This document shows, in pieces, positions 1 through 64,000 of a DNA stretch of 64,000 nt; position 1 is the first letter of the stretch, and every line of letters starts with the position of its first letter. The notes below the pieces were generated by a model. The model had not been told where the DNA came from, searched no databases, and worked only from the letters and a program-made list of their open reading frames with translations. The position numbers and the translations under genes are program-made. Source of the stretch: Thermomicrobiales bacterium (GTDB lineage Bacteria > Chloroflexota > Chloroflexia > Thermomicrobiales > UBA6265); contig JBDHWC010000004.1 of the NCBI GenBank assembly GCA_039809985.1, forward strand, positions 1,405 through 65,404, read 5' to 3'.

Positions 1-40
1 CGGCAACGCGAGGCGGGCGATCCGTCGGCGGAAGGTGTGA
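1..40 (+). CDS. 3' end of an upstream gene, probably the partner ABC permease (partial)
   Basis: The open frame runs from the window edge to TGA at 38-40. It overlaps the next gene's GTG (37-39) as GTGA. The identity is inferred only from operon context. Confidence 0.3.
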   Translation, partial: GNARRAIRRRKV

Positions 41-975
41 CGGCTGCCAGTGTGGGGTCGGTGCCGGCGGCGACAGCGGCGACATCGCGTCCCGCTCCCG
101 ATCAGATTGAGGCAGGGGCCGGGCTCCGGTTGTCCGCCTCGAGGTCTGCGCGCCGGCGGCGAGCGCCGCTCGGCCTTGGCGGCTGGATCGGCATCGCGCT
201 GACGGCGCTGTTGGTGCTGCTCGCGGTCGGCGGGCCGCTTCTCGGGCTGGACCCCGACAAGCAGAATCTCCTGGCGCGGCTGGCCCCGCCGATCTGGGCC
301 GGAGGCACGGCGGCGCACCCGCTCGGCACCGACCAGCTCGGGCGCGACCTGCTGGCGCGGGTGGTGGCCGGGGCGCGGGTCTCGTTGCTGGTCGGCGTGG
401 TGGCCTCGCTCGGGGCGGGGCTGGCCGGGGTGGCGCTCGGACTGCTGGCCGGCGCGTTCGGCGGGCGGGTCGACGGTTTCGTCCGCTGGCTGGTCGACGT
501 GCAGTTGGCGGTGCCGTTCGTGGTGGTCGCCATCGCGCTGGCCGTGCTGCTCGGCCGCGGCTTGCCGACGCTGCTGGTGACGCTCGCGCTCACCGGCTGG
601 GTCGGCTACGCCCGGGTGGTGCGCTTGCAGGCGCGATCGGTCGGGCGCTCGGCCTACGTCGAGGCGGCGCGCGCGCTCGGGGCGACGCGGGCGGAAGTGG
701 CCCGCCGCCACCTGCTGCCGAACGTGCTGGCCCCAATCCTCGTCCTCGGCTCGCAGCAGGTGGCGGCGATGATGCTGTACGAGGCGGCGCTGAGCTACCT
801 CGGGCTCGGGCTCGGCGGCAAGACGGTGACGTGGGGGGGAATGGTCGCGGACGGTCGCGACTCGCTGCTGGTCGCGCCGTGGGGCTCGATCGTGCCGGGC
901 GCGGCGATCGCCCTGGCGGTGGTGGGACTCAACCTGCTCGGCGACGCGCTCGTCGACCGCGGGGCGGCAGGGTGA
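37..975 (+). CDS. ABC transporter permease, peptide/nickel (DppC/OppC-like)
   Basis: The 312 aa ORF is multi-pass and hydrophobic, with a typical N-terminal 'LGLDPDKQNL...PLGTDQLGRDLLARV' segment and an EAA-like loop. It is followed by a family-5 binding protein. Confidence 0.85.
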   Translation: MTAASVGSVPAATAATSRPAPDQIEAGAGLRLSASRSARRRRAPLGLGGWIGIALTALLVLLAVGGPLLGLDPDKQNLLARLAPPIWAGGTAAHPLGTDQLGRDLLARVVAGARVSLLVGVVASLGAGLAGVALGLLAGAFGGRVDGFVRWLVDVQLAVPFVVVAIALAVLLGRGLPTLLVTLALTGWVGYARVVRLQARSVGRSAYVEAARALGATRAEVARRHLLPNVLAPILVLGSQQVAAMMLYEAALSYLGLGLGGKTVTWGGMVADGRDSLLVAPWGSIVPGAAIALAVVGLNLLGDALVDRGAAG

Positions 976-1016
976 ACCGGACGACGGCAGAACGGACGCA
1001 TGAGGAGCAACCGCGG

Positions 1017-2555
1017 ATGACGACGGCAACGACGCGACGACGGGTGATCGGCGGCATCGGGGCGGCGGGGGCGTCGCTCCTGCTGCCGGGCGGGGCGACG
1101 CGGTGGGTCGCGGCGCAGTCGGCGACGCCGACCGCGTTGGCGGCGGAGATGACGATCGACCTCGGGTCGGAGCCGCCGACGCTCGACCCGGCGCTGGTCT
1201 ACGACGTCGACGGCTGGTCGGTCGTCCACTCGGTGTACGACTCGCTGTTGCAGTACGGCCACGGCGGCGACTTGCAGCCGTTGCTGGCGGAGTCGTTCAC
1301 GGCGCTCGACGACACGACGTTCGAGGTCAGGCTGCGACCCGGCATCGTCTTCGCCAACGGCGAGCCGGTCGATGCCGCGGCGGTCGCGTTCTCGGTCGCC
1401 CACATCCAGGACCCGGCCACCAAGTCGCAGGTCGCCCAGAACTTCAAGGTGATCGAGCGGGTCGAGCAGGTCGACCCGCTGACCGCGCACCTGAAACTCT
1501 CCGCGCCCGCGCCGTGGCTGCCGGCCCAGATCGCGGCGTGGCTCTGCGTCCTGCCGCCGAAGTACGCCGGCGACCCGAAGAACGACTTCGCCAACAAGCC
1601 GGTCGGCAGCGGGCCGTACCGCTTCGTCGGCTGGGAGCGCGGCTCCCGGATCGAGCTGGCCGCGAACGACGCCTACTTCGCCGGCAGCCCGAAAGGGCGG
1701 CCGACGGCGGCCAAGGTCGCCTTCCGGCCGGTGCCGGAGGGGAGCACTCGCGTCGCCGACCTGCTGGCCGGCAGCGCGGACGTGATCCGGGCGGTGCCGG
1801 TCGACCAGGTCGCGGCGATCGGGGAACGGGGCGAGGTGCTGGCCGAGCCGATCTCCGGCTGCGCGTGGGTGCGGATCCCGACCGACGTCGCCCCGTTCGA
1901 CGACGTGCGGGTGCGGCAGGCGATGAACTACGCGGTCGACGTCGACGCGATCGTGCAGGCCCTGCTGAACGGCAACGGCCAGCGGCTCGCCAACTTCTTC
2001 GTGCCGGGCGGCCTCGGCTACGACTCCGGGCTGAAGCCGTACCCGCACGACCCGGAGATGGCGAAGCAGCTGCTGGCGCAGGCCGGGCACCCCGACGGGT
2101 TCGAGACGCAGATCGCCTTCGCCAGCTCGGAGCGGCAGGACCTCGTCGAGGCGGTCGCCGGCCAGCTCGCCGACGTCGGCATCCGGGCCGAGACGGTGCC
2201 GACCGAGGTGGCGACCTTCAACGCCCAGTGGACCGACACGAGCGCGCCGCCGCTCCGCTTCGCGACGTGGCGGCCGATGTTCGACCCCTCGACGCTGCTC
2301 AGTCTCGTCGTCGCCGACAACGGGTTCCTTAGCCGCTACGACAACCCGAAGGCCGAGCCGCTGCTGGCCGCGGCGGCGATCGACCCCGACCCCGACCGGC
2401 GGGCCAAGACCTACCGCGAACTCGGCCGCGTCCTGCGCGACGAGCCGGCCGCCATCTACCTCTACCGGCTGACCTCGCTCTACGGCATTCGCAAGGGCGC
2501 GCCGCGCTGGACCCCGCGGCCGGACGACTACATCCTGCCGACCGTGGTCGAGTAG
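1017..2555 (+). CDS. ABC transporter substrate-binding protein (family 5, peptide/nickel) with a Tat signal
   Basis: I prefer the internal ATG at 1017, preceded by GAGGAG, over the track start at 831. The N-terminus 'MTTATTRRRVIGGIGAAGASLLLPG' is a twin-arginine signal. The body resembles SBP_bac_5. Confidence 0.85.
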   Translation: MTTATTRRRVIGGIGAAGASLLLPGGATRWVAAQSATPTALAAEMTIDLGSEPPTLDPALVYDVDGWSVVHSVYDSLLQYGHGGDLQPLLAESFTALDDTTFEVRLRPGIVFANGEPVDAAAVAFSVAHIQDPATKSQVAQNFKVIERVEQVDPLTAHLKLSAPAPWLPAQIAAWLCVLPPKYAGDPKNDFANKPVGSGPYRFVGWERGSRIELAANDAYFAGSPKGRPTAAKVAFRPVPEGSTRVADLLAGSADVIRAVPVDQVAAIGERGEVLAEPISGCAWVRIPTDVAPFDDVRVRQAMNYAVDVDAIVQALLNGNGQRLANFFVPGGLGYDSGLKPYPHDPEMAKQLLAQAGHPDGFETQIAFASSERQDLVEAVAGQLADVGIRAETVPTEVATFNAQWTDTSAPPLRFATWRPMFDPSTLLSLVVADNGFLSRYDNPKAEPLLAAAAIDPDPDRRAKTYRELGRVLRDEPAAIYLYRLTSLYGIRKGAPRWTPRPDDYILPTVVE

Positions 2556-2559
2556 GGGG

Positions 2560-3636
2560 ATGGCGAACAGGGTCGACCCCGACCACCTCGCGTGGCTCGA
2601 CCTGCGGCGGGTCGGCCACCTCGCGACCGCGGACGCCGACGGGACACCGAGCGTGGTCCCGGTCTGCTTCGCGCTGGCCGACATCGGCGGCGAACGAACG
2701 GCGGCCGTCGCGATCGACGAGAAACCGAAGGGCGGCGACCCGCGGGCCCTGCGGCGATTGCGGAACATCGCGGCGCGGCCAGAGGTCGCGCTCGTCGCCG
2801 ACGACTACCGGGAAGCGTGGTCCGAACTGGGGTGGACGCTGCTGCGCGGCACCGCGACCGTCGTCGAGCCGGGTGGGGCCGGGCACGCGGAGGCCGTGTC
2901 CGCGCTGCGGGCGAAGTACCCCCAGTACCATGGCATGGCGCTGGAGTCGCTGCCGGTGATCGCGATCGCGCCGACCGCGACATCGACGTGGCGCGGAGGA
3001 TCGGGCGACGGCCCGCCGTCGCGGCTCGGGGAGTCGGAACTGGCGGCGGCGGTGCGCGGTCGCCGCTCGGTGCGGGCGTTCCGACCCGACCCGGTGCCGC
3101 GCGGGATCGTCGAACGGGCGATCGAGGCGGCGAGCTGGGCCCCGTCGCCGCACGGGCGGCAGCCGTGGCGCTTCGCCGTGGTCGAGGCACAGGCGCGGCG
3201 GGCCGCGCTGGCCGAGGCGATGGCCGCGACGTGGCAGGCGCAACTGGAACTGGACGGTCAGGACGCCGCGACGGTGCAGGCCCGTCTCCGCAAGAGCAAG
3301 GAGCGGTTGCGACAGGCCCCGGTGCTGGTGGTCGCCTGCCTCTACCTCGCCGACCTCGACGTCTACCCGGACGCGCAGCGGCAGGCGGACGAGGCGACGA
3401 TGGCCGTCCAGAGTCTCGGGGCCGCCGTCCAGAACCTGCTGCTCAGCCTCTACGCGGCCGGCGTCGACGGCGGCTGGATGTGCGCGCCGCTCTTCTGCCC
3501 GGAGATCGTGCGGCGGCATCTCGGCTTGGCCGAGGGACTGGTGCCGCACGCGCTGGTCGCCGTCGGCTACGCGGCGCGGGATCCGGTCAGGCGGCCGAGG
3601 CTGCCCCTCGACCGCCTGATCGTGTCGTGGGAGTGA
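2560..3636 (+). CDS. Fusion protein: PPOX-class (Rv0121-like) F420-dependent domain plus nitroreductase-like (FbiB C-terminal-like) domain
   Basis: The N-terminal ~145 aa carry 'VGHLATADADGTPSVVPVCF...IDEKPK...LRRLRNI...PEVALVADDY.E.WS.LGW'. The C-terminal ~200 aa carry 'RGRRSVRAFRPDPVP...IEAASWAPSPHGRQPWRF'. Confidence 0.7.
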   Translation: MANRVDPDHLAWLDLRRVGHLATADADGTPSVVPVCFALADIGGERTAAVAIDEKPKGGDPRALRRLRNIAARPEVALVADDYREAWSELGWTLLRGTATVVEPGGAGHAEAVSALRAKYPQYHGMALESLPVIAIAPTATSTWRGGSGDGPPSRLGESELAAAVRGRRSVRAFRPDPVPRGIVERAIEAASWAPSPHGRQPWRFAVVEAQARRAALAEAMAATWQAQLELDGQDAATVQARLRKSKERLRQAPVLVVACLYLADLDVYPDAQRQADEATMAVQSLGAAVQNLLLSLYAAGVDGGWMCAPLFCPEIVRRHLGLAEGLVPHALVAVGYAARDPVRRPRLPLDRLIVSWE

Positions 3637-3642
3637 GGCCGC

Positions 3643-4914
3643 TCACCCCTCGGCGACGCCGCACCAGCGGAGCATGAAGGCCCCCAGCACTTTCGCGGTC
3701 GGCCCCATCGTGTCGAGGTCGAGCCACTCGTCCGCCGCGTGCATGTTCTGGCCGTTCGCGCCGTAGCAGGCCGACGGGATGCCGGCGAAGTTGAAGTAGC
3801 GCATGTCGTTGACGCCCGTGCCGGAACGCGGCTGCGGTCGGCTGCCGGTCACCTCCACGGCGCAGTCGGACAGCAGGCGGAGGAACGGCTCGTCGGCGGA
3901 AACGGTCGAGCCGGCCGTCTGAAAGCCGTCCCAGGTGATGGTCGGCGGATGCTCGCGCAGCCAAGGGTCGGCGAGCGCGGCGTCGCGGACCGCGGCCTCG
4001 ACCGCGGCACGGGTCTCGGCGACCGAGACGCCGGGGTAGAAACTGAGCCGGCAGTGGAGTTCGCAAGCGCCGGGCACGGTGCTCGGCCAGTCGCCGCCTC
4101 GGATGACGCCGATGTTGAGGTTGATCGGGTGCTCGACTCCGGCGAAGGCCGGGTGCGTCGTCTCGTTCAGGGTGGCGTCGAGGCGTTGCAGCGCCTCGAT
4201 CAGCGGCACCGCCTTGACGATCGCGTTGACCCCGCGCCACGCCATCGCGGCGTGTTCGGAGACGCCCTCGATGCCGACCCGGAACCAGAGGACGCCGACG
4301 TGGGCGAGGGTGAACGCGCCGCCGGTCGGCTCGGTGACGACCGCCGCGTCGGCCCGGTGGCGGAGACTGGCGGCGAGCGCGCCGTTGCCGGTGCACTCCT
4401 CCTCGATCACGCTCTGGACGATCACGTCCCCGGCGAGAACGATCCCGAGTTCGCGGACGAGCTTGGGCAGGAAGACGTTGAGGGCCACTCCGCTCTTCAT
4501 GTCGTACGCGCCGCGGCCGTAGAGGCGGTTGCCGACGATCTCTGCCCCCCACGGGTCGCGGCTCCACGCCGAGACCGGCTCCGGGCTGACGACGTCGATG
4601 TGCCCGTTCAGGATCAGCGAACGGCCGCCGCCGGCCCCGGCCAGCGTGCCGGAGACGTTGGGACGGCCGGCGAACGGGACGCCGCTGTCACCCGCGTTCT
4701 CGAGGTCGCGCAGGTCGTCCGGCAGGTCCCAGACCTCGGTCGCGAGGCCGGCGCGCTCGAGGTAGGACGCGAGGTAGCGCTGCGGCGGCGCCTCGTTCCC
4801 CAGCGTGCTCGGGAAGCGGACGAGGTCGGCGACGAGGGACGTCAGTTCGTCCCGTCGGGCGTCGATTTCGGCCCATAGTCGACGGACGGCGACCTCGGTT
4901 CGGTCGGTGCTCAC
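3643..4914 (-). CDS. M20 family metallopeptidase / ArgE-DapE-like deacylase
   Basis: The start is GTG at 4914 with GGAG upstream, and the track ORF extends artificially to 5151. Motifs seen are 'LILNGHIDVV', 'GRGAYDMKSG' and 'EEECTGNGA'. Confidence 0.8.
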   Translation of the reverse strand: MSTDRTEVAVRRLWAEIDARRDELTSLVADLVRFPSTLGNEAPPQRYLASYLERAGLATEVWDLPDDLRDLENAGDSGVPFAGRPNVSGTLAGAGGGRSLILNGHIDVVSPEPVSAWSRDPWGAEIVGNRLYGRGAYDMKSGVALNVFLPKLVRELGIVLAGDVIVQSVIEEECTGNGALAASLRHRADAAVVTEPTGGAFTLAHVGVLWFRVGIEGVSEHAAMAWRGVNAIVKAVPLIEALQRLDATLNETTHPAFAGVEHPINLNIGVIRGGDWPSTVPGACELHCRLSFYPGVSVAETRAAVEAAVRDAALADPWLREHPPTITWDGFQTAGSTVSADEPFLRLLSDCAVEVTGSRPQPRSGTGVNDMRYFNFAGIPSACYGANGQNMHAADEWLDLDTMGPTAKVLGAFMLRWCGVAEG

Positions 4915-4946
4915 CGGGAGATGCTCCTTCTCGCGTGCGCGCCGCG

Positions 4947-5726
4947 TCAGCCGGGGACGTTCCCGCCGTCGACGTTCAGCGTCTGCTGCGTGATGTAGTC
5001 GGCGTCGGGCGAGACGAGGAAGGCGACCGCGTTGGCGACGTCTTCCGGCTGCTCGATCCGGCCGAGCGGGATCGCGTCGACCGCCCGCTTGCGGGCCGCG
5101 CCGGGGGCGAGTCCCTCGTACTTGGCGAACTCGCGGTCGACGACATCCCACATCGGGGTGTCGACGATGCCGGGGGCGACGGCGTTGACCGTGATCCCGT
5201 GCGGCGCGAAGGCGAGCGCCATCGACTGGGTCATGCTGATGACGGCCGCCTTCGAGGCGCAGTAGGCGAGCACCAGCGGCTCGCCGCGGCGGCCGGCCTG
5301 CGACGAGAGGTTGACGATCTTGCCGCCGCCGCCTTGGGCGATCATCTGGCGGGCGGCGGCCTGGGCGCAGAAGAGGACGCCCTTGCAGTTGACGTCGACG
5401 TTGAAGTCCCAGATCGCCTCGGTCGTCTCGAGCACCGGGGCCATCCGGAAGACGCCCGCGTTGTTGACCAGAATGTCGACCCGGCCAAACCGCTCGACCG
5501 TCTGCGCCACCATCCGTTCCGTCTGCGGCACGTCTCGGACATCGACGGCGACGCCGACCGCCTCGCCGCCACCGGCGGCGATCTCGGCCGCCACGGCGTT
5601 CGCGCTGTCGACGTTGTAGTCCGCGACGACGACCTTTGCGCCGTCCGCGGCGATTCGCCGGCAGATCGCGCGCCCGATTCCCGAGCCGCCGCCGGTGACG
5701 ATCGCGACCTTCCCTGACAGTTTCAT
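4947..5726 (-). CDS. Short-chain dehydrogenase/reductase (SDR)
   Basis: The start is ATG at 5726. Motifs seen are 'GKVAIVTGGGSGIGRA' (TGxxxGxG), 'NNAG' and 'YCASKAA' (YxxxK). Confidence 0.9.
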   Translation of the reverse strand: MKLSGKVAIVTGGGSGIGRAICRRIAADGAKVVVADYNVDSANAVAAEIAAGGGEAVGVAVDVRDVPQTERMVAQTVERFGRVDILVNNAGVFRMAPVLETTEAIWDFNVDVNCKGVLFCAQAAARQMIAQGGGGKIVNLSSQAGRRGEPLVLAYCASKAAVISMTQSMALAFAPHGITVNAVAPGIVDTPMWDVVDREFAKYEGLAPGAARKRAVDAIPLGRIEQPEDVANAVAFLVSPDADYITQQTLNVDGGNVPG

Positions 5727-5922
5727 CGACCCGACCTCCGTGCCAGCCCGCGCCACGGCGCGAGCGCGATCATAGCCGAGCGATGTCAAGGGTCGTGCCA
5801 CCGGCGCAGGGCCGTGGCATCGGCCAGAATCGGCCGTGCCAGCCGGCCCGGAAGCCGAACCCGGCAGTGCGACCGGAGCCCGAGCACGGCACGGTCCGGG
5901 GCGGCTGGGGTACGCTTCGCGC

Positions 5923-6453
5923 ATGACCACGATGCATCCCCACCCACTAGGTCGACGACCGGGCGCACGGCGCGCCGTCGGTCGCCGGACGCTGCTGCAA
6001 GTCGCGCTCGGCGGGGCCGGGCTGGCGCTGGTCGGCTGCACCGCGCCCGTCATCGGCAACTCGGGCGGCTCCGGCAGTCTGGACCTCTTGGCGAAACCGG
6101 CCGAGGATGTCTGGCCGGAGATGTTCCACCAAGCGCCCGTCTCGGTGCAGGAGGTCTACCGCTACGCGGTCGCCCACCACGACGAGTTGCAGTGGATGCC
6201 GTGCTTCTGCGGCTGCGTCGACCAAGGCCACAAGAACAACTTCGACTGCTACGTCAGCGAGGTTCGCGACGACGGGTCGGTGGTGATCGACCCGATGGGC
6301 TTCGGCTGAGGGGTCTGCCAAGACGTCGCGCGTAGCGTGATGAAGCAGCGACCCGAAGGCAAGAGCCTCCTCGAGATCCGGCAGTACGTCGACAAGACGT
6401 TCGGCTCGGTCGGTCCCTCGACCAAGACGCCGATGCCGCCGGAGGGGATTTGA
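5923..6453 (+). CDS. PCYCGC-motif lipoprotein with an in-frame UGA (candidate selenocysteine) at 6307-6309
   Basis: The signal 'RRTLLQVALGGAGLALVGC' looks like a Tat/lipobox. The core is 'PCFCGCVDQGHKNNFDCYV'. The track ORF stops at TGA 6307. The same frame continues with high GC3 ('GVCQDVARSVMKQ...IRQYVDKTFG') to TGA 6451-6453, exactly where the next gene starts. Confidence 0.6.
6307..6352 (+). promoter_or_regulatory. In-frame UGA plus a downstream hairpin (candidate bacterial SECIS)
   Basis: The UGA at 6307-6309 is followed by a stem at 6325-6331 / 6345-6352 (GUCGCGC with GCAGCGAC, one bulge). The loop is ~13 nt and contains GU. I folded it by eye only. Confidence 0.35.
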
Positions 6454-7151
6454 CCGGCGGCCCCGGAGCGCTGACGGCGCAGGTCGGACCAACCGTGGTC
6501 GACGCGGTGCCGTTGCCGGGGACTGACGTCGTCTTCTCGATCGTGCGGCCGGACGACATGGACCGGTTGCTCGATCGGGCCGCGGACGACCCGGAGCAGA
6601 ATCTTCCCTACTGGGCCGAACTCTGGCCGAGCGGCATCGCGCTTGCCGCCGCCATCTCGACCGGCGGGATCGCGGTCGCGGGCGTGCCGTGCCTGGAACT
6701 GGGCTGCGGGCTGGGCGTCACCGCGGCGGCGGTGCTGCGCGCGGGCGCGAACCTGCTCGCGACCGACTACGCGGCGGAGTCGCTGGCGCTCTGCCGCACG
6801 AACTGCCTCGCCAACGCCGGGCGCGAGCCGGCGACCCTGCGCTGCAACTGGCGCGAGCCGGACGCGGTGCCGCTCGCCCCGGGCGGGGCCAGCTGGCCGC
6901 TGGTCCTCGCCGCCGACGTGCTGTACGAGCGGCGGGACGTCGAGCCGTTGCTCGGGCTGGTCGAGCGGCTGGTCGCTCCCGGCGGCGCGCTCTGGCTGGC
7001 GGAGCCGGGCCGACCGCCGGCGACGGCGTTCCTCGACGCGCTGCGGCTCGGCGGCTGGGCCGACCGGGTCACCGAATGCTCCGGGCCGTGGCCAGACCCG
7101 AAGGACGACGGCGTCGTGGTGCGGCTCCACCGGCTGGCCCGCGCCATGTAG
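6450..7151 (+). CDS. Class I SAM-dependent methyltransferase (Methyltransf_16 / lysine-MTase-like)
   Basis: It contains 'LELGCGLGVTAAAVLRAGANLLATDY' (motif I plus an acidic post-I) and 'LVLAADVLYE'. Its TTG start overlaps the upstream stop as TTGA. Confidence 0.75.
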   Translation: MTGGPGALTAQVGPTVVDAVPLPGTDVVFSIVRPDDMDRLLDRAADDPEQNLPYWAELWPSGIALAAAISTGGIAVAGVPCLELGCGLGVTAAAVLRAGANLLATDYAAESLALCRTNCLANAGREPATLRCNWREPDAVPLAPGGASWPLVLAADVLYERRDVEPLLGLVERLVAPGGALWLAEPGRPPATAFLDALRLGGWADRVTECSGPWPDPKDDGVVVRLHRLARAM

Positions 7152-7157
7152 CGAACG

Positions 7158-7184
7158 GCGGGGGCGGCCATCGGCCGCCCCCGC
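7158..7184. terminator. Bidirectional GC hairpin between convergent genes
   Basis: GCGGGGGCGGCC-ATC-GGCCGCCCCCGC forms a perfect 12-bp stem. Confidence 0.6.
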
Positions 7185-7211
7185 GTCGTCGCTCTGCCTG
7201 CTGGCGGCGGG

Positions 7212-8822
7212 CTACTCGCCCGCTTTCTCCTCGGCGAAGACGTCCTCCTCGGCGCTGTCGGTGACGATGGTCTGACTCTGCTCGCGCAGGAACTGCTGGA
7301 CGTAGTAGGGGCCGAGGCCGCCCTTGCCGGTGCTGCCGCTGGCCTTCCAGCCGGCGAACGACTGACAGCCGGGCCACGCGCCAGTGGTCGAGCCGCCCTT
7401 CCGGTTGGCGTAGACGACGCCGGCCTCGATCCGGTCGAAGAAGTGCCGAATCTCCCCCTTGTCCTCCGTGAAGATGCCGGCGGTCAGCCCGTACTCGGTG
7501 TCGTTGGCGAGGTCGATCGCCTGGTCGAGGCTGTCGACCGGCGCGGCCACCACCAGCGGCAGGAAGAGTTCCTGCTTGAAGAGGACGTGGTCGGTCGGCA
7601 GCCCGTCGATCACGGTCGGGGCGACGAAGGTGCCGTGGTCGTAGTCGCCGCCGGCGAGGCGCTCGCCGCCGACTCGGACCGTGCCGCCTTTCGCCGAGGC
7701 GACCGCCGTCTCGAACCGCTCCACCGCCTTCTCGTCCACCACCGGGCCGACGTAGACGTCGCGCTCGGCGGGGTTCCCCACCTTCATCTGCTTCGTCCGC
7801 TCGGTCAGGCGGTGCATGAACTCGTCGTAGACCGGCCGCTCGACGTAGACGCGGGAGCAGGCCGAGCATTTCTGGCCGGAATAGCCGAAGGCGGAGCGGG
7901 CGACCCCCTCGACCGCCTTGTCGAGGTCGGCGTTGCGGGTCACGATCGTCGGGTTCTTGCCCCCCATCTCGGTGATGCACGGCTTCGGGAAGTCGACCGA
8001 GACCCGGTCGAAGAGGTCGAGGCCGACGTCCTTGGAGCCGGTGAAGATGACGCCGTCGACGTCCTTGTGCAGGGCCAGCCGCTCGCCGACCTCGCTGCCG
8101 GAACCGGTCACGAAGTTGAAGACGCCGTCCGGCACCCCCGCCTGCTGGTAGATGCGGGCCAGTTCGTAGCCGGCGAGCGGGGTGGCGCTGGCCGGCTTGT
8201 AGACCACGGTGTTGCCGGCCACGAGCGCGCCCGAGCTCATTCCGGCCGAGAGGGCGTGCGGGAAGTTGAACGGCGCGAGGACCGCCCAGACGCCGAACGG
8301 GCGAAGCACCGAGCGGTTCCGCTCGGCGGGGTCGAGCGAGGCGAGGCGGCGCTGGAAGCCGTGGTTCTCGGCCAGTTGGTTGGCGTAGGTCTCGATCAGG
8401 TCGGCGCCTTCCTCAACCTCGCCGATCGCCTCGGAGCGGTTCTTGCCGGCCTCGACGATCAGCATCGCCGAGAGTTCGTACTTGCGCTCCCGGATCAGGT
8501 CGGCGGCCCGGCGCATGATCTCGACCCGTTCCCGGAAGGGGCGGCCCGACCAGGCCGGGAAGGCGGCGCGCGCAGCCGCCACGGCGTCGTCGACGTCCTG
8601 CGCGGTCCCCTTCGCGAAGCGGCCGACGAGCACTCGATGGTCGGCCGGGGCGTGGACCTCGAAGGTGCGTTTGGTGTCTCGGTCCTTGCCGTTGATGATC
8701 AACGGGTACGTCGCGCCGAGCGCGCTGCTGACGTTGGCGAGCGCCTCGTCGAACGCTTTGTGCATCGACTCCAGCTGTTCCGGGGTCGCGGTGTAGGTGA
8801 TCTTCTCGGTGGCAGCGGTCAT
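7212..8822 (-). CDS. pruA: Aldehyde dehydrogenase family, L-glutamate gamma-semialdehyde (P5C) dehydrogenase-like
   Basis: The 536 aa ORF carries 'FTGS', 'EMGGKNP' and 'GQKCSACSR' (catalytic Glu/Cys). Its overall layout matches single-domain P5CDH. Confidence 0.8.
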   Translation of the reverse strand: MTAATEKITYTATPEQLESMHKAFDEALANVSSALGATYPLIINGKDRDTKRTFEVHAPADHRVLVGRFAKGTAQDVDDAVAAARAAFPAWSGRPFRERVEIMRRAADLIRERKYELSAMLIVEAGKNRSEAIGEVEEGADLIETYANQLAENHGFQRRLASLDPAERNRSVLRPFGVWAVLAPFNFPHALSAGMSSGALVAGNTVVYKPASATPLAGYELARIYQQAGVPDGVFNFVTGSGSEVGERLALHKDVDGVIFTGSKDVGLDLFDRVSVDFPKPCITEMGGKNPTIVTRNADLDKAVEGVARSAFGYSGQKCSACSRVYVERPVYDEFMHRLTERTKQMKVGNPAERDVYVGPVVDEKAVERFETAVASAKGGTVRVGGERLAGGDYDHGTFVAPTVIDGLPTDHVLFKQELFLPLVVAAPVDSLDQAIDLANDTEYGLTAGIFTEDKGEIRHFFDRIEAGVVYANRKGGSTTGAWPGCQSFAGWKASGSTGKGGLGPYYVQQFLREQSQTIVTDSAEEDVFAEEKAGE

Positions 8823-8860
8823 GACGGCTCCTTGGATCGCTTGCGGCAGGCGCGTGACGA

Positions 8861-9250
8861 CTACTCGTACGGCCCGAGGATCTGCGTCAGCTCGACCCGG
8901 TTGCCGAACGGGTCGTGGACGAAGAATCGGGGCCGGTTGTGGATGACGTCGGTCTCCTCGACCGCGACGCCGTGCTGGCCGAGCCGGCGGCGGAACCCCT
9001 CGATGTCGTCGACTTGCAGGCAGAGGTGCTGGCCCGGCGAGTTGGGACCGAATCCTTCCTCAGTGAAGCAATGCACTTCGTGCCCGTCGTCGCCCGCCCG
9101 GAACCAGGCGAGCCTCAGGTGCCGGAGCGAGGCGGGCGGTGGCACCTCGGCCAGCCCGAGCGCCCCGCCGTAGAACGCGCGGGCGGCCTCCTCGCCGCCG
9201 GGCGGCATCGGCACGCTGGCGTGCTGCAGTCGTTGCACCGTTGCCATCAC
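8861..9250 (-). CDS. VOC / glyoxalase-bleomycin resistance family protein
   Basis: The 129 aa ORF has 'LQHASVPMP...FYGGALGL' and a C-terminal 'FFVHDPFGNRVEL'. Confidence 0.8.
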   Translation of the reverse strand: MMATVQRLQHASVPMPPGGEEAARAFYGGALGLAEVPPPASLRHLRLAWFRAGDDGHEVHCFTEEGFGPNSPGQHLCLQVDDIEGFRRRLGQHGVAVEETDVIHNRPRFFVHDPFGNRVELTQILGPYE

Positions 9251-9392
9251 AGACCCTCCTCGTCGGTCGTCGTGGTCGAGCTCCTCTGGCGGGGATTATC
9301 GCCCGTCGTGGCGGGGCACGGCGGCGGTTGCGCTGACCCGCGCGTGGCCGCAAGATGCAGAGGGCCGCGTGAACCGGGGAGAACAGGGCGCG

Positions 9393-10052
9393 ATGGCGCG
9401 AGTGCAGGAGTTTCCGAACCTCCACGTCAGCCGCCACCCGTTGGTGCGGCACAAGGTCCGGCTGCTTGCCGACAAGCGGACCGAGCCGAAGCTCTTCCGC
9501 GAGCTCGTCTCCGAACTGACCGCGCTGCTGCTCTACGAGGTGACGGCTGACCTGCCGTTGCGACAGGTGACGTTCGACACGCCGTTGGAGGAGGCGGTCG
9601 GGAGCGAGATCGACGCCCGGATCGGCTTGGTGCCGATCCTCCGGGCCGGGCTGGGGATGACCGACGAAGCGCTGCGGGTGCTGCCGAACTGCGAGGTCTG
9701 GCATCTCGGCATCTACCGGGACGAGGCCACCCACCTGCCGGTCAGCTACTACAACCGACTGCCGCCGGCGTGCCCGGACGATGTCGTCATTCTGCTCGAC
9801 CCGATGCTGGCGACCGGTGGTTCGGCGACGGCGGCGACCGAGACCCTGAAGCGATGGGGCGCCCGCAAGATCGTCTTCGTCGGCCTGATCGCCGCCCCGG
9901 AAGGGGTGCGCCAGATGCTGGCCGAGCACCCCGACGTCGACATCCACGTTGCCCTGCTCGACCGCCAGCTCGACCACGACAAGTACATCCGACCCGGCCT
10001 CGGCGACGCCGGGGACCGGATGTACCGGACGCTCGGGGACCACGGCGGGTGA
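9393..10052 (+). CDS. upp: Uracil phosphoribosyltransferase
   Basis: It contains 'HPLVRHKVRLLADKRT', 'ILRAGLGM', 'ILLDPMLATGGSA' (PRPP loop) and 'YIRPGLGDAGDRMY'. ATG 9393 is preferred over the track start 9369. Confidence 0.9.
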   Translation: MARVQEFPNLHVSRHPLVRHKVRLLADKRTEPKLFRELVSELTALLLYEVTADLPLRQVTFDTPLEEAVGSEIDARIGLVPILRAGLGMTDEALRVLPNCEVWHLGIYRDEATHLPVSYYNRLPPACPDDVVILLDPMLATGGSATAATETLKRWGARKIVFVGLIAAPEGVRQMLAEHPDVDIHVALLDRQLDHDKYIRPGLGDAGDRMYRTLGDHGG

Positions 10053-10116
10053 GCGCGGGGCCGGCCGGTCCCGGCGCGGGTGAGCCGCGGCGGCCTCGGC
10101 TGCGTACTACTGGGCG

Positions 10117-10689
10117 ATGGGCGGATTGGCGATGACCGACGCGTCGGACGCCGACCTGATCGCCGCGGTGGCCGCGGGCCGTCAGGAGGCCTTGATGGCA
10201 CTCTACGACCGCCACGGCGGGATGGCCTACGGCCTTGCCTACCGGGTGCTCGGCGACGCGGGCACGGCCGAGGAGGCGGTGCAGGACGCGTTCCTGCAAG
10301 TGTGGCGACGGGCGGCGAGCTTCGACCTCGCGCGCGGCAGCGCGGTGCGCTCGTGGCTGCTGACCATCGTCCACCACCGGGCGATCGACCTGCTGCGGAA
10401 GCGGTCCGCCCGCTCCACACCGACGCCGCTCGAGGACGTCGCGGAGCTGCTCTCGGTGCCGAGCGCCTGGCCGGAGGTGGAGGCGACGCTCCTGCGCGAG
10501 CGGGTCCGGACGGCGATCGGCGCATTGCCGACCGAGCAGCGGCAGGCGATCGAACTGGCGTACTTCGACGGTCTGAGCCACCGCGAGATCGCGGAGCGGA
10601 CCGGCGACCCGATCGGCACCGTCAAGGGACGGCTGCGGCTCGGACTGCGGAAGCTTTCGACGATGCTGGCGGAACCGGGGGGCGCGTGA
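10117..10689 (+). CDS. ECF-type RNA polymerase sigma-70 factor
   Basis: Region 2 is 'AVQDAFLQVWRRAASFD'. Region 4 is 'LPTEQRQAIELAYFDGLSHREIAERTGDPIGTVKGRL'. Confidence 0.9.
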   Translation: MGGLAMTDASDADLIAAVAAGRQEALMALYDRHGGMAYGLAYRVLGDAGTAEEAVQDAFLQVWRRAASFDLARGSAVRSWLLTIVHHRAIDLLRKRSARSTPTPLEDVAELLSVPSAWPEVEATLLRERVRTAIGALPTEQRQAIELAYFDGLSHREIAERTGDPIGTVKGRLRLGLRKLSTMLAEPGGA

Positions 10690-10690
10690 G

Positions 10691-11416
10691 GTGGCGACGA
10701 CAACGACACCCCCCAGCCACGACGACCTGCGGGAACTGCTCGGGGCCTACGCGCTCGACGCGCTGCTGCCTTCCGAGCGCGTCGCCCTGAAGGCGCACCT
10801 CGCCACCTGCCCGGCGTGCCGGGAAGAACTGGCTGAGCTGAGGCGGGCGGTCGAGGCTCTCCCGTACCTCGCCGACGAGCGGCACCCGCCGGACGAGCTG
10901 CGAGACAGGATCGGCGCGGCGGTCGCCGCCGAACCGCGCGGTGCCACCGGCACGGCCGCGGGTGGGCCGATTTCGCTGGCGGAGGCACGCCGTCGCCGGC
11001 AGCCGGTCTGGTGGGCGTTGGCGACCGCGGCGCTGCTGCTGGTGTCGCTCGGCCTGGCGGGCTGGAACGTGGCGTTGCAGCGGCAGCTGAGCGCGATGAC
11101 GCCGCGGACGGTGGCACTGACGGCGACCGACGCCGGCCAAGGCGCGCGCGGCGCGGTGACGGTGATGCCGAAGGAGCAGGTGGTCCTGCTCAACGTCAGC
11201 GACCTGCCGCCGTTGCCCGCCAACATGGTCTACGAAGTCTGGATGATTCACCCGGACGGCACGCCGGTGCCGGGCGGCGTCTTCACCGGCCAGACCGCCC
11301 GCCACGCGATGGCCGCCGACCCCGCGAGCGTCGCCACCGTGGCGATCACCGCCGAGCCGGGCCCGACCGGGTTGCCAGCCCCCAGCGGCCAGGTGATGGT
11401 CGCAGCGTCGCTCTAA
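10691..11416 (+). CDS. Anti-sigma factor (zf-HC2 N-terminus, one TM, RskA-like C-terminal domain)
   Basis: It has 'HLATCPACREELAEL', the TM segment 'VWWALATAALLLVSLGLAGW' and 'YEVWMIHPDGTPVPGGVF'. It starts 1 nt after the sigma factor's stop. Confidence 0.8.
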   Translation: MATTTTPPSHDDLRELLGAYALDALLPSERVALKAHLATCPACREELAELRRAVEALPYLADERHPPDELRDRIGAAVAAEPRGATGTAAGGPISLAEARRRRQPVWWALATAALLLVSLGLAGWNVALQRQLSAMTPRTVALTATDAGQGARGAVTVMPKEQVVLLNVSDLPPLPANMVYEVWMIHPDGTPVPGGVFTGQTARHAMAADPASVATVAITAEPGPTGLPAPSGQVMVAASL

Positions 11417-11628
11417 CCGGGTGCCGCGACCGCGCCCGTCCGGGACCGACCCCCCCAACGCCGACCCGCTTCGCGCAGGTTGCTGGGAGGGCGGATTGGC
11501 GCGGCCATCGTTGCTTCCCTGCGAACGGTTCTAACGATCCATCGTAGACCTGAGCGGACCCCTGCTGCCGACGCCGCAGCGAGGTCAGTGGGCTGACCGA
11601 CGCCGACAATGGGGGTGCCTGTCGGAAC

Positions 11629-12011
11629 GTCGCCGCGCCGCGGCAATCCGGGGGTTCGGGGGAAGATCTGGCCCTTGGCCGATCTGGGTTCACCGTTCTT
11701 CTGCTACCGCCCGACAGGAGGTCTCCGTCGGGAAGCGGCCGCACCGCGGCAATCCGGGGGTTCGGGGGAGGGCTTTGGCCCTCCCCCGGTTCATTCTCTC
11801 CCCCTCTCCCGCCGCCGCGGGAGAGGGGGTTGGGGGGTGAGGGCGTCTCCGGCGGCCCCGGCCGCGAGGTGCGGCGACCGCTATCGATCAGGGTCCTCCC
11901 CGTGTCAGCCGACACCGCGGGACAGGGGGCGGGGGGTAAAGCGGCCCCGCCGGACCCGACAACGAGATGCGGACGCCGCTTGCGTTCGCCCCCCCTTGTC
12001 AGCCGCTGTCC
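11629..12011. repeat. Array of structured GC-rich repeat units, same family as 41456-41895 but in inverted orientation
   Basis: The segment 11700-11891 aligns by eye at roughly 85-90% to the reverse complement of 41456-41650. It contains the hairpins CCCTCTCCCGCC..GGGAGAGGG and GGGGAGGGC-TTT-GGCCCTCCCC. A degenerate unit lies at 11629-11700 and a partial forward-oriented unit at ~11892-12011. Confidence 0.7.
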
Positions 12012-12233
12012 GCCGTCCGCTGACTGACCGAGCGCGACACCGGCCTGAGAACGGCCCGAGACGATCGCCGCTCAGCCCGAGCGAAACCTGATCGCCGGCG
12101 TAGTGATCCAATGCCGGTCCGGGTTGCGTGATACCGGCGTCCGCGGCTGCCGAGGGGGCAGCCGGGAAGTCCCTCGGGACGCGGCCGCCGATCCGGAGCG
12201 GTTGCCGGGCCCCGATCCGCGTGGAGGCCCGAC

Positions 12234-12959
12234 ATGCGCACCTATCACGATCAGCTGCTTAACGCCGTGGTGGCCGAGCGCCGCCGGATGACGCGTCGCT
12301 CGCTCCTCTCCCGCACCGTGACCCTCGCCGGCGGGGCGGCGGCCGTCGCGCTCCTCGCCCCGAACGGGCGGGCGTTCGCCCAGGACGCCACGCCCGACGG
12401 GATGACGGGCGGCGACATGATGGGGACGCCCGCCGCGGAGATGGGCGGGATGATGGCGTCGCCGTTCAAGGACGACCTCGAGGTCCTCAACTACGCCCTG
12501 ACGCTGGAGCATCTTGAGTACGCGTTCTACCGGGACGGGGTCGGCCGGTTCGAGTTCGGCAAGGACACCTTCGGGCTCTCGATCGACAAGAACCTGGCGG
12601 CGATCCGGGACCACGAGGGGGCGCACGTCAAGGCGCTGACGGACGTCATCGCCAGCCTGAACGGAACGCCGGTGGCCGAGGCGACGTACGACTTCGGGGA
12701 CGCCTACACCAACCCGAAGGCGTTCTTGGCGACCGCGGTCGCGCTGGAGGCGACGGGGGTCAAGGCCTACGACGGCGCAGCCCAGTACCTCGCCGACCGC
12801 GACCTGCTGACCGCCGCCGGCTCGATCGTGGCGATCGAGGCCCGCCACAGTTCGTACCTGAACCAGATCACCGGCGCGTCGCCCTTCCCCGGCCCGTTCG
12901 AGTCGACGCTGCCGCCGGACGAGGTGCTGAAGATCGCCGGTCCCTTCTTCGTCCAATAG
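12234..12959 (+). CDS. Ferritin-like domain protein (Ferritin_2-type), Tat-exported
   Basis: It has the Tat signal 'RRSLLSRTVTLAGGAAAVALLAPNGRAFA' and the motifs 'LNYALTLEHLEYAFYRDG' and 'IVAIEARHSSYL'. Confidence 0.75.
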   Translation: MRTYHDQLLNAVVAERRRMTRRSLLSRTVTLAGGAAAVALLAPNGRAFAQDATPDGMTGGDMMGTPAAEMGGMMASPFKDDLEVLNYALTLEHLEYAFYRDGVGRFEFGKDTFGLSIDKNLAAIRDHEGAHVKALTDVIASLNGTPVAEATYDFGDAYTNPKAFLATAVALEATGVKAYDGAAQYLADRDLLTAAGSIVAIEARHSSYLNQITGASPFPGPFESTLPPDEVLKIAGPFFVQ

Positions 12960-13015
12960 CCGCCCGGGCGGCCGGTCGCTCGCCGGCCCGCCGACACCGT
13001 TGGGAGGATCCGACC

Positions 13016-13546
13016 ATGACCGTTCGCGCGCAGACGATGATGATGTCCAACCCGGCCGACGTGCTCAACTACGCGCTGACGCTCGAGCATCTGGAGTACG
13101 CCTTCTACCGCGACGGGCTCGCCCGGTTCCCGGTCGAGACGTTCCGCGCCGCCGGCTTCGCCGCCCTGGTCCACGAGATGGTGGCGACGATCCGAGACGA
13201 CGAGAAGGCGCACGTCGACGCGCTGACCGCGGTGGTCACCCAGCTCGGTGGCACGCCAGTCGAGGAAGCGGAGTACGACTTCGGCTACGACGACCTCGCT
13301 GGGTTCCTAGCGACGGCGATGGCGCTGGAGAACACGGGGGTCAGCGCCTACCAAGGCGCCGCCGGCGACCTGATCGACCATGACGACCTGCTGACCGCGG
13401 CCCTGACGATCCACGGGGTCGAGGCCCGGCACGCCGCCTATCTCAACGCCCTGAACGGGACGTCGCCCTTCCCGGACGCGGTGAACCCGACACTGACCCC
13501 GGACGAAGTGCTGAAGATCGCGGGGCCGTTCGTCAAGGCGTCGTAG
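13016..13546 (+). CDS. Ferritin-like domain protein, paralog without a signal peptide
   Basis: It carries the same motifs, 'LNYALTLEHLEYAFYRDG' and 'IHGVEARHAAYL', and the same C-terminus 'DEVLKIAGPF' as the upstream gene. Confidence 0.75.
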   Translation: MTVRAQTMMMSNPADVLNYALTLEHLEYAFYRDGLARFPVETFRAAGFAALVHEMVATIRDDEKAHVDALTAVVTQLGGTPVEEAEYDFGYDDLAGFLATAMALENTGVSAYQGAAGDLIDHDDLLTAALTIHGVEARHAAYLNALNGTSPFPDAVNPTLTPDEVLKIAGPFVKAS

Positions 13547-13611
13547 GCGCAGTCACGGCGCGGTCGAGGGCGCGACCCTCGCGATGGCCGCCGGGCGCAC
13601 GGTTGGCGCAA

Positions 13612-13651
13612 CGCGAACGGGGCGGCTGGCATCTCAGCCGCCCCGTTCGCG
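13612..13651. terminator. Bidirectional terminator hairpin
   Basis: CGCGAACGGGGCGGCTG-GCATCT-CAGCCGCCCCGTTCGCG forms a perfect 17-bp stem between convergent genes. Confidence 0.7.
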
Positions 13652-13659
13652 TGCGATTG

Positions 13660-14178
13660 TCAGGGGCGCTGGCGGACCATCCAGCGGTGCGGGATGTCGC
13701 GGACCTTGTACGGCTCGCCGGCGGGGACGAAGCCGAGCCGTCGGTAGAGTCCCTCGGCGTGCTGCTGCGCGGCGAGCACGACGCTCGGCGCGCGCCGCTC
13801 GTCGGCGTGGCGGAGCAGGTCGCGGACGAGCGCGGTGGCGATGCCGCGGCCGCGCGCTTCCGGCAGGGTGGCCACCCACGCGATCAGCGCCTCGCCGCGG
13901 GTGCCGAAGCTGAGGGTGACGCGGCCGGTGGCGACGGCGGTGCGAGTTGGGCCGCCCGGTCCCGGCTCGACCGCGACCGCGAGCAGGACGAGGCTGCGCT
14001 GGTCGTCCGGGTCGAGCACCTGCGTCTCGACGATCCCCTGCTCCTCGGCGAAGACGCGTCGCCGGATCTCCAGCACCGACCGGTAGGCCGGTCCGTCGAC
14101 GGCGCGGACGATCTCGATCCGCGGCAGGGCGGCGGCGAGCGAGTGGCCCTCGGTGGCGGGAACGTGGCCGGCGGTCAT
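13660..14178 (-). CDS. GNAT family N-acetyltransferase
   Basis: Only the last 172 aa of the 1879-aa track ORF are real. The motif 'VATLPEARGRGIATALV...AEGLYRRLGF' is present. The ATG at 14178 overlaps the argH stop as ATGA. Confidence 0.85.
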   Translation of the reverse strand: MTAGHVPATEGHSLAAALPRIEIVRAVDGPAYRSVLEIRRRVFAEEQGIVETQVLDPDDQRSLVLLAVAVEPGPGGPTRTAVATGRVTLSFGTRGEALIAWVATLPEARGRGIATALVRDLLRHADERRAPSVVLAAQQHAEGLYRRLGFVPAGEPYKVRDIPHRWMVRQRP

Positions 14179-15644
14179 GGTTCGTCCTGGCGCGGCGGGG
14201 TGAGCAGGCGTTCGCGGGCGGCGCGCTGGCCCGCCACCCAAGCCGCCTCCTCGGCAATCTGGGCGCGGGCGTTGGCGAGGGCCTGGGCGACCCGGCCCGG
14301 GGCGGTGCCGCCGAGGATGTCGCGGGCGCTCACGCTCTCCAACGCGCTGAGCGGCGGCCGGGTCTCGGCGAAAACGGGGTGGACCTCGGCCCACTCGGCG
14401 TCGGAGAGGTCGGCGAACTCCTTCCCCTCGGCAATGCAGCGGGCAACGAGACGGGCAACGGTCTCGTGCGCCTCGCGGAAGGCGACGCCGTTGCGGGCCA
14501 GCAGGTCCGCGGCGTCGGTCGCCAGCGAGAAGCCGCCGACGGCCGCCTCGGCCAGTCGCTCGGTGTTGAAGCGGGCGGTGCGGAGCATCGGCGGGAAGAC
14601 GTCGAGGATGGCGAGGGTGGTGTCGACCGCGTCGAAGAGGTTCTCCTTGTCCTCCTGGAAATCCTTGTTGTAGGTGAGGGGCAGGCCCTTGGCGACGGTC
14701 AGCATCCCGACCAGGTGGCCGTAGACGCGGCCGGTCTTGCCCCGGGCGAGCTCGGCGACGTCCGGGTTCTTCTTCTGCGGCATGATCGAGCTGCCGGTGC
14801 TGAACGTGTCGGAGAGTTCGACGAAGCGGAACTCGCCGGTGGACCAGAGGATGATCTCCTCGCTCAGGCGGGAGAGGTGCATGGCGATCAGGGCGCAGGC
14901 GAAGAGGGTGTCGAGCACGTAGTCGCGGTCGCCGACGGCGTCGAGGCTGTTGCCGCTGATCTCGCCGAAGCCGAGGTCGGCGGCGGTCATCGCCCGGTCG
15001 ATCGGGAAGGTGGTGCCCGCAAGCGCCCCGGCCCCGAGCGGCGAGACGTCGGTGCGGCGGTGGGCGTCGAGCAGGCGGTCGAGGTCGCGCAGCAGCATCT
15101 CGACGTAGGCGTGGAGGTGGTGGGCGAGGAGGACCGGCTGGGCCCGCTGGAGGTGGGTGTAGCCGGGCATCACCGTGCCCGGGTGCGCCTCGGCGACGTC
15201 GAGCAGCGCCTCGACCAGTTCGATCACGCCGGCCATCAGGGAGACGATGGCGTCCTTGGTCCAGAGCCGGTAGTCGGTGGCCGTCTGGTCGTTGCGACTG
15301 CGCCCGGTGTGGAGCTTGCGGCCGACGTCGCCGACGATCTCGCGCAGGCGGCGCTCGACGGCGGTGTGGATGTCCTCGTCGCTGATCGAGACGGCGAACG
15401 CGTCGGCGTTGACCTCGTCGAGGATCTGCCAGAGGCCCCGCTCGAGCGTGGCGGCCTCCTCCGGCGCGACGATCCCTTGGTGTCCGAGCATCCGGACGTG
15501 GGCGACCGAGCCGCGGATGTCCTCGCGGGCCATCCGGCGGTCGAACATGATCGAGGCGTTGAACGCCTCGAGGCGCGCGTCGGGCGGCGTGTCGAACCGC
15601 CCCGCCCAGAGTTTCGCGCTCCCCGCCCCGGTGCCGCCCGCCAT
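14175..15644 (-). CDS. argH: Argininosuccinate lyase
   Basis: The start is ATG 15644 ('MAGGTGAGSAKLWAGRFD'). Motifs seen are 'GYTHLQRAQP' and 'GSSIMPQKKNPD', the fumarate-lyase signature. Confidence 0.95.
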   Translation of the reverse strand: MAGGTGAGSAKLWAGRFDTPPDARLEAFNASIMFDRRMAREDIRGSVAHVRMLGHQGIVAPEEAATLERGLWQILDEVNADAFAVSISDEDIHTAVERRLREIVGDVGRKLHTGRSRNDQTATDYRLWTKDAIVSLMAGVIELVEALLDVAEAHPGTVMPGYTHLQRAQPVLLAHHLHAYVEMLLRDLDRLLDAHRRTDVSPLGAGALAGTTFPIDRAMTAADLGFGEISGNSLDAVGDRDYVLDTLFACALIAMHLSRLSEEIILWSTGEFRFVELSDTFSTGSSIMPQKKNPDVAELARGKTGRVYGHLVGMLTVAKGLPLTYNKDFQEDKENLFDAVDTTLAILDVFPPMLRTARFNTERLAEAAVGGFSLATDAADLLARNGVAFREAHETVARLVARCIAEGKEFADLSDAEWAEVHPVFAETRPPLSALESVSARDILGGTAPGRVAQALANARAQIAEEAAWVAGQRAARERLLTPPRQDEP

Positions 15645-15807
15645 CGGTGCATCCTCCCGCGTCGTTGCCGGCGCGCCCGCCGGACCGGGCGGAGGATAGC
15701 ATCGCGCCTGAGCGGCGCACCGGCCCGTCCCCGCGCCGGGCGACGGTCCGGTGGCGGTACCATCGGGGCCGCGGGGCTGAGGACGACGAGACGACGAGGG
15801 GTGAGCG

Positions 15808-16800
15808 TTGGCGACGTTGGTGACGGGCGGCAACGGCTGGGTGCCGAGCCACATCGTGCGACGACTGGCCCGGCGGGGCGAGACGGTGGTCAGCTACGAC
15901 CTGATGCCGCCGGACGACGCGCTGCGCGAGATGCTGGGGCCGCTCGCGGAACAGGTGCGGTTCGAGGAAGGGGACGTCACCGACCGGGAGCGACTGCGGC
16001 AGGCCGCCGAGCGGCACGGGGTGACCGCGATCGTCCACGCCGCGGTGATCACGCCGCGCACCGACCGCGAGCGGCGGGAGCCGGAGCGGATCATCGGGGT
16101 GAACTACGGCGGCACCGTCAACGCGCTGGAGGTGGCGCGCGGCCTGCCGGGCTTGCGACGCTTCGTCTACGTCTCGTCCGGCGCGGTTTTCGGCGAGCAG
16201 CCGGCCGGGGCGACGAAGGTCGACGAGACGTCGCCGGCGAACGCGACCACGCTCTACGGGATCACGAAACTCGCCAGCGAGCGAACCGCCCTCCGCTACG
16301 GCGACCTGTTCGGGATGGACGTGGTCGCGCTGCGGCCGAGCAACGTCTACGGCCCGATGGAGCGCTTCACCCCCGGCTATGTCGGCGCGACCCAGCTGCG
16401 GGAGATGCTGCGGATCCACTTCGACGACCACCAGCCGATCAAGGTCGCCTCGTTGCAGGGGCCGCACCTCGACTGGACCTACGTGGAGGACATCGCCGAA
16501 GGGGTCGAGCGGGCGTGGGCGCACGAGGGGCCGCCGCCGCACCGCGTCTACTGCCTGACCAGCGGACGCCTCTACTCGATCGGCGAGGTGCTTGCCGCGT
16601 TCCAGCGCAACGTGCCGGGCTTGGAGTACCGCGAGGTGCCGCCGGCCGAGGCGAACTTCCCCGGCACCGCCGACGAGCCGCCGGGGCCGCTGCCGTCGAG
16701 CGCGCGGATGCTCGCCGACTTCGGCTGGGCCCCTTCGACGCCGTTCGAGGAGGGGATGGAGCGCTACCTCGGGTGGATCAAGGCCCATGGTCCCCAGTGA
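15808..16800 (+). CDS. NAD-dependent epimerase/dehydratase family protein
   Basis: It has 'LVTGGNGWVPSHIVRRL' (Rossmann GxxGxxG) and 'YGITKLASE' (YxxxK). Confidence 0.85.
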   Translation: MATLVTGGNGWVPSHIVRRLARRGETVVSYDLMPPDDALREMLGPLAEQVRFEEGDVTDRERLRQAAERHGVTAIVHAAVITPRTDRERREPERIIGVNYGGTVNALEVARGLPGLRRFVYVSSGAVFGEQPAGATKVDETSPANATTLYGITKLASERTALRYGDLFGMDVVALRPSNVYGPMERFTPGYVGATQLREMLRIHFDDHQPIKVASLQGPHLDWTYVEDIAEGVERAWAHEGPPPHRVYCLTSGRLYSIGEVLAAFQRNVPGLEYREVPPAEANFPGTADEPPGPLPSSARMLADFGWAPSTPFEEGMERYLGWIKAHGPQ

Positions 16801-16887
16801 GCGGCAGATGATTGACCCCCCGTTTCGGCCGGTGCTACGGTCGGCGGGAAGCCGGGCGGACCGCCCGGGGAACGGGGGACCGAGCGC

Positions 16888-17859
16888 GTGACGGAGTGGC
16901 GGACCCGCACCGGGCGGACGCGGCGGGCGGTGCTCGGCGCGTCGCTGGCGCTGCCCGCGGTCGCGTCGGCCCGCCTCGCCGCGGCCCAGACGGCCGCGCC
17001 GAAGCGCGTCACCGGTCAGGTGGTGGGCGCGCCGGGGGTCAACATCCGGTCGTGCGCGCGGACCACCTGCCCGGTCCGCACCGTGGTCAAGCTCGGCGAG
17101 GAGCTGACCGTGACCGGGGAGCGGGTCGACAACTACTTCCCGGTCGAGAAGGGGAACGTCGTCGGCTTCGCCTTCGACCTCTACGTGATGACCCCCGACC
17201 ACGTGCCGGAGCTGGTCCAGGGTCAGCAGGGGTGCAAGCGGGTCGGACTGATCTTCAACCTCGGCGTCGGCTACCCAATGCAGCTCGGGCCGCTGAAGGC
17301 GCTGAAGGCGAAGGGGGTCGCGGCCAGCGTCTTCCCGATGGGCTGGTGGGCGAAAGTGCCGGAGAACGCGGCGGCACTGCGGCAGATCGACCAGATGGGG
17401 TTCCTGATCGGCAGCCACGGCAACGACCGGAAGGAGCTGACCGGTCTCTCCGACGACGCGGTGCGGGCCGACATCGCGACCGCGGCCGAGATCATCACCT
17501 CGGTGATCGGCAAGCCGCCGCAGCCGTTCATGACCCCCTACGCGGCGGCGAGCGACGATCGGGTGCTCGGCCTGATCGGCAAGGCCGGCTTCCTGCCGGT
17601 CGGGTTCCGGGTGCCGGCGGCGGACTGGGACTTCGACGCCGACCCGAACGAGATCTTCATGAAGGTGGTGCCGAACGTGACCGACGGCGACCTGATCGAG
17701 TTCCACCTCGACGCGCCGGCGACGCCGCAGGCGACCGCCGTCGCGCTGCCGTGGGTCGTTGACCGGCTGCTCGAGAAGGGGTACACCTTCGTCACCGTGG
17801 CGGAGATGGCGCAGCCGTGTTCGCCCGCCGGCACCCCGCCGGCCACCCCCGCTGCCTGA
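16888..17859 (+). CDS. Secreted SH3b-like domain plus polysaccharide deacetylase (NodB-like) protein
   Basis: It has the Tat signal 'RTRRAVLGASLALPAVASARLAAA'. An SH3-like segment 'GVNIRSCARTTCPVRTVVKLGEELTV' follows. The C-terminal half resembles a deacetylase ('FPMGWW', 'IGSHGNDR'). Confidence 0.7.
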   Translation: MTEWRTRTGRTRRAVLGASLALPAVASARLAAAQTAAPKRVTGQVVGAPGVNIRSCARTTCPVRTVVKLGEELTVTGERVDNYFPVEKGNVVGFAFDLYVMTPDHVPELVQGQQGCKRVGLIFNLGVGYPMQLGPLKALKAKGVAASVFPMGWWAKVPENAAALRQIDQMGFLIGSHGNDRKELTGLSDDAVRADIATAAEIITSVIGKPPQPFMTPYAAASDDRVLGLIGKAGFLPVGFRVPAADWDFDADPNEIFMKVVPNVTDGDLIEFHLDAPATPQATAVALPWVVDRLLEKGYTFVTVAEMAQPCSPAGTPPATPAA

Positions 17860-17897
17860 ACGCTCCCCGCACCAGTGGCGCAGTGCCGATTCCCGCG

Positions 17898-17903
17898 TAT
17901 ACT
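17898..17903 (+). promoter_or_regulatory. Candidate -10 box (TATACT) for the nurA operon
   Basis: The only AT-rich hexamer in the 84-nt gap lies 41 nt upstream of the nurA ATG. The -35 is weak. Confidence 0.35.
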
Positions 17904-17943
17904 GAACGCATGTTCTGCGAGTGAACCGGCGCGGGAGGGGGCG

Positions 17944-19026
17944 ATGGCTGGCCACGACGGGAACTTCGCGCAGACGGTGACCCGAATTCAGCGCGACCTC
18001 GACCGGCTCGGGGTGCGGCAGGTCGACATGCGCCGCGCGCCCGCGCTGGAACTGCAGTACGCGGGCGGAATGGACCTCGGCACGGCACCGACCGGGCGCG
18101 GCAACGTCGGCGTCGAACCACTGGAGGGGCCGATCGAGGCGCGGAAGGTGCCGCCGCGCGATGGCGAAACGGGCATCCGGGCCTTCCTCGACGGGGCGCA
18201 ACGGACCTTGCCCGCGTTCCGGGTCGGCCTCGCCCCCGTCGTCGTCACGGTCGCCGCCGCCGCCATTCTGGAGCGGGACGAGCGCGGGGAGTGCCGGGTG
18301 CGGGCGGGGACGCTGCGGCTGGCGCGGGCGTGGCTGGTGCCGCACCTTCCCGGCAGCGCTGAGGTTGCCGCGCTCGTCGACCACCTGCACGCGAGCGGGG
18401 CGACCGTCGTCGACACCCTGACGGTCCGCGGCCCGGCGGCCTCGGACTCGGATGACCAGCCCGGCTTGGCCAAGGCCGACTACGGCCGGCTGACGGAACT
18501 CGCCTACATCGCCGCGCGGCAAGTGCGCGACGACCTCGAGCAACGACTGCTGGGCGAGTGGGAGGCGGGTCAGGCCGGAGACCCGGACGAGTGGATCGTG
18601 GTCGACGGCCGGCTGAAGCGCGAAGCGCCACGGGCGATCGGGCTCGTCAAGCAGTTCACGGAGACGCACTTGGACGGGGCTCAGGCCGAGATGCTGCTTG
18701 ACTTGCCGGAGGGGTACCGGACCACGGCGTTCCACCCGACCGACCGTCGGCGTGGCGGCGACCAGCCGGAGGCGCGGAGCCTCTGGTACCTCCGCCTCTG
18801 GAACTCTGAAGGGTTCGACGCCCGGCACGCCCTGGTCCGGCTGGAGACGCACCAGTCGGTGACCCGAACCGAGGAGATCGACCGCATCTCCTCGTGGGTG
18901 CTGTACGAGCGGACCCCGCGCGCAACCAGTGACGACCGGTGGGCGGTGCTGCTCTACCCGATTCACTTGCTGGAGCGCGCCTTGAAGCAACGGGTGGAGG
19001 CGGAGTGCCGGGGCTGGCCGACATGA
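17944..19026 (+). CDS. nurA: NurA-like 5'-3' nuclease domain protein
   Basis: The start is ATG 17944, preceded by GGGAGGGGG. NurA-like acidic motifs are 'IRAFLDGAQR' and 'WIVVDGRLKRE', with a C-terminal 'LLYPIHLLERALK'. It lies directly upstream of a HerA-type ATPase. Confidence 0.65.
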   Translation: MAGHDGNFAQTVTRIQRDLDRLGVRQVDMRRAPALELQYAGGMDLGTAPTGRGNVGVEPLEGPIEARKVPPRDGETGIRAFLDGAQRTLPAFRVGLAPVVVTVAAAAILERDERGECRVRAGTLRLARAWLVPHLPGSAEVAALVDHLHASGATVVDTLTVRGPAASDSDDQPGLAKADYGRLTELAYIAARQVRDDLEQRLLGEWEAGQAGDPDEWIVVDGRLKREAPRAIGLVKQFTETHLDGAQAEMLLDLPEGYRTTAFHPTDRRRGGDQPEARSLWYLRLWNSEGFDARHALVRLETHQSVTRTEEIDRISSWVLYERTPRATSDDRWAVLLYPIHLLERALKQRVEAECRGWPT

Positions 19027-19078
19027 CGACGACCTTCCGGATGAGCGGACACCGGACGCGAGCGCGGTGGAGCGGACG

Positions 19079-21214
19079 ATGACGATCACGGCGGAGACCC
19101 CGGAGGTTCTCGGCGGGGGGGAGCCGGACGATTGGAACGAGGGCGATTCGCTGGCGGGGCACCCGCGCTTCCGGGACCTCGTCGACCGCGCCACCGGGCC
19201 GGTCGGGCGGGTGGTCGGCAGCGAGAAGGAGCCGGCCGGCGGCCACGCCTTCGCGATCTGGGTGACCGAGGAGGCGCGCTCGCTCGACACGGGCCACATC
19301 GTGGTCGCCTTCAGCGAGGAGGCGGCCGTGATCGGCGTGCTGGACGAGGCCCGCCGCTTCTCCGACCTGAAGAGTTTCCTCGACGACTACTTCGACCGGA
19401 TGGGAGAGGAGGAGCCGGCGAGCACGGTCCACGCCAGCGCCCGGCCGGAGATCCTCGTCTACACGGTCAGCGTGCTGGCGACGAAGCACCTGCGGGACGA
19501 CGTCGACTCGCAACGGCCCCCCGTCGGTGGCCCGGTCTGGTTCGCGACCGAGGCGGCGCTCGACTACGCGCTCGGGGTGAGCGAGTTCTCGGGCGTCAAG
19601 ATCCCCGTCCTGATGCACACCAACGGGAACGCCAAGCGCGGCGACGATGGGGAGCCGCTGCGCGACGCGGCGGGGAACGTCCGCTTCCAACAGTCGCCGA
19701 TCTACCTCGACTCCGACTACCTGCTCGGGCCGGAGGCGGGCCACGCCAACTGGACCGGGCAGTCGGGCCTCGCGACGAAGACGAGCCACGCCCTCTTCCT
19801 CACCGCTGCCGCCTTCCAGACGATGCGGCGGGCCGCGAAGCCGAAGAGCGTGGCGGCGCTGATGTTCAACGTGAAGGGTGCCGACCTGCTCTGGCTCGAC
19901 AAGCCGGTGGTGCCCCCGGAGGGGATGGACGAGGCGTACGCCGCCGCCGACGTGCGAGGACTCTCGGCCGACGACCTCGAGGCCTACGCGGCGCTCGGCT
20001 TGGACCCGGTGCCGTTCGACAAGCTCCGCATTTTCGCGCCGTTCACCGCCGGCAGCCTGCCGAACGGGGCAACTGTGAGCCTGAGCCAGACGAACGCCGC
20101 CGGCGTGCTGGACACCCAGCGGTCGCGCGAGTCGGAGGCGACCGGGGTGGTTTTCCCGATCGCGTGGGAACTGGGTCGCCTGCTGGCGATGCCGCACCGC
20201 GTGTTCGAGTACGGCGACCTCGACGACAAGATGTTCGGCTTCATCGCCGAGCTGCGGGCGATGCAGGTCACCACCGTCAAGCAGTTCGAGGCGAAAATCG
20301 ACGAGATTCTGGCGTGGTTCAACGCCCCGGAGAACGCGGCGGCGGCGCGCGACGGCTGGGAAGGTCACAACAAGATGACCATCCTGAAGGCGCGCAACCG
20401 CATCCAAGGGCTCGTCGCGAAGTTCGGCGGCCTGCTGGCCGAGGGCAACGTGGCCCAAGGGTCCGTGCCGCTCGTCGACGGCCCGTTCGAGGACCAGGAG
20501 GTCCGGGTCGTCGACATCGCGGGCTGCAACTCGAACGTGCAGGAGGTGCTCGTCTCCTCGGTGGTCACCTCGCTCTGGCGGCTCGCGGAGCAGAAGAAGC
20601 TCGGCGTCGACAAGGTGATCGTCTTCGTCGACGAACTCAACAAGTACGCGCCGGGCGGCAGCGAGAGCGCCCTGCGCGACACGCTGGTCGACATCGCCGC
20701 CCGCGGCCGGCACCTGAACGTGGTGCTGTTCGGGGCCCAGCAGTTCCGGTCGAAGGTCGACGACGAGATCCTCGGCAACTGCGGCACGTCGCTCTACGGA
20801 CGAGTGGGGGACGAGGAGATCGTCAACAGCGCCTACCGTTCGCTGACCGAGGGGACGAAGCAGGAACTGCTCGGCCTGAAGAAGGGACGGCTGCTGGTCC
20901 GGCACGCCCACTTCCGGACGCCGCTGTTCGGCCGCTTCCCGCGCCGCGCCTGCCTCGACGGCATTCAGGGAGTCGAGATCTTCAACCTGGCCACCACGAA
21001 CGGGCCGCGGGAGGCGGACGGGCTCTGGCGGGCGCTGAAGGCGAAGATGGGCGACCGCGCGCCGTCGCTGCGGGACGTGCGCGCTGCCGCCGACGGCTTT
21101 GATCGGCGCGACTTGGAAAAGATCATCGGCCAAGTGCAGAACATGGCCTTCGCCCCGCCGCGTTCCGACCCCTGGCGCACCGCGCAGCGACTGCTCTCGG
21201 AGTACCGCTCGTGA
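19079..21214 (+). CDS. herA: HerA/FtsK-superfamily (DUF87-like) hexameric ATPase
   Basis: The N-terminus looks like a HAS barrel ('GRVVGSEKE..HAFAIWV...GHIVVAF'). Walker B is 'VIVFVDELNKYAP', followed by 'ARGRHLNVVLFGAQQ'. Walker A is atypical ('GQSGLATKTS'). GTG 19067 is an alternative start. Confidence 0.7.
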   Translation: MTITAETPEVLGGGEPDDWNEGDSLAGHPRFRDLVDRATGPVGRVVGSEKEPAGGHAFAIWVTEEARSLDTGHIVVAFSEEAAVIGVLDEARRFSDLKSFLDDYFDRMGEEEPASTVHASARPEILVYTVSVLATKHLRDDVDSQRPPVGGPVWFATEAALDYALGVSEFSGVKIPVLMHTNGNAKRGDDGEPLRDAAGNVRFQQSPIYLDSDYLLGPEAGHANWTGQSGLATKTSHALFLTAAAFQTMRRAAKPKSVAALMFNVKGADLLWLDKPVVPPEGMDEAYAAADVRGLSADDLEAYAALGLDPVPFDKLRIFAPFTAGSLPNGATVSLSQTNAAGVLDTQRSRESEATGVVFPIAWELGRLLAMPHRVFEYGDLDDKMFGFIAELRAMQVTTVKQFEAKIDEILAWFNAPENAAAARDGWEGHNKMTILKARNRIQGLVAKFGGLLAEGNVAQGSVPLVDGPFEDQEVRVVDIAGCNSNVQEVLVSSVVTSLWRLAEQKKLGVDKVIVFVDELNKYAPGGSESALRDTLVDIAARGRHLNVVLFGAQQFRSKVDDEILGNCGTSLYGRVGDEEIVNSAYRSLTEGTKQELLGLKKGRLLVRHAHFRTPLFGRFPRRACLDGIQGVEIFNLATTNGPREADGLWRALKAKMGDRAPSLRDVRAAADGFDRRDLEKIIGQVQNMAFAPPRSDPWRTAQRLLSEYRS

Positions 21215-22395
21215 GCGAGTCGATCCGTCTTGCCCATCTGGCAGACACCCACCTCGGGTACCGCGGTCCCGGGGGGGTCGACGCCTTCGGTCGCAACCAG
21301 CGGCTCGTCGACGTCGAGCGGGCGTTCGAGGCCGCGCTGGCCGCGATCATCGACGAGCGACCCGACCTCGTGCTCCACGCCGGCGACCTGTTCCACCACA
21401 CCCGGCCGACGTGGGACACGGTCGGGCACGTGGTCCGCCAACTGCGCCGGCTCGAGGCCGCGGGCATTGCCTGCTTGGTGATCGCCGGCAACCACGACAC
21501 GCCCCGCCTGCGGACCAGCAGCTCCGTCTTTTCCCTGCTGCGGGAGATCGTGCCGGGGGTTCGCTTCGTCACCGGCTACGAGAAGGAGGAGGTCCGGTAC
21601 GACGACCTCGGCCTCGTCGTCCACGCCATTCCCCACGGCGCGCTGACCGACCACGACGAGCCGACCCCGGCCTACCGGCGCGAGCAGCGCAACGTGATCG
21701 TCACCCACGGCCTCGCGCCGCGGGTCCAGTTGCGCGGTCCGCACGAGCCGGGCGAGGAACGGTTGCCGGAGAACCTGCTCGACCCCGACTTCGACTACAT
21801 CGCCCTCGGCCACTTCCACGAGTGGGGCGACCAAGGGCGCAACGCGTGGTACAGCGGCAGCACCGAACGGTTCGGCTGGGGCGACCTGCCGGCCGAGCCG
21901 GGGTGGAACCTCGTCACCCTCGGGCCGCCGGGGGCCGCGTCGGTGGTCGAGCACCGGCCGGTGCCGGCGCGGCCGATGGCGCGCATCCGCGACCTCGCGG
22001 TCGGCGAACGGACGGCGCAGGAGATCGTCGACGAGGTGCTGGCGCAGCTCGAGGCGCTGGGCGACCCGGCGGCGATGGTCAGGGTCGAGGTGGTCGGGGC
22101 GGCGCGCCCGGTTCGCCGCGAGGCGGCGGCCCTGCTCGCCCAGCAGGTCGGCGGGCGGGTCTGGCACGTCGACCTCGTGGCCCCGGGCGACCCGGTGATC
22201 GGCCGCTACGACGGCGACCACGAGGCGGTGACCGACGTTCGGGTGATGTTCGGCCAGTTCGTCGATGACCGGGTGCGGGAGCGCGTCTACGGCGACGACT
22301 TCGCCGCGCGCTTCCGCGAGCGCGGGATGCGGGCGCTCGACGAGGCGATGGAGGCGGCGCGAGAGGCGACCGTCGATGAGGAAGGCGCAGCGTGA
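21211..22395 (+). CDS. mre11: Mre11/SbcD-family metallophosphoesterase nuclease
   Basis: Motifs seen are 'LAHLADTHLG', 'VLHAGDLFH', 'LVIAGNHD', 'VTHG' and 'ALGHFH'. The start overlaps the herA stop as GTGA. Confidence 0.85.
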   Translation: MSESIRLAHLADTHLGYRGPGGVDAFGRNQRLVDVERAFEAALAAIIDERPDLVLHAGDLFHHTRPTWDTVGHVVRQLRRLEAAGIACLVIAGNHDTPRLRTSSSVFSLLREIVPGVRFVTGYEKEEVRYDDLGLVVHAIPHGALTDHDEPTPAYRREQRNVIVTHGLAPRVQLRGPHEPGEERLPENLLDPDFDYIALGHFHEWGDQGRNAWYSGSTERFGWGDLPAEPGWNLVTLGPPGAASVVEHRPVPARPMARIRDLAVGERTAQEIVDEVLAQLEALGDPAAMVRVEVVGAARPVRREAAALLAQQVGGRVWHVDLVAPGDPVIGRYDGDHEAVTDVRVMFGQFVDDRVRERVYGDDFAARFRERGMRALDEAMEAAREATVDEEGAA

Positions 22396-25229
22396 TCCTC
22401 CTCTCGCTCGAACTGGAGAACTACCGGCAGTACCGAGCCGAGCGGATCGAGTTCCCGGAGCGGGGGATCGTCGGCGTCGTCGGCGCGAACGGGGTCGGCA
22501 AGACGACGCTGTTCGAGGCGATCGAGTGGGCGCTCTACGCGCCGCGGGAGATTCCCAGTCCCGAGGTGTCCCCGCGCGGCGTCCCCGGCAAGACGAAGGT
22601 GACGCTCCGGCTCTTCGACCCGCGGGACGGGGCGACGTGGGTGGTCGAGCGCGGGCTGAGCCGGTCCGGCATCAAGCAGGGCGAGGTCTATCGGGAGGAC
22701 AACCCGAGTCTGCCGGTCGTGCAGGGCACGTCGGCGGTCACCGCGTTCGTCTCCGGGAGACTGATCGGCCTGTCGCGGGCCGCGTTCATTTCGACCTTCT
22801 TCACCCGGCAGAAGGAACTCGGCTTCTTCGGCGCGATAGGCGCGACCGACCGGCGGCGCGAGGTGTCGCGTCTGCTCGGTCTGGAGGTGATCCGGTCAGC
22901 CCAGTCGCGCGTCGGCGAGGAGCGGAACGCGAAGGACCAGGACGCGCGCGGCCTCGGCGCGCAGGTGGACCGGATGGCCGCCGAGCGCGACTTCGCGGCC
23001 GAGAGCGAAGCCGCGGAGCGGCGCGTCGCCGCGGCCTCTGCCGAGCGCGATGCCGCGTTGGTCGCCCAGCAGGCGGCGGTCGCGCAGCTCGACGCCGTGC
23101 GCGAGCAGTTGTCGGTGTTGCGGCAGCGCGAGAAGGTCGACCACCAGTTCCGCCTCGCCCTCTCCGTGGTCGACGGCAAGATCGCCAAGTCTCAGGCGCA
23201 ACACGACGCCGCGATGGGGCAGATCACCGAGATCGACCGACGAGCCGAGGAACTGCGGCGGCTCGAGCCGGTCGCGGCGGGCGAAGCCGCCCTTGCCACG
23301 GAGTTGCGTGGGCATGAGCGCGAGAGTGAACGCCACCGCCAAGCCGAACGGCTGAGACGGGAAGGGGACGCCGCGCGAGATCGGGTGGCTTCCGGCACCG
23401 CCGCGGTGCGGAAGATTGTCGGTGGCTTGCCGGCGGCAGCGTTGGTCGCGGGTTGGCAATGGCAGGCCGTGGACGAGACGGATCCGATGGCCGCGGTCGA
23501 ACGACTGGCCCGGGTCAGTGAGCGGGTCAGCCCCGGGCCGGCGGTTCGCCTAGCGCAGGCTGCGACGGAGAGCGTGGCACTCGCGTCGCGCCGCGACGCG
23601 GCCAAGACGCGTCGCGACCGGTGCGAGGAACTGTACGCACAGCTCGAAGAGGAGCGGCTGAACCTGCTGGCCGGAGACGACTTGGCTGGGTTGACGGCGC
23701 AGCACCGCGAAGCACTCGAGCGAGCTCAGGGCATCGTCACCGCGGCGAGAGCCAATCTGAGCCGGACGACTGCCGATCTCGACAAGATCGAACGGCTGCG
23801 GGACCGCCTGCGGGCGCAGCGGCTCGACGAGCCGTGTCCGACCTGCGGTCGCCCGTTCGACGCGTCGGACCTGGCCCTCACGGTCGATGCCCTCGCAGCA
23901 CAGGCGGATGCCATCAGCGCGGAAATCGCCAAGTTCCGCGCCGAGGCAGAGAAAGGCCATGCCGAGGTCGTTCGCCGGCAGGAGCGGATCCGGGAACTTG
24001 AGGCGCGCGCCGTTCGCGTCCGCGTGCTCGATGAGCGACTGGCGGCCGGGCGCGTGGAGGTCGCCAAAGCGGTCGAGGCGCTTCACGACAGCGAGGCGGC
24101 TCTGGCGGCATGTCTCGAAGGAGCCGGGTTCGAGAGCCTTCCGGACGCCGCCGAGCAGGCTCGGCTCGCCGACGAGGCCGCGCTGCTAGAGCAGGTGCGG
24201 GCGGCACACGACGTGCTTGCGGCCCGGGGCGAGGAGGTCGGGCGCGCGGTCCGGGACCGAGTCGAGGCCGCCGCCGCGATCGAGGCGCTCGGGCCCGTTT
24301 CGTACGACGCGGCGGCGCACCACGCGACGGTGCGGGCGCACGATGCCGCTCGTGATGCGGTCACCAAGATGTCCCTCATCGCGCAGGAGGTCGCCAAGCG
24401 GCCCGTCTGGGAGAGGCAGGCGACCGAGGCGAGCGCGAACTTGACCGACCTCGCGGCGGAGCGTGGCCGGGTCGCCGTGGCGCGTGCTGCCAACGGGCAC
24501 GATCCGGCGAAGCTTGCCGAGGCTGACGTCGAGGAGGCCCGACTCCATCGCGAGGCACAGGAGCGCAGCCGCCACCGCCACGTCGCCGAAAGCATGCTGG
24601 CCGAGGCGGTCAGCGCGGTGCAGCGGCTGCGCGAGGAGCACGACCGGTTCGCCCGCGACCGCGAGCAGGCGGTGGTCCTCCGGCGCGAGGCGGACGAACT
24701 CAGTCGGATGTACAGCGAGTTCGACGCGTTCGAGCGCTACGTCGCCGGCCAGCTCGGACCGCGGATCGCCGACACCGCCGGGGAGCTGATCGAGCGGATC
24801 ACCAGCGGCAAGTACGCGAAGGTCGACCTCGACGAGAATTACGGGGTGCGCGTCTTCGACGGCGAGGAGGCGTTCCCGATCGAGCAGTTCTCCGGCGGCG
24901 AAAAGGACGTCTTCGCGCTCGCGGCCCGACTGGCGCTCTCGCGGGTGGTCGGGGGGCAGGCGCTGAACCGGCCCCGCTTCCTCGTGCTCGACGAGGTGTT
25001 CGGCGCGCTTGACCAAGAGCGACGGCGACAGGTGCTCGACGTTCTCTGCCGCCTGACGCAGGAGAGCGAGGACTTTCGCCAGTTGTTCATCGTCAGCCAC
25101 GTCGAGGATGTCGTGGAGTCGGAGATGATGGACCAGATCTGGCGCGTCACCGAGCAGGACGGCGCGAGCCGGGTCGAGGTCTCGGTGCGCAACGAACTGG
25201 CGGAGCGGGCGGCACTGGTCGGTGCCTGA
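22392..25229 (+). CDS. rad50: Rad50/SbcC-family SMC-like ATPase with a zinc hook
   Basis: Walker A is 'GANGVGKTT'. A long coiled coil follows, with the CPTC hook at 23835-23846. The signature is 'FSGGEKDVFALAARLAL', Walker B is 'FLVLDEVFGALD' and the H-loop is 'IVSHV'. The start overlaps the mre11 stop as GTGA. Confidence 0.9.
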   Translation: MILLSLELENYRQYRAERIEFPERGIVGVVGANGVGKTTLFEAIEWALYAPREIPSPEVSPRGVPGKTKVTLRLFDPRDGATWVVERGLSRSGIKQGEVYREDNPSLPVVQGTSAVTAFVSGRLIGLSRAAFISTFFTRQKELGFFGAIGATDRRREVSRLLGLEVIRSAQSRVGEERNAKDQDARGLGAQVDRMAAERDFAAESEAAERRVAAASAERDAALVAQQAAVAQLDAVREQLSVLRQREKVDHQFRLALSVVDGKIAKSQAQHDAAMGQITEIDRRAEELRRLEPVAAGEAALATELRGHERESERHRQAERLRREGDAARDRVASGTAAVRKIVGGLPAAALVAGWQWQAVDETDPMAAVERLARVSERVSPGPAVRLAQAATESVALASRRDAAKTRRDRCEELYAQLEEERLNLLAGDDLAGLTAQHREALERAQGIVTAARANLSRTTADLDKIERLRDRLRAQRLDEPCPTCGRPFDASDLALTVDALAAQADAISAEIAKFRAEAEKGHAEVVRRQERIRELEARAVRVRVLDERLAAGRVEVAKAVEALHDSEAALAACLEGAGFESLPDAAEQARLADEAALLEQVRAAHDVLAARGEEVGRAVRDRVEAAAAIEALGPVSYDAAAHHATVRAHDAARDAVTKMSLIAQEVAKRPVWERQATEASANLTDLAAERGRVAVARAANGHDPAKLAEADVEEARLHREAQERSRHRHVAESMLAEAVSAVQRLREEHDRFARDREQAVVLRREADELSRMYSEFDAFERYVAGQLGPRIADTAGELIERITSGKYAKVDLDENYGVRVFDGEEAFPIEQFSGGEKDVFALAARLALSRVVGGQALNRPRFLVLDEVFGALDQERRRQVLDVLCRLTQESEDFRQLFIVSHVEDVVESEMMDQIWRVTEQDGASRVEVSVRNELAERAALVGA

Positions 25230-25250
25230 GGCGGCGGACGGGGGAACGAC

Positions 25251-25661
25251 ATGACCGGCGAGCAGGGTCCCGGCGCAGGGGGCGATGGTCGGTTCGTCTG
25301 GCACCCGGTCCACGCCGGCAAGAGCGCGGCCGAGGTGGGGGCCGAGATCCGGGACGAACTGGCCAGCGACCAGCGGCAGTACGCGCTGGCGCTCGAGGGG
25401 GCCGAGGGGCACGAGAACAGCGCGCTCCGCTCCGTCATCGAGCTCGACCGGAAGTGGAGTGACTACGACATGGGCTGGGCCGAGGCGGATCCCGACGAGC
25501 TGGCGGCGCGGGTGCTCGCGTTCGAGCAGGAACGCGAGCGTCGGCAGCAGATGATCCCCTACGCGGACTATCGCGAGGCGCACCGCCCGCCGGCGCCGGC
25601 CGTGCCTTCCGGCTCGGTGGTCGACCGGCTGCTGGGCCTGTTCCGCGGCCGAGGGGACTGA
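25251..25661 (+). CDS. Hypothetical acidic 136-aa protein, fifth gene of the nurA-rad50 operon
   Basis: The ATG lies 21 nt after the rad50 stop, with GGGGGAA upstream. Third-position GC is strong and the composition is protein-like. I recognise no motif. Confidence 0.55.
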   Translation: MTGEQGPGAGGDGRFVWHPVHAGKSAAEVGAEIRDELASDQRQYALALEGAEGHENSALRSVIELDRKWSDYDMGWAEADPDELAARVLAFEQERERRQQMIPYADYREAHRPPAPAVPSGSVVDRLLGLFRGRGD

Positions 25662-25679
25662 CCCGAGGTCAGTCCCCTC
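25651..25679. terminator. Bidirectional terminator hairpin embedding both convergent stop codons
   Basis: GAGGGGACTGAC-CCGAG-GTCAGTCCCCTC forms a perfect 12-bp stem. TGA 25659-61 (+) and TCA 25669-71 (-) both lie inside the arms. Confidence 0.6.
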
Positions 25680-26352
25680 GAGCCAGCGCGGCGCGGATGC
25701 CGGCCGGGTCGTCGGTGCAGAGGCCGACCGCTCCGAGGTCGCGGACCCGACGTGCCTCGGCCGGGTCGTTGACGGTCCAGACGACGACGTCAAGACCCGC
25801 GTCGGCGAGGAGCTTGGCACTCGGCTGCCGGTAGGCCTCGTGGTAGAGGGCGACGGCTGGCGCGCCGATCTCCTTGGCCACGGCGACAAGCGACGGGTCG
25901 GCGGGACCGGCGAGCGGCCAGAGTTCGGCCCCGGGAGCGAGCCGGCGAACGGCGCGCAGGATGTCCCAGTCGAACGACGAGATCGCCCACGGCGTCGTCG
26001 GGAAGCGGGCCAGCGCCTCCAGCACCTCGCGCTCCACGCCGGCCTGCTTGATCTCGATGTCGAGCCGCAGCCGTCCGTCGAGCAGGGCGAGCACCTCGTC
26101 GAAGGTCGGCACCCGTTCCCCGTTGCCGGCGTCGAGGCGGCGCAGTTCGGCCAGGGTCAGGGCGTCGACGGTGCCCGTGCCGTTGGTCGTGCGGTCGAGT
26201 TCTCGGTCGTGGATGACCACCGGCATGCCGTCGGCGGTGGCGTGGATGTCGAGCTCGACCCCGTCCGCGCGGTCGTCGACCGCGCCTTGGAAGGCCGCGA
26301 GCGTGTTCTCGGGCAGGCGGGCGGACGAGCCGCGGTGCGCGTAGACGAGCAT
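25669..26352 (-). CDS. Glycerophosphodiester phosphodiesterase
   Basis: The start is ATG 26352 ('MLVYAHRGSSARLPENTLAAF...GVELDIHATADGMPVVIHD'). The track ORF is artificially extended to 26577. Confidence 0.85.
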   Translation of the reverse strand: MLVYAHRGSSARLPENTLAAFQGAVDDRADGVELDIHATADGMPVVIHDRELDRTTNGTGTVDALTLAELRRLDAGNGERVPTFDEVLALLDGRLRLDIEIKQAGVEREVLEALARFPTTPWAISSFDWDILRAVRRLAPGAELWPLAGPADPSLVAVAKEIGAPAVALYHEAYRQPSAKLLADAGLDVVVWTVNDPAEARRVRDLGAVGLCTDDPAGIRAALARGD

Positions 26353-26454
26353 GACCTCGGACCCTCCAGTGCGTCGGCTGCCGCCGGCGCGGCACGAGAG
26401 TGGATGATCGCACCTCGGCGCAGGCGGTGGGCAGCACCGCCGAGGGGTCATCAA

Positions 26455-26484
26455 CTTGACACGAATCGTATCAAGAACTATCAT
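26455..26484 (+). promoter_or_regulatory. Sigma-70-type promoter overlapped by a HAIR-like (HspR) inverted repeat
   Basis: The -35 TTGACA (26456-61) and the -10 TATCAT (26479-84) are separated by 17 nt. The inverted repeat CTTGACA-N7-TATCAAG (26455-26475) compares with the HAIR consensus CTTGAGT-N7-ACTCAAG. Confidence 0.55.
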
Positions 26485-26511
26485 GTTGGCAAGCCATAGG
26501 GGGTTGACATC

Positions 26512-26880
26512 GTGGTGGGTCGCCAGGGCGAGCCGGTCTTCGTCATCAGCGTCGCGGCGCGGTTGCTGGAGATGCACCCGCAGACGCTACGGAAATACGA
26601 GCGCGAGGGGCTGATCCTGCCGTCGCGCACGGACGGCAACCTGCGGCTCTACTCCGACCGGGACATTGAGCGGCTGCGCCAGGTGAAGTACCTGGTTGAG
26701 GAGTGCGGCCTCAACCTCGCCGGCGTCCAGCTCGCGTTGCAGCTGACCAACCGGGTGCGCGCCCTGCGCGAGTCGTTGCCGGGCGAGCGGGGGGCCGTCG
26801 GCATCAGCGCCGAGGCGGTCTCCGCCGAGCTCGGCACGGTGTTGGCGATGCTCGGCGTGCGCGAGGAGAACGAACGGTAG
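26512..26880 (+). CDS. hspR: MerR-family heat-shock repressor HspR-like
   Basis: It contains '[46 protein letters not shown]' (MerR HTH) and lies directly upstream of clpB. Confidence 0.8.
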
Positions 26881-27016
26881 CGCGCGCCGCGCCGTCCCCG
26901 TTCGCCTCGCTCTGAGGCCGAGCGCGGGGGCACGTTGCTTGCCGACGGCCCAATCGGCGCGGACGGCCCTCGTGGCAGCGGACCAGCAAGACCATCGAGA
27001 GAGGGGAGGGGTGCCG

Positions 27017-29623
<2,607 letters not shown>

Positions 29624-29640
29624 CCGCACGCAGGATCGGG

Positions 29641-29675
29641 CGGGCCGGGGGAGCACATCGTGCTCCCCCGGCCCG
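29641..29675 (+). terminator. Hairpin terminator after clpB
   Basis: GGGCCGGGGGAGCAC-ATC-GTGCTCCCCCGGCCC forms a perfect 15-bp stem. There is no clear U-tract. Confidence 0.65.
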
Positions 29676-29756
29676 TTCCGTGCCCGAACCGTCCGGGGCG
29701 CGAGCGGCGGCTATACTTGCCGCAGCGGCGCGGTCGGCACGACCCGGAGGTGGCGC

Positions 29757-29891
29757 GTGGAACTGGTGGGTGGCCTGATCAAGGCGGGGATCACGATTGC
29801 CGTCCTCGCGCTGATCATGATGGCGCTGGCCGCGCTCTTCATGATCATCTTCGGCATCGCGACGGGCATCGACGACAACATGACCAAGTAG
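29757..29891 (+). CDS. Small (44 aa) single-TM membrane protein, absent from the ORF track
   Basis: The GTG start lies 6 nt after GGAGG (29746-50). The peptide is 'VELVGGLIKAGITIAVLALIMMALAALFMIIFGIATGIDDNMTK', ending at TAG 29889-91. Confidence 0.5.
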   Translation: MELVGGLIKAGITIAVLALIMMALAALFMIIFGIATGIDDNMTK

Positions 29892-29900
29892 GCGACGAGG

Positions 29901-30134
29901 GTGGGCGATCTCTCGACGCTGGCCCGGTTTCTCGTCGCGGCGGGCCTTTGCCTTGCCGCGGTCGGCGGCCTGATCCTGCTGGCCGGGCGGGTTCCGGGGC
30001 TGGACTGGCTCGGTCGGCTGCCCGGCGACTTCACGGTGCGCAAGGGCCCGGTCACGATCTTCGCCCCGATTGCCACCTCGATTCTCCTCAGCCTGCTCCT
30101 CACCCTGATCCTCAACGTCATCGCGCGTCGCTGA
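29901..30134 (+). CDS. DUF2905-like small membrane protein
   Basis: The 77 aa ORF has two TM segments and the motif 'LPGDFTVRKGPVTIFAPIATSILLS'. Confidence 0.7.
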   Translation: MGDLSTLARFLVAAGLCLAAVGGLILLAGRVPGLDWLGRLPGDFTVRKGPVTIFAPIATSILLSLLLTLILNVIARR

Positions 30135-30420
30135 CCGCCGCACCGGAATCGCAGTGCGACCCGCGTCGTCCTGGACGGCGAGCGGCTGCCTGCGCCGGTT
30201 GCGCGGTCGACATCTCCTGTTGCCCCTTGTGCCCGGAGGCCCGTTCGACGCCGGTCGGCGTGCGGCCACCGTCGACCCCGGCGGGCGGCCGTCCCGCGTC
30301 GGGCAGGGTGCGGAAGGGCGCGTGGTACAGTCTCGGGACCGCCGTTCGCGGCGACCGATCCAGACCGCCGGACGTACCGGCCACGCAGTGAACGACGGCG
30401 ACGGCTGCCGTCCGGGGGTG

Positions 30421-32397
30421 ATGGCGATGCAGGCATTCTCGCTGCCCGCGAAGCGCAGCCTTGGCACCTCGCCCCGGCGCGGGGCGATGCCCGCAATCCT
30501 CAGGTTCGGCCTCGTGCTGATGCTGCTGCCGACGACGCTGCTCGCGCCGCGGGCGGATGCCCAAGGCACGAGGACGGCCACCACCGCCGCGGCCGCGCCG
30601 GTCGACAGCCTGGCCTACATCGAGATCCCGCTGGACGAGCGGTCGGAGCAGTGGCAACTCGGCCGCGCCCTGATCGACCGGGCCGGATTCGGCCCGCTGC
30701 TGGACCAGGCGCTGGCGGAGGGCCTGACCGACGAGCACGGGAACCGACTCCCGCTCGACGCCGTCCTCGGCGGCGAGGCCGGGGTGGTCCTCAGCACGTC
30801 GCTCCTCTCGCAGGCGGCGGCCGAGACCGGCCTGAGCACCGACCTGAGCGATCTCTCCAGCCTGCTCGGCACGCCGGAGGCCGCCTCGGGCCGAGCGTCG
30901 GGCGCCCAGGGCTTCGCAGTCGTTCTCGACGCCCGCGCCCCGGACACCGCGTTCGCCGCGGTCACGGCGGTCGTCGGCGACCGGGCTGCCGAGAACGGCA
31001 CGACGGTGCAGACGACCGACCACGCCGGGGTGACCATCACCTCTGCCGCCGGCGGCAGCGGCGACGGGATGGCCGTCGCCCGCGTCGGCGACCACGTGCT
31101 GCTCGCTTCCGACCCGGCCGACCTCGCGGGGCCGATCGAGGCCGCGACGGGCACCACGCCGTCCTTGGCCGACGCCGCGCCGTTCCAGAAGGCGCGGCAG
31201 GTGCTGGGCGGCGACGACCTGCTCTTCGCCTTCGTCAACGGGCCGGCGGCGGCTCGGGCGGAAGGCGCGCTGGGCGCGCTTGGGCCGGCGGGCGGCACCT
31301 TGCTGCACACGGAGCGGTACTCCGCGCTGCAAGTCAAGGCCGACCAGCCAGGGCTCCGCATCGAAACGGTCGCGATGTCGGCCGACGGCACCCCGATCGC
31401 CGACGCGGCCGCGCCCTACGTTTCGGCGTTGGCCAGCAAGGCCCCCGGCGACGCGGCGCTCTTCCTGAGCGGCATGGACCTCGGCAAGACCGGTTTCCTC
31501 GACGCGCTCGGCGCGGTCGGGCTGCAGGTGATGCTCGGCACGAGCGGGCTCGGGCCGACCCCGGACGCGACCGCCGACCCGGCGGCCCAGATCGCCGCCC
31601 AGTATGCCGCGCTGGCCGGCCTGATCGGCTTCAACCCGCAGACCGACCTGATTCACCAGCTGAGCGGCGAGTACGGGCTCTGGCTGAGCGGGATGAGCGA
31701 CCCGTCCCAGCTCGGCATCCTCTTCGCGTCGGGCGTCAGCGACCCGGCGACCGTCGGCAACGTCCTCTCGCAGATCACGATTCTGGCCCAAGGGGGGGCC
31801 AGTTCGGAGGGCGGGGTGTCCACCCGACAAGTCGGCGACTCCAGCGTCACCACCGTGCCGACCGGCCCGGGCGGCCCGCCGCTGGAGTTCGGCCTAGTCG
31901 ACGGCCAGTTGGTCGTCGCCGCGGGGAGCGGCATCGACCAGTTCGTCGGCGGATCCAATCGGGCCAGCCTCGCCGACAACGCGCAGTACCAGGCCGTGAT
32001 GTCGGCGCTGCCGAGCGAGTCGAACGGTTCGCTCTACGCCGACCTGACCCAGCTCCTGCCGCTGGTCACACAGGCGGGGCAGTCGACGGCCAGCGACATC
32101 AGCGAATCGACGATCAAGGACGACAGCCCGGACTGCGCCAAGTTCTCCAGCCAGGAAGAGGCGCAGAAGGCGTACGACTCGCTGGCGGAAGGCACCTTCG
32201 ACCTCGACCGCAACTTCAACGGCATCGCCTGCGAGGACTTCTTCGCCGCTCCGGCGAGCGGTGGCAACGAGCCTGCGATGGCTGGCATCGAGGGGCTCGA
32301 CCTTTCGGCCTTGAAGGCGTTCGGCCTGGTGGCGTTCGACCAGGACGGTATGCGACGAACCTCGTCGATTCTCTACGTCGGAGAGCCCGGCTCCTGA
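30421..32397 (+). CDS. Secreted large protein (DUF3352-like) with a C-terminal Excalibur Ca-binding motif
   Basis: The signal peptide is 'MPAILRFGLVLMLLPTTLLAPRADAQG'. The C-terminus 'DCAKFSSQEEAQKAYD...DLDRNFNGIACEDFF' matches the Excalibur pattern. The start is uncertain between 30421 and the ATG of MPAILRF, about 66 nt downstream. Confidence 0.7.
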   Translation: MAMQAFSLPAKRSLGTSPRRGAMPAILRFGLVLMLLPTTLLAPRADAQGTRTATTAAAAPVDSLAYIEIPLDERSEQWQLGRALIDRAGFGPLLDQALAEGLTDEHGNRLPLDAVLGGEAGVVLSTSLLSQAAAETGLSTDLSDLSSLLGTPEAASGRASGAQGFAVVLDARAPDTAFAAVTAVVGDRAAENGTTVQTTDHAGVTITSAAGGSGDGMAVARVGDHVLLASDPADLAGPIEAATGTTPSLADAAPFQKARQVLGGDDLLFAFVNGPAAARAEGALGALGPAGGTLLHTERYSALQVKADQPGLRIETVAMSADGTPIADAAAPYVSALASKAPGDAALFLSGMDLGKTGFLDALGAVGLQVMLGTSGLGPTPDATADPAAQIAAQYAALAGLIGFNPQTDLIHQLSGEYGLWLSGMSDPSQLGILFASGVSDPATVGNVLSQITILAQGGASSEGGVSTRQVGDSSVTTVPTGPGGPPLEFGLVDGQLVVAAGSGIDQFVGGSNRASLADNAQYQAVMSALPSESNGSLYADLTQLLPLVTQAGQSTASDISESTIKDDSPDCAKFSSQEEAQKAYDSLAEGTFDLDRNFNGIACEDFFAAPASGGNEPAMAGIEGLDLSALKAFGLVAFDQDGMRRTSSILYVGEPGS

Positions 32398-32434
32398 ACG
32401 AGGCCGCGGCAACGAGAGCAAGAGGGGAGAACCC

Positions 32435-34504
32435 ATGTCGTTGACGATCCCGACCCGACACCGCCCGTTCGCCCGACTGGCGGGCCGGGCGGCGCAGGGC
32501 TTGGTGGCCGCGAGCCTCGCGTTGTCGCTCGCGGTGCCGCTGCTGCCGGCGCAGGCCCAGGCCGCCGCCGCGCCGGTGACCGCCAAGGCGGCCCCGGCCG
32601 GGACCGCGATCTTCGCCGAGCTCAACACTGACCTTGACTCGCCACAGTGGCAGCAGGCGGGCGAGCTGATGGCGCGACTCGGGGTGCCCGACGCGCTCGA
32701 CCAGGTGCGCGCCGCGGCGGTCGACACCCACGGCGAGCAGGGGATGGGCCAGCCGCCGACCCCCGCCCAGCTCGAGGCACTGCTCGGCGGCGAGATGGCG
32801 ATCGCCGTCGAGCCGGAGACGATCTCGTCGTTCGTGGAGAAGGCGCTCGACGCCCCGCTCGACGAGGACGGCGAGCCGATGCTCGAGCACCACGACCGCC
32901 CGTACGACATGCCGGGCGTGGCGGTGATCATCGCCCCGAGCAACATGGACGTTGCCTGGGGCTACGTCCAGCAGCAACTCGCGGCCTTGGCGACGCGGAA
33001 CGGCACGCAGGTCGCGTCCGTCGAGCATGACGGGGTCGTGCTCCTCTCCGTGGCCGCGCCGGAGGAGTCCGCGGCGACGCCGGTCGCCGACACGGGCGAC
33101 ATGGACCACGACGACATGATGCCGGGCGGCAGCGCGGCGGCGAAGGTGGGCGACCTGATCGTCGCCGCGACCTCGGCCGACAGCCTGCAGCCGTTCCTCG
33201 ACACGGCGACCGGGGCCGCCCCGTCGCTCGCCGATTCCGCCGAGATGCAGGACGTGCTGGCGAACCTGCCGACCTTTGAAGGGCTCGGGTTCGCGTACGC
33301 CGATTCCGCCAAGGTGTGGGACGGCTTCAGCGCCGAAACCAAGGCCGACATGAACCAGATTCTGCCGATGTACGCCAACATGGGCGACAAGGCGTGGCAG
33401 GTGCACGGTGGTGGCATCGTCTGGACCGACCAGAACGGCTTCCGGATGGACAGCATCGCGATCGGCGCGAACGGAGCCAGCCTCGCCGACTTGGTGCCGG
33501 CCAACGGCCCGATCGCGGGCGAGCAGAAGGTCGCCGACGACACCGCGGTCTTCATCGCCGGCGACGCGCCGAAGGGTTCGTGGGACAGCGCCGCGAACAG
33601 CGTCGCGGAACTGGTCAACACCGGCATGGCCGACGCCGACAGCATGATGGGCACGCCGGCCGCGGTGCCGCAACCGCCGGCGACGCTGCGCGACGTGCTG
33701 CGCCAACAGACGTCGGGCGACGCGGCGGCTCAGGCGGCCGGCGTGCTGGGCTTCAACCTGAAGGACGACTTCTTCGGCCAGTTCAGCGGGCCGTACACGA
33801 TCGCCCTCGGCCTGCCGGCCTTCGGGTCGACCGGCCTCGACTTCAACGCGGTCTTCGCCAGCAACGTCGACGACGCGGCAACGGTCGCGACCTCGGCCGA
33901 GAAGATCGCCCGCCTGATCGGCAAGCTGGGCAGCGAGGAGGGCGGCGCGGCCACGGTGAGCTCGCGTGCGGTCGGCAGTGACAAGGTCTACTCGGTGGCG
34001 GACACGTCGGGGGCGGGGATGCCGCCGATCGAGTTCGGCGTGGTCGGCCAGAGCTTCGCGATCGGCGCGGGCAAGGGGATCGACAACTTCGCCAACGGCC
34101 CGGCGACGGCGCTGGCGAGCAACCCGCGGTACCAGCAGACGATGGCGCTGCTGCCCGCCGACAAGTCGCAGGTCGTCTACGTCGACCTGAAGTCGATCGT
34201 GACGCTGGTCAACGCCTTCACCGGCGCGGGGATGGCGGCGATGCCGGACGCCGACGCGTCGTGCGCGGCGTTCTCCGACCAGGCGGCGGCGCAGGCGGCG
34301 TTCGACGCCGACCCGATGACCAACACCGCGCTCGACCAGAACTTCAACGGGGTGGTCTGCGAGGACTTCTTCGCCGCCGCCACGCCGGAGGCGAGCCCGG
34401 TCCCGAGCGGCAGTCTCGAGAACCTCGAGGCCTTCGGCTCGGTGACGTACGAGAAGGACGGCAAGATCGGATCCAGCGCGATCCTGGTCGTCGCCGGTTC
34501 GTAG
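32435..34504 (+). CDS. Paralogous secreted DUF3352-like protein with an Excalibur motif
   Basis: It has a signal peptide, shares N-terminal logic with the upstream gene ('LD..S.QWQ..G.L..R.G') and ends in 'CAAFSDQAAAQAAFD...LDQNFNGVVCEDFF'. Confidence 0.7.
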   Translation: MSLTIPTRHRPFARLAGRAAQGLVAASLALSLAVPLLPAQAQAAAAPVTAKAAPAGTAIFAELNTDLDSPQWQQAGELMARLGVPDALDQVRAAAVDTHGEQGMGQPPTPAQLEALLGGEMAIAVEPETISSFVEKALDAPLDEDGEPMLEHHDRPYDMPGVAVIIAPSNMDVAWGYVQQQLAALATRNGTQVASVEHDGVVLLSVAAPEESAATPVADTGDMDHDDMMPGGSAAAKVGDLIVAATSADSLQPFLDTATGAAPSLADSAEMQDVLANLPTFEGLGFAYADSAKVWDGFSAETKADMNQILPMYANMGDKAWQVHGGGIVWTDQNGFRMDSIAIGANGASLADLVPANGPIAGEQKVADDTAVFIAGDAPKGSWDSAANSVAELVNTGMADADSMMGTPAAVPQPPATLRDVLRQQTSGDAAAQAAGVLGFNLKDDFFGQFSGPYTIALGLPAFGSTGLDFNAVFASNVDDAATVATSAEKIARLIGKLGSEEGGAATVSSRAVGSDKVYSVADTSGAGMPPIEFGVVGQSFAIGAGKGIDNFANGPATALASNPRYQQTMALLPADKSQVVYVDLKSIVTLVNAFTGAGMAAMPDADASCAAFSDQAAAQAAFDADPMTNTALDQNFNGVVCEDFFAAATPEASPVPSGSLENLEAFGSVTYEKDGKIGSSAILVVAGS

Positions 34505-34519
34505 CCGGTTCACGCTGAC

Positions 34520-34550
34520 GACGGCCGGGGACGCGCGGTCCCCGGCCGTC
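34520..34550 (+). terminator. Hairpin terminator
   Basis: GACGGCCGGGGAC-GCGCG-GTCCCCGGCCGTC forms a perfect 13-bp stem 16 nt after the stop. Confidence 0.65.
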
Positions 34551-34711
34551 GCCTGTTCCGACACGCGACCGCAGGCGCCGAAAAGGAACCGCTGCCCGTG
34601 GCAGGACGTTAGTCAGGGTGGGCGCGGGCGGCGACGACCGCGCCCGCGCCATACTTTGCTGCCAGACGGACGACCCGGCTGCGACCAGCGCGCAACGGAG
34701 GACACCCCAGC

Positions 34712-36529
34712 ATGACGGACGGTCGGCGACCGGCGCGGCTCAGCCCGCGGGAGCGGGCGGAACTGGGCCGCTATCGGCAGGCGCTGACGGGCTTGAACCC
34801 GTCGCCGACGCGCCGCGACCTGCTGCGATGGGGCGCGCTGGCGGCGGGCGCGGTGGCGACCGCGCGGCTCGGGATCGGGCCGGGCGCGCCGGCGGTCGCC
34901 GCGCCGCTCGGGCAGGACGCGACGCCACCCGCCGGCGGGGCGTCAATCACTGTGCCGTTCGACGCCTACGGCCAGTCGGTCACGCTCGACCCGCACCGCT
35001 CCGCCGACTACGGCGGCTTCTGGGTCGTCTACCCGAACGTCTGGGCGGGGCTGCTGCGCTTCGACGAGAACGGGCGGGTTCAGCGCGACCTCGCCGAAGC
35101 CGCGATCGTGACCCCGGACGGACTCACCTACCAGTTCACGATCCGCCAGGACGCCGCCTACGCCTCCGGCAAGCCGGTGCTGGCGAGCCACTTCGTCCAA
35201 TCGTGGAACCGGGCGCTCGATCCGGCCAACCCTTCCCCGCTGGCCCATTTCTTCCAGGACGTGGAGGGGTACGACGATTGGATGAGCGGCACGCAAGGGG
35301 CGCAGCTCGGGCTCCTCGCGCCGGACGACCGCACCGTGCAGATCAAGCTGTCGCAGGCGCGCACGTTCCTGCCGTCGTACATCGCGTCGTTCGTCTGGTC
35401 GGTGATCGACCCCGACGTGCTGGCGCAGGTCGGGGAGCAGGACTTCGTCCTCAACCAAGCGGGTGCCGGGCCGTGGCAGTTCACCGAGCTGCAGACCGAC
35501 ACCCGGTTCACGATGGAGCCGAACCCGCACTACTACGGCGGCAACTCGCCGACGATCTCGCAGATCGTCTGGCCGATCTTCACCGGACCGGACGCGGCCA
35601 AGGACGCGCTCGACCTCTACCGGCAGGACCAAGCCGTCTCCGCCGACGTGCCGCTCTCGCTGCTCGAAACCGTGCAGGGGGACCAGACCCTCGCCTCGGA
35701 ACTGGTCCGCCTCGACAAGACGCCCGGCTCCGTGCGCGGGCTGGCGATGGACTTCAACCAGCCGCCGTTCAACGACGTCCGAGTGCGCCAAGCGTTCGGG
35801 CTGGCGTTCGACCGGGCCAAGTACCAGGAGATCTACCGCGACACGTGGGTGCCGACCGGCGTCTTCACGCCGCCGGTGGTGACTGCCCTCTCCGGCTACA
35901 CGCCGCCGGACCCGATGGGTTTCGATGTCGACCAGGCGCGCCAGCTGCTCGCCGACGCCGGCTTCGGCGACGGCCAGAACCTGCCGCCGATCACCATCTA
36001 CCATCCCTCCGGCGAGAGCGACGAGGAACTCGACCGGATTCGGCAGGTGCTGACCATGCTCGCCAACAACCTCGGGATCAAGCTCAGCTTCGACCGGACC
36101 AAGTCGCAGGACGAGATCGAGCAGATCCGGCAGGACAACGGCGGCCTCCAGCTGGCGATCATGTGGTGGCAGAACGTGACCGAGACGCCGCACCTGATGG
36201 ACGAGGTGCTCAACCCGGACTCGCCGTACATGCAGGGGTGGTTCAACTGGTCGCCCGACTTGCAGCCGACCGGCGACGCCGACCCGGGCGCGGACGCCAA
36301 GGCGTTCGCCGACCTGATGGCCCAGGCGGTGGTGGAGATGGACCAAGGGAAGCGCAACGCCCTCTACCAGCAGGGCGAGGCACTGGCCCTCAAGAACGCG
36401 GTCTACGTGCCGATCGCGAACTGGACCCCGATGTTCGTCCAGAAGCCGTACCTGACCGGCACCCGCCAAGGCACATGGACGGGCCGGTTCCCGGCCTTGT
36501 TCGACAAGGACGTCAACGTCGCGTCGTAG
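34712..36529 (+). CDS. ABC transporter substrate-binding protein (family 5), Tat signal
   Basis: It has 'RRDLLRWGALAAGAVATARLG' and an SBP_bac_5-like body. Confidence 0.85.
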   Translation: MTDGRRPARLSPRERAELGRYRQALTGLNPSPTRRDLLRWGALAAGAVATARLGIGPGAPAVAAPLGQDATPPAGGASITVPFDAYGQSVTLDPHRSADYGGFWVVYPNVWAGLLRFDENGRVQRDLAEAAIVTPDGLTYQFTIRQDAAYASGKPVLASHFVQSWNRALDPANPSPLAHFFQDVEGYDDWMSGTQGAQLGLLAPDDRTVQIKLSQARTFLPSYIASFVWSVIDPDVLAQVGEQDFVLNQAGAGPWQFTELQTDTRFTMEPNPHYYGGNSPTISQIVWPIFTGPDAAKDALDLYRQDQAVSADVPLSLLETVQGDQTLASELVRLDKTPGSVRGLAMDFNQPPFNDVRVRQAFGLAFDRAKYQEIYRDTWVPTGVFTPPVVTALSGYTPPDPMGFDVDQARQLLADAGFGDGQNLPPITIYHPSGESDEELDRIRQVLTMLANNLGIKLSFDRTKSQDEIEQIRQDNGGLQLAIMWWQNVTETPHLMDEVLNPDSPYMQGWFNWSPDLQPTGDADPGADAKAFADLMAQAVVEMDQGKRNALYQQGEALALKNAVYVPIANWTPMFVQKPYLTGTRQGTWTGRFPALFDKDVNVAS

Positions 36530-36569
36530 ACGGCGGCCGAGGGGACGGCGGGAAGGGCGGACCGACGGG

Positions 36570-37955
36570 GTGGGCGACGATCACGGCAGCCTGACCGAGC
36601 GTCTGGCGGCGGCGCTCAACCGGGCGCGAGCCGCGGGCATCGACGACGCCACGCGCGCGGCGGCCAAGCGGTTCGTCCTCGACACGCTCGCCTGCGCCAT
36701 GGCCGGCACGCTGACGCCGCCCGGTCGGATGCTGCTGGCGGAAGGGCGGCGTCGCGGGCCGGGGCCGGCCGACGTGCTCGCGCTCGACGGCGGGCGCGAC
36801 GACGAAACGGCGGCGCAGGTCAACGGCGGCCTTGCCCATATCGTCGAGATGGACGACCTCGACCGGGCGTCGGTGGTCCACCCGGGGTGCGTCGTGGTGC
36901 CGGCGGCGCTCGCGGTGGCCGAGGCGACGGGGGCGAGCGGCACGGCGTTCCTCGACGCCGTCGTCGTCGGCTACGAGGCGGCCCTGCGCGTCGGCGAGTC
37001 GGTCGGGCGCAGCCACTACGCCCAGTTCCACAACACGGCGACCTGCGGCCCCTACGGGTCGGCAGCGGCGGCCGCCGCGCTGCTCGGGCTGGACGACGAG
37101 CGGACGGTCTGGGCACTCGGCAACGCCGGCAGCATCGCCGGCGGTCTCTGGCAGTTCAACCGCGACGGGGCGATGACCAAGCATCTCCATGCCGGGCGGG
37201 CCGCGGCGAACGGCGTCCTCGCGGCCCGTCTCGCGGCCGACGGCTTCACCGGCGCGCGCGAGGTGCTGGAAGGGGCGCAAGGTCTGTATGCCGGCACCTC
37301 CACGGACGCGAGTCCGGAACGGGTGACGGAGGGACTGGACCGACTCGGCGGCGCGACCCCGTGGCGCATTCACGGCGTGTCGGTGAAGCCGCACGCCTCC
37401 TGCCGACACACCCACCCGGCGGTGGACGCCGCGCTCGCCTTGCGTCGGCAACTGGGGGACGGCGTGGCGGCCGCGGCCCGTGCCGTGACGGTCGAGACCT
37501 ACGGTGCGGCGCTCGCCGTCACCGACGCGCCCGACCCGCGCAATCCCTACCAGGCGAAGTTCAGCCTGCAGTACACGGTCGCGCAGGCGCTGCTGCACGG
37601 TCGGGTGGGCTTGACCGACTTCGGGCCGGAGCGGCTCGACGACCCGAACCTGCGGGCGGTGATGGGACGGGTCGGACTGTGCGTCGACCCGGAGATCGAC
37701 GCGCGGTACCCGGCAGGCTGGGGAGCGCGGGTGCGGATCGGGCTCGCGGACGGGCAGGAGCGGACGGCGCAGGTCGATGCCCCGGTTGGCGACCCCGAAG
37801 CGCCGGTGGACGAGGCGGCGATGCGGCAGAAAGTCGCGAACTTGCTGCTTGGCACGCGCTGGTCCGGCAGGGCCGACGCGATTGCCGACGAAGTGGACGG
37901 GCTCGATCGCCACGGGTCGATGGCGGGCTGGTTGGCCGGTCTACCGAGGGTGTAG
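36570..37955 (+). CDS. MmgE/PrpD family protein (2-methylcitrate dehydratase-like)
   Basis: The 461 aa ORF carries 'LDTLACAMAG', 'AHIVEMDD' and 'HPGCVVVPAALA', typical of the PrpD fold. Confidence 0.85.
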   Translation: MGDDHGSLTERLAAALNRARAAGIDDATRAAAKRFVLDTLACAMAGTLTPPGRMLLAEGRRRGPGPADVLALDGGRDDETAAQVNGGLAHIVEMDDLDRASVVHPGCVVVPAALAVAEATGASGTAFLDAVVVGYEAALRVGESVGRSHYAQFHNTATCGPYGSAAAAAALLGLDDERTVWALGNAGSIAGGLWQFNRDGAMTKHLHAGRAAANGVLAARLAADGFTGAREVLEGAQGLYAGTSTDASPERVTEGLDRLGGATPWRIHGVSVKPHASCRHTHPAVDAALALRRQLGDGVAAAARAVTVETYGAALAVTDAPDPRNPYQAKFSLQYTVAQALLHGRVGLTDFGPERLDDPNLRAVMGRVGLCVDPEIDARYPAGWGARVRIGLADGQERTAQVDAPVGDPEAPVDEAAMRQKVANLLLGTRWSGRADAIADEVDGLDRHGSMAGWLAGLPRV

Positions 37956-38006
37956 CCTCGCCAGCCGACTCCGCGGTGGGCAGGGGTCGGTCTCGACCGG
38001 GTGGCC

Positions 38007-38036
38007 GGGGCGGTTCCGCAAGCGCGGAACCGCCCC
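38007..38036. terminator. Bidirectional terminator hairpin
   Basis: GGGGCGGTTCCGC-AAGC-GCGGAACCGCCCC forms a perfect 13-bp stem between convergent genes. Confidence 0.65.
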
Positions 38037-38057
38037 GACGAGGTTCGGGGAACGACG

Positions 38058-40205
38058 CTACTTCGCCGACTCGGCGGTTGGCGCGGGGGCCGCGCTCTTG
38101 TCGCGGAGGACGGCCCAGCCGCCGGTCATGCCGGCGTCGCTGACCCCGTAGAAGGTGCGGACGCCGTCGCCGCGGTAGACGAGGTTGAACCGCCGGTCGC
38201 CGCCGCGCAGCCTGTAGCCGCGGGCGAGCCCGTGGTCGCCGCGCCACTTGACCGACGCCGGGTCGATCTCGCCCTCCTCGTACTGGGTGATGGCGGACCG
38301 GAGCAGGCGGCGCTCCGTGTCTCGGGTGACGTTCGAGATCAGCTTGTGGTACCGGAGGTCGCGGATCGTGTAGTAGGTCGTCCCGTCCTGCTCGAACGAG
38401 TCGATCACCTCGATCCCGGTGGTCGGCGCGATCGGGTCGGGCTCGACCGGCTCCTCCGTCACCTCGAGGCCGACCGGCGCGCTGGCGGGCACCGGGGTCG
38501 ACGACTCGGGGCTCGGGCTCGCCTTGGCGGCGGGCTGGTGCCGGTGCTTGTTCCCGCCGGAGCGGGCCGGGGCCGGCTCCGCTGCCGGAACGGTGGGCAC
38601 CGCTGGGGTGGTCACCTCGACCGGGGTCGAGATCAGCACTTCGACGGGGGCGGCCCTTGGCACCGCGAGGTCGCCGCGCACCATCGCCACGATCTCGTCC
38701 CGAGAGGCCGGCTCGGATTCGGCGCCGCGGCGGACGAAGATCGAACCGGCGAGGGTGTATGGGCGCTCGCTGCCGCGCGGGACGTCGACCCGCAGCACGG
38801 TCTTGTCGCCCGAGACGAGCGGGGTGATCTCGACCGGCAGCGCCGGGGAGAGGCCTTCGGCGAGTCCCTGCCGGATGTCCTGCTCGGCGGCGGCGGCGTC
38901 GGGCACCCCGGCGATCGCCCGCTTCTCGGAGGCGTTCGCTCCGACGTAGACCGTGCCGCCCGATGAGTTGGCCATCGCGGCGATGTCGCGCAGGGCGAGC
39001 GCGAGGCCCGTCCCGGCCCGGCGGGAGGCGATGCTCTCGTGGAACGCGAGAACGTCGCCGGGGCCGTCGAGCCGCGCGGCCTTGACCGGGTCGTCCGGCA
39101 CCGGGGAGAACGGTCGCGTCCGCTCGAAGTCGTCGCCGCGGAAGAGGTCGCGGATCGCCGCGAACGACACCTCCGGCAGAAGCATCTCGGTCGGCCGGTC
39201 GCCGATCCCGAGGTTCGACTCGCGGTCCGGGTCGCGCTCGAGCCGGTGGGCGTCCGAGCCTTGGATGCAGTGCATCCGGCGCGGGTACTCCGGCTTCGTG
39301 CCGTTGAAGAAGCGAGCGGTCGAGCGCCGGTGCGGGCCGAGCGCGAGATCGGTCACCTCCAGCGCGGCCAGCCGCGGATCCTGCGTGTAGGCGATCTTCG
39401 TCTGGCCGCCGAAGCGCAACCCCTGCATGGCGACGCCGTGCGTGGAGTTGACGTGCGCGCCGATGACGATCGCGCCGTGGTCCGCGAGCAGTTCGTAGGC
39501 GCGGAGGACGTCAGAGGTCGCGCCCACCTCGCCGCTGCCGAACCGCTCCTCCGGCACGCCGAGGGTGAGCAGCAGGTGCTCCATCTTCCGGACCGAGGTG
39601 CCGGCGGGGAAGATCGCCAGAACGTGGAACCCGAACTGCGCCGTGAACTCGAAGCCGGGCAGCAAGAGCACCGTGGCGAGCAGCCGACGGTACTCCTGCA
39701 GGCGTTCGGCCTCGGCCGGCTCGATCCGCTTCAGGTCCTCGAGCAGTTCCAGGTCCTCGATCTCGCGCCAGAGGTCGGCATAGCCGCGGACCGAGTTGTG
39801 GTCGGTGAAGGCGATGACGTCGAGGCCGCGCTCCTCGGCCCGGCGCAGGATGTCGAGGTAGGAGACACCCGGTTGCTGGTAGTCGACGGAGCCGGGCGTG
39901 TGGATGTGGAGATCGGCCCTGCGCCAAGCGAGGCCGGTCGCCGGATTGTCGGGCTCGGAGGCGACTGGGAGGTCGCTCCGGCCGTTGGTGGGCGTCGTCA
40001 CGGACGAGCGCGTCGCCGTTGGGGCCGTGGCGTCGGTCGCCGGCGGCACCCGCGTCGCAGCGCTCCCGCGACGAGGGCGTGTGGATGGGATTGGGGACTC
40101 CTTTCGCGATCGGGGCCGCAAGCGGCACTCCGCCGAACGGAACGCAAGTCGTTCCGTCGCTAGGAAAGTATATGCTGCGGTGGCAAGCCCTTGTCCCTGC
40201 GGCAC
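38058..40205 (-). CDS. Multidomain protein: PHP phosphoesterase domain, AlbA_2 (Schlafen-type) nucleic-acid-binding domain and an unassigned C-terminal domain
   Basis: The PHP domain shows 'ADLHIHTPGS...VIAFTDHNS...GFEF...IGAHVNS...IQGSDAH'. The AlbA_2-like part shows 'LAFHESIASR...IAAMANSSGGTVYVG...LRVDVPRGSERPY'. A Pro/Ala linker follows, then ~115 aa with 'YYTIRDLRYHK...WRGDHGLARGYRL'. The start is uncertain: GTG 40205 or GTG 40001. Confidence 0.6.
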   Translation of the reverse strand: MPQGQGLATAAYTFLATERLAFRSAECRLRPRSRKESPIPSTRPRRGSAATRVPPATDATAPTATRSSVTTPTNGRSDLPVASEPDNPATGLAWRRADLHIHTPGSVDYQQPGVSYLDILRRAEERGLDVIAFTDHNSVRGYADLWREIEDLELLEDLKRIEPAEAERLQEYRRLLATVLLLPGFEFTAQFGFHVLAIFPAGTSVRKMEHLLLTLGVPEERFGSGEVGATSDVLRAYELLADHGAIVIGAHVNSTHGVAMQGLRFGGQTKIAYTQDPRLAALEVTDLALGPHRRSTARFFNGTKPEYPRRMHCIQGSDAHRLERDPDRESNLGIGDRPTEMLLPEVSFAAIRDLFRGDDFERTRPFSPVPDDPVKAARLDGPGDVLAFHESIASRRAGTGLALALRDIAAMANSSGGTVYVGANASEKRAIAGVPDAAAAEQDIRQGLAEGLSPALPVEITPLVSGDKTVLRVDVPRGSERPYTLAGSIFVRRGAESEPASRDEIVAMVRGDLAVPRAAPVEVLISTPVEVTTPAVPTVPAAEPAPARSGGNKHRHQPAAKASPSPESSTPVPASAPVGLEVTEEPVEPDPIAPTTGIEVIDSFEQDGTTYYTIRDLRYHKLISNVTRDTERRLLRSAITQYEEGEIDPASVKWRGDHGLARGYRLRGGDRRFNLVYRGDGVRTFYGVSDAGMTGGWAVLRDKSAAPAPTAESAK

Positions 40206-40377
40206 ATTCGGATCGGGACGATCGGGAAACCGACAGGACGGGGGTTGGCGTACACTCGGGCGAGGGGTTCGGGACCGCCGTGCCTAGGGTTGGGGTGCGT
40301 GCTGCGCGTCCTGGCCTGACCCGGGGACGCTGCGGGAACGTCGGGAGCCACAGCTCGTGCAGATTCCGCAGTTCGAG

Positions 40378-41334
40378 ATGCCGCTGCTGCTTGACGCGCT
40401 GTTCGCGGTGGTCATCCTGCTCTTCGTGCCGTTCGGCATCCGGCGCGGCGTGGCGCGCGAGGCGTTCGTCTCGGCCGCCCTGCTGCTGTCGGGACTGGTC
40501 GCCAACGCCTGGGGACCGGCGTGGGGCGACTGGATCGCGGCAGCGGTCGGGGTCGATGCCAACCTCGCCCGGTTCGTCGTCACCATGCTGATCCTGCTGG
40601 TCGGCTTGCTCGTCCTCGGTTGGGGCTCGGGCGGGCTGGTGCCGCGCGCGCCGATGGGCCTCGCCTCGCGGCTGGTGGGCGGACTGCTGGCGGCGTTCAA
40701 CGCGGCCTACCTGCTGTCGCTGGTGCTCGCGGCCTACGAGCGCGACCTCGGGTCCGGCGCGGAGGTGTCGGGCACGGTGATCGGCGGCGAGCTGCTGCGC
40801 GACCTGAACCGGCTGCTGTTGGCGGCGGCGGCGGTGCTGCTCGTCTGCGGCCTCTTCGGCTGGCTGGTCCGCGGCCGGTCCGACGTTGGCGGCCCGGTGA
40901 TGATCGGCGGCCCCGCCCCCGTCCGACCCGTCGGCGACACCTACGGCTACGAGACCGCGAAGCAGGAGCCGGTCGCCTCTGGCGTCGCTGCCCCGCGACT
41001 GGCCGAGACCGCCCCGCTGCCGTCGGCGCGGCCCAGCGAGGAGGCGGACGGGGCATGGTGGCGGCCGCCGTCCCCCGGTCCACCGTCGAACGGCCATGCC
41101 GTCGACACCGGTCCGGTCGACACCCACGGCGTCGCACCGGGCGGCGGCTCGAGTTGGCAGCAGTGGCGCGACCAAGCCTACGGCAAGACGGTCGAACTGC
41201 CGAGCAGCGAGGGCGGTCGCCGGTTCGGCGGCGCGCCGACCGCCGGCGCGGACGACCGGGAGCGGTGCCCAACCTGCGGGGCGCGGGTTTCCCCGGGCGA
41301 CCTGTTCTGCCCGTCGTGCGGCAAGACGCTCTGA
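40378..41334 (+). CDS. CvpA-family membrane protein with a C-terminal zinc ribbon
   Basis: The N-terminus 'MPLLLDALFAVVILLFVPFGIRRG' and four TM segments fit CvpA. A disordered linker follows, then 'CPTCGARVSPGDLFCPSCG'. The track start GTG 40357 is also possible. Confidence 0.7.
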   Translation: MPLLLDALFAVVILLFVPFGIRRGVAREAFVSAALLLSGLVANAWGPAWGDWIAAAVGVDANLARFVVTMLILLVGLLVLGWGSGGLVPRAPMGLASRLVGGLLAAFNAAYLLSLVLAAYERDLGSGAEVSGTVIGGELLRDLNRLLLAAAAVLLVCGLFGWLVRGRSDVGGPVMIGGPAPVRPVGDTYGYETAKQEPVASGVAAPRLAETAPLPSARPSEEADGAWWRPPSPGPPSNGHAVDTGPVDTHGVAPGGGSSWQQWRDQAYGKTVELPSSEGGRRFGGAPTAGADDRERCPTCGARVSPGDLFCPSCGKTL

Positions 41335-41455
41335 GGCGCGACAGGTCTCGGTCTGCGTGCCATCCGCCCGCCCGGCGTGGGCCGCGTTGAACCCGCCGAG
41401 CCTGCGTTGTGACCACGTTGCACCCAGCGGGATAGCGGACAGCGGTAGGTATCTG

Positions 41456-41895
41456 CTCGATAGCGGTCTTCGCATCTCGCGGCCGGACCCGCCGGAGACG
41501 CCCTCACCCCCCAGCCCCCTCTCCCGCGGCGGCGGGAGAGGGGGAGAAAGAGGCTCAGGGGAGGGCCAAGCCCTCCCCCGAACCCCCGGATTGCCGCGGC
41601 GCGGCCGCTTATCGGTCGCCTTTCCAACGGAGACCTCCCCCGGTCAGGCGGCGGCGGGAGAGGGGGAGATGCAGGCTCAGGGGAGGGCCAAGCGCTCTCC
41701 CGGACCCCCGGATTGCCGCGGCGCGGCGGCTTCCCGATGGAGACCTACCCTTGTCAGCCGCGGCGGCGGGAGAGGGGAGCAACTGGATCGTGGGAGGGCC
41801 AAGCCCTCCCCCGAATCCCCCAATTGCCGTGGCGCGGCCGCTTTCCAGCCTCATACCAACGGAGACCTGCTCCTGTCAGGGCGGGTGGAGGGCCG
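41456..41895. repeat. Leader segment plus three tandem ~111-122-nt structured GC-rich repeat units
   Basis: The core GGGAGGGCCAAG recurs at 41559, 41681 and 41792. Each unit carries hairpins, for example CCCTCTCCCGC-GGCG-GCGGGAGAGGG (41517-41542) and GGGGAGGGC-CAA-GCCCTCCCC (41558-41578), plus the box GGATTGCCGCGGCGCGGC. Confidence 0.75.
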
Positions 41896-41993
41896 GCCGT
41901 GCGCCCGGGCCAGGTCGGCTGCCCATACAATGGCCTCGTGACGAACGTGGCGGGTTCGGCGTGCATGCCGTCCGCCGTCAGGAGGACCAACCC

Positions 41994-43229
41994 GTGGCTC
42001 AGACCGTCCCCGCCGTTGACTTGGAAGGTGCCCGCGCCGCCGCGCTCGCCGCGCTCGACGCTTCGGCTGACAGTCTCGTCCGGCTGTCGAAGTACATCCA
42101 CAGCAACCCGGAGATCGCGCTCGAGGAGGTGAAGGCGAGCGCCGCCTGCGCCGAGTTCCTCGACGAGCGCGGGTTCGCGGTCGAGCGGGGCGTGGCTGAC
42201 CTGCCGACTGCCTTCTCGGCCAAGGTCGGCCAGACCGGACCGACCATCGGCTTCCTCTCGGAGTACGACGCGCTGCCCGGGCTCGGGCACGGCTGCGGCC
42301 ACAATCTGATCGCGATCGCCGGCGTCGGTGCGGGCATCGGGCTGTCGGCTGCCTTGCCGTACCTCGGCACCGGACGGGTCGCGGTCTTCGGCACGCCCGC
42401 CGAAGAGGCGGTCGGCGGCAAGATCATCATGGCCGACGCCGGGGTGTTCGAGGGCGTCGACGCGGCGCTCGGGGCCCACCCGGGAACCAGCGAGGCGGTC
42501 TGCCCGACCGTGGAGGGGAGCGGCCAGTCGCTGGCGTGCCGGCTGGTCCGGATTGCCTTCCACGGACAGGCGGCGCACGCCGCGGCCGACCCGCACAACG
42601 GCCGCAACGCACTCAACGCCGTGATCGAGACCTTCAACGGGATCAACGCGCTGCGCCAGCACGTCCGGACCGACGTCCGCATCCACGGCATCATCACGCA
42701 CGGCGGCGACGTGCCGAACGTCGTGCCCGCCTTCGCCCAGGCGGAGTTCTTCGTCCGCGGCGCGACGCTTGCCTCGATGGACGAGGTGACCGAGAAGGTG
42801 CGCAAGGTCGCCGAGGGCGCGGCCCTGATGACGGGATGCGAACTCGACTTCCAGATGCCGGAGCCGGCCAACGCCGACATGATCACCAACCACGCGGTGG
42901 CGCGCCGCCTGAAGCAGCACCTCGACCGCGTCGGCCTGCGGATGAACGAAGCCAAGCCGGAACCGGCCAACGGCTCGACCGACTGGGCGAACGTCAGCTA
43001 CGTCGTGCCGTCGGTCGAGACCAGCTACCCGATCCTCGACCGGGTCTGCACGTGGCACTCGCCCGACGTGGTCGCGGCCTCCGACTCGGAGCTCGGCTAC
43101 GGCAACACGCTGCTGGTGGCGAAGGCGATGGCGCTGACCGGAATCGACCTGATCGCCGACCCGGTCTTCCTGGCCGACGTCAAGGCCGAGTTCGAGCGGT
43201 CGCGGGCGGTCCGGCAGGCAACCAAGTAG
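41994..43229 (+). CDS. M20D-family amidohydrolase (AbgB / aminoacylase-like)
   Basis: The GTG at 41994 lies 8 nt after AGGAGG. The upstream part of the track ORF lies in the repeat array. Motifs seen are 'FLSEYDALPGLGHGCGHNLIA' and 'FGTPAEE'. Confidence 0.8.
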   Translation: MAQTVPAVDLEGARAAALAALDASADSLVRLSKYIHSNPEIALEEVKASAACAEFLDERGFAVERGVADLPTAFSAKVGQTGPTIGFLSEYDALPGLGHGCGHNLIAIAGVGAGIGLSAALPYLGTGRVAVFGTPAEEAVGGKIIMADAGVFEGVDAALGAHPGTSEAVCPTVEGSGQSLACRLVRIAFHGQAAHAAADPHNGRNALNAVIETFNGINALRQHVRTDVRIHGIITHGGDVPNVVPAFAQAEFFVRGATLASMDEVTEKVRKVAEGAALMTGCELDFQMPEPANADMITNHAVARRLKQHLDRVGLRMNEAKPEPANGSTDWANVSYVVPSVETSYPILDRVCTWHSPDVVAASDSELGYGNTLLVAKAMALTGIDLIADPVFLADVKAEFERSRAVRQATK

Positions 43230-43245
43230 GATCGGGCCGAGCCGG

Positions 43246-44094
43246 TCACGGCAGCGGCGTCGCGGCGGGCGGCGTCGCTGCCGGCGTCCCCTCGGGCACC
43301 AGCAGTCCCTCTCGCGGCGGCACGATGCCATGGTCGCCAAGGGCGATCGTTGCCGCCTCGCCGGGGAAGACGCGCCGCGCCCACGCGAGAGGGGGATCCG
43401 GCTCTGCGCGGACCTCGTCGCCGTCGACCGCGCCGGACGCCGCGACCAATCCGGCTGGGGCAAGTACGGCCACCGCCGCCAAGGGAGCGGCACCGGCCAC
43501 CACCAGGGCGTCGGCCCGCTGGGCCGGGAACGCGGTGGCGGCAGCGCCGTCGGAGAGGACGACGACCCGGTCGCCGTCGTGGGTGACCGTCACACGCCAG
43601 ATGTCGGTCCGCTTCGGGTCCGGCGCGCTCGACCACGGCTCCAGCGTGACGCCGACGCCGTTCGGCAACTGCATCTGCTGGGTTCGGGCCATCGCGGGCA
43701 CGTCGGCAAGGGGATCGCCGGTGGACGTCGGTCCCGGACTGACCAGCGTCCAGAAGGAGCGGACGTGGGGATTGCCGACGAGGGCTTGGGCGACGCGGCG
43801 GTTTGCGTCGGTCCCGACGTTGACGACGGCGTCGATCCGGCGGGCGGACCACGGCTGGACGCTGCTCAGGGCGTTGCCGAACGCGACCGGGTCGTCGCCG
43901 TCGGCGAGCAGGATGCGGGCCTCGCCGGCGAGGACGAGCACGGAGAGCGCGCTGCCGGACCCGAGCACGACCACGGCTGGCTTGGTCCAGTCGCGGCGTT
44001 GCAGGGCGGCTGCGGGTCCGAAGACGAGGACGGTCACCGCGAAGGCGGCGAGTGCGACCTTGAGCGTGCCCTGCCAGCCGGAGCCGGACGTCAT
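43246..44094 (-). CDS. Hypothetical membrane-anchored protein, translationally coupled to the PASTA kinase
   Basis: It has an N-terminal TM segment 'LKVALAAFAVTVLVFGPAA'. Its ATG overlaps the kinase stop as ATGA. 'VVVLGSGSALSVLVLAGEARILLADGDD' faintly resembles a degenerate MBL/ComEC-type fold that lacks the His motif. Confidence 0.55.
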   Translation of the reverse strand: MTSGSGWQGTLKVALAAFAVTVLVFGPAAALQRRDWTKPAVVVLGSGSALSVLVLAGEARILLADGDDPVAFGNALSSVQPWSARRIDAVVNVGTDANRRVAQALVGNPHVRSFWTLVSPGPTSTGDPLADVPAMARTQQMQLPNGVGVTLEPWSSAPDPKRTDIWRVTVTHDGDRVVVLSDGAAATAFPAQRADALVVAGAAPLAAVAVLAPAGLVAASGAVDGDEVRAEPDPPLAWARRVFPGEAATIALGDHGIVPPREGLLVPEGTPAATPPAATPLP

Positions 44095-45992
44095 CCGCCG
44101 TTGTCTTTGCGCTGGTCGTAGACGACCAGCGTCAGCCGGCTGTTGGGGTCGACCCAGTCGCCGAACTGGTGGTTCTGGATGCCGACGACGTCGCCGTCCT
44201 CGATCTTCTGGGCGTCGAGGTCGACGCCGCCCGCCTCGATGGTGGAGCGGCCGACGCCGTCGCTGCCGGTGACGCGGAACCCGGCTTGCTCCAGTTGCCG
44301 CTTGGCGCGGTCGCCGGCCATGCCGAACACGTCCGGCGGTATTTGGACCTTGTTGCCGACGCTGACTTGGAGCGTGACGGTCTGACCGGCGTTGGCGTGG
44401 TGCGCCGGGTCGACGGCGACGACCGAGCCCTTGGGCACATCCTTGCTGCCAATCTCCTGCCGCGCCACGTCGAGGCCGGCCTCGCGCAGGCGCACCTCGG
44501 CCCGGTCGGCCGGCACGCCGACCAGCTTCATCGTGTCGAGGTCAAACCCGGGGGGGCCGGAACTCGGCTGCACGGTGACGGTCGACCCGACGGCTGTCGG
44601 CGAGCCGGCGTCCGGCGTCTGGCGGGCGATCTGCCCGGCCGGCACCGCGTCGCTGGCGACCGGGTCGCCGACCTCGAGCCTCAGGCCGAGGGCGTCGAGC
44701 TGGGCGCGGGCGGCGTCGGGGGTCTGCCCGACCAGTTGCGGCATCGCCACCGGCGCGGGGGTCGGGCTCGACGCGGGCGTCGGCTCCGCGACGGGCGGAT
44801 CGACGACCGGCGCGATCGTGGGCGGCCCCCCGCTCCCCGGGTTTGCCACGTCGGCCGACGCGCTGCTGCCGTCGCCCGCGGCGGGCGTCTGGGCCGCGGC
44901 GACGACGCTCGGCGCGGCGACCGGGCCTGCACCGAAGCCGGGAATGCGCCGGGCGTTCTGGAAGCCGAACCAGATCAGCGCGGCGACGCCGAGCAGGAGG
45001 AGCAAGCCGACCCACCACGCCGACCCGCCCCGCCGCTGCTCGTCCGTGGGAGTTCGGGTCCGACCTTGGGTCGCGCCGCGCGTGTTGCCCGGCACCGTCG
45101 TTGTTCCCGGGGTGACCCACGGCGTGGTGCCGCGGCCGCCCGCGCTTTCGGGCGACCAGCCCGGCGGCAGGTAGCGACGCCAGTTGGTCATCGCCTGCGC
45201 CAGCGCGCCCGCGCTCGGGAAGCGCTGGGTCGGGTCCTTGGCGAGCGCCCGGAGGATGATCGCGTCGACCGCTGGCGGCACGGACGGCAGGAACGCGGAC
45301 GGGGGCGGCGGGTCCTCGTTGACGTGCCGCATGGCGACGCCGACCGGGGTGTCGGACTCGAACGGCAGGCGTCCGGTGAGCATCTCGAAGGCCAGCACCC
45401 CGGCCGAGTAGACGTCGGACGACGGGGTGGCCATCAGGCCGCTGGCTTGCTCGGGGGAGATGTAGTGGACCGTGCCGAGACCGGTGCCGGTGGCGGTCAG
45501 GTCGCTGTCGCCGAGCCCCTTGGCGATGCCGAAGTCGACGACCTTGGCGTGGCCGTCGGTATCGACCAGCACATTCTGCGGCTTGACGTCGCGGTGGACG
45601 TAGCCGCGCTCGTGGGCGAAGTCGAGGGCCGCGCCGAGCTGGCGGAGGAGGGCGGCGACGTCGTCCGGGTGGAAGGGGGCCTCGTCGTCGATGACCTGCT
45701 TCAGCGTCGGCCCCTCGACGTACTCCATGACGAACCACGGCGTGCCTTGGTCCTCGCCGACGTCGTAGATCTGGATGATGTTCGGGTGACGGAAACCGGC
45801 CGCCGCCCGGGCCTCCCGCTCGAAGCGAGCCCGGAAGCCGGGGTCGGCCGCGTACTGGGGGCGCAGCACCTTGACCGCCACCTCGCGGCCGAGCAGCAGG
45901 TCCTGACCACGATAGACGACGGCCATGCCGCCGTCGCCGACCCGCCGGTCGATCCGGTAGCGCCCGTTGAGTGTCGTGCCTTCGGCGATCAT
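44091..45992 (-). CDS. pknB: Ser/Thr protein kinase with extracellular PASTA repeats (PknB-like)
   Basis: Kinase motifs are 'VAVKVL', 'HRDVKPQNVL', 'DFGIA' and 'SPEQA'. A TM segment 'WWVGLLLLLGVAALIWFGF' is followed by C-terminal PASTA-like repeats. Confidence 0.93.
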   Translation of the reverse strand: MIAEGTTLNGRYRIDRRVGDGGMAVVYRGQDLLLGREVAVKVLRPQYAADPGFRARFEREARAAAGFRHPNIIQIYDVGEDQGTPWFVMEYVEGPTLKQVIDDEAPFHPDDVAALLRQLGAALDFAHERGYVHRDVKPQNVLVDTDGHAKVVDFGIAKGLGDSDLTATGTGLGTVHYISPEQASGLMATPSSDVYSAGVLAFEMLTGRLPFESDTPVGVAMRHVNEDPPPPSAFLPSVPPAVDAIILRALAKDPTQRFPSAGALAQAMTNWRRYLPPGWSPESAGGRGTTPWVTPGTTTVPGNTRGATQGRTRTPTDEQRRGGSAWWVGLLLLLGVAALIWFGFQNARRIPGFGAGPVAAPSVVAAAQTPAAGDGSSASADVANPGSGGPPTIAPVVDPPVAEPTPASSPTPAPVAMPQLVGQTPDAARAQLDALGLRLEVGDPVASDAVPAGQIARQTPDAGSPTAVGSTVTVQPSSGPPGFDLDTMKLVGVPADRAEVRLREAGLDVARQEIGSKDVPKGSVVAVDPAHHANAGQTVTLQVSVGNKVQIPPDVFGMAGDRAKRQLEQAGFRVTGSDGVGRSTIEAGGVDLDAQKIEDGDVVGIQNHQFGDWVDPNSRLTLVVYDQRKDNGG

Positions 45993-46064
45993 CGGCGGGT
46001 CGGGCGCCTCCGGGGCCGAGCCGTTCGCCGCTGCTCCGCGGTCGGTTGGCTGCCCCCTCGTGCG

Positions 46065-46985
46065 CTAAAGGTACGCGATCTCGATCTGCGGCGGATGGGG
46101 CAGTGGCCGGCAGACGAACACGTCAGCGGCGTCGCCACACGCGATCGTGATCCGAGTCGCGAGTCGCGCCGGCTTCTCCGGGTTCCTGAACAGGACGAAG
46201 AGCGCCGGTCCGGCCCCGGAAAGCGCCACGTTCGGCGCGCCGTGCGCGCGGAGGCGTTCCGGCCATGCGGCGAGGTCCGGGCGGAGCGCGGCGAGCGGTC
46301 GCGAGAACGCGTTGCCGAGCGCGTCGGGGTCGATCCTCCCGGTCGCGGCGAGTCGCTCGGCATGGTCGCGGACCCGCTGTCCGTCGCTGAAATCGCCCGC
46401 GTCCAGCCTTGAGAAGAGGGTCGCGGTCTTGCGCGGCAGGACCACCCGCGGCGCGACGACCACGAACCAGACGTCGCGCAGCGGCGGCAGCGGGGAGAGG
46501 GTCTCGCCGCGCCCCTCGGCCAGCGCCGTGCCGCCCCGCAGCAGGAACGGCACGTCGCTGCCGAGGCCGAGCGCGACCTCAGTGAGCGCGACGTCGTCCA
46601 GCGGCAGGCTCCAGAGGGCGGTTCCGAGCCGGAGCGCCGCCGCGGCGTCGCTGCTGGCCCCGCCGAGGCCCGCGGCGGTCGGGATGCGCTTGGTGATCGC
46701 GAGGTCCGCTCCCTCGCGCTCCGTGTCGGGTCGGATCGCGGCGAGGGCCCGAACGGCGAGGTTCTGGTCGTCGGCCAGCCCCGGCAGTCCGCACCGGATG
46801 CCCGGCACCGGGGACGGTCGCAGTCGCACGTCGTCCACGATGTCGACCGCTTGGAAGATGGTGACGAGGTCGTGGTAACCGTCGGGGCGGCGACCGACCA
46901 CCTCGAGCCCGAGGTTCAGCTTGGCCGGGGCGGCCACGCGGAGCGACGGCGCAACAGGTGGCCCGCTGGCCGATCGTCGATTCAC
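46065..46985 (-). CDS. ispE: 4-(cytidine 5'-diphospho)-2-C-methyl-D-erythritol kinase
   Basis: It carries 'APAKLNLGLEVVGRRPDGYH' and the GHMP motif 'IPTAAGLGGASSDAAA'. I prefer the GTG at 46985, which overlaps the rsmA stop as GTGA. GTG 46937 is the alternative. Confidence 0.85.
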   Translation of the reverse strand: MNRRSASGPPVAPSLRVAAPAKLNLGLEVVGRRPDGYHDLVTIFQAVDIVDDVRLRPSPVPGIRCGLPGLADDQNLAVRALAAIRPDTEREGADLAITKRIPTAAGLGGASSDAAAALRLGTALWSLPLDDVALTEVALGLGSDVPFLLRGGTALAEGRGETLSPLPPLRDVWFVVVAPRVVLPRKTATLFSRLDAGDFSDGQRVRDHAERLAATGRIDPDALGNAFSRPLAALRPDLAAWPERLRAHGAPNVALSGAGPALFVLFRNPEKPARLATRITIACGDAADVFVCRPLPHPPQIEIAYL

Positions 46986-47863
46986 AGGGCGACGGAGGCC
47001 GGGGCGGTCTCGGTCAGCCGCACCCACTCGTCGATGTCGAGCGTCTGCGCGCGGCGAGCCGGGTCGATGCCCGCGCCGGCGAGCCACGCGACCACCTCGT
47101 CCTTGGGCAGGCCGAGTTCGGCGGCGAGCGAGTTGGCGACCTGCTTCCGCTTCTGGCGGAACCCGGCGTTGACGACGCGGAAGAAGCGTTGCCGTTCCGC
47201 AGGCGGCAGCGGCGGCTCGGGCCGGACGTCGAGGATCGCGACCGCGGACTCGACCGTCGGCGGCGGGATGAAGACCGACGGGGCGACCCGGAACGCGATC
47301 CGCGGCACGGCGAAGAACTGGGTCGCGACCGACAGGACGCTCATCTGCGGCGGCCGGGCGCAGAGTCGCTCGGCCACCTCGAGTTGCAGCATGACCGTGA
47401 GCCGGCGCGGCGGTCGCGGCGACTCGAGCAGGTGGCGCAGCACGGCGGAGCCGACCGAGTAGGGGAGGTTCGCGGCGACGACATACGGTTCGTCCGGCGC
47501 GAGAAGGCTGGCGATGTCGATGTTGAGCGCGTCCCCCTCGACCACGGTCAGGCGCGGGTCGTCGCCGAACGTCCGGCGCAGGTGGGCGGCGAGCGTCGGG
47601 TCGAGTTCGATGGCGATCACCCGACCGGCCCGCGCCAGCAGTTCCGAGGTGAGGATGCCGAGGCCCGGGCCGACTTCCAGCACCGTGTCGACCGGACCGA
47701 TGCCGGCCTGCTTGACGAGCCTCTGGACGATGCCGCGCTCGTAGAGAAAATGCTGGCCGAGTCCCTTCGAGGGCCGAATGCCCAGTTCCTGCATCAGCGA
47801 CTGCCAGTCGCGGCGCGAGGCGGGGAGAAGCAGGGTCGGGTCGGCCGCCCGGGACTCGGTCAT
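46982..47863 (-). CDS. rsmA: 16S rRNA (adenine1518/1519-N6)-dimethyltransferase
   Basis: It carries 'LGQHFL', 'VLEVGPGLGILT', 'IELD' and 'VAANLPY'. The ATG at 47863 overlaps the selD stop as ATGA. The rest of the 656-aa track ORF is out of frame over selD. Confidence 0.92.
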   Translation of the reverse strand: MTESRAADPTLLLPASRRDWQSLMQELGIRPSKGLGQHFLYERGIVQRLVKQAGIGPVDTVLEVGPGLGILTSELLARAGRVIAIELDPTLAAHLRRTFGDDPRLTVVEGDALNIDIASLLAPDEPYVVAANLPYSVGSAVLRHLLESPRPPRRLTVMLQLEVAERLCARPPQMSVLSVATQFFAVPRIAFRVAPSVFIPPPTVESAVAILDVRPEPPLPPAERQRFFRVVNAGFRQKRKQVANSLAAELGLPKDEVVAWLAGAGIDPARRAQTLDIDEWVRLTETAPASVAL

Positions 47864-48924
47864 CGGGCCGCCGACTCGACCACCTCGACGCCGCGTCCGG
47901 GAACGGCCGACCCGATCTCCCAGACGGTGACGCTCCGTTCGGCGCAGGCGGCGAGGAAGGCGTCGGCGCGGTCCGGGTCGACGGCGAGCAGCAGCCCGCC
48001 CGACGTCTGGGGGTCGAAGAGCAGCGTCGCGACGACCGGGTCGACCCCGTCGGCCACGCGGACGCCGGGATCGCCGCCGACGAAGTGGACGCGGTTGCGG
48101 CCGAGGCCGCCGGCGACGTTCCCCTGCTCGGCGTAGGCGCGCGCTCCCGGCAGCAGCGGCACTCGCGAGGCCTCGATGCGAAGGGCAGCGTCGCCGCGTG
48201 CCGCCATCTCGGAAGCGTGCCCGAGCAGGCCGAAGCCGGTGATGTCGGTGCAGGCGTGGACGCCGTCCGTCGCCAAGGCGGCGCGCGAGGCGTCGCGGTT
48301 CAGCGTGAGCATCGCGTCGACGGCGGCTCGGACGTCGGCCGGGTCGGCATTGCCTCGCTTGAGGGCGGTGGCGACGACGCCCGTGCCAATCGGCTTGGTC
48401 AGGAACAGCCGGTCGCCGGCGCGCGCGCCGCCCTTGGTCAGGATCCGCTCGGGGTCGATGGTGCCGGTGACGGCGAGGCCGAACTTCGGCTCGGCGTCGG
48501 TCACGGTGTGGCCGCCGCCGACCACCGCGCCCGCCTCCGCCACCTTGTCGGCCGCGCCCTGGAAAATGGCGGTGACCATGGCGGGCGGCAGCGAGTCGGG
48601 AAAGCCGGCGACGTTGAGGGCGAGCAGCACCTCGCCGCCCATCGCGTAGACGTCGCTCATGCTGTTGGCGGCGGCGATCGCGCCGTAGGTCCACGGGTCG
48701 TCGACGATCGGCGTGAAGAAGTCGACCGTCTGCACGATCGCGAGGTCGTCGCGCAGGCGATAGACCGCCGCGTCGTCGGACGTTTGCAGGCCGACGACGA
48801 GGTTGGCGTTGGTCGGGAGCGTCAGCGGGCGCAGCACCTGCGCCAAGGCCGCCGGGCCGAGCTTGGCCGCTCAGCCGGCGCAGCTGGCGAGGGTGGTGAG
48901 CCGAATCTCGTCTCGGGTCTGCAT
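47860..48924 (-). CDS. selD: Selenide, water dikinase (selenophosphate synthetase) with an in-frame UGA (Sec) at codon 18
   Basis: The track ORF (47860-48846) lacks the catalytic N-terminus. Extending in frame gives 'MQTRDEIRLTTLASCAG-U-AAKLGPAAL' from ATG 48924. The TGA (48871-48873) aligns with Cys17 of E. coli SelD ('IRLTQYSHGAGCGCKISP'), and the Lys is conserved. The body carries 'DDAAVY', 'VDFFTP' and 'AANSMSDVYAMGG'. Confidence 0.85.
48842..48873 (-). promoter_or_regulatory. UGA plus a downstream hairpin (candidate SECIS) in selD
   Basis: The mRNA reads UGA-GCG-GCCAAG-CUCGGCCCGGCGGC-CUUGGC. A 6-bp stem GCCAAG/CUUGGC starts 3 nt after the UGA, and a G-rich apical region could pair further. 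I folded it by eye. Confidence 0.4.
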
Positions 48925-49006
48925 CGGGCGTCCTGTCGTCGAACGGGCGCACGGGCTGCGCCGCCGGATCGGATGATAGACCGCCGCCGGGTCGGGCGGC
49001 GGCCGT

Positions 49007-49447
49007 TCAGCCGCCGAGCGCCGCCTCGATCTCCGCGGCGTGGTGGTCGCGATGTTCCGAGCGGTCGAGCAGATGCTCCTCGCCCCGGTCGCGGACCAAC
49101 GCGACTGAGCCGTCGGGGAGGGCGGCGGTGCGGGCGTCGGCGGCGGCCATCGAACGGAGGGCGAGGTCGGCAGCGACCCGCGGCGGGATCGCGGCGAGGT
49201 AGGGCGCGAGGCTGTCGTTCACCAAGTCGTCGAGGTCGTCCGGGACCGAGACGAGCACGCCGTCGCGGTCGTGGCGGTCCCAGCGCACGAGGAGGCTCTG
49301 GTCCCAGAAGCCGATGTGGGCAAGCGTCGCCGCGACCGTCCAGCCGCCCGGCAGCACGATGCCCAATGTCGCGTCGTCGGCGCGCTCGACGATGCGCCGC
49401 AGGCGTTCGAGGCTTTCCCGGTTGCGCTCGTCGTGGGCGCGTGACAC
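49007..49447 (-). CDS. DinB-family (DinB_2-like) protein
   Basis: The GTG at 49447 follows GGAGGGAG. It carries 'WTVAATLAHIGFWD' and a C-terminal 'HRDHHAAEIE', giving the His triad of the four-helix DinB fold. Confidence 0.7.
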   Translation of the reverse strand: MSRAHDERNRESLERLRRIVERADDATLGIVLPGGWTVAATLAHIGFWDQSLLVRWDRHDRDGVLVSVPDDLDDLVNDSLAPYLAAIPPRVAADLALRSMAAADARTAALPDGSVALVRDRGEEHLLDRSEHRDHHAAEIEAALGG

Positions 49448-49567
49448 GGCACTCCCTCCGGCTGTTGGAGAAGCGTGCGCTCGCGGTCGGGCGCGCCTCG
49501 CATGGTACGCTCCGAACGGTGCCGGCATCCGGAACGCCGGTCTCTCGCCGAGACGGGGAGCCCCTGC

Positions 49568-49933
49568 GTGACCGATCAGTCGTCCGAGTTGCCCACGTTC
49601 ACGCTCCATCTGGCACCCGAGGAACGCTGGCTCGCTGTCCGGGTCGGGGACGACTACACGCCGGAACGATTCGCCGAGGAAGGCTTCATTCACACCACGC
49701 TCGGGGACGACGAGGTGCTGGCCGTCGGCAACCGCTACTACGCCGCCGACCCGCGCCCGCACGTGGTGCTGACGGTGGACGTCGCCCGGCTCGCCGCGCC
49801 GTGGCGGTTCGACGAGGCCGGACCGCTCTACCCGCACGTCTACGGCCCGCTCAACCGCGACGCGGTGGTCGGCATCCGCCGTGCTCGGCGGGACGGCGAC
49901 GGGCAATTCGTCGGCTTCGACCCCTACCCGTAG
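49568..49933 (+). CDS. DUF952 family protein
   Basis: It carries 'EEGFIHTTL', 'VVLTVDVARL' and 'YPHVYGPLNRDAV'. GTG 49568 is preferred over the track start. Confidence 0.75.
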   Translation: MTDQSSELPTFTLHLAPEERWLAVRVGDDYTPERFAEEGFIHTTLGDDEVLAVGNRYYAADPRPHVVLTVDVARLAAPWRFDEAGPLYPHVYGPLNRDAVVGIRRARRDGDGQFVGFDPYP

Positions 49934-50035
49934 ACCGGCCCCCTCGCGTGGTGCCGGGCCGATGTCGGCTCGGCGGCGTCGGCGACCGGGGTCCGGGGCA
50001 GCAGGGTCGTTGACGGCCACGGAGACAAGGCTCGC

Positions 50036-52270
50036 GTGTTCGCTTGGATCGGTCGGACGGCGTTTCGCTGGCGGTGGCTGGTGGTCGGCTGCTGGGCGGT
50101 GCTGCTGCTGTCCGCCCTGCCGGTGCTGCCACGGGTGCAAGAATCGCTGAAGGTCGGCGGCTTCTCGGCGTCCGGGACCGAGGCCGACCGCGCCAGCGAC
50201 GCGCTGGAGCGCGAACTCGGCTTCGCGCCGTCCACCATGCTCGTCGTCTTCCAGAGCGACCGTTACCCCGCCGACAGCCCGGAGTTCCAGCGGTTGGTCG
50301 GGACGGCGATGGCCCGCGTCGGCGATGCGCCGGGGGTCACCGGCGTCGTGCTGCCGTCGGCCGACCCATCCCTCGTCTCCGCCGACCGGTCGACCGCCTA
50401 CGCCATCGTCGGACTCGACCTGCCGCCGGAAGAGGCGCAACGGAGCGTGCCTGCGTTCGAGGCCGCCCTCAACCACCCGGACGGGCTGGAGATGCTCGTC
50501 GCCGGCGGCCCGGTCTTCTACCGCGACATCGAGGAGGTGAGCCAGAGCGACCTGCGGCGGGCGGAACTGGTGGCCTTCCCGTTCGCCCTCGTCGCGCTGC
50601 TGCTGGTCTTCGGGTCGGTGACGGCAGCGGGCATCCCGCTGGCGATCGGCGGGGCGGGGGTGACCGCGGTCCTGCTCACCATCTGGCTCCTGTCGACGCG
50701 GCTCGACCTCTCGATCTTCGTGCTCAACCTCGCGACGATGCTCGGGCTCGGGCTGGCCGTCGACTACTCGCTGTTCATGACCAGCCGGTTCCGGGAGGAA
50801 CTGCGCCAGACTCCCGGCGAGGTCGGCCGGGCAGTGGAACGAACCGTGGCGACCGCGGGCAAGGCGGTCTTCTTCTCGGGCACCACCGTCCTGATCGGCC
50901 TGTTGGGGCTGGCCTTCTTCTCCTTCATGTTCCTTCGCTCGGTCGGCATCGCCGGGGTGGTGGTGGTCGTCTGGTCGACACTGGCGGCGCTGACGTTGCT
51001 GCCGGCCGTGCTGGGGATCGTCGGGACGCGGATCGATCGCTTCTCGCTCCGCCACGGGCCTGCCAAGACGGACGGGGAGGCCGACGGCTTCTGGGCCGGC
51101 CTCTCGCACTGGGTGATGGCGCACCCCATCGGCGTGCTGGTGCCGACGCTCGCCCTGCTGGTGCTCTTCGGGCTGCCGTTCCGGGACGCCGTCATCTCCT
51201 CGCCCGACGCGACGATCCTGCCGCCCCACCTCCCGTCGCGGCAGGCGTTCGACCTGCTGGTCGACAAGTTCGGGGCCGGGGTGATCTCGCCCTTCTTCGT
51301 CGTGCTCGAGTCGCCGGGTGGCATCGGCCGCGACGAGAACCTCGCCGCGATCGACGACCTTTCCCGCCGTCTCGCCGCCGACCCGCTCGTCACCCGGGTG
51401 GAGAGCGTCACCCCGCCGAGCCTGCCGCGGCCGGCCGCGATCGCCGCGGCCCGCCTGCAACTGGCGCTGGGCCGCACCGGGGTCGCGGAGGGGGGCACCC
51501 GGCTGGCCAACGACCACACGGCGGTGATCGTCGCCTTCAGCCGGGCGCTGCCCGCCGACCCGCGCAACAAGGCACTCCTGCAGTCGCTGCGGGAGACGCC
51601 GCCGGGGGGCGACCTGACCCTCAGCGTCGGCGGCGGCACCGCCGCGATCGTCGACGACGTGGACGCCACCTACCGGGACCTGCCGCGGGCGGCGCTGACG
51701 ATCGTGGTGGCGACCTACGCGGTCTTGCTCCTCCTCTTCCGCTCGGTAGTGCTGCCGCTGAAGGCGATCCTGATGAACACGCTGTCGATCCTCGCCTCGT
51801 TCGGGGCGCTGGTCTGGGTGTTTCAGGAGGGGAACCTGAGCCACCTGCTCGGGTTCCAGCCACTGGGGTTCGTCGAGGCGTCGCTGCCGGTGATCATGTT
51901 CTGCGTGCTCTTCGGCCTCAGCATGGACTACGAGGTCTTCCTCCTCTCCCGGATTCGCGAGGAATGGGAGGCAAGCGGCGACAACACGCACGCGGTGGCC
52001 GTCGGCATGCAACGCAGCGGGCGGATCGTGACGAGCGCCGCCCTGCTGGTGGTGGTCGTCACCGGGTCGTTCGTCACCGCCGACGTGGTGCTGATCAAGC
52101 AACTCGGCTTCGGGATCGCGCTGGCGGTCCTGCTCGACGCGACCCTGATCCGGGCGCTGGTCGTGCCGGCGACGATGCGCCTGCTCGGCAGGTGGAACTG
52201 GTGGCTGCCGTCGCCATTGGCACGACTGCTCCCGGCACGGGCGTTGGCGGAGGAATCGACTCAACCATGA
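50036..52270 (+). CDS. MMPL-family (RND superfamily) membrane transporter
   Basis: The 744 aa ORF starts 'MFAWIGRTAFRWRWLVV'. It has two 6-TM bundles with 'GLGLAVDYSLFM' and 'GLSMDYEVFLLSRIRE'. Confidence 0.88.
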   Translation: MFAWIGRTAFRWRWLVVGCWAVLLLSALPVLPRVQESLKVGGFSASGTEADRASDALERELGFAPSTMLVVFQSDRYPADSPEFQRLVGTAMARVGDAPGVTGVVLPSADPSLVSADRSTAYAIVGLDLPPEEAQRSVPAFEAALNHPDGLEMLVAGGPVFYRDIEEVSQSDLRRAELVAFPFALVALLLVFGSVTAAGIPLAIGGAGVTAVLLTIWLLSTRLDLSIFVLNLATMLGLGLAVDYSLFMTSRFREELRQTPGEVGRAVERTVATAGKAVFFSGTTVLIGLLGLAFFSFMFLRSVGIAGVVVVVWSTLAALTLLPAVLGIVGTRIDRFSLRHGPAKTDGEADGFWAGLSHWVMAHPIGVLVPTLALLVLFGLPFRDAVISSPDATILPPHLPSRQAFDLLVDKFGAGVISPFFVVLESPGGIGRDENLAAIDDLSRRLAADPLVTRVESVTPPSLPRPAAIAAARLQLALGRTGVAEGGTRLANDHTAVIVAFSRALPADPRNKALLQSLRETPPGGDLTLSVGGGTAAIVDDVDATYRDLPRAALTIVVATYAVLLLLFRSVVLPLKAILMNTLSILASFGALVWVFQEGNLSHLLGFQPLGFVEASLPVIMFCVLFGLSMDYEVFLLSRIREEWEASGDNTHAVAVGMQRSGRIVTSAALLVVVVTGSFVTADVVLIKQLGFGIALAVLLDATLIRALVVPATMRLLGRWNWWLPSPLARLLPARALAEESTQP

Positions 52271-53385
52271 CGATGACACGACGCACGGCCGCAGCGCGGC
52301 TCCTCGCGGGCCTGACGGCCCCGGCGGCGACGCGCCTCGGCGCCGGAACGGTGCTCGGGCAGCAGGCGACGCCCGGTCCCGCGAACGTGGTCAAGGCGAA
52401 CGACGCCCCGGTGCCGATCGTCTTTCCGCGCGACGACGGCCCACACAACACGGCGATCGAGTGGTGGTACTACACCGGGCACCTGACCGCGGCCGACGGC
52501 CGCCTCTTCGGCTTCGAGAACGTGGTCTTCCGGGGTCGCTGGCAGGGCCAGGAAGGGGTCGCCGCCCACTTCGCCGTCACCGACAACGCCGCCGGCAGCT
52601 TCCACCACGCCGAGCGAATGCAGGGCATCCGCGGCGTCGTCGGCGACCGAGCGGCCCTCGACCTGACGATCGGCGACTGGGCGATGCTCGGCGAGGACGG
52701 CCGCGACCGGCTCCGCGCCAGCACGGACGGCTACGCGATCGACCTCGAGCTGACCAGCACCAAGCCCGCCGCGCTGCACGACGGAGACGGCTACATCGCC
52801 TACGGTGACGGCACGGCATCGTACTACTACTCGCGAACCCGGATGGGCGTGGCCGGTCGCCTCCGGGCCGGGGAGGAGAGCCTGCCGGTCACCGGAACGG
52901 CGTGGATGGACCACCAGTGGGGCGACTTCACCGTTTACAAGGACGGCGGCTGGGACTGGTACGCCCTGCAGCTCGACGACGGGCGCGACATCATGCTCTA
53001 CCTGATCCGGGACAAGGCGGGCAACGACCTGCTGGTCGACGGCTCCGTCGTGGCGCGGGACGGCACGCTGGCCTCGCTCGGCGTGGGCGACTTCAGCGTG
53101 ACACCGCACGGCACGTGGACCAGTCCCGCCACCGGCGTCCGGTACCCGGCGGGCTGGACGGTCGAGATTCCGTCCGAGCGGCTGCGGCTCGCGGTCGAGC
53201 CGACGATGCCGGACCAGGAACTCGACACCCGGCGTTCGACCGGGGTCATCTACTGGGAAGGCGAGGCCACGGTGAGCGGCATCGCCGACGGGCGGGAGGT
53301 CGACGGTCTCGCCTACGTCGAGCTGACCGGCTACGCCCCGTTCGAGCCGATCGACGTCCCGACGGCCGCCACTCCCGTCTCGTAG
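52267..53385 (+). CDS. Secreted CrtC/AttH-like lipocalin-fold protein (hydroxyneurosporene-synthase-like domain)
   Basis: It has the Tat-like signal 'RRTAAARLLAGLTAPAA' and the motifs 'FPRDDGPHNTAIEWWYYTGHL', 'YYYSRTRM' and 'GTAWMDHQWG'. Its ATG overlaps the MMPL stop as ATGA. Confidence 0.7.
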   Translation: MTMTRRTAAARLLAGLTAPAATRLGAGTVLGQQATPGPANVVKANDAPVPIVFPRDDGPHNTAIEWWYYTGHLTAADGRLFGFENVVFRGRWQGQEGVAAHFAVTDNAAGSFHHAERMQGIRGVVGDRAALDLTIGDWAMLGEDGRDRLRASTDGYAIDLELTSTKPAALHDGDGYIAYGDGTASYYYSRTRMGVAGRLRAGEESLPVTGTAWMDHQWGDFTVYKDGGWDWYALQLDDGRDIMLYLIRDKAGNDLLVDGSVVARDGTLASLGVGDFSVTPHGTWTSPATGVRYPAGWTVEIPSERLRLAVEPTMPDQELDTRRSTGVIYWEGEATVSGIADGREVDGLAYVELTGYAPFEPIDVPTAATPVS

Positions 53386-53407
53386 CGCGCCACACGGAGG
53401 CATTGCC

Positions 53408-54571
53408 ATGGTCCAGCGACCCGACGACGACCTCGCCCGGCTGATCCCCGGCCTCGACGTGCCGAAGGCGAAGCGCTACAGCCGCGCCAAGCTCGCGATG
53501 CTGCTGGTCTCGACTCTCTGGGGCGCGGCCCGCCTTGCGTGGTTTGGCCGGGGCCGATCGGCGGCGCTGCGCGACCGGATGGTCCGCCAAGTTCCGAATC
53601 GGAGGCTGGTCGACCCGTTGTTCATCGCGGCGTCGCTGCTGCTCGGCTGGCTGACGAGCCTGCCGCTCTCCTTTCTCGGCGGCCACGCGCTCGAGCGTCG
53701 GTTCGGGTTGACCAAGCAGACGGCGCGAGGCTGGGCGGGCGACCAGGCGAAGGGGCTCGGGGTCGAATTGGCGATCGGCGTCCCGTTGGCGAGCGGGGCC
53801 TACGCCGTGATCCGACGACGGCCTCGTGACTGGTGGCTGGTGCTCTCCGCACTGGCGGTGCCCTTCACCGTCGTGTTCAGCCTGCTCGCGCCGACCGTGC
53901 TGATGCCGCTTTTCAACCGGTTCGAGCCGATCGAGGACCCCGACCTCAGACACCGGGTCGACGACTTGGCCCAGCGGGCAGGGGTCAAGGTGCGCGGCGC
54001 CTACACAATGGACATGAGTCGCCAGACCGACAAGCCGAACGCGTTCTTCGCGGGGATCGGCCGAACCAAGCGGGTGGTCCTCAGCGACACGCTGCTCGAA
54101 CGGTTCGCGCCCGACGAGGTGGACGGCGTGGTCGCGCACGAACTGGGGCACCAGGCGAACGGCGACATCTGGCGGATGATGGCGGTCGGCAGCGGCATCG
54201 GGTTCGGCTCGGCGTGGCTGACGCAGCGGATCGGGACTTGGCTGGTGCGCCGTTCCGCCGCCGCGTCGGGGGTGGGGGAGGTCGGCGACGTCGCCAGCCT
54301 GCCGATGCTCGGGCTCGCCGGGATGCTGGTCGGCTTCGTCACCGCGCCGCTGACGGCGGCCTACAGTCGCCGCACCGAGCGGAGGACCGACCAGTTCGCG
54401 CTCGAGCTGACCGGGGACGGCGCGTCTTACGCCTCGGCCATGGGACGTCTGGCCAGTCTCAGCCTCGCCGACCCCGACCCGCCGAAGCCGGTGGTCCTGT
54501 TCCTCTACTCGCACCCGCCGATCGCGGAGCGAATCCGGGCGGCGCTCGCGTTCGGGAAGGGCAGCCATTGA
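53408..54571 (+). CDS. M48-family (Ste24/HtpX-like) zinc metalloprotease
   Basis: It has multiple TM segments, 'VVAHELGHQANGD' (HExxH) and a downstream 'ERRTDQFAL'. Confidence 0.85.
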   Translation: MVQRPDDDLARLIPGLDVPKAKRYSRAKLAMLLVSTLWGAARLAWFGRGRSAALRDRMVRQVPNRRLVDPLFIAASLLLGWLTSLPLSFLGGHALERRFGLTKQTARGWAGDQAKGLGVELAIGVPLASGAYAVIRRRPRDWWLVLSALAVPFTVVFSLLAPTVLMPLFNRFEPIEDPDLRHRVDDLAQRAGVKVRGAYTMDMSRQTDKPNAFFAGIGRTKRVVLSDTLLERFAPDEVDGVVAHELGHQANGDIWRMMAVGSGIGFGSAWLTQRIGTWLVRRSAAASGVGEVGDVASLPMLGLAGMLVGFVTAPLTAAYSRRTERRTDQFALELTGDGASYASAMGRLASLSLADPDPPKPVVLFLYSHPPIAERIRAALAFGKGSH

Positions 54572-54648
54572 ATGGGTCACTTTGGTCGGCCACCGGCATG
54601 GTACGATTCTAGAAGGCACATCGGCGGGCGATTGAGTAGGGGCACGGG

Positions 54649-55101
54649 ATGAGGCTGAGCACCTTGGTCGCGGCGGTCGCACTCGGGTTGTTGCTCGCGG
54701 TCGGGGGGATCGCCAGCGGGGCGCGAGCCGACGACGACGCGGACGCGTTGCTGCGCTACGTGGGCGGCATGGACGCGCTGAACAGCGTCTTCCAAGCCCA
54801 GAACCGCGAGTTCCAGGCGGACCTCGCGGGCGGTCGCTACGCCGAGGCGGCGGGCGACGCCCAGACCCTCAAGTTCCTGCACGAGGCGATCGGGGCGATG
54901 GACGCGCCGGACAGCCTGAAGCCAGCTCACGACGAGATGGTCAAGGGGTACGCGGAGATGGACACCGCCGCCGATCTGCTCTGGTCGGGCGTGGCGGCGG
55001 GTGACGCCACGATCATTGAGCAGGCGGCGGAGCACATGAAGACCGGGGCCGAGCATGTCAAGCGGGCGAACGACCTTCTCGCGACCGAGCTCGCGCCATA
55101 G
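54649..55101 (+). CDS. Hypothetical secreted helical protein
   Basis: The signal peptide is 'MRLSTLVAAVALGLLLAVGGIASGARA'. The body is Ala/Asp-rich and helical. I recognise no family. Confidence 0.55.
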   Translation: MRLSTLVAAVALGLLLAVGGIASGARADDDADALLRYVGGMDALNSVFQAQNREFQADLAGGRYAEAAGDAQTLKFLHEAIGAMDAPDSLKPAHDEMVKGYAEMDTAADLLWSGVAAGDATIIEQAAEHMKTGAEHVKRANDLLATELAP

Positions 55102-55224
55102 GGCACGGCGGCGGACGGGGCGGCAGCGTCGACACGCCGGACAGCCGCGACGGTCGGTTTGCGCTAAACTCTGCGTCCCGCTCTGGCTCGTGACGGTCGC
55201 GGGTGAACGGCGACGTCGGAGGGG

Positions 55225-55632
55225 ATGACCGACGGCCTGCTGTTTCCTGCCCGGGGGCGCGACCCGGCCCGGGCGACAGGCAACGACGCGTCCAGTCCCG
55301 ACGGGAAGGAGCGACTGGTGGGTGAGTTCGGCCTCTCCGGCGGCAATTTCGTGTGGCGGAGCGGACGCGCCGAGATCACCTTGTCGATGGCCGGGGAGTC
55401 GTTCTCCGTCGTCTACACCTCACCGGGCCGCCTGCTCGGACCGCGCCAGATTGTCTACGAGGCCAAGCACAAGGATCCGACCTTCGCGGCGTGGGACGTG
55501 ATGGCCCGCGTCGTGCTTGCCACCCGCGACGAGGACGAAGGCCTGCGGGCCGGCCGCTCGGCGGCGCAGTGGATTCGCGCCCACCGGCCGATCCCGCCGG
55601 CCGAGGGGGCGACCTCCCGGCGCAACCTCTAG
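55225..55632 (+). CDS. Hypothetical protein
   Basis: Third-position GC bias supports coding. A better ribosome-binding site (AAGGAG plus 6 nt) precedes the internal GTG at 55318, so the true start may be 55318. I recognise no motif. Confidence 0.5.
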   Translation: MTDGLLFPARGRDPARATGNDASSPDGKERLVGEFGLSGGNFVWRSGRAEITLSMAGESFSVVYTSPGRLLGPRQIVYEAKHKDPTFAAWDVMARVVLATRDEDEGLRAGRSAAQWIRAHRPIPPAEGATSRRNL

Positions 55633-55650
55633 TTTCAGGCGGAGTCGCGC

Positions 55651-56520
55651 GTGCCCGAGTTGCCCGAAGTCGAGACCATGCGCCGCATCGTCGAGCGCGA
55701 GCTGACCGGGCGCACACTGGCCGCCGTCGAGGTCCGGTTGCCGAAGCTGCTCCGCGACTCCCCTCTGCCGACGCTCGACCCGCTGGTCGGGCGACAGGTG
55801 GTCGGCGCGCGACGTCGGGCGAAGGTGCTGGTGGTCGACTGGTCCGGCGATCTCACCCTGCTGGCCCACATGAAGCTTGCCGGCCAGATCGCGGTGCTGA
55901 GGCCCGACGGGCAGCGGCACGTGGCCGGGCACCCGGTGCCGGACCCGACCGGGCCGTACCCGCACAAGTCGACCCACGCTATCTTCACCTTCGACGACGG
56001 CACCTTGCTCTACTACAGCGACATCCGCCAGTTCGGCTGGATGCGCCTGATGCCCTCGGCCGGCGTGGCGGACGCCCTCGACGGGTTCGGGTTCGGCCCG
56101 GAGGCGGTCGGCCCCGACCGGATTTCCGCTCCCGACCTGCGGGCGCGGCTCGGTCGACGGCGGGTGCCGGTCAAGGTCGCCCTGCTCGACCAGACGGTGC
56201 TGGCCGGGCTCGGCAACATCTACGTCGACGAGGCGCTGTTCCGGGCGCGGGTGCATCCCGGACAGCCCGCGAACACGCTGTCGGACGACGCCTTCGCCGC
56301 TCTCTACGAGGCGATCCCGTGGGCGCTGGAGGAGGGGATCGCCCAAGGCGGCGCGAAGATCGTCCACAACCGGGCCCACCCGGTGAACGAGTTCCCGGCG
56401 GTCCACGGTCGGGAGGGAGAGCCGTGCTTCCGCTGCGGCACCCCGATCGTCAAGATCCGGGTTGGCGGCCGGGGAACCTACTTCTGCCCAACCTGTCAGC
56501 CGCTGCCGCGCGCGGGCTAG
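55651..56520 (+). CDS. mutM: Formamidopyrimidine-DNA glycosylase
   Basis: It carries 'PELPEVET' (catalytic Pro2/Glu3), an H2TH region and the C-terminal zinc finger 'CFRCGTPIVKIRVGGRGTYFCPTCQ'. Confidence 0.92.
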   Translation: MPELPEVETMRRIVERELTGRTLAAVEVRLPKLLRDSPLPTLDPLVGRQVVGARRRAKVLVVDWSGDLTLLAHMKLAGQIAVLRPDGQRHVAGHPVPDPTGPYPHKSTHAIFTFDDGTLLYYSDIRQFGWMRLMPSAGVADALDGFGFGPEAVGPDRISAPDLRARLGRRRVPVKVALLDQTVLAGLGNIYVDEALFRARVHPGQPANTLSDDAFAALYEAIPWALEEGIAQGGAKIVHNRAHPVNEFPAVHGREGEPCFRCGTPIVKIRVGGRGTYFCPTCQPLPRAG

Positions 56521-57371
56521 GGGACGGCGGGCACCACCGCCGAGAGGGTCGGGCCGGCGTCGCCGAAGAGCCGCACGTCGGCGATGCCGTCGAGCGGCGT
56601 CTCCATCCGGTTGACGATCGCCACCTTCGCGCCGGCCCGCTTGGCGATCAGCGGCAACCGGGCCGCGGGCTGGACGACGAGCGAACTGCCGACCACGAGC
56701 ATCAGGTCGGCCTCGCGGGCGGCGGCGACCGCGCGATCGAGCGCGCCCGGTGGCAATGGCTCCCCGAAGAGGATCGTCGCCGTCCGCAGGATGCCGCCGC
56801 ATTCCGGGCAATCGGGCGGCAGTTCGCCCCGCTCCAGTCGCGCCTGCACCTCGGACCCGGACCACGACGTGCCACAGGCCACGCAACGAACGCGGTGAGC
56901 CGTGCCGTGCAGTTCGGTGACGCGGTCGGCGCGGTGGCCGGCGCGGAGGTGCAGCCCGTCGATGTTCTGGGTGACGACCGCGATCAGGCGACCTGACCGC
57001 TCGAGGTCGACGAGGGCTCGGTGGCCGGCGTTCGGCTCCCGGGCGGCCAAGTCCGGATACGTGCGGAGACGGTTCTCCCAGTAGCGCCGGCGGGTCTCGG
57101 GGTTGTCGAGGAAGTCGCCGATGGTGGGTGGCGCGTTCCGCTCCCAGACCCCGCCCGGGCCCCGGTAGTCGGGGATGCCCGACTCGGTGCTGATGCCGGC
57201 CCCGGTGAAGGCGACGATCCGTGGCGAGGCGGCGATCAGGTCGGCGAGAGCTCGCACCCGCTCGGGGGGGTCCTGGATCGCCGGGGCATGGGCTGGCGAG
57301 GTCGCGGGCGTGGCGGAATCGGACAAGTCGGGCGTGCTCCTCTGGCGGAATGGCCGGATGGATGATGCCAC
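56517..57371 (-). CDS. cobB: NAD-dependent protein deacylase (Sir2/CobB family)
   Basis: It carries 'FTGAGISTESGIPDYRG', 'TQNIDGLH', the zinc module 'CVACG...CPECGG' and 'GSSLVVQPAA'. Confidence 0.88.
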   Translation of the reverse strand: MASSIRPFRQRSTPDLSDSATPATSPAHAPAIQDPPERVRALADLIAASPRIVAFTGAGISTESGIPDYRGPGGVWERNAPPTIGDFLDNPETRRRYWENRLRTYPDLAAREPNAGHRALVDLERSGRLIAVVTQNIDGLHLRAGHRADRVTELHGTAHRVRCVACGTSWSGSEVQARLERGELPPDCPECGGILRTATILFGEPLPPGALDRAVAAAREADLMLVVGSSLVVQPAARLPLIAKRAGAKVAIVNRMETPLDGIADVRLFGDAGPTLSAVVPAVP

Positions 57372-57406
57372 GCGCCGACCATCGCTGCGAGGCTGGACGG
57401 CCCGGC

Positions 57407-57435
57407 TTGTGTACGTACACCCGTGGTGGTAGCAT
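57407..57435 (+). promoter_or_regulatory. Candidate promoter with a 12-bp perfect palindrome over the -35
   Basis: TTGTGT (57407-12) and TAGCAT (57430-35) are separated by 17 nt. The palindrome GTGTACGTACAC lies at 57409-57420. Confidence 0.35.
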
Positions 57436-57502
57436 CCCGACAGTGATTCCGGGGTGCGGCCGCAGGACGGCGCGGCATCGTTCTGCGGGGGAGGATCGGC
57501 GG

Positions 57503-57850
57503 ATGGCGAGCGACCCGGTCTGGGACGAGGCGGGACCGGTGCCGACCCCGCGTCTCTCGCCCGAGCAGCGGCGGGCGGAAGTGGCGCGGCTGCGGGCCGT
57601 GCTGCTGGCCCGCCAGCGCCGGTTTGCCGAGGCCCGCGAGGCGTTCGCGATGGCGCTCTCGCTCGACCCCGAGCTCGACCTGCAAACCGACCCGGCGTTC
57701 TGGAAGCTGGAACGGGGAGCCCACCTCGCTGCCGTCGAGGCGTGCCGGGACGCCGGGCGCGACCGCGACGCGGCGATCCTGAAGGCGAGGATCGACTACG
57801 TTTTCCGGCCGCGGCTGGTGGTCAGCCGACCGGTGGCCGGGGAGGCCTGA
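57503..57850 (+). CDS. Hypothetical small helical (TPR-like?) protein
   Basis: The ATG at 57503 follows GGGGGAGG. The sequence 'LLARQRRFAEAREAFAMALSLDPE' resembles a TPR repeat. Confidence 0.5.
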   Translation: MASDPVWDEAGPVPTPRLSPEQRRAEVARLRAVLLARQRRFAEAREAFAMALSLDPELDLQTDPAFWKLERGAHLAAVEACRDAGRDRDAAILKARIDYVFRPRLVVSRPVAGEA

Positions 57851-57853
57851 GCG

Positions 57854-58987
57854 TCAGGCGTCGCAGGAACGCGCCCTCGAACGCTGCCGGAAGGCGTCCG
57901 ACAGTTCGCCGAAGCGACGCCGGTTGAGCGAGTAGTACTTCAGGCCGCGTCGCGCGTTGACCTCGACCAGCGTCGCCCGTTCGAGTTGCGACATGTGCCG
58001 GCTCACCGCCGACTGGGCGATGCCGAGCCGACCGACGATCTCCTGCGCGTACAGTTCGCCCTCGGACAGCATGTCGAGGATGCGCAGGCGCGAAGGGTCG
58101 GCGAGGGCCCGCGCCACCTCGAGCAGCCCGTCGGTGGCGAGCGCGTCGGCGGCGGCGGGCGGGGGGGACTCCGGCTCCGGTTCCGGTTCCTCGCCCTCTC
58201 GCGCGAGGTAGGAGACCGCGTCGTAGTAGACGATCAGGTCGGGCGGGCGGCGGATGTAGCTGACGTACTCGCCGAGGTGCATCGCCGGGCAGAAGGTGAC
58301 CGTCCGCAGGTCGTCGATCTGGTCGAGCACGCCGTCCGGCGGGCAGTGGCCGGTCAGTTCCATGAAGGCGGAGACCGGGTTGCCGCGGGACGCGCTGCGG
58401 CCGATCCGGGCGGCGCTCTCGATCGTCGCGTTGGCCTCCGCCCGCATCTCGCGGAAGACCAGTTCCCAGATGTCGCTGAACAGGCGGATGGTGTGCGTCT
58501 TGAGCAGGGCCGGGTCGTCCAGCAGCGGCCGCACCTCGTCGAACGACGCGGTGGTCAGCCCCGGTTCGAGCAGGGCCCGCCACCCCTCCTCGTTGTCGGG
58601 GACCGCGACGTCGCTCTCCAGCCCGTGGTCGGCGCGGACGCGGCCGAGGGCGTGGACGACCATCGCGAGGTACTCCTCGGGCGGCAGCGCCTCGAGGAAG
58701 GCGAGCAGGTCGTCGAAGCCCGCGTTCCGGTGCTGGCGGGCGAGCGGCCCGAAGCGCATCACCGGCTCCTCGACGTAGTAGAGGAGTCGGCCGCTGAAGC
58801 CGTGCAGCAGGTCGAGGTTGGCGCGCACCTGCTTCGGCAGGGAGCGTCGCGCCTTGAGCAGCCACTGGTCGAGACCGCTGCCTGGCACCGCCCGGTACAG
58901 GAGGGAGAGAATCGAGACCATCCCGAGCGGCAGCGAGGCCGTGGTGGTGATCCGGAGTGCCGGGGTGCCCTGAATCAGTTCGCCCAT
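57854..58987 (-). CDS. ArsR-family transcriptional regulator with a large N-terminal domain
   Basis: The C-terminal wHTH is 'LADPSRLRILDMLSEGELYAQEIVGRLGIAQSAVSRHMSQL'. The start is ATG 58987. Confidence 0.75.
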   Translation of the reverse strand: MGELIQGTPALRITTTASLPLGMVSILSLLYRAVPGSGLDQWLLKARRSLPKQVRANLDLLHGFSGRLLYYVEEPVMRFGPLARQHRNAGFDDLLAFLEALPPEEYLAMVVHALGRVRADHGLESDVAVPDNEEGWRALLEPGLTTASFDEVRPLLDDPALLKTHTIRLFSDIWELVFREMRAEANATIESAARIGRSASRGNPVSAFMELTGHCPPDGVLDQIDDLRTVTFCPAMHLGEYVSYIRRPPDLIVYYDAVSYLAREGEEPEPEPESPPPAAADALATDGLLEVARALADPSRLRILDMLSEGELYAQEIVGRLGIAQSAVSRHMSQLERATLVEVNARRGLKYYSLNRRRFGELSDAFRQRSRARSCDA

Positions 58988-59177
58988 TCGTCCTTCGCCA
59001 AGGGTGTGCGCGCCGCGGGTCGTGCCCCTTTTATAGCCCGAGCCGCGGCTTCGTGTCCCCACGCGGAGCGACGACCGGCGTCGGCTCGGCGTTCGCGGGA
59101 TAATGCCGGTCCCGGGCGGCAGTCGCGCCGCCGGCGTTGCCGAGAGCGTCCGCGGTGGCGGACCGAGGGCGAAGCGC

Positions 59178-60848
59178 ATGCCCGAGATCGACAGCGAGGT
59201 CGACCCGCTCTGGTTCAAGGACACGATCTTCTACGAGGCCCCGGTCAAGTCGATCATGGACGCCAACGGCGACGGCGTCGGCGACTTCCGGGGGATGATC
59301 CAGCGCCTCGACTACATCCGCGACTTGGGGATCGGCTGCATCTGGCTGCTGCCGATGTACCCGTCGCCGCTGCGCGACGACGGGTACGACATCAGCGACT
59401 TCCGGTCGATCAAGGAGGACTACGGCACGCTCGAGGACATGAAGGCGTTCCTCGACGCGGCCCACGTCCGCGGCATCCGGGTGATCGCCGACCTCGTCGT
59501 CAACCACACCTCCGACCAGCACCCGTGGTTCCAGGCGGCGCGGAGCGACCCTGCCTCGCCGTACCGCGACTACTACGTCTGGACGGACGACCCGAGCACC
59601 TACCAAGGGGTGCGGATCATCTTCACCGACACCGAGGTCTCGAACTGGACGTTCGACCCGGTGGCCGGCCAGTACTTCTGGCACCGCTTCTTCAGCCACC
59701 AGCCGGACCTGAACTACGACAACCCGAAGGTGGTCGAGGAGCTGTTCGACATCGTCCGCTTCTGGCTCAACCTCGGTCTCGACGGCTTCCGCTGCGACGC
59801 CGTGCCGTACCTGATCGAGCGCGAGGGGACCATCTGCGAGAACCTGCCGGAAACGCACGACATCCTCGCCCGGCTGCGGCGGATGGTCGACGAGGAGTTC
59901 CCGGGCAAGATCCTGCTGGCCGAGGCGAACCAGTGGCCGTCCGAGGTGGTCGCCTATTTCGGGACCGAGGAGGCCCCCGAGTTCCAGATGGCGTTCCACT
60001 TCCCGCTCATGCCGCGCATCTTCATGGCGATGCGGCAGGAGTCGCGGACGCCGATCGTGGAGATCATGGCGCAGACGCCGGAGATCCCCGAAGGCTGCCA
60101 GTGGGCGATCTTCCTGCGCAACCACGACGAGCTGACGCTCGAGATGGTGACCGACGCCGAGCGCGACTACATGTACTACGAGTACGCCAAGGACCCGCGG
60201 ATGCGGATCAACGTCGGCATCCGGCGTCGTCTGGCGCCCCTGCTCGACAACGGCCGCAAGCAGATCGAGATGATGAACTCGCTCCTGCTCTCGATGCCCG
60301 GCACGCCGGTGATCTACTACGGCGACGAGATCGGGATGGGGGACAACATCTACCTCGGCGACCGGAACGGGGTGCGGACGCCGATGCAGTGGAGCAACGA
60401 CCGCAACGCCGGCTTCTCCCGCTGCGACCCGGCGCGGCTCTACTCGCCGGTGATCATGGACCCGGTCTACGGTTACGAGGCGGTCAACGTCGAGGCCCAG
60501 GAGCGCCTGCAGACCTCCCTCCTGCACTGGATGCAGCGCTTCATCGCGGTCCGCAAGCGGCACAAGGCGTTCGGCCGGGGCACGCTCGAGTTCCTGCACC
60601 CGGAGAACCAGCGGGTGCTGCCGTACCTCCGGCAGTACCGGGACGAGACGATCCTCTGCGTCGTCAACCTGTCCCGCTACGTGCAGTACGCCGAGTTCGA
60701 CATGGCCAAGTTCGCCGGCTGGACCCCGGTCGAGCTGATCGGCGGCGCGGTCTTCCCGACCATCGGCGAACTGCCGTACCTGCTGACCCTCGGGCCGCAC
60801 AACTTCTACTGGTTCGAACTCAAGCCGCCGGGATGGCAGCAGGGGTGA
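59178..60848 (+). CDS. treS: Trehalose synthase / maltose alpha-D-glucosyltransferase
   Basis: It carries '[12 protein letters not shown]', '[10 protein letters not shown]', 'DLVVNHTS', '[10 protein letters not shown]', 'LLAEANQWP' and '[11 protein letters not shown]', the GH13 catalytic regions. Confidence 0.93.
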
Positions 60849-62344
60849 GCCCCCTCGTCCTCGACGCCGACCACGCGCCGACCGCCGCCGAGGCCGTCGA
60901 CCGCCTGCCGGACTGGCTGGCGCGCGCCCTGCCCGCTGCGCTGCACGACTGCCGCTGGTTCGGCGACAAGGACCGTGACGTGCGCACGGTGCGCGTGGTC
61001 GACCTCGCGGTCGACCCGGACGACGCGGGCTGGTTCGCATGGGCCCGGCTCTCCGTCGAGTTCGAGCGCGGCCCGCTCGCCGACTACGGGATTCCGCTTG
61101 CTGCGCAGGCCGGCCGCGCGGTCGACGCCTACGTGGTCGTCGAGACGCCGAGCGGGGCCTGGTCGGTCGTCGACGGGGTTGCGAGCGACCGCTTCCCGGC
61201 GTGGTGGCGGCAGCGACAGTCGGCCGGCGGCGCGATCGCCGCGCAGCACGGCCGGCTGGAGTTCGTGCCCCTGCCGGGCCTCGCGGCGCGGGAGGCGGCG
61301 CTGGACGCGGAACCGGGCCGTCTGCTCGCGGCGGAGCAGAGCAACACGAACCTGCGCTACGGCGACACGATGGTCTCCAAGCTGTTCCGGCGTCTGGAGC
61401 CGGGGCTCAACCCCGACGTGGAGGTCAGCACTCGGCTGTGGCAGGCGGCCGGCTTCCGGGCGATGCCGGAACCGCTTGCAACCGTCGCCTACCGCGACGC
61501 CGAACTCTGGACGGTCGGCTTCTCGCAAGCGTTCGTGGCCAACCGGGGCGATGGCTGGGCCTGGGTGCTGGACGGGCTGCGCGACGTGGCGGACGACCGC
61601 GACGCCGCGCCGCTGGTCGAAGCGGTGCGAACGCTCGGGGAACGGACGGCGCAGATGCACGCGGCGCTGGCCGTCTGCGGCGACGACGACGCGTTCGCGC
61701 CGGAGCCGATCGACCCGGTCGCCTGCGGCGCGCTGGTCGCGTCCGCCGGCGAGAACCTCGGCCGGACGCTCGGCGCGTTGCGGGTAGTCGGCCCGACGCT
61801 GCCGCCCGAGCTTCGGGATGCCGCGGCCCGCGCCGTCGCCGCCGAGACGCGGCTGCGGGAGCGGCTGGACGGGTTCCGGGCGCTTGTCGGGACCGTTGCC
61901 GTCCGGGTCCACGGCGACTTCCACCTCGGGCAGACCCTGCGGACCGTCGAGGACGACTGGGCGATCCTCGACTTCGAGGGCGAACCGGCCCGGCCGATGG
62001 CCGAGCGACGGCGCAAGCAGTCGGTGCTGAAGGACGTCGGGGGCATGCTGCGGTCGCTCGACTACGCTCGAGGGACCATCGTCGCGTCGATGCCGGACCG
62101 CGCCGCGCGAATGGCCGACTGGCTGCTGACGGCGCGGACGGCATTCCTCGGCGCGTACCGCGCGGTGCTGGCCGACCCGGGCGCGGCCCCGCTCGTCCCG
62201 GGCGACGAGGACGCGTTCGGGCAGGCGCTGGACGCGTGGGTGCTTGACAAGGCGCTCTACGAGGTTCGCTACGAGTTGGCGAACCGCCCCGCGTGGGTGG
62301 GGCTGCCGCTCGGCGCGTTGCTGCGAGATCCCGCCCAGCCCTGA
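60833..62344 (+). CDS. mak: Maltokinase (Pep2/Mak-like aminoglycoside-phosphotransferase fold)
   Basis: It carries '[28 protein letters not shown]', '[10 protein letters not shown]' and '[11 protein letters not shown]'. It overlaps the treS 3' end. Only the last ~504 aa of the 1452-aa track ORF are real. Confidence 0.8.
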
Positions 62345-62403
62345 CGTGCGACCCTGCCGGTCGCCGGGTCGGCCGCCGAGGAGTCGGATGGGGGCGCAAG
62401 GAC

Positions 62404-62445
62404 GACGGGCTGTCGCGGACGACGCGACAGCCCGTCTTGCTTCTT
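62404..62445 (+). terminator. Intrinsic terminator (hairpin plus T-rich tail)
   Basis: GACGGGCTGTCGC-GGACGAC-GCGACAGCCCGTC is followed by TTGCTTCTT. Confidence 0.7.
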
Positions 62446-62469
62446 GGCGAGGGTTGAGGTGCGCCGTGA

Positions 62470-64000
62470 CTACCGCTTGCCGGACCGCACGACCTCGATC
62501 GCCTCGACGATCGGGTGTCCTTGGCGATTGCGGAACTCGCGGTAGTCGATCGCCGGGAACGGGTTGTCCCGCTCCTGCAAGTCGGCGAGGAAGGCGCGGT
62601 CGTTGTCGGACGGCGCGGCGTGCTCGACGATGTCGGCCAGTCGGTTGAAGCGTTCGACGTGCTCCGAGAAGCGTTGCGCCGCGTACTCCTTGGCCTGCCC
62701 GGTGGTGACGAGGAACGGCCAGTCGCTGCTCTCGAGCAGGAGCAGTTCGCGGGCGGCCTGGTCGAGGAAGGCGCGCATCTCGCCGTTGGCGTCCGGGTGG
62801 GCGGCGACGAGTTGCTCCATGCGTCGTTCCGCCTCGTGGATCGGCGGCCACATCCATTGCGTGTCGACGTTCAGCCACGTGAAGTGGCCGCCGCCCGCGC
62901 CCCAGCTCGACTCCGGCAGGTCGAGCACGCGGTCGGGCGCGTGGTCCTCGACGATCGCGGTCGCGGTCGAGAGTTCGACGACCTCGCTCTTGGCGAGGCG
63001 GCGGAGCACGCCCTTCAGCCAGTCGACGCCCTCGAACCACCAGTGGCCGAAGAGCTCGGTGTCGTAGGCGGAGGAGATGACGCCGAACTGGCCGGTCTCG
63101 CGGTGGTAGTCGGCGAGGAGCTGCTCGACCAGCCCGACGTAGTGGGCGACGTGCTCGGCGACCCGCTCAGCGGCGAGGTGCGGCTCGTACGGCGGCTTGC
63201 TCCCGAGATCGGCGTTCCGGTCGCCGATCCGCCAGTAGCGCAGGCCGGAGATGCCGTCCTTGCGGTGGAACTCGCGGTACCAGTAGTCGCCGGGGTAGCC
63301 GAACTCGCCGGACCAGACTTGTTGGCCGGTGCGGTTGTTGCGGCCGAGCACCGCGACGAGGCCCGGCGCGTCGCCGACCCAGTAGGGTCGGAAGGTGGTG
63401 CCGTGGGAGTGCCGCTCGTGCTCGGCGAGGGCGGTGACGGCGTACCGGCGCGGGATCTCGCCGTAGGGGCCGATCGAGTCGCCGGCGGCCTTGCCGACCG
63501 GACGGCCGCCCTCGACCGTGTGGGTCTCGGAGAAGAAGACCCGCAGCCGCTCCTCGGCGAGGAACGACTCGAGGCCGGGCCGGCGCACCGTGCGGCCGCT
63601 CTCCTCCTCCAGCAGCGCGGGCCGGTACGCGCACTCCGGCAGCCAGATGGCGCGCGGCGCCCGCCCGAAGTGGCGCTTGTAGGTCTCGACCCCGGTGCGG
63701 AGCTGGCCGTGGATCGAGGAGTCGCGAGCGAGAAGTGGCAGGTAGCCGTGGGTGGCGGCGCTGGTCGCGATCTCAACCATGCCGGCGTCCTGCAGCTCCT
63801 TGAACGCGCCGAGCAGGCTGGAGCCGAAGCGGTCGCGGAAGGAGGTGAGGGAGCGGGCGTACCAGTGGTGGTAGAAGCGGGCGAGGTCGCGCATCGTCAC
63901 GTCGTCGGCGGCCTCGAACCGCTGCACGTCGTTGGCGGCCCAGGCCGACCGCTCGGCGGCGTAGGCGACGAAGTGGGCGATGATGTCCTTGTCGGCCAGC
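62470..64000 (-). CDS. GH57-family alpha-glucan branching enzyme (partial, N-terminus beyond the window)
   Basis: It carries 'ATHGYLPLL', 'AIWLPECAY', 'SAYDTELFGHWW' and 'ESSDWPF'. The frame stays open to the window edge. Confidence 0.85.
   Translation of the reverse strand, partial: LADKDIIAHFVAYAAERSAWAANDVQRFEAADDVTMRDLARFYHHWYARSLTSFRDRFGSSLLGAFKELQDAGMVEIATSAATHGYLPLLARDSSIHGQLRTGVETYKRHFGRAPRAIWLPECAYRPALLEEESGRTVRRPGLESFLAEERLRVFFSETHTVEGGRPVGKAAGDSIGPYGEIPRRYAVTALAEHERHSHGTTFRPYWVGDAPGLVAVLGRNNRTGQQVWSGEFGYPGDYWYREFHRKDGISGLRYWRIGDRNADLGSKPPYEPHLAAERVAEHVAHYVGLVEQLLADYHRETGQFGVISSAYDTELFGHWWFEGVDWLKGVLRRLAKSEVVELSTATAIVEDHAPDRVLDLPESSWGAGGGHFTWLNVDTQWMWPPIHEAERRMEQLVAAHPDANGEMRAFLDQAARELLLLESSDWPFLVTTGQAKEYAAQRFSEHVERFNRLADIVEHAAPSDNDRAFLADLQERDNPFPAIDYREFRNRQGHPIVEAIEVVRSGKR

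Follow-up and report, generated by a model that had tools for sequence, protein, structure and literature searches.

The window analysed here, the whole stretch of 64,000 nucleotides from a Thermomicrobiales bacterium, has a G+C content of 71.8% and contains an ORF that begins with the ATG at position 5923. This ORF runs for 128 codons and stops at an in-frame TGA at 6307–6309, immediately after the residues VVIDPMGFG. Beyond the TGA, the same frame continues for a further 47 sense codons, encoding GVCQDVARSVMKQRPEGKSLLEIRQYVDKTFGSVGPSTKTPMPPEGI, and is closed by a second TGA at 6451–6453. The next ORF begins with the TTG at position 6450, giving a TTGA overlap with this final stop. Without read-through of the internal TGA, positions 6310–6449 would be left as an unassigned gap of 140 nt. 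The GC3 of the 47-codon extension is 0.87 in the continuing frame, compared with 0.61 and 0.46 in the other two frames, and that of the sequence upstream of the UGA is 0.88. A first-pass annotation of this DNA had claimed the end of the ORF at 6307–6309, the 47 additional codons with high GC3, the TTGA overlap and the 140-nt gap, together with a U-x-x-C pair spanning the UGA and a cysteine-rich motif upstream of it. All of these were found as described: the pair is U129-G-V-C132, and the upstream motif, PCFCGCVDQGHKNNFDCYV, occupies residues 93–111. An open frame of 47 codons is, on its own, unremarkable at 72% G+C. The case for recoding therefore rests on comparative evidence.

The positions of the features are collected in Table 1, together with the genes found next to the more distant members of the family. 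The methyltransferase gene that overlaps the end of the extended frame is probably co-transcribed with it. Three other junctions in the window where an ORF ends at an in-frame TGA (17857, 25227 and 49442) were considered as further Sec codons; these look like ordinary adjacent genes.

Table 1. Features of the extended gene, of other genes in the window, and of the neighbourhoods of related loci
Feature	Position	Strand	Details
Proposed complete selenoprotein gene	5923..6453	+	176 codons and final stop; putative Sec at codon 129; PF13798 (PCYCGC / CYCXC)
N-terminal export signal (predicted)	5923..6039	+	Twin-arginine-like RRTLLQ, hydrophobic stretch, lipobox L-V-G-C39 (TGC 6037-6039)
P-C-F-C-G-C family signature, residues 93-98	6199..6216	+	P93, C94, C96, G97 and C98 invariant in the alignments
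UGA, very probably read as selenocysteine (U129)	6307..6309	+	First residue of U-G-V-C132; Cys codon at 6316-6318
C-terminal 47 residues	6310..6450	+	Translation depends on recoding of the UGA; conserved at the protein level in related loci
Candidate SECIS core hairpin	6324..6342	+	7-bp stem 6324-6330/6336-6342; 5-nt loop 6331-6335; starts 14 nt after the UGA
Methyltransferase gene, PF10294 Methyltransf_16-like	6450..7151	+	From the ORF and precomputed Pfam families; TTG start overlaps the TGA of the selenoprotein gene
selD (selenophosphate synthetase)	47860..48924	-	In-frame Sec TGA 48871-48873, motif SCAG-U-AAKL
L016 neighbours			Two multicopper oxidase genes directly upstream
L017 neighbours			DtxR-like regulator upstream, DUF305 downstream
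L080 (Cys form) neighbours			Cupredoxin gene upstream
L084 neighbours			ArsR-type regulator, HMA P-type ATPase, HMA protein, YHS-containing ABC protein, DUF305
L085 neighbours			CopC/CopD, cytochrome c, YHS, multicopper oxidase, cupredoxin

The effect of the extension is most clearly seen in the match to Pfam family PF13798. The truncated product matched this profile with 58.7 bits over positions 39–104 of 153. With the UGA translated as cysteine, the read-through product scored 104.3 bits and covered positions 39–153, passing the Pfam gathering threshold (25 bits) over the full domain. This gain in score, with coverage to the last position of the profile, indicates that the 47 additional residues are the missing C-terminal third of the PF13798 domain. 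In an alignment of 37 sequences (A1), P93, C94, C96, G97, C98, H103 and C109 were invariant, and the corresponding residues were likewise invariant in a second alignment of 53 sequences (A3). Four of the conserved cysteine positions of the family are occupied by C94, C96, C98 and C109, which are invariant along with H103, and the other two correspond to U129 and C132; H103 and C109 are ligand-type residues outside the P-C-F-C-G-C signature. At the N-terminus, G38 was invariant in A1 and R21, R22, L36 and C39 were at least 90% conserved, with a lipobox of the form L-[AV]-G-C. We infer from this motif that the N-terminus is probably a Tat-type lipoprotein signal; the Pfam and NCBIfam searches of the window protein gave no TAT_signal match at E ≤0.01.

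For the closest Cys form (P0044), an AlphaFold2 model was computed from the 53-sequence alignment. The domain was predicted with a pLDDT of about 94–98, the CxxC motif lay beside the beginning of a long helix, and the counterpart of positions 6310–6450 formed the last helices of the domain, also with a pLDDT of about 94–98. A sequence search of the PDB returned only a spurious match to a signal peptide and no solved relative. In a Foldseek search of the PDB, the best match was the N-terminal domain of CcmH, which was not significant (E = 1.8). As neither search gave a solved relative, a function cannot be transferred to this protein from known structures.

We noted that the truncated form of the protein is the one found in databases. 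The first homology search returned 37 proteins, the closest in the databases, and they all terminate at precisely the position of this truncation, in the pattern D-x-M-S/G-F/Y-G. The truncated protein was then used to search 1.84 billion cluster representatives (50%-identity clusters) and the best 150 were aligned. In 98 of them the sequence stops directly in front of the UGA column, and 52 continue past it. A cysteine is present at the UGA column, as the first residue of a C-x-x-C motif, in 43 of the 52 continuing representatives, and 40 of these 43 run on for roughly another 40–50 residues. A handful of the other continuing representatives have G, E, A or W at this column.

To follow the codon itself, DNA loci were collected by scanning GTDB species genomes (18 loci) and JGI metagenomes (54 loci). 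These derive from MAGs of Thermomicrobiales and other Chloroflexota, from Ca. Limnocylindria, and from single MAGs of Thermaerobacter and of an actinomycete. In 69 loci, the window's own gene included, the sequence around the codon was readable. The codon at the UGA position was TGA in 66 of the 69, TGC in two and CGA in one (L018); TAA or TAG was seen in none. This is in contrast to the genuine terminal stops of the related genes, where TGA (39), TAG (21) and TAA (3) were all in use (n = 63). The Cys forms L072–L074 and L079–L081 carry TGC, and for L073, a further locus, cysteine at the UGA column was read by eye. A glycine at this column in L082 is encoded by a genuine GGA, in a gene that is degraded, and not by a recoded TGA. 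Among the nearest relatives, Sec forms outnumber Cys forms.

The extension was kept at the protein level in every locus that reaches that far, with a length of 45–48 residues and a TP.PP end (69 residues in L021). Compared with the window, 9–13 of the 47 codons differ synonymously in the nine loci printed. Since the downstream protein is kept despite these synonymous differences, the extension is under selection at the level of the protein. The first-pass annotation had proposed aligning the UGA column with PF13798 homologues, comparing TGA with TGC/TGT in related genomes and metagenomes, and asking whether the downstream frame is conserved as protein. On each count the outcome favours its reading: the UGA aligns with the conserved cysteine of the homologues, and both the UGA and the extension are kept among orthologues.

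Immediately 3′ of the UGA, where a SECIS stem-loop would be placed, the RNA can form the hairpin listed in Table 1. The minimum free energy of the region 6307–6370 is −26.7 kcal/mol, which corresponds to z = −3.0 relative to shuffled sequences. The hairpin noted in the first-pass annotation is thus real, but its conserved core starts at 14 nt from the UGA rather than at the 15 nt given there. The loop is CGUAG in the window and CGUGN in the family, with an invariant G at the second loop position. To assess covariation, which had also been suggested as a check, 47 distinct Sec-form sequences were aligned (A2), with the U of the UGA as column 1 and the two strands of the stem in columns 18–24 and 30–36. 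Standard pairs were present in 99.1% of the stem cells. Compensatory changes were found in three of the seven pairs, with exchanges between C-G and G-C (six times), A-U and G-C (four times) and G-C and C-G (four times). In 500 column shuffles, neither the observed pairing nor the covariation score was reached. Shifting the register by one column reduced the pairing to 25% or less, and shifts of one to three columns never gave more than 69%. RNAalifold, unprompted, predicted the same helix.

The hairpin lies within a coding sequence, and part of its palindrome is imposed by the conserved peptide [VI]-[TA]-R-[DA]-V-M. The close Cys forms also keep the stem pairs (7/7 in L079 and 6/7 in L081), and the four distant Cys forms have only 3–4 of the 7 pairs in the hairpin register. 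Because of the peptide-forced palindrome and the 6–7 pairs retained in the close Cys forms, conservation of the hairpin is by itself weaker evidence than the compensatory changes. The change from G-C to C-G consists of two synonymous third-position substitutions (ACG/GCG to ACC/GCC, with GCC to GCG) and so cannot be explained by constraint on the protein. The minimum free energy fold also contains a lower stem (6311–6315/6350–6354); this was only 68% paired across the family and was not retained as a conserved feature. No conserved bulged U was found in the family hairpin, and a search of Rfam at its gathering thresholds gave no match to the hairpin.

The window also contains selD, with its own in-frame Sec-UGA, as the first-pass annotation had reported. 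With the selenocysteine translated as cysteine, the product matched TIGR00476 with 369 bits (cut-off 125) and NF002098 with 332 bits (cut-off 299). Only in an organism that reads UGA as selenocysteine would a Sec-dependent SelD be meaningful, and this gene points, indirectly, to the presence of the Sec-decoding trait. The motif around the selenocysteine of the window SelD is AG-U-AAK, which is not matched by the pattern G[C/U]GCK. No tRNA was found by ARAGORN in the 64-kb window, tRNA-Sec (selC) included, nor in 31 related loci. In the window, a search for GTPase motifs and Pfam scans of ten large ORFs revealed no selA or selB.

The locus therefore carries a recoding signature made up of a Cys/Sec column, an internal stop that is exclusively TGA, a conserved extension, a covarying hairpin and, elsewhere in the window, a selD that itself contains Sec. 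We consider it very likely, with a probability of about 0.92, that the TGA at 6307–6309 is a selenocysteine codon. Judging from the alignments, the selenocysteine would replace the first cysteine of the conserved CxxC motif. We propose that the pentaloop hairpin with its 7-bp stem would act during translation as a bacterial SECIS element, recruiting SelB loaded with Sec-tRNA(Sec); U129 would then be inserted and the 47 further codons translated up to the real stop at 6451–6453. The product would be an exported lipoprotein of 176 residues belonging to PF13798 / CYCXC (OS_HP4), with an RR-type signal and a lipobox cysteine at position 39. If the predicted fold of the Cys homologue applies, the U/CxxC motif would sit at the start of a helix.

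Other readings of the internal TGA have to be weighed against selenocysteine. If it were a genuine stop, the protein would have 128 residues and positions 6310–6449 would either be spacer or hold a small ORF of their own. This is how all the gene callers behind the public databases treat it, and NCBI, where it names truncated relatives from neighbouring clades (Ca. Limnocylindria and Solirubrobacteraceae MAGs), labels them as a complete 'PCYCGC motif-containing (lipo)protein'; long open frames are, moreover, common in DNA of 72% G+C. However, the 47 downstream residues align, as part of a single domain, to the C-terminal third of PF13798 and to full-length Cys homologues, and the corresponding helices belong to one confidently predicted fold (pLDDT about 97). 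The internal stop is also TGA in 66 of 66 stop-bearing loci, against the mixture used as real stops, and is followed by a covarying hairpin at the distance of a SECIS. We regard a genuine stop as highly improbable. A pseudogene or a sequencing error, in which a TGC or TGT cysteine codon was mutated or misread, would need only one base change from either codon to TGA, and rare relatives do have other one-base neighbours at this position (CGA in L018, GGA in L082). But the same TGA would have to have arisen in 66 independently assembled loci from several lineages, in all of which the frame is intact and the downstream part is under purifying selection, which leaves this explanation with hardly any weight.

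The remaining alternative is that the UGA is recoded, but to tryptophan, cysteine or arginine by read-through, or under a variant genetic code. It draws on the lack of selA, selB and tRNA-Sec among the genes seen in the 64-kb window and on the few database proteins with W or G at the UGA column. A variant code is excluded by the use of TGA as the commonest ordinary terminator, both in the related genes (39 of 63 terminal stops) and in most large ORFs of the window. As for read-through with another residue, the Sec-dependent selD in the window requires Sec machinery, the position is that of a CxxC cysteine, a classic site of Cys/Sec exchange, and the hairpin lies at the distance of a bacterial SECIS; the sole G case checked (L082) proved to be the real GGA of a degraded gene. 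Recoding to a residue other than selenocysteine is therefore very unlikely, and selenocysteine is the reading that we adopt below.

We also examined the gene neighbourhoods. In the closest clade, a homologue of the methyltransferase gene lies directly downstream in 27 related loci and an aldehyde dehydrogenase gene is syntenic; the downstream methyltransferase is missing from the distant loci. The neighbours of the gene in the window are SDR, methyltransferase and aldehyde dehydrogenase genes, with no metal genes among them, and neither the methyltransferase nor the aldehyde dehydrogenase suggests a function. Genes of copper or soft-metal handling, CopA/CopZ-type genes among them, recur next to several distant members (Table 1), and none was found around L083, L086 or L020–L024. 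Next to a Parageobacillus Cys form there is a gene for an Fe3+ binding protein (PMC13068155).

From these neighbourhoods, all of distant members, we tentatively suggest that the window protein might be an extracytoplasmic binder of soft metals, likeliest copper, or a metal-linked thiol/selenol redox protein, although we hold this to be somewhat less than an even chance. U129 and C132 could then act jointly with the CxCxC-H-C residues in a metal or redox role. A more specific version is speculative and, in our estimate, rather unlikely: that the Sec form may predominate over the Cys form in soil Chloroflexota, Ca. Limnocylindria and actinomycete lineages, and that the protein might be an exported, membrane-anchored copper metallochaperone or redox partner in which the selenolate of U129 directly ligates Cu(I) or another soft metal together with the CxCxC-H-C residues. 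If true, ligation of Cu(I) by U129 would constitute an extracytoplasmic selenocysteine–metal site in a fold that has no solved relative. The copper-gene neighbourhoods thus offer a testable lead for PF13798, a family without a solved structure.

For annotation, the selenocysteine reading would replace a 128-codon ORF and a 140-nt gap by one selenoprotein gene of 176 codons. The same correction would apply widely, as all 37 of the closest proteins end at the UGA and so do 98 of the 150 nearest cluster representatives, or about two thirds. Mostly aerobic, soil-type Chloroflexota-like lineages would accordingly use selenocysteine in an exported lipoprotein, and a well-defined SECIS hairpin, backed by real covariation, would be added to those available.

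In bacterial SECIS elements, for which E. coli fdhF is the paradigm and bSECISearch provides a consensus, a stem-loop within the coding sequence lies at a short fixed distance 3′ of the UGA and has a G/U-containing apical loop. The 6324–6342 hairpin resembles the fdhF type in the placement of the stem-loop and in its G/U-containing apical loop, but differs in having a CGUGN pentaloop on a 7-bp stem, which is specific to the family of the window protein. Export of a selenoprotein is also not without parallel. The catalytic subunits of the formate dehydrogenases FdnG and FdoG are selenoproteins that are exported by the Tat system after folding in the cytoplasm. These provide a precedent for a Tat-exported selenoprotein, although their fold, size, cofactor and function are unrelated to those of the window protein.

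Among the Cys-form PCYCGC lipoproteins, AOT13_14730 of Parageobacillus thermoglucosidasius shares with the window protein the PF13798 domain, the lipobox cysteine and the other conserved cysteines (PMC13068155). Proteins of this type differ in having a cysteine where the window protein would have selenocysteine; their genes therefore lack the in-frame UGA and do not require a SECIS.

The first-pass annotation had interpreted the gene as encoding selenocysteine in place of a conserved CxxC cysteine in an uncharacterised, cysteine-rich PF13798 lipoprotein. This part of the interpretation stands, but the description 'candidate new selenoprotein' does not, nor does the view that published selenoprotein lists lack this family. 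OS_HP4 appears with a UxxC motif in a 2022 review (PMC9312934), and a 2026 review gives a 'CYCXC family protein (OS_HP4), PF13798, UxxC', which is described as computationally predicted and for which a 2007 study of Olavius symbionts is cited (PMC13188914). The reviews credit OS_HP4 to the metagenome study of the Olavius algarvensis symbionts (Zhang & Gladyshev 2007). As the main text of that paper names only OS_HP1-3, the attribution is based on the two reviews together with the name of an NCBIfam model. This model, NF041379 ('OS_HP4_CYCXC, CYCXC family (seleno)protein'), was the one match of the window protein in an NCBIfam search (48.2 bits, E = 8.7e-13, positions 9–89 of 90). The score falls below the equivalog cut-off of 90 bits, which places the window protein as a homologue outside the equivalog; ten Cys-form relatives, with 46–81 bits, do not reach the cut-off either. 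NF041379, the dedicated model of NCBI, is thus too narrow to rescue the clade of the window protein, for which every protein record retrieved ends at the UGA.

Like OS_HP4/NF041379, the window protein combines a PF13798 domain and a C-x-C-x-C signature with what appears to be a single selenocysteine in a UxxC motif. The selenocysteine of OS_HP4 should be in the column of U129, since U129-C132 is the only C/U-x-x-C of the domain. Unlike the OS_HP4 equivalog, the window protein has a predicted RR-type lipoprotein signal, and its relatives are found in soil Chloroflexota/Thermomicrobiales-type and actinomycete MAGs. PF13798 with a UxxC selenocysteine motif is already catalogued as a selenoprotein family, and the locus does not represent a new class of system. 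What is new here is a clade that lies below the NF041379 cut-off, whose database records end at the UGA, among whose nearest relatives Sec forms outnumber Cys forms, and for which a candidate SECIS hairpin is now defined with covariation.

Two relatives have a codon other than TGA at the Sec column, in each case a single base away from it: CGA (Arg) in the related locus L018 (3355-3357) and GGA (Gly) in L082, which encodes the database protein P0061. The full 7-bp hairpin downstream of the Sec codon is retained in both, and in P0061 the Cys signature is also degraded (PCFRVCG). Either Sec was lost recently at these two loci or their assemblies contain errors.

Nearly all of the public protein records from the clade of the window protein (P0001-P0037 and P0189-P0270) end at the Sec codon. 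The members named by NCBI belong to neighbouring clades, from Ca. Limnocylindria and Solirubrobacteraceae MAGs, and are labelled, where a label is given, as 'PCYCGC motif-containing (lipo)protein'. The selenoprotein-aware NCBIfam model for CYCXC family (seleno)proteins, NF041379, gave scores of 46-81 bits against its cut-off of 90 for the eleven full-length sequences scanned; therefore, the model would not rescue the truncated records. A separate irregularity is seen in the 186-aa ENA record P0279: this version of the window protein has a frameshift after ...DGSVVI and then continues in another frame, probably through an assembly error in one metagenome.

The selD gene of the window is itself a selenoprotein gene with an in-frame Sec codon, and truncation or a mis-assigned start by gene callers would be expected here too. 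The 60 nt from the selD UGA onward fold with -28.9 kcal/mol and contain complementarity of the GGCCAAG...CUUGGC type.

Features of the window other than the PCYCGC-family gene
Feature	Position	Strand	Remark
PF10294-type methyltransferase	6450-7151	+	start inside selenoprotein stop codon (TTGA)
Coiled-coil ATPase, ~950 residues	22380-25229	+	SbcC/Rad50-like by eye
Two DUF3352 genes, tandem	30109-34504	+
Schlafen/AlbA_2 domain protein, 741 residues	38061-40283	-
selD	47860-48924	-	Sec codon 48871-48873, motif SCAG-U-AAKL

In the closest clade, the selenoprotein gene is followed at 27 loci by a homologue of the methyltransferase, for which no NCBIfam model exists. The DUF3352 pair, the Schlafen/AlbA_2 protein and the coiled-coil ATPase have no connection to the selenoprotein.

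The selenoprotein locus of the window has no copper or soft-metal neighbours. Elsewhere, family members lie in clusters of such genes (loci L016, L017, L080, L084 and L085), with neighbours that include multicopper oxidases, CopC/CopD, an HMA P-type ATPase, an HMA protein, YHS, cupredoxin and DUF305.

The family domain also occurs in fused form: in P0172, a metagenomic protein of 395 aa with Cys at the Sec column, a UshA/SoxB-like metallophosphoesterase carries a C-terminal PCYCGC domain. Its top NCBIfam match, scoring below that model's cut-off, is 'UshA-like (seleno)protein', which is another known selenoprotein family.

What the first reader, a model, noticed from the sequence alone, without database searches (positions are those of the whole stretch)
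17898..25679. Archaeal-style nurA-herA-mre11-rad50 operon, plus an orphan fifth gene, in a bacterial genome
Seen in sequence:
- Five co-directional ORFs sit between a lone TATACT box and a bidirectional terminator.
- Junctions are 52 nt (nurA to herA), GTGA overlap (herA to mre11), GTGA overlap (mre11 to rad50) and 21 nt (rad50 to ORF5). This fits one translationally coupled unit.
- Motifs support each call: NurA-like DG motifs; a HerA HAS-barrel plus Walker B DELNKYAP; Mre11 DTHLG/GDLFH/GNHD; and Rad50 GANGVGKTT, CPTC hook, FSGGEK and DEVFGALD.

Established knowledge:
- The herA-mre11-rad50-nurA operon is the hallmark DNA-end resection module of thermophilic archaea.
- Bacteria normally carry sbcCD alone, and the HerA-NurA pairs studied in Deinococcus-Thermus are not linked to Mre11/Rad50.
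- HerA-type ATPases paired with nucleases or Sir2 have also been recruited into anti-phage systems.

Inference: this is either a horizontally acquired, complete RecBCD/AddAB-independent resection machine or a nuclease-ATPase defence-type module. The gene order differs from the archaeal one, and a fifth protein is attached.
Basis: partly seen in the sequence, partly recalled or inferred. Interest (0 to 1): 0.8.

Follow-up and report, generated by a model that had tools for sequence, protein, structure and literature searches.

The report
Bacterial nurA-herA-mre11-rad50 DNA-break repair operon
This is a real, chromosomal four-gene operon for trimming broken DNA ends (NurA nuclease, HerA motor, Mre11 nuclease, Rad50 ATPase), carried at a fixed site by a whole bacterial order and probably switched on by DNA damage, so it is interesting but not a foreign or exotic element.

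Summary

- **ORF1** has a NurA fold. It is invisible to Pfam but matches the Deinococcus and Thermotoga NurA structures.
- **ORF2** is a bacterial-type HerA, homologous end to end with D. radiodurans HerA.
- **ORF3/ORF4** are Mre11/Rad50. They score higher against archaeal models than against SbcCD models.

The "archaeal import or defence module" reading is not supported.
- Base composition matches the rest of the window.
- The cluster sits beside argH at the same chromosomal site in most related Thermomicrobiales loci.
- Among loci with at least 5 kb downstream of herA, mre11+rad50 follow nurA-herA in 10/13 Chloroflexota, 17/19 Rubrobacter-group and 22/23 Gemmatimonadota loci.
- A nurA-herA-sbcD-sbcC layout was already noted in Oceanithermus (PMC5448004).

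ORF5 is a small helical protein restricted to this lineage. It is unlinked to the operon in at least one related genome, so it is not a core part.

New here: the TATACT box is followed directly by GAACGCATGTTC, a LexA-type palindrome. Box and palindrome are conserved upstream of nurA in 18/19 related loci, which suggests SOS control.

Verdict: new member of a known kind, with moderate interest.

The parts
17898..17903 (+). TATACT, candidate -10 promoter box of the operon
   Evidence: Read directly. A (c/g)TATACT lies 0-9 nt upstream of the palindrome in most of 19 related Chloroflexota loci. The generic sigma-70 scan did not flag it.
17904..17915 (.). GAACGCATGTTC palindrome (GAAC-N4-GTTC), candidate LexA/SOS operator
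   Evidence: It is the only exact match in the 64-kb window.
- A GnAC-N4-GTTC lies 24-95 nt upstream of nurA in 18/19 related loci, against a 9% background. Exact matches are 5/19 against 0.46%.
- A second exact box in L003 lies upstream of a Y-family polymerase (IMS) gene.
- The motif equals the Firmicutes/Actinobacteria LexA box (PMC4234289, PMC3323433).
17944..19026 (+). nurA: divergent bacterial-type NurA nuclease (360 aa)
   Evidence: - No Pfam or NCBIfam hit.
- The family profile hits D. radiodurans NurA 7f6d_H at E 4e-4.
- The AF2 model has pLDDT 85.
- Top Foldseek hits are 7f6d_G (2e-10), T. maritima TM1739 1zup (6e-8) and TdpB 8wfd_G.
- D83, D221 and H341 are invariant in 37 homologs.
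19079..21214 (+). herA: bacterial-type HerA hexameric translocase (711 aa; an alternative GTG start lies at 19067)
   Evidence: - phmmer against D. radiodurans HerA 7f6d_B gives E 1e-34.
- The family profile matches it end to end, at E 1.6e-62.
- The P-loop, Walker B and RGR are invariant across three phyla.
- Public gene calls give 711 aa.
21211..22395 (+). mre11/sbcD-family nuclease (394 aa); its start overlaps the herA stop (GTGA)
   Evidence: - Pfam Metallophos, E 3e-14.
- The best NCBIfam models are archaeal Mre11, at 79 bits against 57 for sbcd; all are below cut-off.
- The best PDB matches are M. jannaschii and P. furiosus Mre11.
- All five phosphoesterase motifs are present.
22392..25229 (+). 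rad50/sbcC-family ATPase (945 aa) with a central CPTC zinc hook; its start overlaps the mre11 stop (GTGA)
   Evidence: - Pfam SMC_N, AAA_23 and SbcC_Walker_B.
- NCBIfam archaeal Rad50 models score 126 and 116 bits, against 49 for sbcc.
- The best PDB matches are M. jannaschii and P. furiosus Rad50.
25251..25661 (+). ORF5: small helical protein of unknown function, probably co-transcribed but not a core component
   Evidence: - GC3 is 0.91.
- Only 18 homologs were found, and none has a Pfam domain.
- Ten of the 17 homologs carry a C-terminal hydrophobic helix that is absent here.
- The AF2 model has pLDDT 79, is helical, and has no PDB fold match.
- It is adjacent to rad50 only here and in L003. 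It is two genes away in L090 and unlinked in L087-89. L087 comes from the same assembly (JAICKJ01) as operon locus L015.
25651..25679 (.). Perfect 13-bp GC-rich hairpin shared by ORF5 and the convergent GDPD gene; candidate bidirectional terminator
   Evidence: Read directly. Folding energy is -46.5 kcal/mol, z = -5.2. It has no T-tract and was not flagged by the scan.

Best explanation
This is a native, vertically inherited chromosomal operon for processing DNA double-strand-break ends.

**Proposed mechanism (inferred by homology):**
1. Mre11-Rad50 recognises, tethers and trims the break. Mre11 is a dimeric Mn-phosphoesterase. Rad50 is an ABC ATPase with a long coiled coil and a CPTC zinc hook.
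2. A HerA hexamer then pumps the duplex into a NurA dimer sitting on its HAS-barrel face.
3. NurA degrades the 5' strand and leaves a 3' tail for RecA. This is the mechanism shown for D. radiodurans NurA-HerA.

**Expression (inferred):**
- The four genes are made from one transcript. It starts at a conserved TATACT promoter whose start region is covered by a GAAC-N4-GTTC palindrome.
- That palindrome is most likely a LexA operator, which would make the operon DNA-damage inducible.
- herA/mre11 and mre11/rad50 are translationally coupled by 4-nt overlaps.
- ORF5 is a small lineage-specific gene that shares the transcript here but is not part of the machine.

**Shown here:** gene identities, gene order, conservation, and the promoter/operator footprint.

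**Inferred only:** enzymatic activities, physical coupling of the two sub-complexes, LexA binding, and co-transcription.
For: **Identities**
- NurA by profile and fold.
- HerA by end-to-end homology to D. radiodurans HerA.
- Mre11 and Rad50 by domains, intact catalytic motifs and PDB matches.

**Tight packing**
- Junctions as read.

**Conservation**
- NurA lies directly upstream of HerA in 20/20 Chloroflexota, 20/21 Rubrobacter-group and 16/26 Gemmatimonadota loci.
- Mre11+Rad50 lie downstream on the same strand in 10/13, 17/19 and 22/23 loci.
- Most Chloroflexota loci with held upstream flank have argH upstream of nurA.
- Pairwise-identity matrices of the four proteins correlate at r = 0.84-0.95.

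**Native composition and housekeeping flanks**
-.

**Regulation**
- The only GAAC-N4-GTTC in the window abuts the TATACT box.
- Box and palindrome are conserved in 18/19 related loci, against a 9% background.
- The same palindrome precedes an IMS-family (Y-family polymerase) gene in L003. I recall such genes as typical SOS regulon members.
- GAAC-N4-GTTC is the LexA box of Firmicutes and Actinobacteria.

**Mechanism template**
- The D. radiodurans NurA-HerA structure and biochemistry (PMC9960219).
Against: - There is no experimental evidence for this clade.
- In D. radiodurans and Thermus, nurA/herA deletions give only modest or controversial repair phenotypes (PMC9960219).
- NurA and HerA miss the Pfam and NCBIfam thresholds. 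Mre11 and Rad50 miss every NCBIfam equivalog cut-off.
- Three of 13 Chloroflexota loci lack mre11-rad50 downstream. In Rubrobacter and Gemmatimonadota, up to 4.8 kb can separate herA from mre11. Physical coupling of the two halves is therefore not obligatory.
- The LexA assignment rests on motif identity and one supporting gene. Many related sites are GCAC or GTAC rather than GAAC.
- No lexA or recA promoter from this lineage could be examined.
Confidence: 0.72

Rival explanations
1. Two independent systems are merely neighbours or co-regulated. NurA-HerA would act on its own (for example in cell proliferation, fork processing or DNA transfer, as discussed for Deinococcus and Thermus). Mre11-Rad50 would be the organism's ordinary SbcCD.
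For: - Three of 13 Chloroflexota loci keep nurA-herA, with the same TATACT box and palindrome, but have no mre11-rad50 within 8 kb.
- Gaps of 0.2-4.8 kb with inserted genes occur in Rubrobacter and Gemmatimonadota.
- D. radiodurans and Thermus have nurA-herA unlinked to sbcCD.
Against: - Linkage on the same strand and in the same order holds in 49 of 55 loci from three phyla.
- The window has 4-nt start/stop overlaps at herA/mre11 and mre11/rad50.
- Archaeal Mre11 is reported to interact with HerA (citing Quaiser 2008).
Confidence: 0.15
2. It is an anti-phage or anti-plasmid defence module: a HerA-type ATPase with a nuclease, plus an SMC-like ATPase with a phosphoesterase, that destroys invading DNA.
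For: - PADLOC gives partial hits: HerA to mad8 (1e-7) and defence HerA models (7e-6); Rad50 to mad3 (1e-36) and LmuB (3e-28).
- The NurA model also resembles TdpB of the TdpAB system.
- Blackwood et al. speculated that HerA-NurA could destroy foreign DNA.
Against: - The hits cover only generic ATPase cores.
- NurA, ORF5 and Mre11 have no meaningful PADLOC match.
- The chromosomal site next to argH is fixed across an order, which is unlike defence islands.
- The flanks are housekeeping genes.
- Only distant relatives occur on plasmids or phages.
- An SOS-type operator sits at the promoter.
Confidence: 0.07
3. It is a recent horizontal import of the complete archaeal herA-mre11-rad50-nurA operon.
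For: Mre11 and Rad50 score better against archaeal than bacterial models and structures.
Against: - HerA and NurA are of the bacterial type. There is no archaeal HerA hit at E<=0.01, and the best NurA matches are D. radiodurans and T. maritima.
- GC and GC3 equal the genome background.
- The cluster is syntenic across the order and present in three bacterial phyla with congruent divergence.
- An ancient transfer of mre11-rad50 cannot be excluded.
Confidence: 0.04

Closest known systems
Deinococcus radiodurans NurA-HerA complex (PDB 7F6D; PMC9960219)
   Same: - NurA fold (Foldseek E 2e-10).
- HerA is homologous over its full length (E 1.6e-62), including the unusual P-loop SG(L/V)ATKTS and Walker B DELNKYAP.
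- nurA lies upstream of herA.
- Presumed 2:6 nuclease-translocase that resects the 5' strand.
   Different: - In D. radiodurans the pair is not next to sbcCD.
- NurA identity is only about 20%, and Pfam and NCBIfam miss it.
- HerA here is about 90 residues longer.
- A LexA-type box sits at the promoter; the Deinococcus promoter was not examined here.
Oceanithermus profundus nurA-hepA-sbcD-sbcC cluster (noted in PMC5448004)
   Same: Same gene order in a bacterium: nurA, herA, then Mre11/SbcD- and Rad50/SbcC-family genes. The authors read it as an archaeal-like DSB repair architecture.
   Different: - It is a different phylum and was only mentioned, not characterised.
- Breadth across Chloroflexota, Rubrobacter and Gemmatimonadota was not mentioned in that paper, and neither was an SOS box.
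Archaeal herA-mre11-rad50-nurA operon (Sulfolobus, Pyrococcus)
   Same: Same four protein families in one operon. Mre11 and Rad50 here score best against the archaeal proteins. The operon is damage-inducible in Sulfolobus.
   Different: - The gene order differs (nurA first here).
- NurA and HerA are of the divergent bacterial lineage, reported as less than 20% identical to the archaeal ones (PMC9960219).
- According to that paper, bacterial NurA has a pin-like motif and a different dimer mode.
Bacterial SbcCD (E. coli, S. aureus)
   Same: Same superfamily and presumably the same end-processing chemistry. The nuclease gene precedes the ATPase gene with overlapping stop and start.
   Different: - The E. 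coli SbcD match is much weaker (54 bits against 113 for M. jannaschii Mre11).
- The TIGR00619 sbcd cut-off is not reached (56.7 against 77.65).
- Here the pair is coupled to nurA-herA.

Membership tests
   No Pfam or NCBIfam family at E<=0.01. None of the 120 listed homologs carries a Pfam domain.
NurA nuclease | RNase H-like NurA fold and similarity to solved NurA structures | tested here: met
   The AF2 model has pLDDT 85. Top Foldseek hits are D. radiodurans NurA (2e-10) and T. maritima TM1739 (6e-8). The family profile hits 7f6d_H at E 4e-4.
NurA nuclease | Conserved acidic and His catalytic residues (DG motifs) | tested here: met
   D83-G84, D221-G222 and H341 are invariant in 37 sequences. 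D221-G222 aligns with the QDG of D. radiodurans NurA. The full catalytic set was not mapped residue by residue.
NurA nuclease | Encoded next to herA | tested here: met
   NurA lies directly upstream of herA in the window and in 56 of 67 loci with enough upstream sequence, across the three main groups.
NurA nuclease | Mn-dependent 5'-3' nuclease activity stimulated by HerA | not testable with these tools
   Needs biochemistry.
HerA translocase (FtsK-HerA superfamily) | Match to curated models (Pfam HerA/DUF87, HAS-barrel; NCBIfam helicase_HerA) | tested here: not met
   No Pfam hit. NF040819 scores 15 bits against a cut-off of 970. Only 3 of 17 family members weakly hit HAS-barrel.
HerA translocase (FtsK-HerA superfamily) | Full-length homology to a structurally characterised HerA | tested here: met
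   The family profile matches D. radiodurans HerA residues 11-602 at E 1.6e-62. The single sequence gives E 1e-34.
HerA translocase (FtsK-HerA superfamily) | P-loop, Walker B and arginine finger intact | tested here: met
   GQSGLATKTS, VFVDELNKYAP and ARGRH are invariant across three phyla. Equating ARGRH (RGR) with the arginine finger is my assumption and was not tested.
Mre11/SbcD nuclease | Calcineurin-like phosphoesterase domain with motifs I-V | tested here: met
   Metallophos at E 3e-14, above cut-off. DTHLG, GDLFH, GNHD, THG and GHFH are present.
Mre11/SbcD nuclease | Reaches a curated equivalog or subfamily cut-off (archaeal Mre11 or bacterial SbcD) | tested here: not met
   The best score is 79 bits against cut-offs of 500-600 (archaeal). 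sbcd scores 56.7 against 77.65. It is a separate clade of the superfamily.
Rad50/SbcC ATPase | Split ABC head (Walker A, Q-loop, signature, Walker B, H-loop) with a central CxxC zinc hook | tested here: met
   Motifs lie at residues 31, 138, 833, 864 and 902, and CPTC at 482 of 945. Pfam SMC_N, AAA_23 and SbcC_Walker_B are above cut-off. The coiled coil itself was not computed.
Rad50/SbcC ATPase | Reaches a curated equivalog cut-off | tested here: not met
   The best score is 126 bits against a cut-off of 700 (archaeal Rad50). sbcc scores 49 against 478.
LexA (SOS) regulon | GAAC-N4-GTTC operator at the promoter, conserved in orthologous promoters | tested here: met
LexA (SOS) regulon | Same motif upstream of lexA/recA in the same lineage, and LexA binding | tested here: inconclusive
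   No lexA or recA is present in any held sequence. The only support is a box upstream of an IMS-family polymerase gene in L003.
Known anti-phage systems (PADLOC: MADS, Lamassu, HerA-based) | Full-length matches to the system's components, and co-occurrence of its other genes | tested here: not met
   Only partial ATPase-core matches were found. There was no match for NurA or ORF5, and no partner defence genes in the flanks.

The most novel reading that the evidence does not exclude
In Thermomicrobiales, and in similar form in Rubrobacter and Gemmatimonadota, Mre11-Rad50 and NurA-HerA form one four-component end-resection machine. In Thermomicrobiales it would be LexA-controlled. It would be the main route to recombinogenic 3' tails, possibly in place of RecBCD/AddAB/AdnAB, and would contribute to DNA-damage tolerance. 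As I recall, many members of these groups tolerate desiccation or radiation well. This would make the functional coupling of MR with HerA-NurA a shared bacterial and archaeal feature rather than an archaeal hallmark. It would also give a clear physiological role to bacterial NurA-HerA, which is still disputed.
Probability: 0.3. Interest if true: 0.6.

Novelty: new member of a known kind. Interest (0 to 1): 0.4.

Why it matters
- The role of bacterial NurA-HerA is unsettled. Knock-outs in Deinococcus and Thermus give weak or contradictory phenotypes (PMC9960219).
- Here the pair is linked to Mre11-Rad50 in about 90% of the loci that could be assessed (49 of 55) across three phyla.
- In Thermomicrobiales it also lies behind a conserved SOS-type operator.
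- Together this is comparative evidence for a double-strand-break repair role and points to better model organisms for testing it.
- The NurA and HerA of this clade go unrecognised in the sources searched: the named NurA homologs are labelled "hypothetical protein", and neither protein has a Pfam hit. The profiles built here could improve annotation.
- None of this changes the known picture of how these enzymes work.

Tried and rejected
- **Pfam, NCBIfam and single-sequence PDB searches for ORF1 gave nothing.** A family profile and a structure model were needed to identify it.
- **ORF5 stays unknown.** It has no Pfam, NCBIfam or PADLOC hit and no fold match. It was rejected as a conserved fifth subunit after a profile scan of all loci and neighbourhood look-ups.
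- **Other candidate "fifth genes" are clade-specific neighbours, not a shared component.** A GNAT acetyltransferase follows rad50 in Gemmatimonadota, and an HhH-GPD-like gene follows it in four Rubrobacter-group loci.
- **The generic promoter/terminator scan found neither the TATACT box nor the hairpin.**
- **Literature searches found no description of this cluster.** They combined HerA/NurA with Actinobacteria, Rubrobacter, Gemmatimonad and Chloroflexi. The only prior note was the Oceanithermus remark.
- **Two relevant papers are not held:** Constantinesco 2004 and Iyer 2004.
- **A search for lexA and recA in all held sequence found none,** so the LexA motif could not be calibrated.
- **The exact Rad50 product could not be traced to its 77-kb NCBI contig,** so the source organism was not identified beyond its closest relatives being Thermomicrobiales.
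- **No recBCD/addAB or second sbcCD turned up among the window genes scanned with Pfam.** Absence from the genome cannot be judged.
Full report
**1. What is there**

The window is about 72% G+C throughout. A GC3 filter picks five consecutive + strand genes between 17.9 and 25.7 kb, with GC3 of 0.87-0.94, like their neighbours.

Public gene callers give products of 360, 711, 394 and 945 aa. This puts the nurA start at ATG 17944, behind a GGGAGGGGG Shine-Dalgarno sequence, and the herA start at ATG 19079.

- 52 nt between nurA and herA
- a GTGA overlap at 21211-21214
- a GTGA overlap at 22392-22395
- 21 nt between rad50 and ORF5

All quoted motifs are present, and their positions are listed.

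**2. Identities**

ORF3 and ORF4 are clear.
- ORF3 has a Metallophos domain with motifs I-V.
- ORF4 has SMC_N, AAA_23 and SbcC_Walker_B, plus Walker A, Q-loop, signature, Walker B and H-loop. A CPTC hook lies at residue 482 of 945.
- Both score higher against archaeal models than against SbcCD models. Mre11 gives 79 bits against 57 for sbcd. Rad50 gives 126 bits against 49 for sbcc. No curated cut-off is reached.
- The PDB ranking agrees. For the Mre11 family profile: M. jannaschii 113 bits, P. furiosus 108, T. maritima 83, the 7dog SbcD 76, E. coli SbcD 54.
- All 13 orthologs taken from three phyla behave the same way.

ORF2 has no Pfam hit. It does match D. radiodurans HerA at E 1e-34. A 17-sequence family profile matches that protein from residue 11 to 602 at E 1.6e-62, and no archaeal HerA appears at E<=0.01.

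ORF1 has no hit in Pfam, NCBIfam or PADLOC, or by single-sequence PDB search. Its named homologs are labelled "hypothetical protein" and none has a Pfam domain. Two further tests identify it.
- A 37-sequence profile hits D. radiodurans NurA at E 4e-4.
- An AlphaFold model (pLDDT 85) has D. radiodurans NurA, T. maritima TM1739 and TdpB as its only significant fold matches.

So the NurA and HerA calls are right. Both belong to the divergent bacterial lineage rather than the archaeal one.

**3. Context and conservation**

The flanks are ordinary.
- Upstream lie two ferritin-like genes, argH (divergent), an epimerase and a polysaccharide deacetylase.
- Downstream lie a convergent GDPD gene, MerR and ClpB.
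- The rest of the window is metabolic or housekeeping.

A scan of species-representative genomes found at least 580 loci encoding HerA relatives. The best 80 are from Thermomicrobiales/Chloroflexota, Rubrobacteraceae and Gemmatimonadota, plus two Cyanobacteriota-related MAGs.

tblastn with the window proteins gives these results:

| Group | NurA directly upstream of HerA | Mre11+Rad50 downstream, same strand |
|---|---|---|
| Chloroflexota | 20/20 | 10/13 |
| Rubrobacter group | 20/21 | 17/19 |
| Gemmatimonadota | 16/26 | 22/23 |

- In Chloroflexota the genes are packed as tightly as in the window. Most of these loci with held upstream flank have argH upstream of nurA, as in the window.
- In the other two groups, up to 4.8 kb can separate herA from mre11.
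- Pairwise-identity matrices of the four proteins correlate at r = 0.84-0.95 over 16 loci.
- The HerA clade has only distant relatives (<33% identity) on plasmids and phages.

Together these results argue for a native, vertically inherited module. They argue against both a recent archaeal import and a mobile defence island.

**4. ORF5**

- It is a real gene: GC3 is 0.91, it has 18 homologs with invariant residues, and the model is helical with pLDDT 79.
- It has no family or fold match.
- Ten of the 17 homologs end in a hydrophobic helix that the window protein lacks.
- It follows rad50 only in the window's own species and in L003. It is two genes away in L090 and lies behind a malic-enzyme/acetyltransferase pair in L087-89.
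- L087 is from assembly JAICKJ01, which carries the operon on another contig (L015).
- It is therefore a passenger, not a fifth subunit.

**5. A conserved promoter and operator (new)**

This is the only GAAC-N4-GTTC in the 64 kb.
- In 18 of 19 Chloroflexota loci, a GnAC-N4-GTTC lies 24-95 nt upstream of nurA. The background is 9% per 210-nt window. Exact matches are 5/19 against 0.46%.
- A (c/g)TATACT sits 0-9 nt before the palindrome in most of these loci.
- GAAC-N4-GTTC is the LexA box of Firmicutes and Actinobacteria (PMC4234289, PMC3323433). From my own recollection it is also the box in Dehalococcoides (Chloroflexota).
- In L003 a second exact box lies about 80 nt upstream of an IMS-family (Y-family polymerase) gene. 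I recall such genes as typical SOS regulon members.
- I infer an SOS-repressed promoter. LexA binding itself is untested, and no lexA or recA promoter from this lineage was available.

**6. The 3' end**

- A perfect 13-bp hairpin (25651-25679) spans the stop codons of ORF5 and the convergent GDPD gene.
- Its folding energy is -46.5 kcal/mol, z = -5.2.
- It lacks a T-tract, so a terminator function is plausible but inferred.

**7. Prior knowledge**

- The bacterial NurA-HerA complex has been solved and characterised in D. radiodurans. Its biological role is described as controversial (PMC9960219).
- Blesa et al. noted that in Oceanithermus profundus sbcD and sbcC lie downstream of nurA-hepA, and read this as an archaeal-like repair architecture (PMC5448004).
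- I found no paper describing the cluster in Chloroflexota, Rubrobacter or Gemmatimonadota, and none describing its SOS box.

**8. Verdict**

- The [quoted passage not shown] interpretation is only partly supported.
- The best reading is a native double-strand-break end-resection operon, probably damage-inducible.
- It is a new, previously unannotated member of a known kind of system, and of moderate interest.

Noticed in passing
L030, L031 (Rubrobacter marinus, 14154-15113), L034, L043: In four Rubrobacter-group loci, the gene immediately after rad50 encodes a protein of about 320 aa. It has a weak HhH-GPD (base-excision glycosylase) match at E 5e-4, below the Pfam cut-off. This may be a second DNA-repair gene attached to the cluster.
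   Followed up: partly
19 Gemmatimonadota loci, e.g. L061 13566-14504: A conserved GNAT acetyltransferase of about 312 aa follows rad50 in 19 loci. It may be functionally linked or may simply reflect clade synteny.
   Followed up: partly
L039 4271-4282 (Rubrobacteraceae MAG): The identical palindrome GAACGCATGTTC lies between herA and mre11, about 300 nt upstream of a PIN-domain gene inserted there.
   Followed up: partly
L004, L009, L011 (Thermomicrobiales/Chloroflexota): These loci keep nurA-herA. L004 and L009 also keep the TATACT box and palindrome, while L011 has no palindrome within one mismatch. None has mre11-rad50 within 8 kb downstream, so the operon has split or lost that half in some lineages.
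   Followed up: no
L090 6570-7361: Near rad50 there is an extra short ABC-type ATPase (263 aa; AAA_21, AAA_15, SMC_N head motifs), directly upstream of the ORF5 homolog. The herA in this contig appears fragmented into two short ORFs.
   Followed up: no
window 26456-26484, 26512-26880, 26939-29623: A near-consensus sigma-70 promoter (TTGACA-17-TATCAT) precedes a MerR-family regulator, which is followed by ClpB. This looks like an HspR-type heat-shock arrangement.
   Followed up: no
window 38058-40205 (-): A 715-aa protein has a Schlafen/AlbA_2 domain only in its C-terminal half (E 1e-14). The rest of the protein has no annotation.
   Followed up: no
window 30154-32397 and 32435-34504 (+): Two large tandem paralogous DUF3352 proteins (747 and 689 aa) lie here.
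   Followed up: no
window 55651-56520 (+) and 56517-57371 (-): An Fpg/Nei-type DNA glycosylase converges on a Sir2-family deacetylase, and their 3' ends overlap by 4 nt.
   Followed up: no
window 12234-12959 and 13016-13546 (+): Two tandem Ferritin_2-domain genes lie upstream of argH.
   Followed up: no
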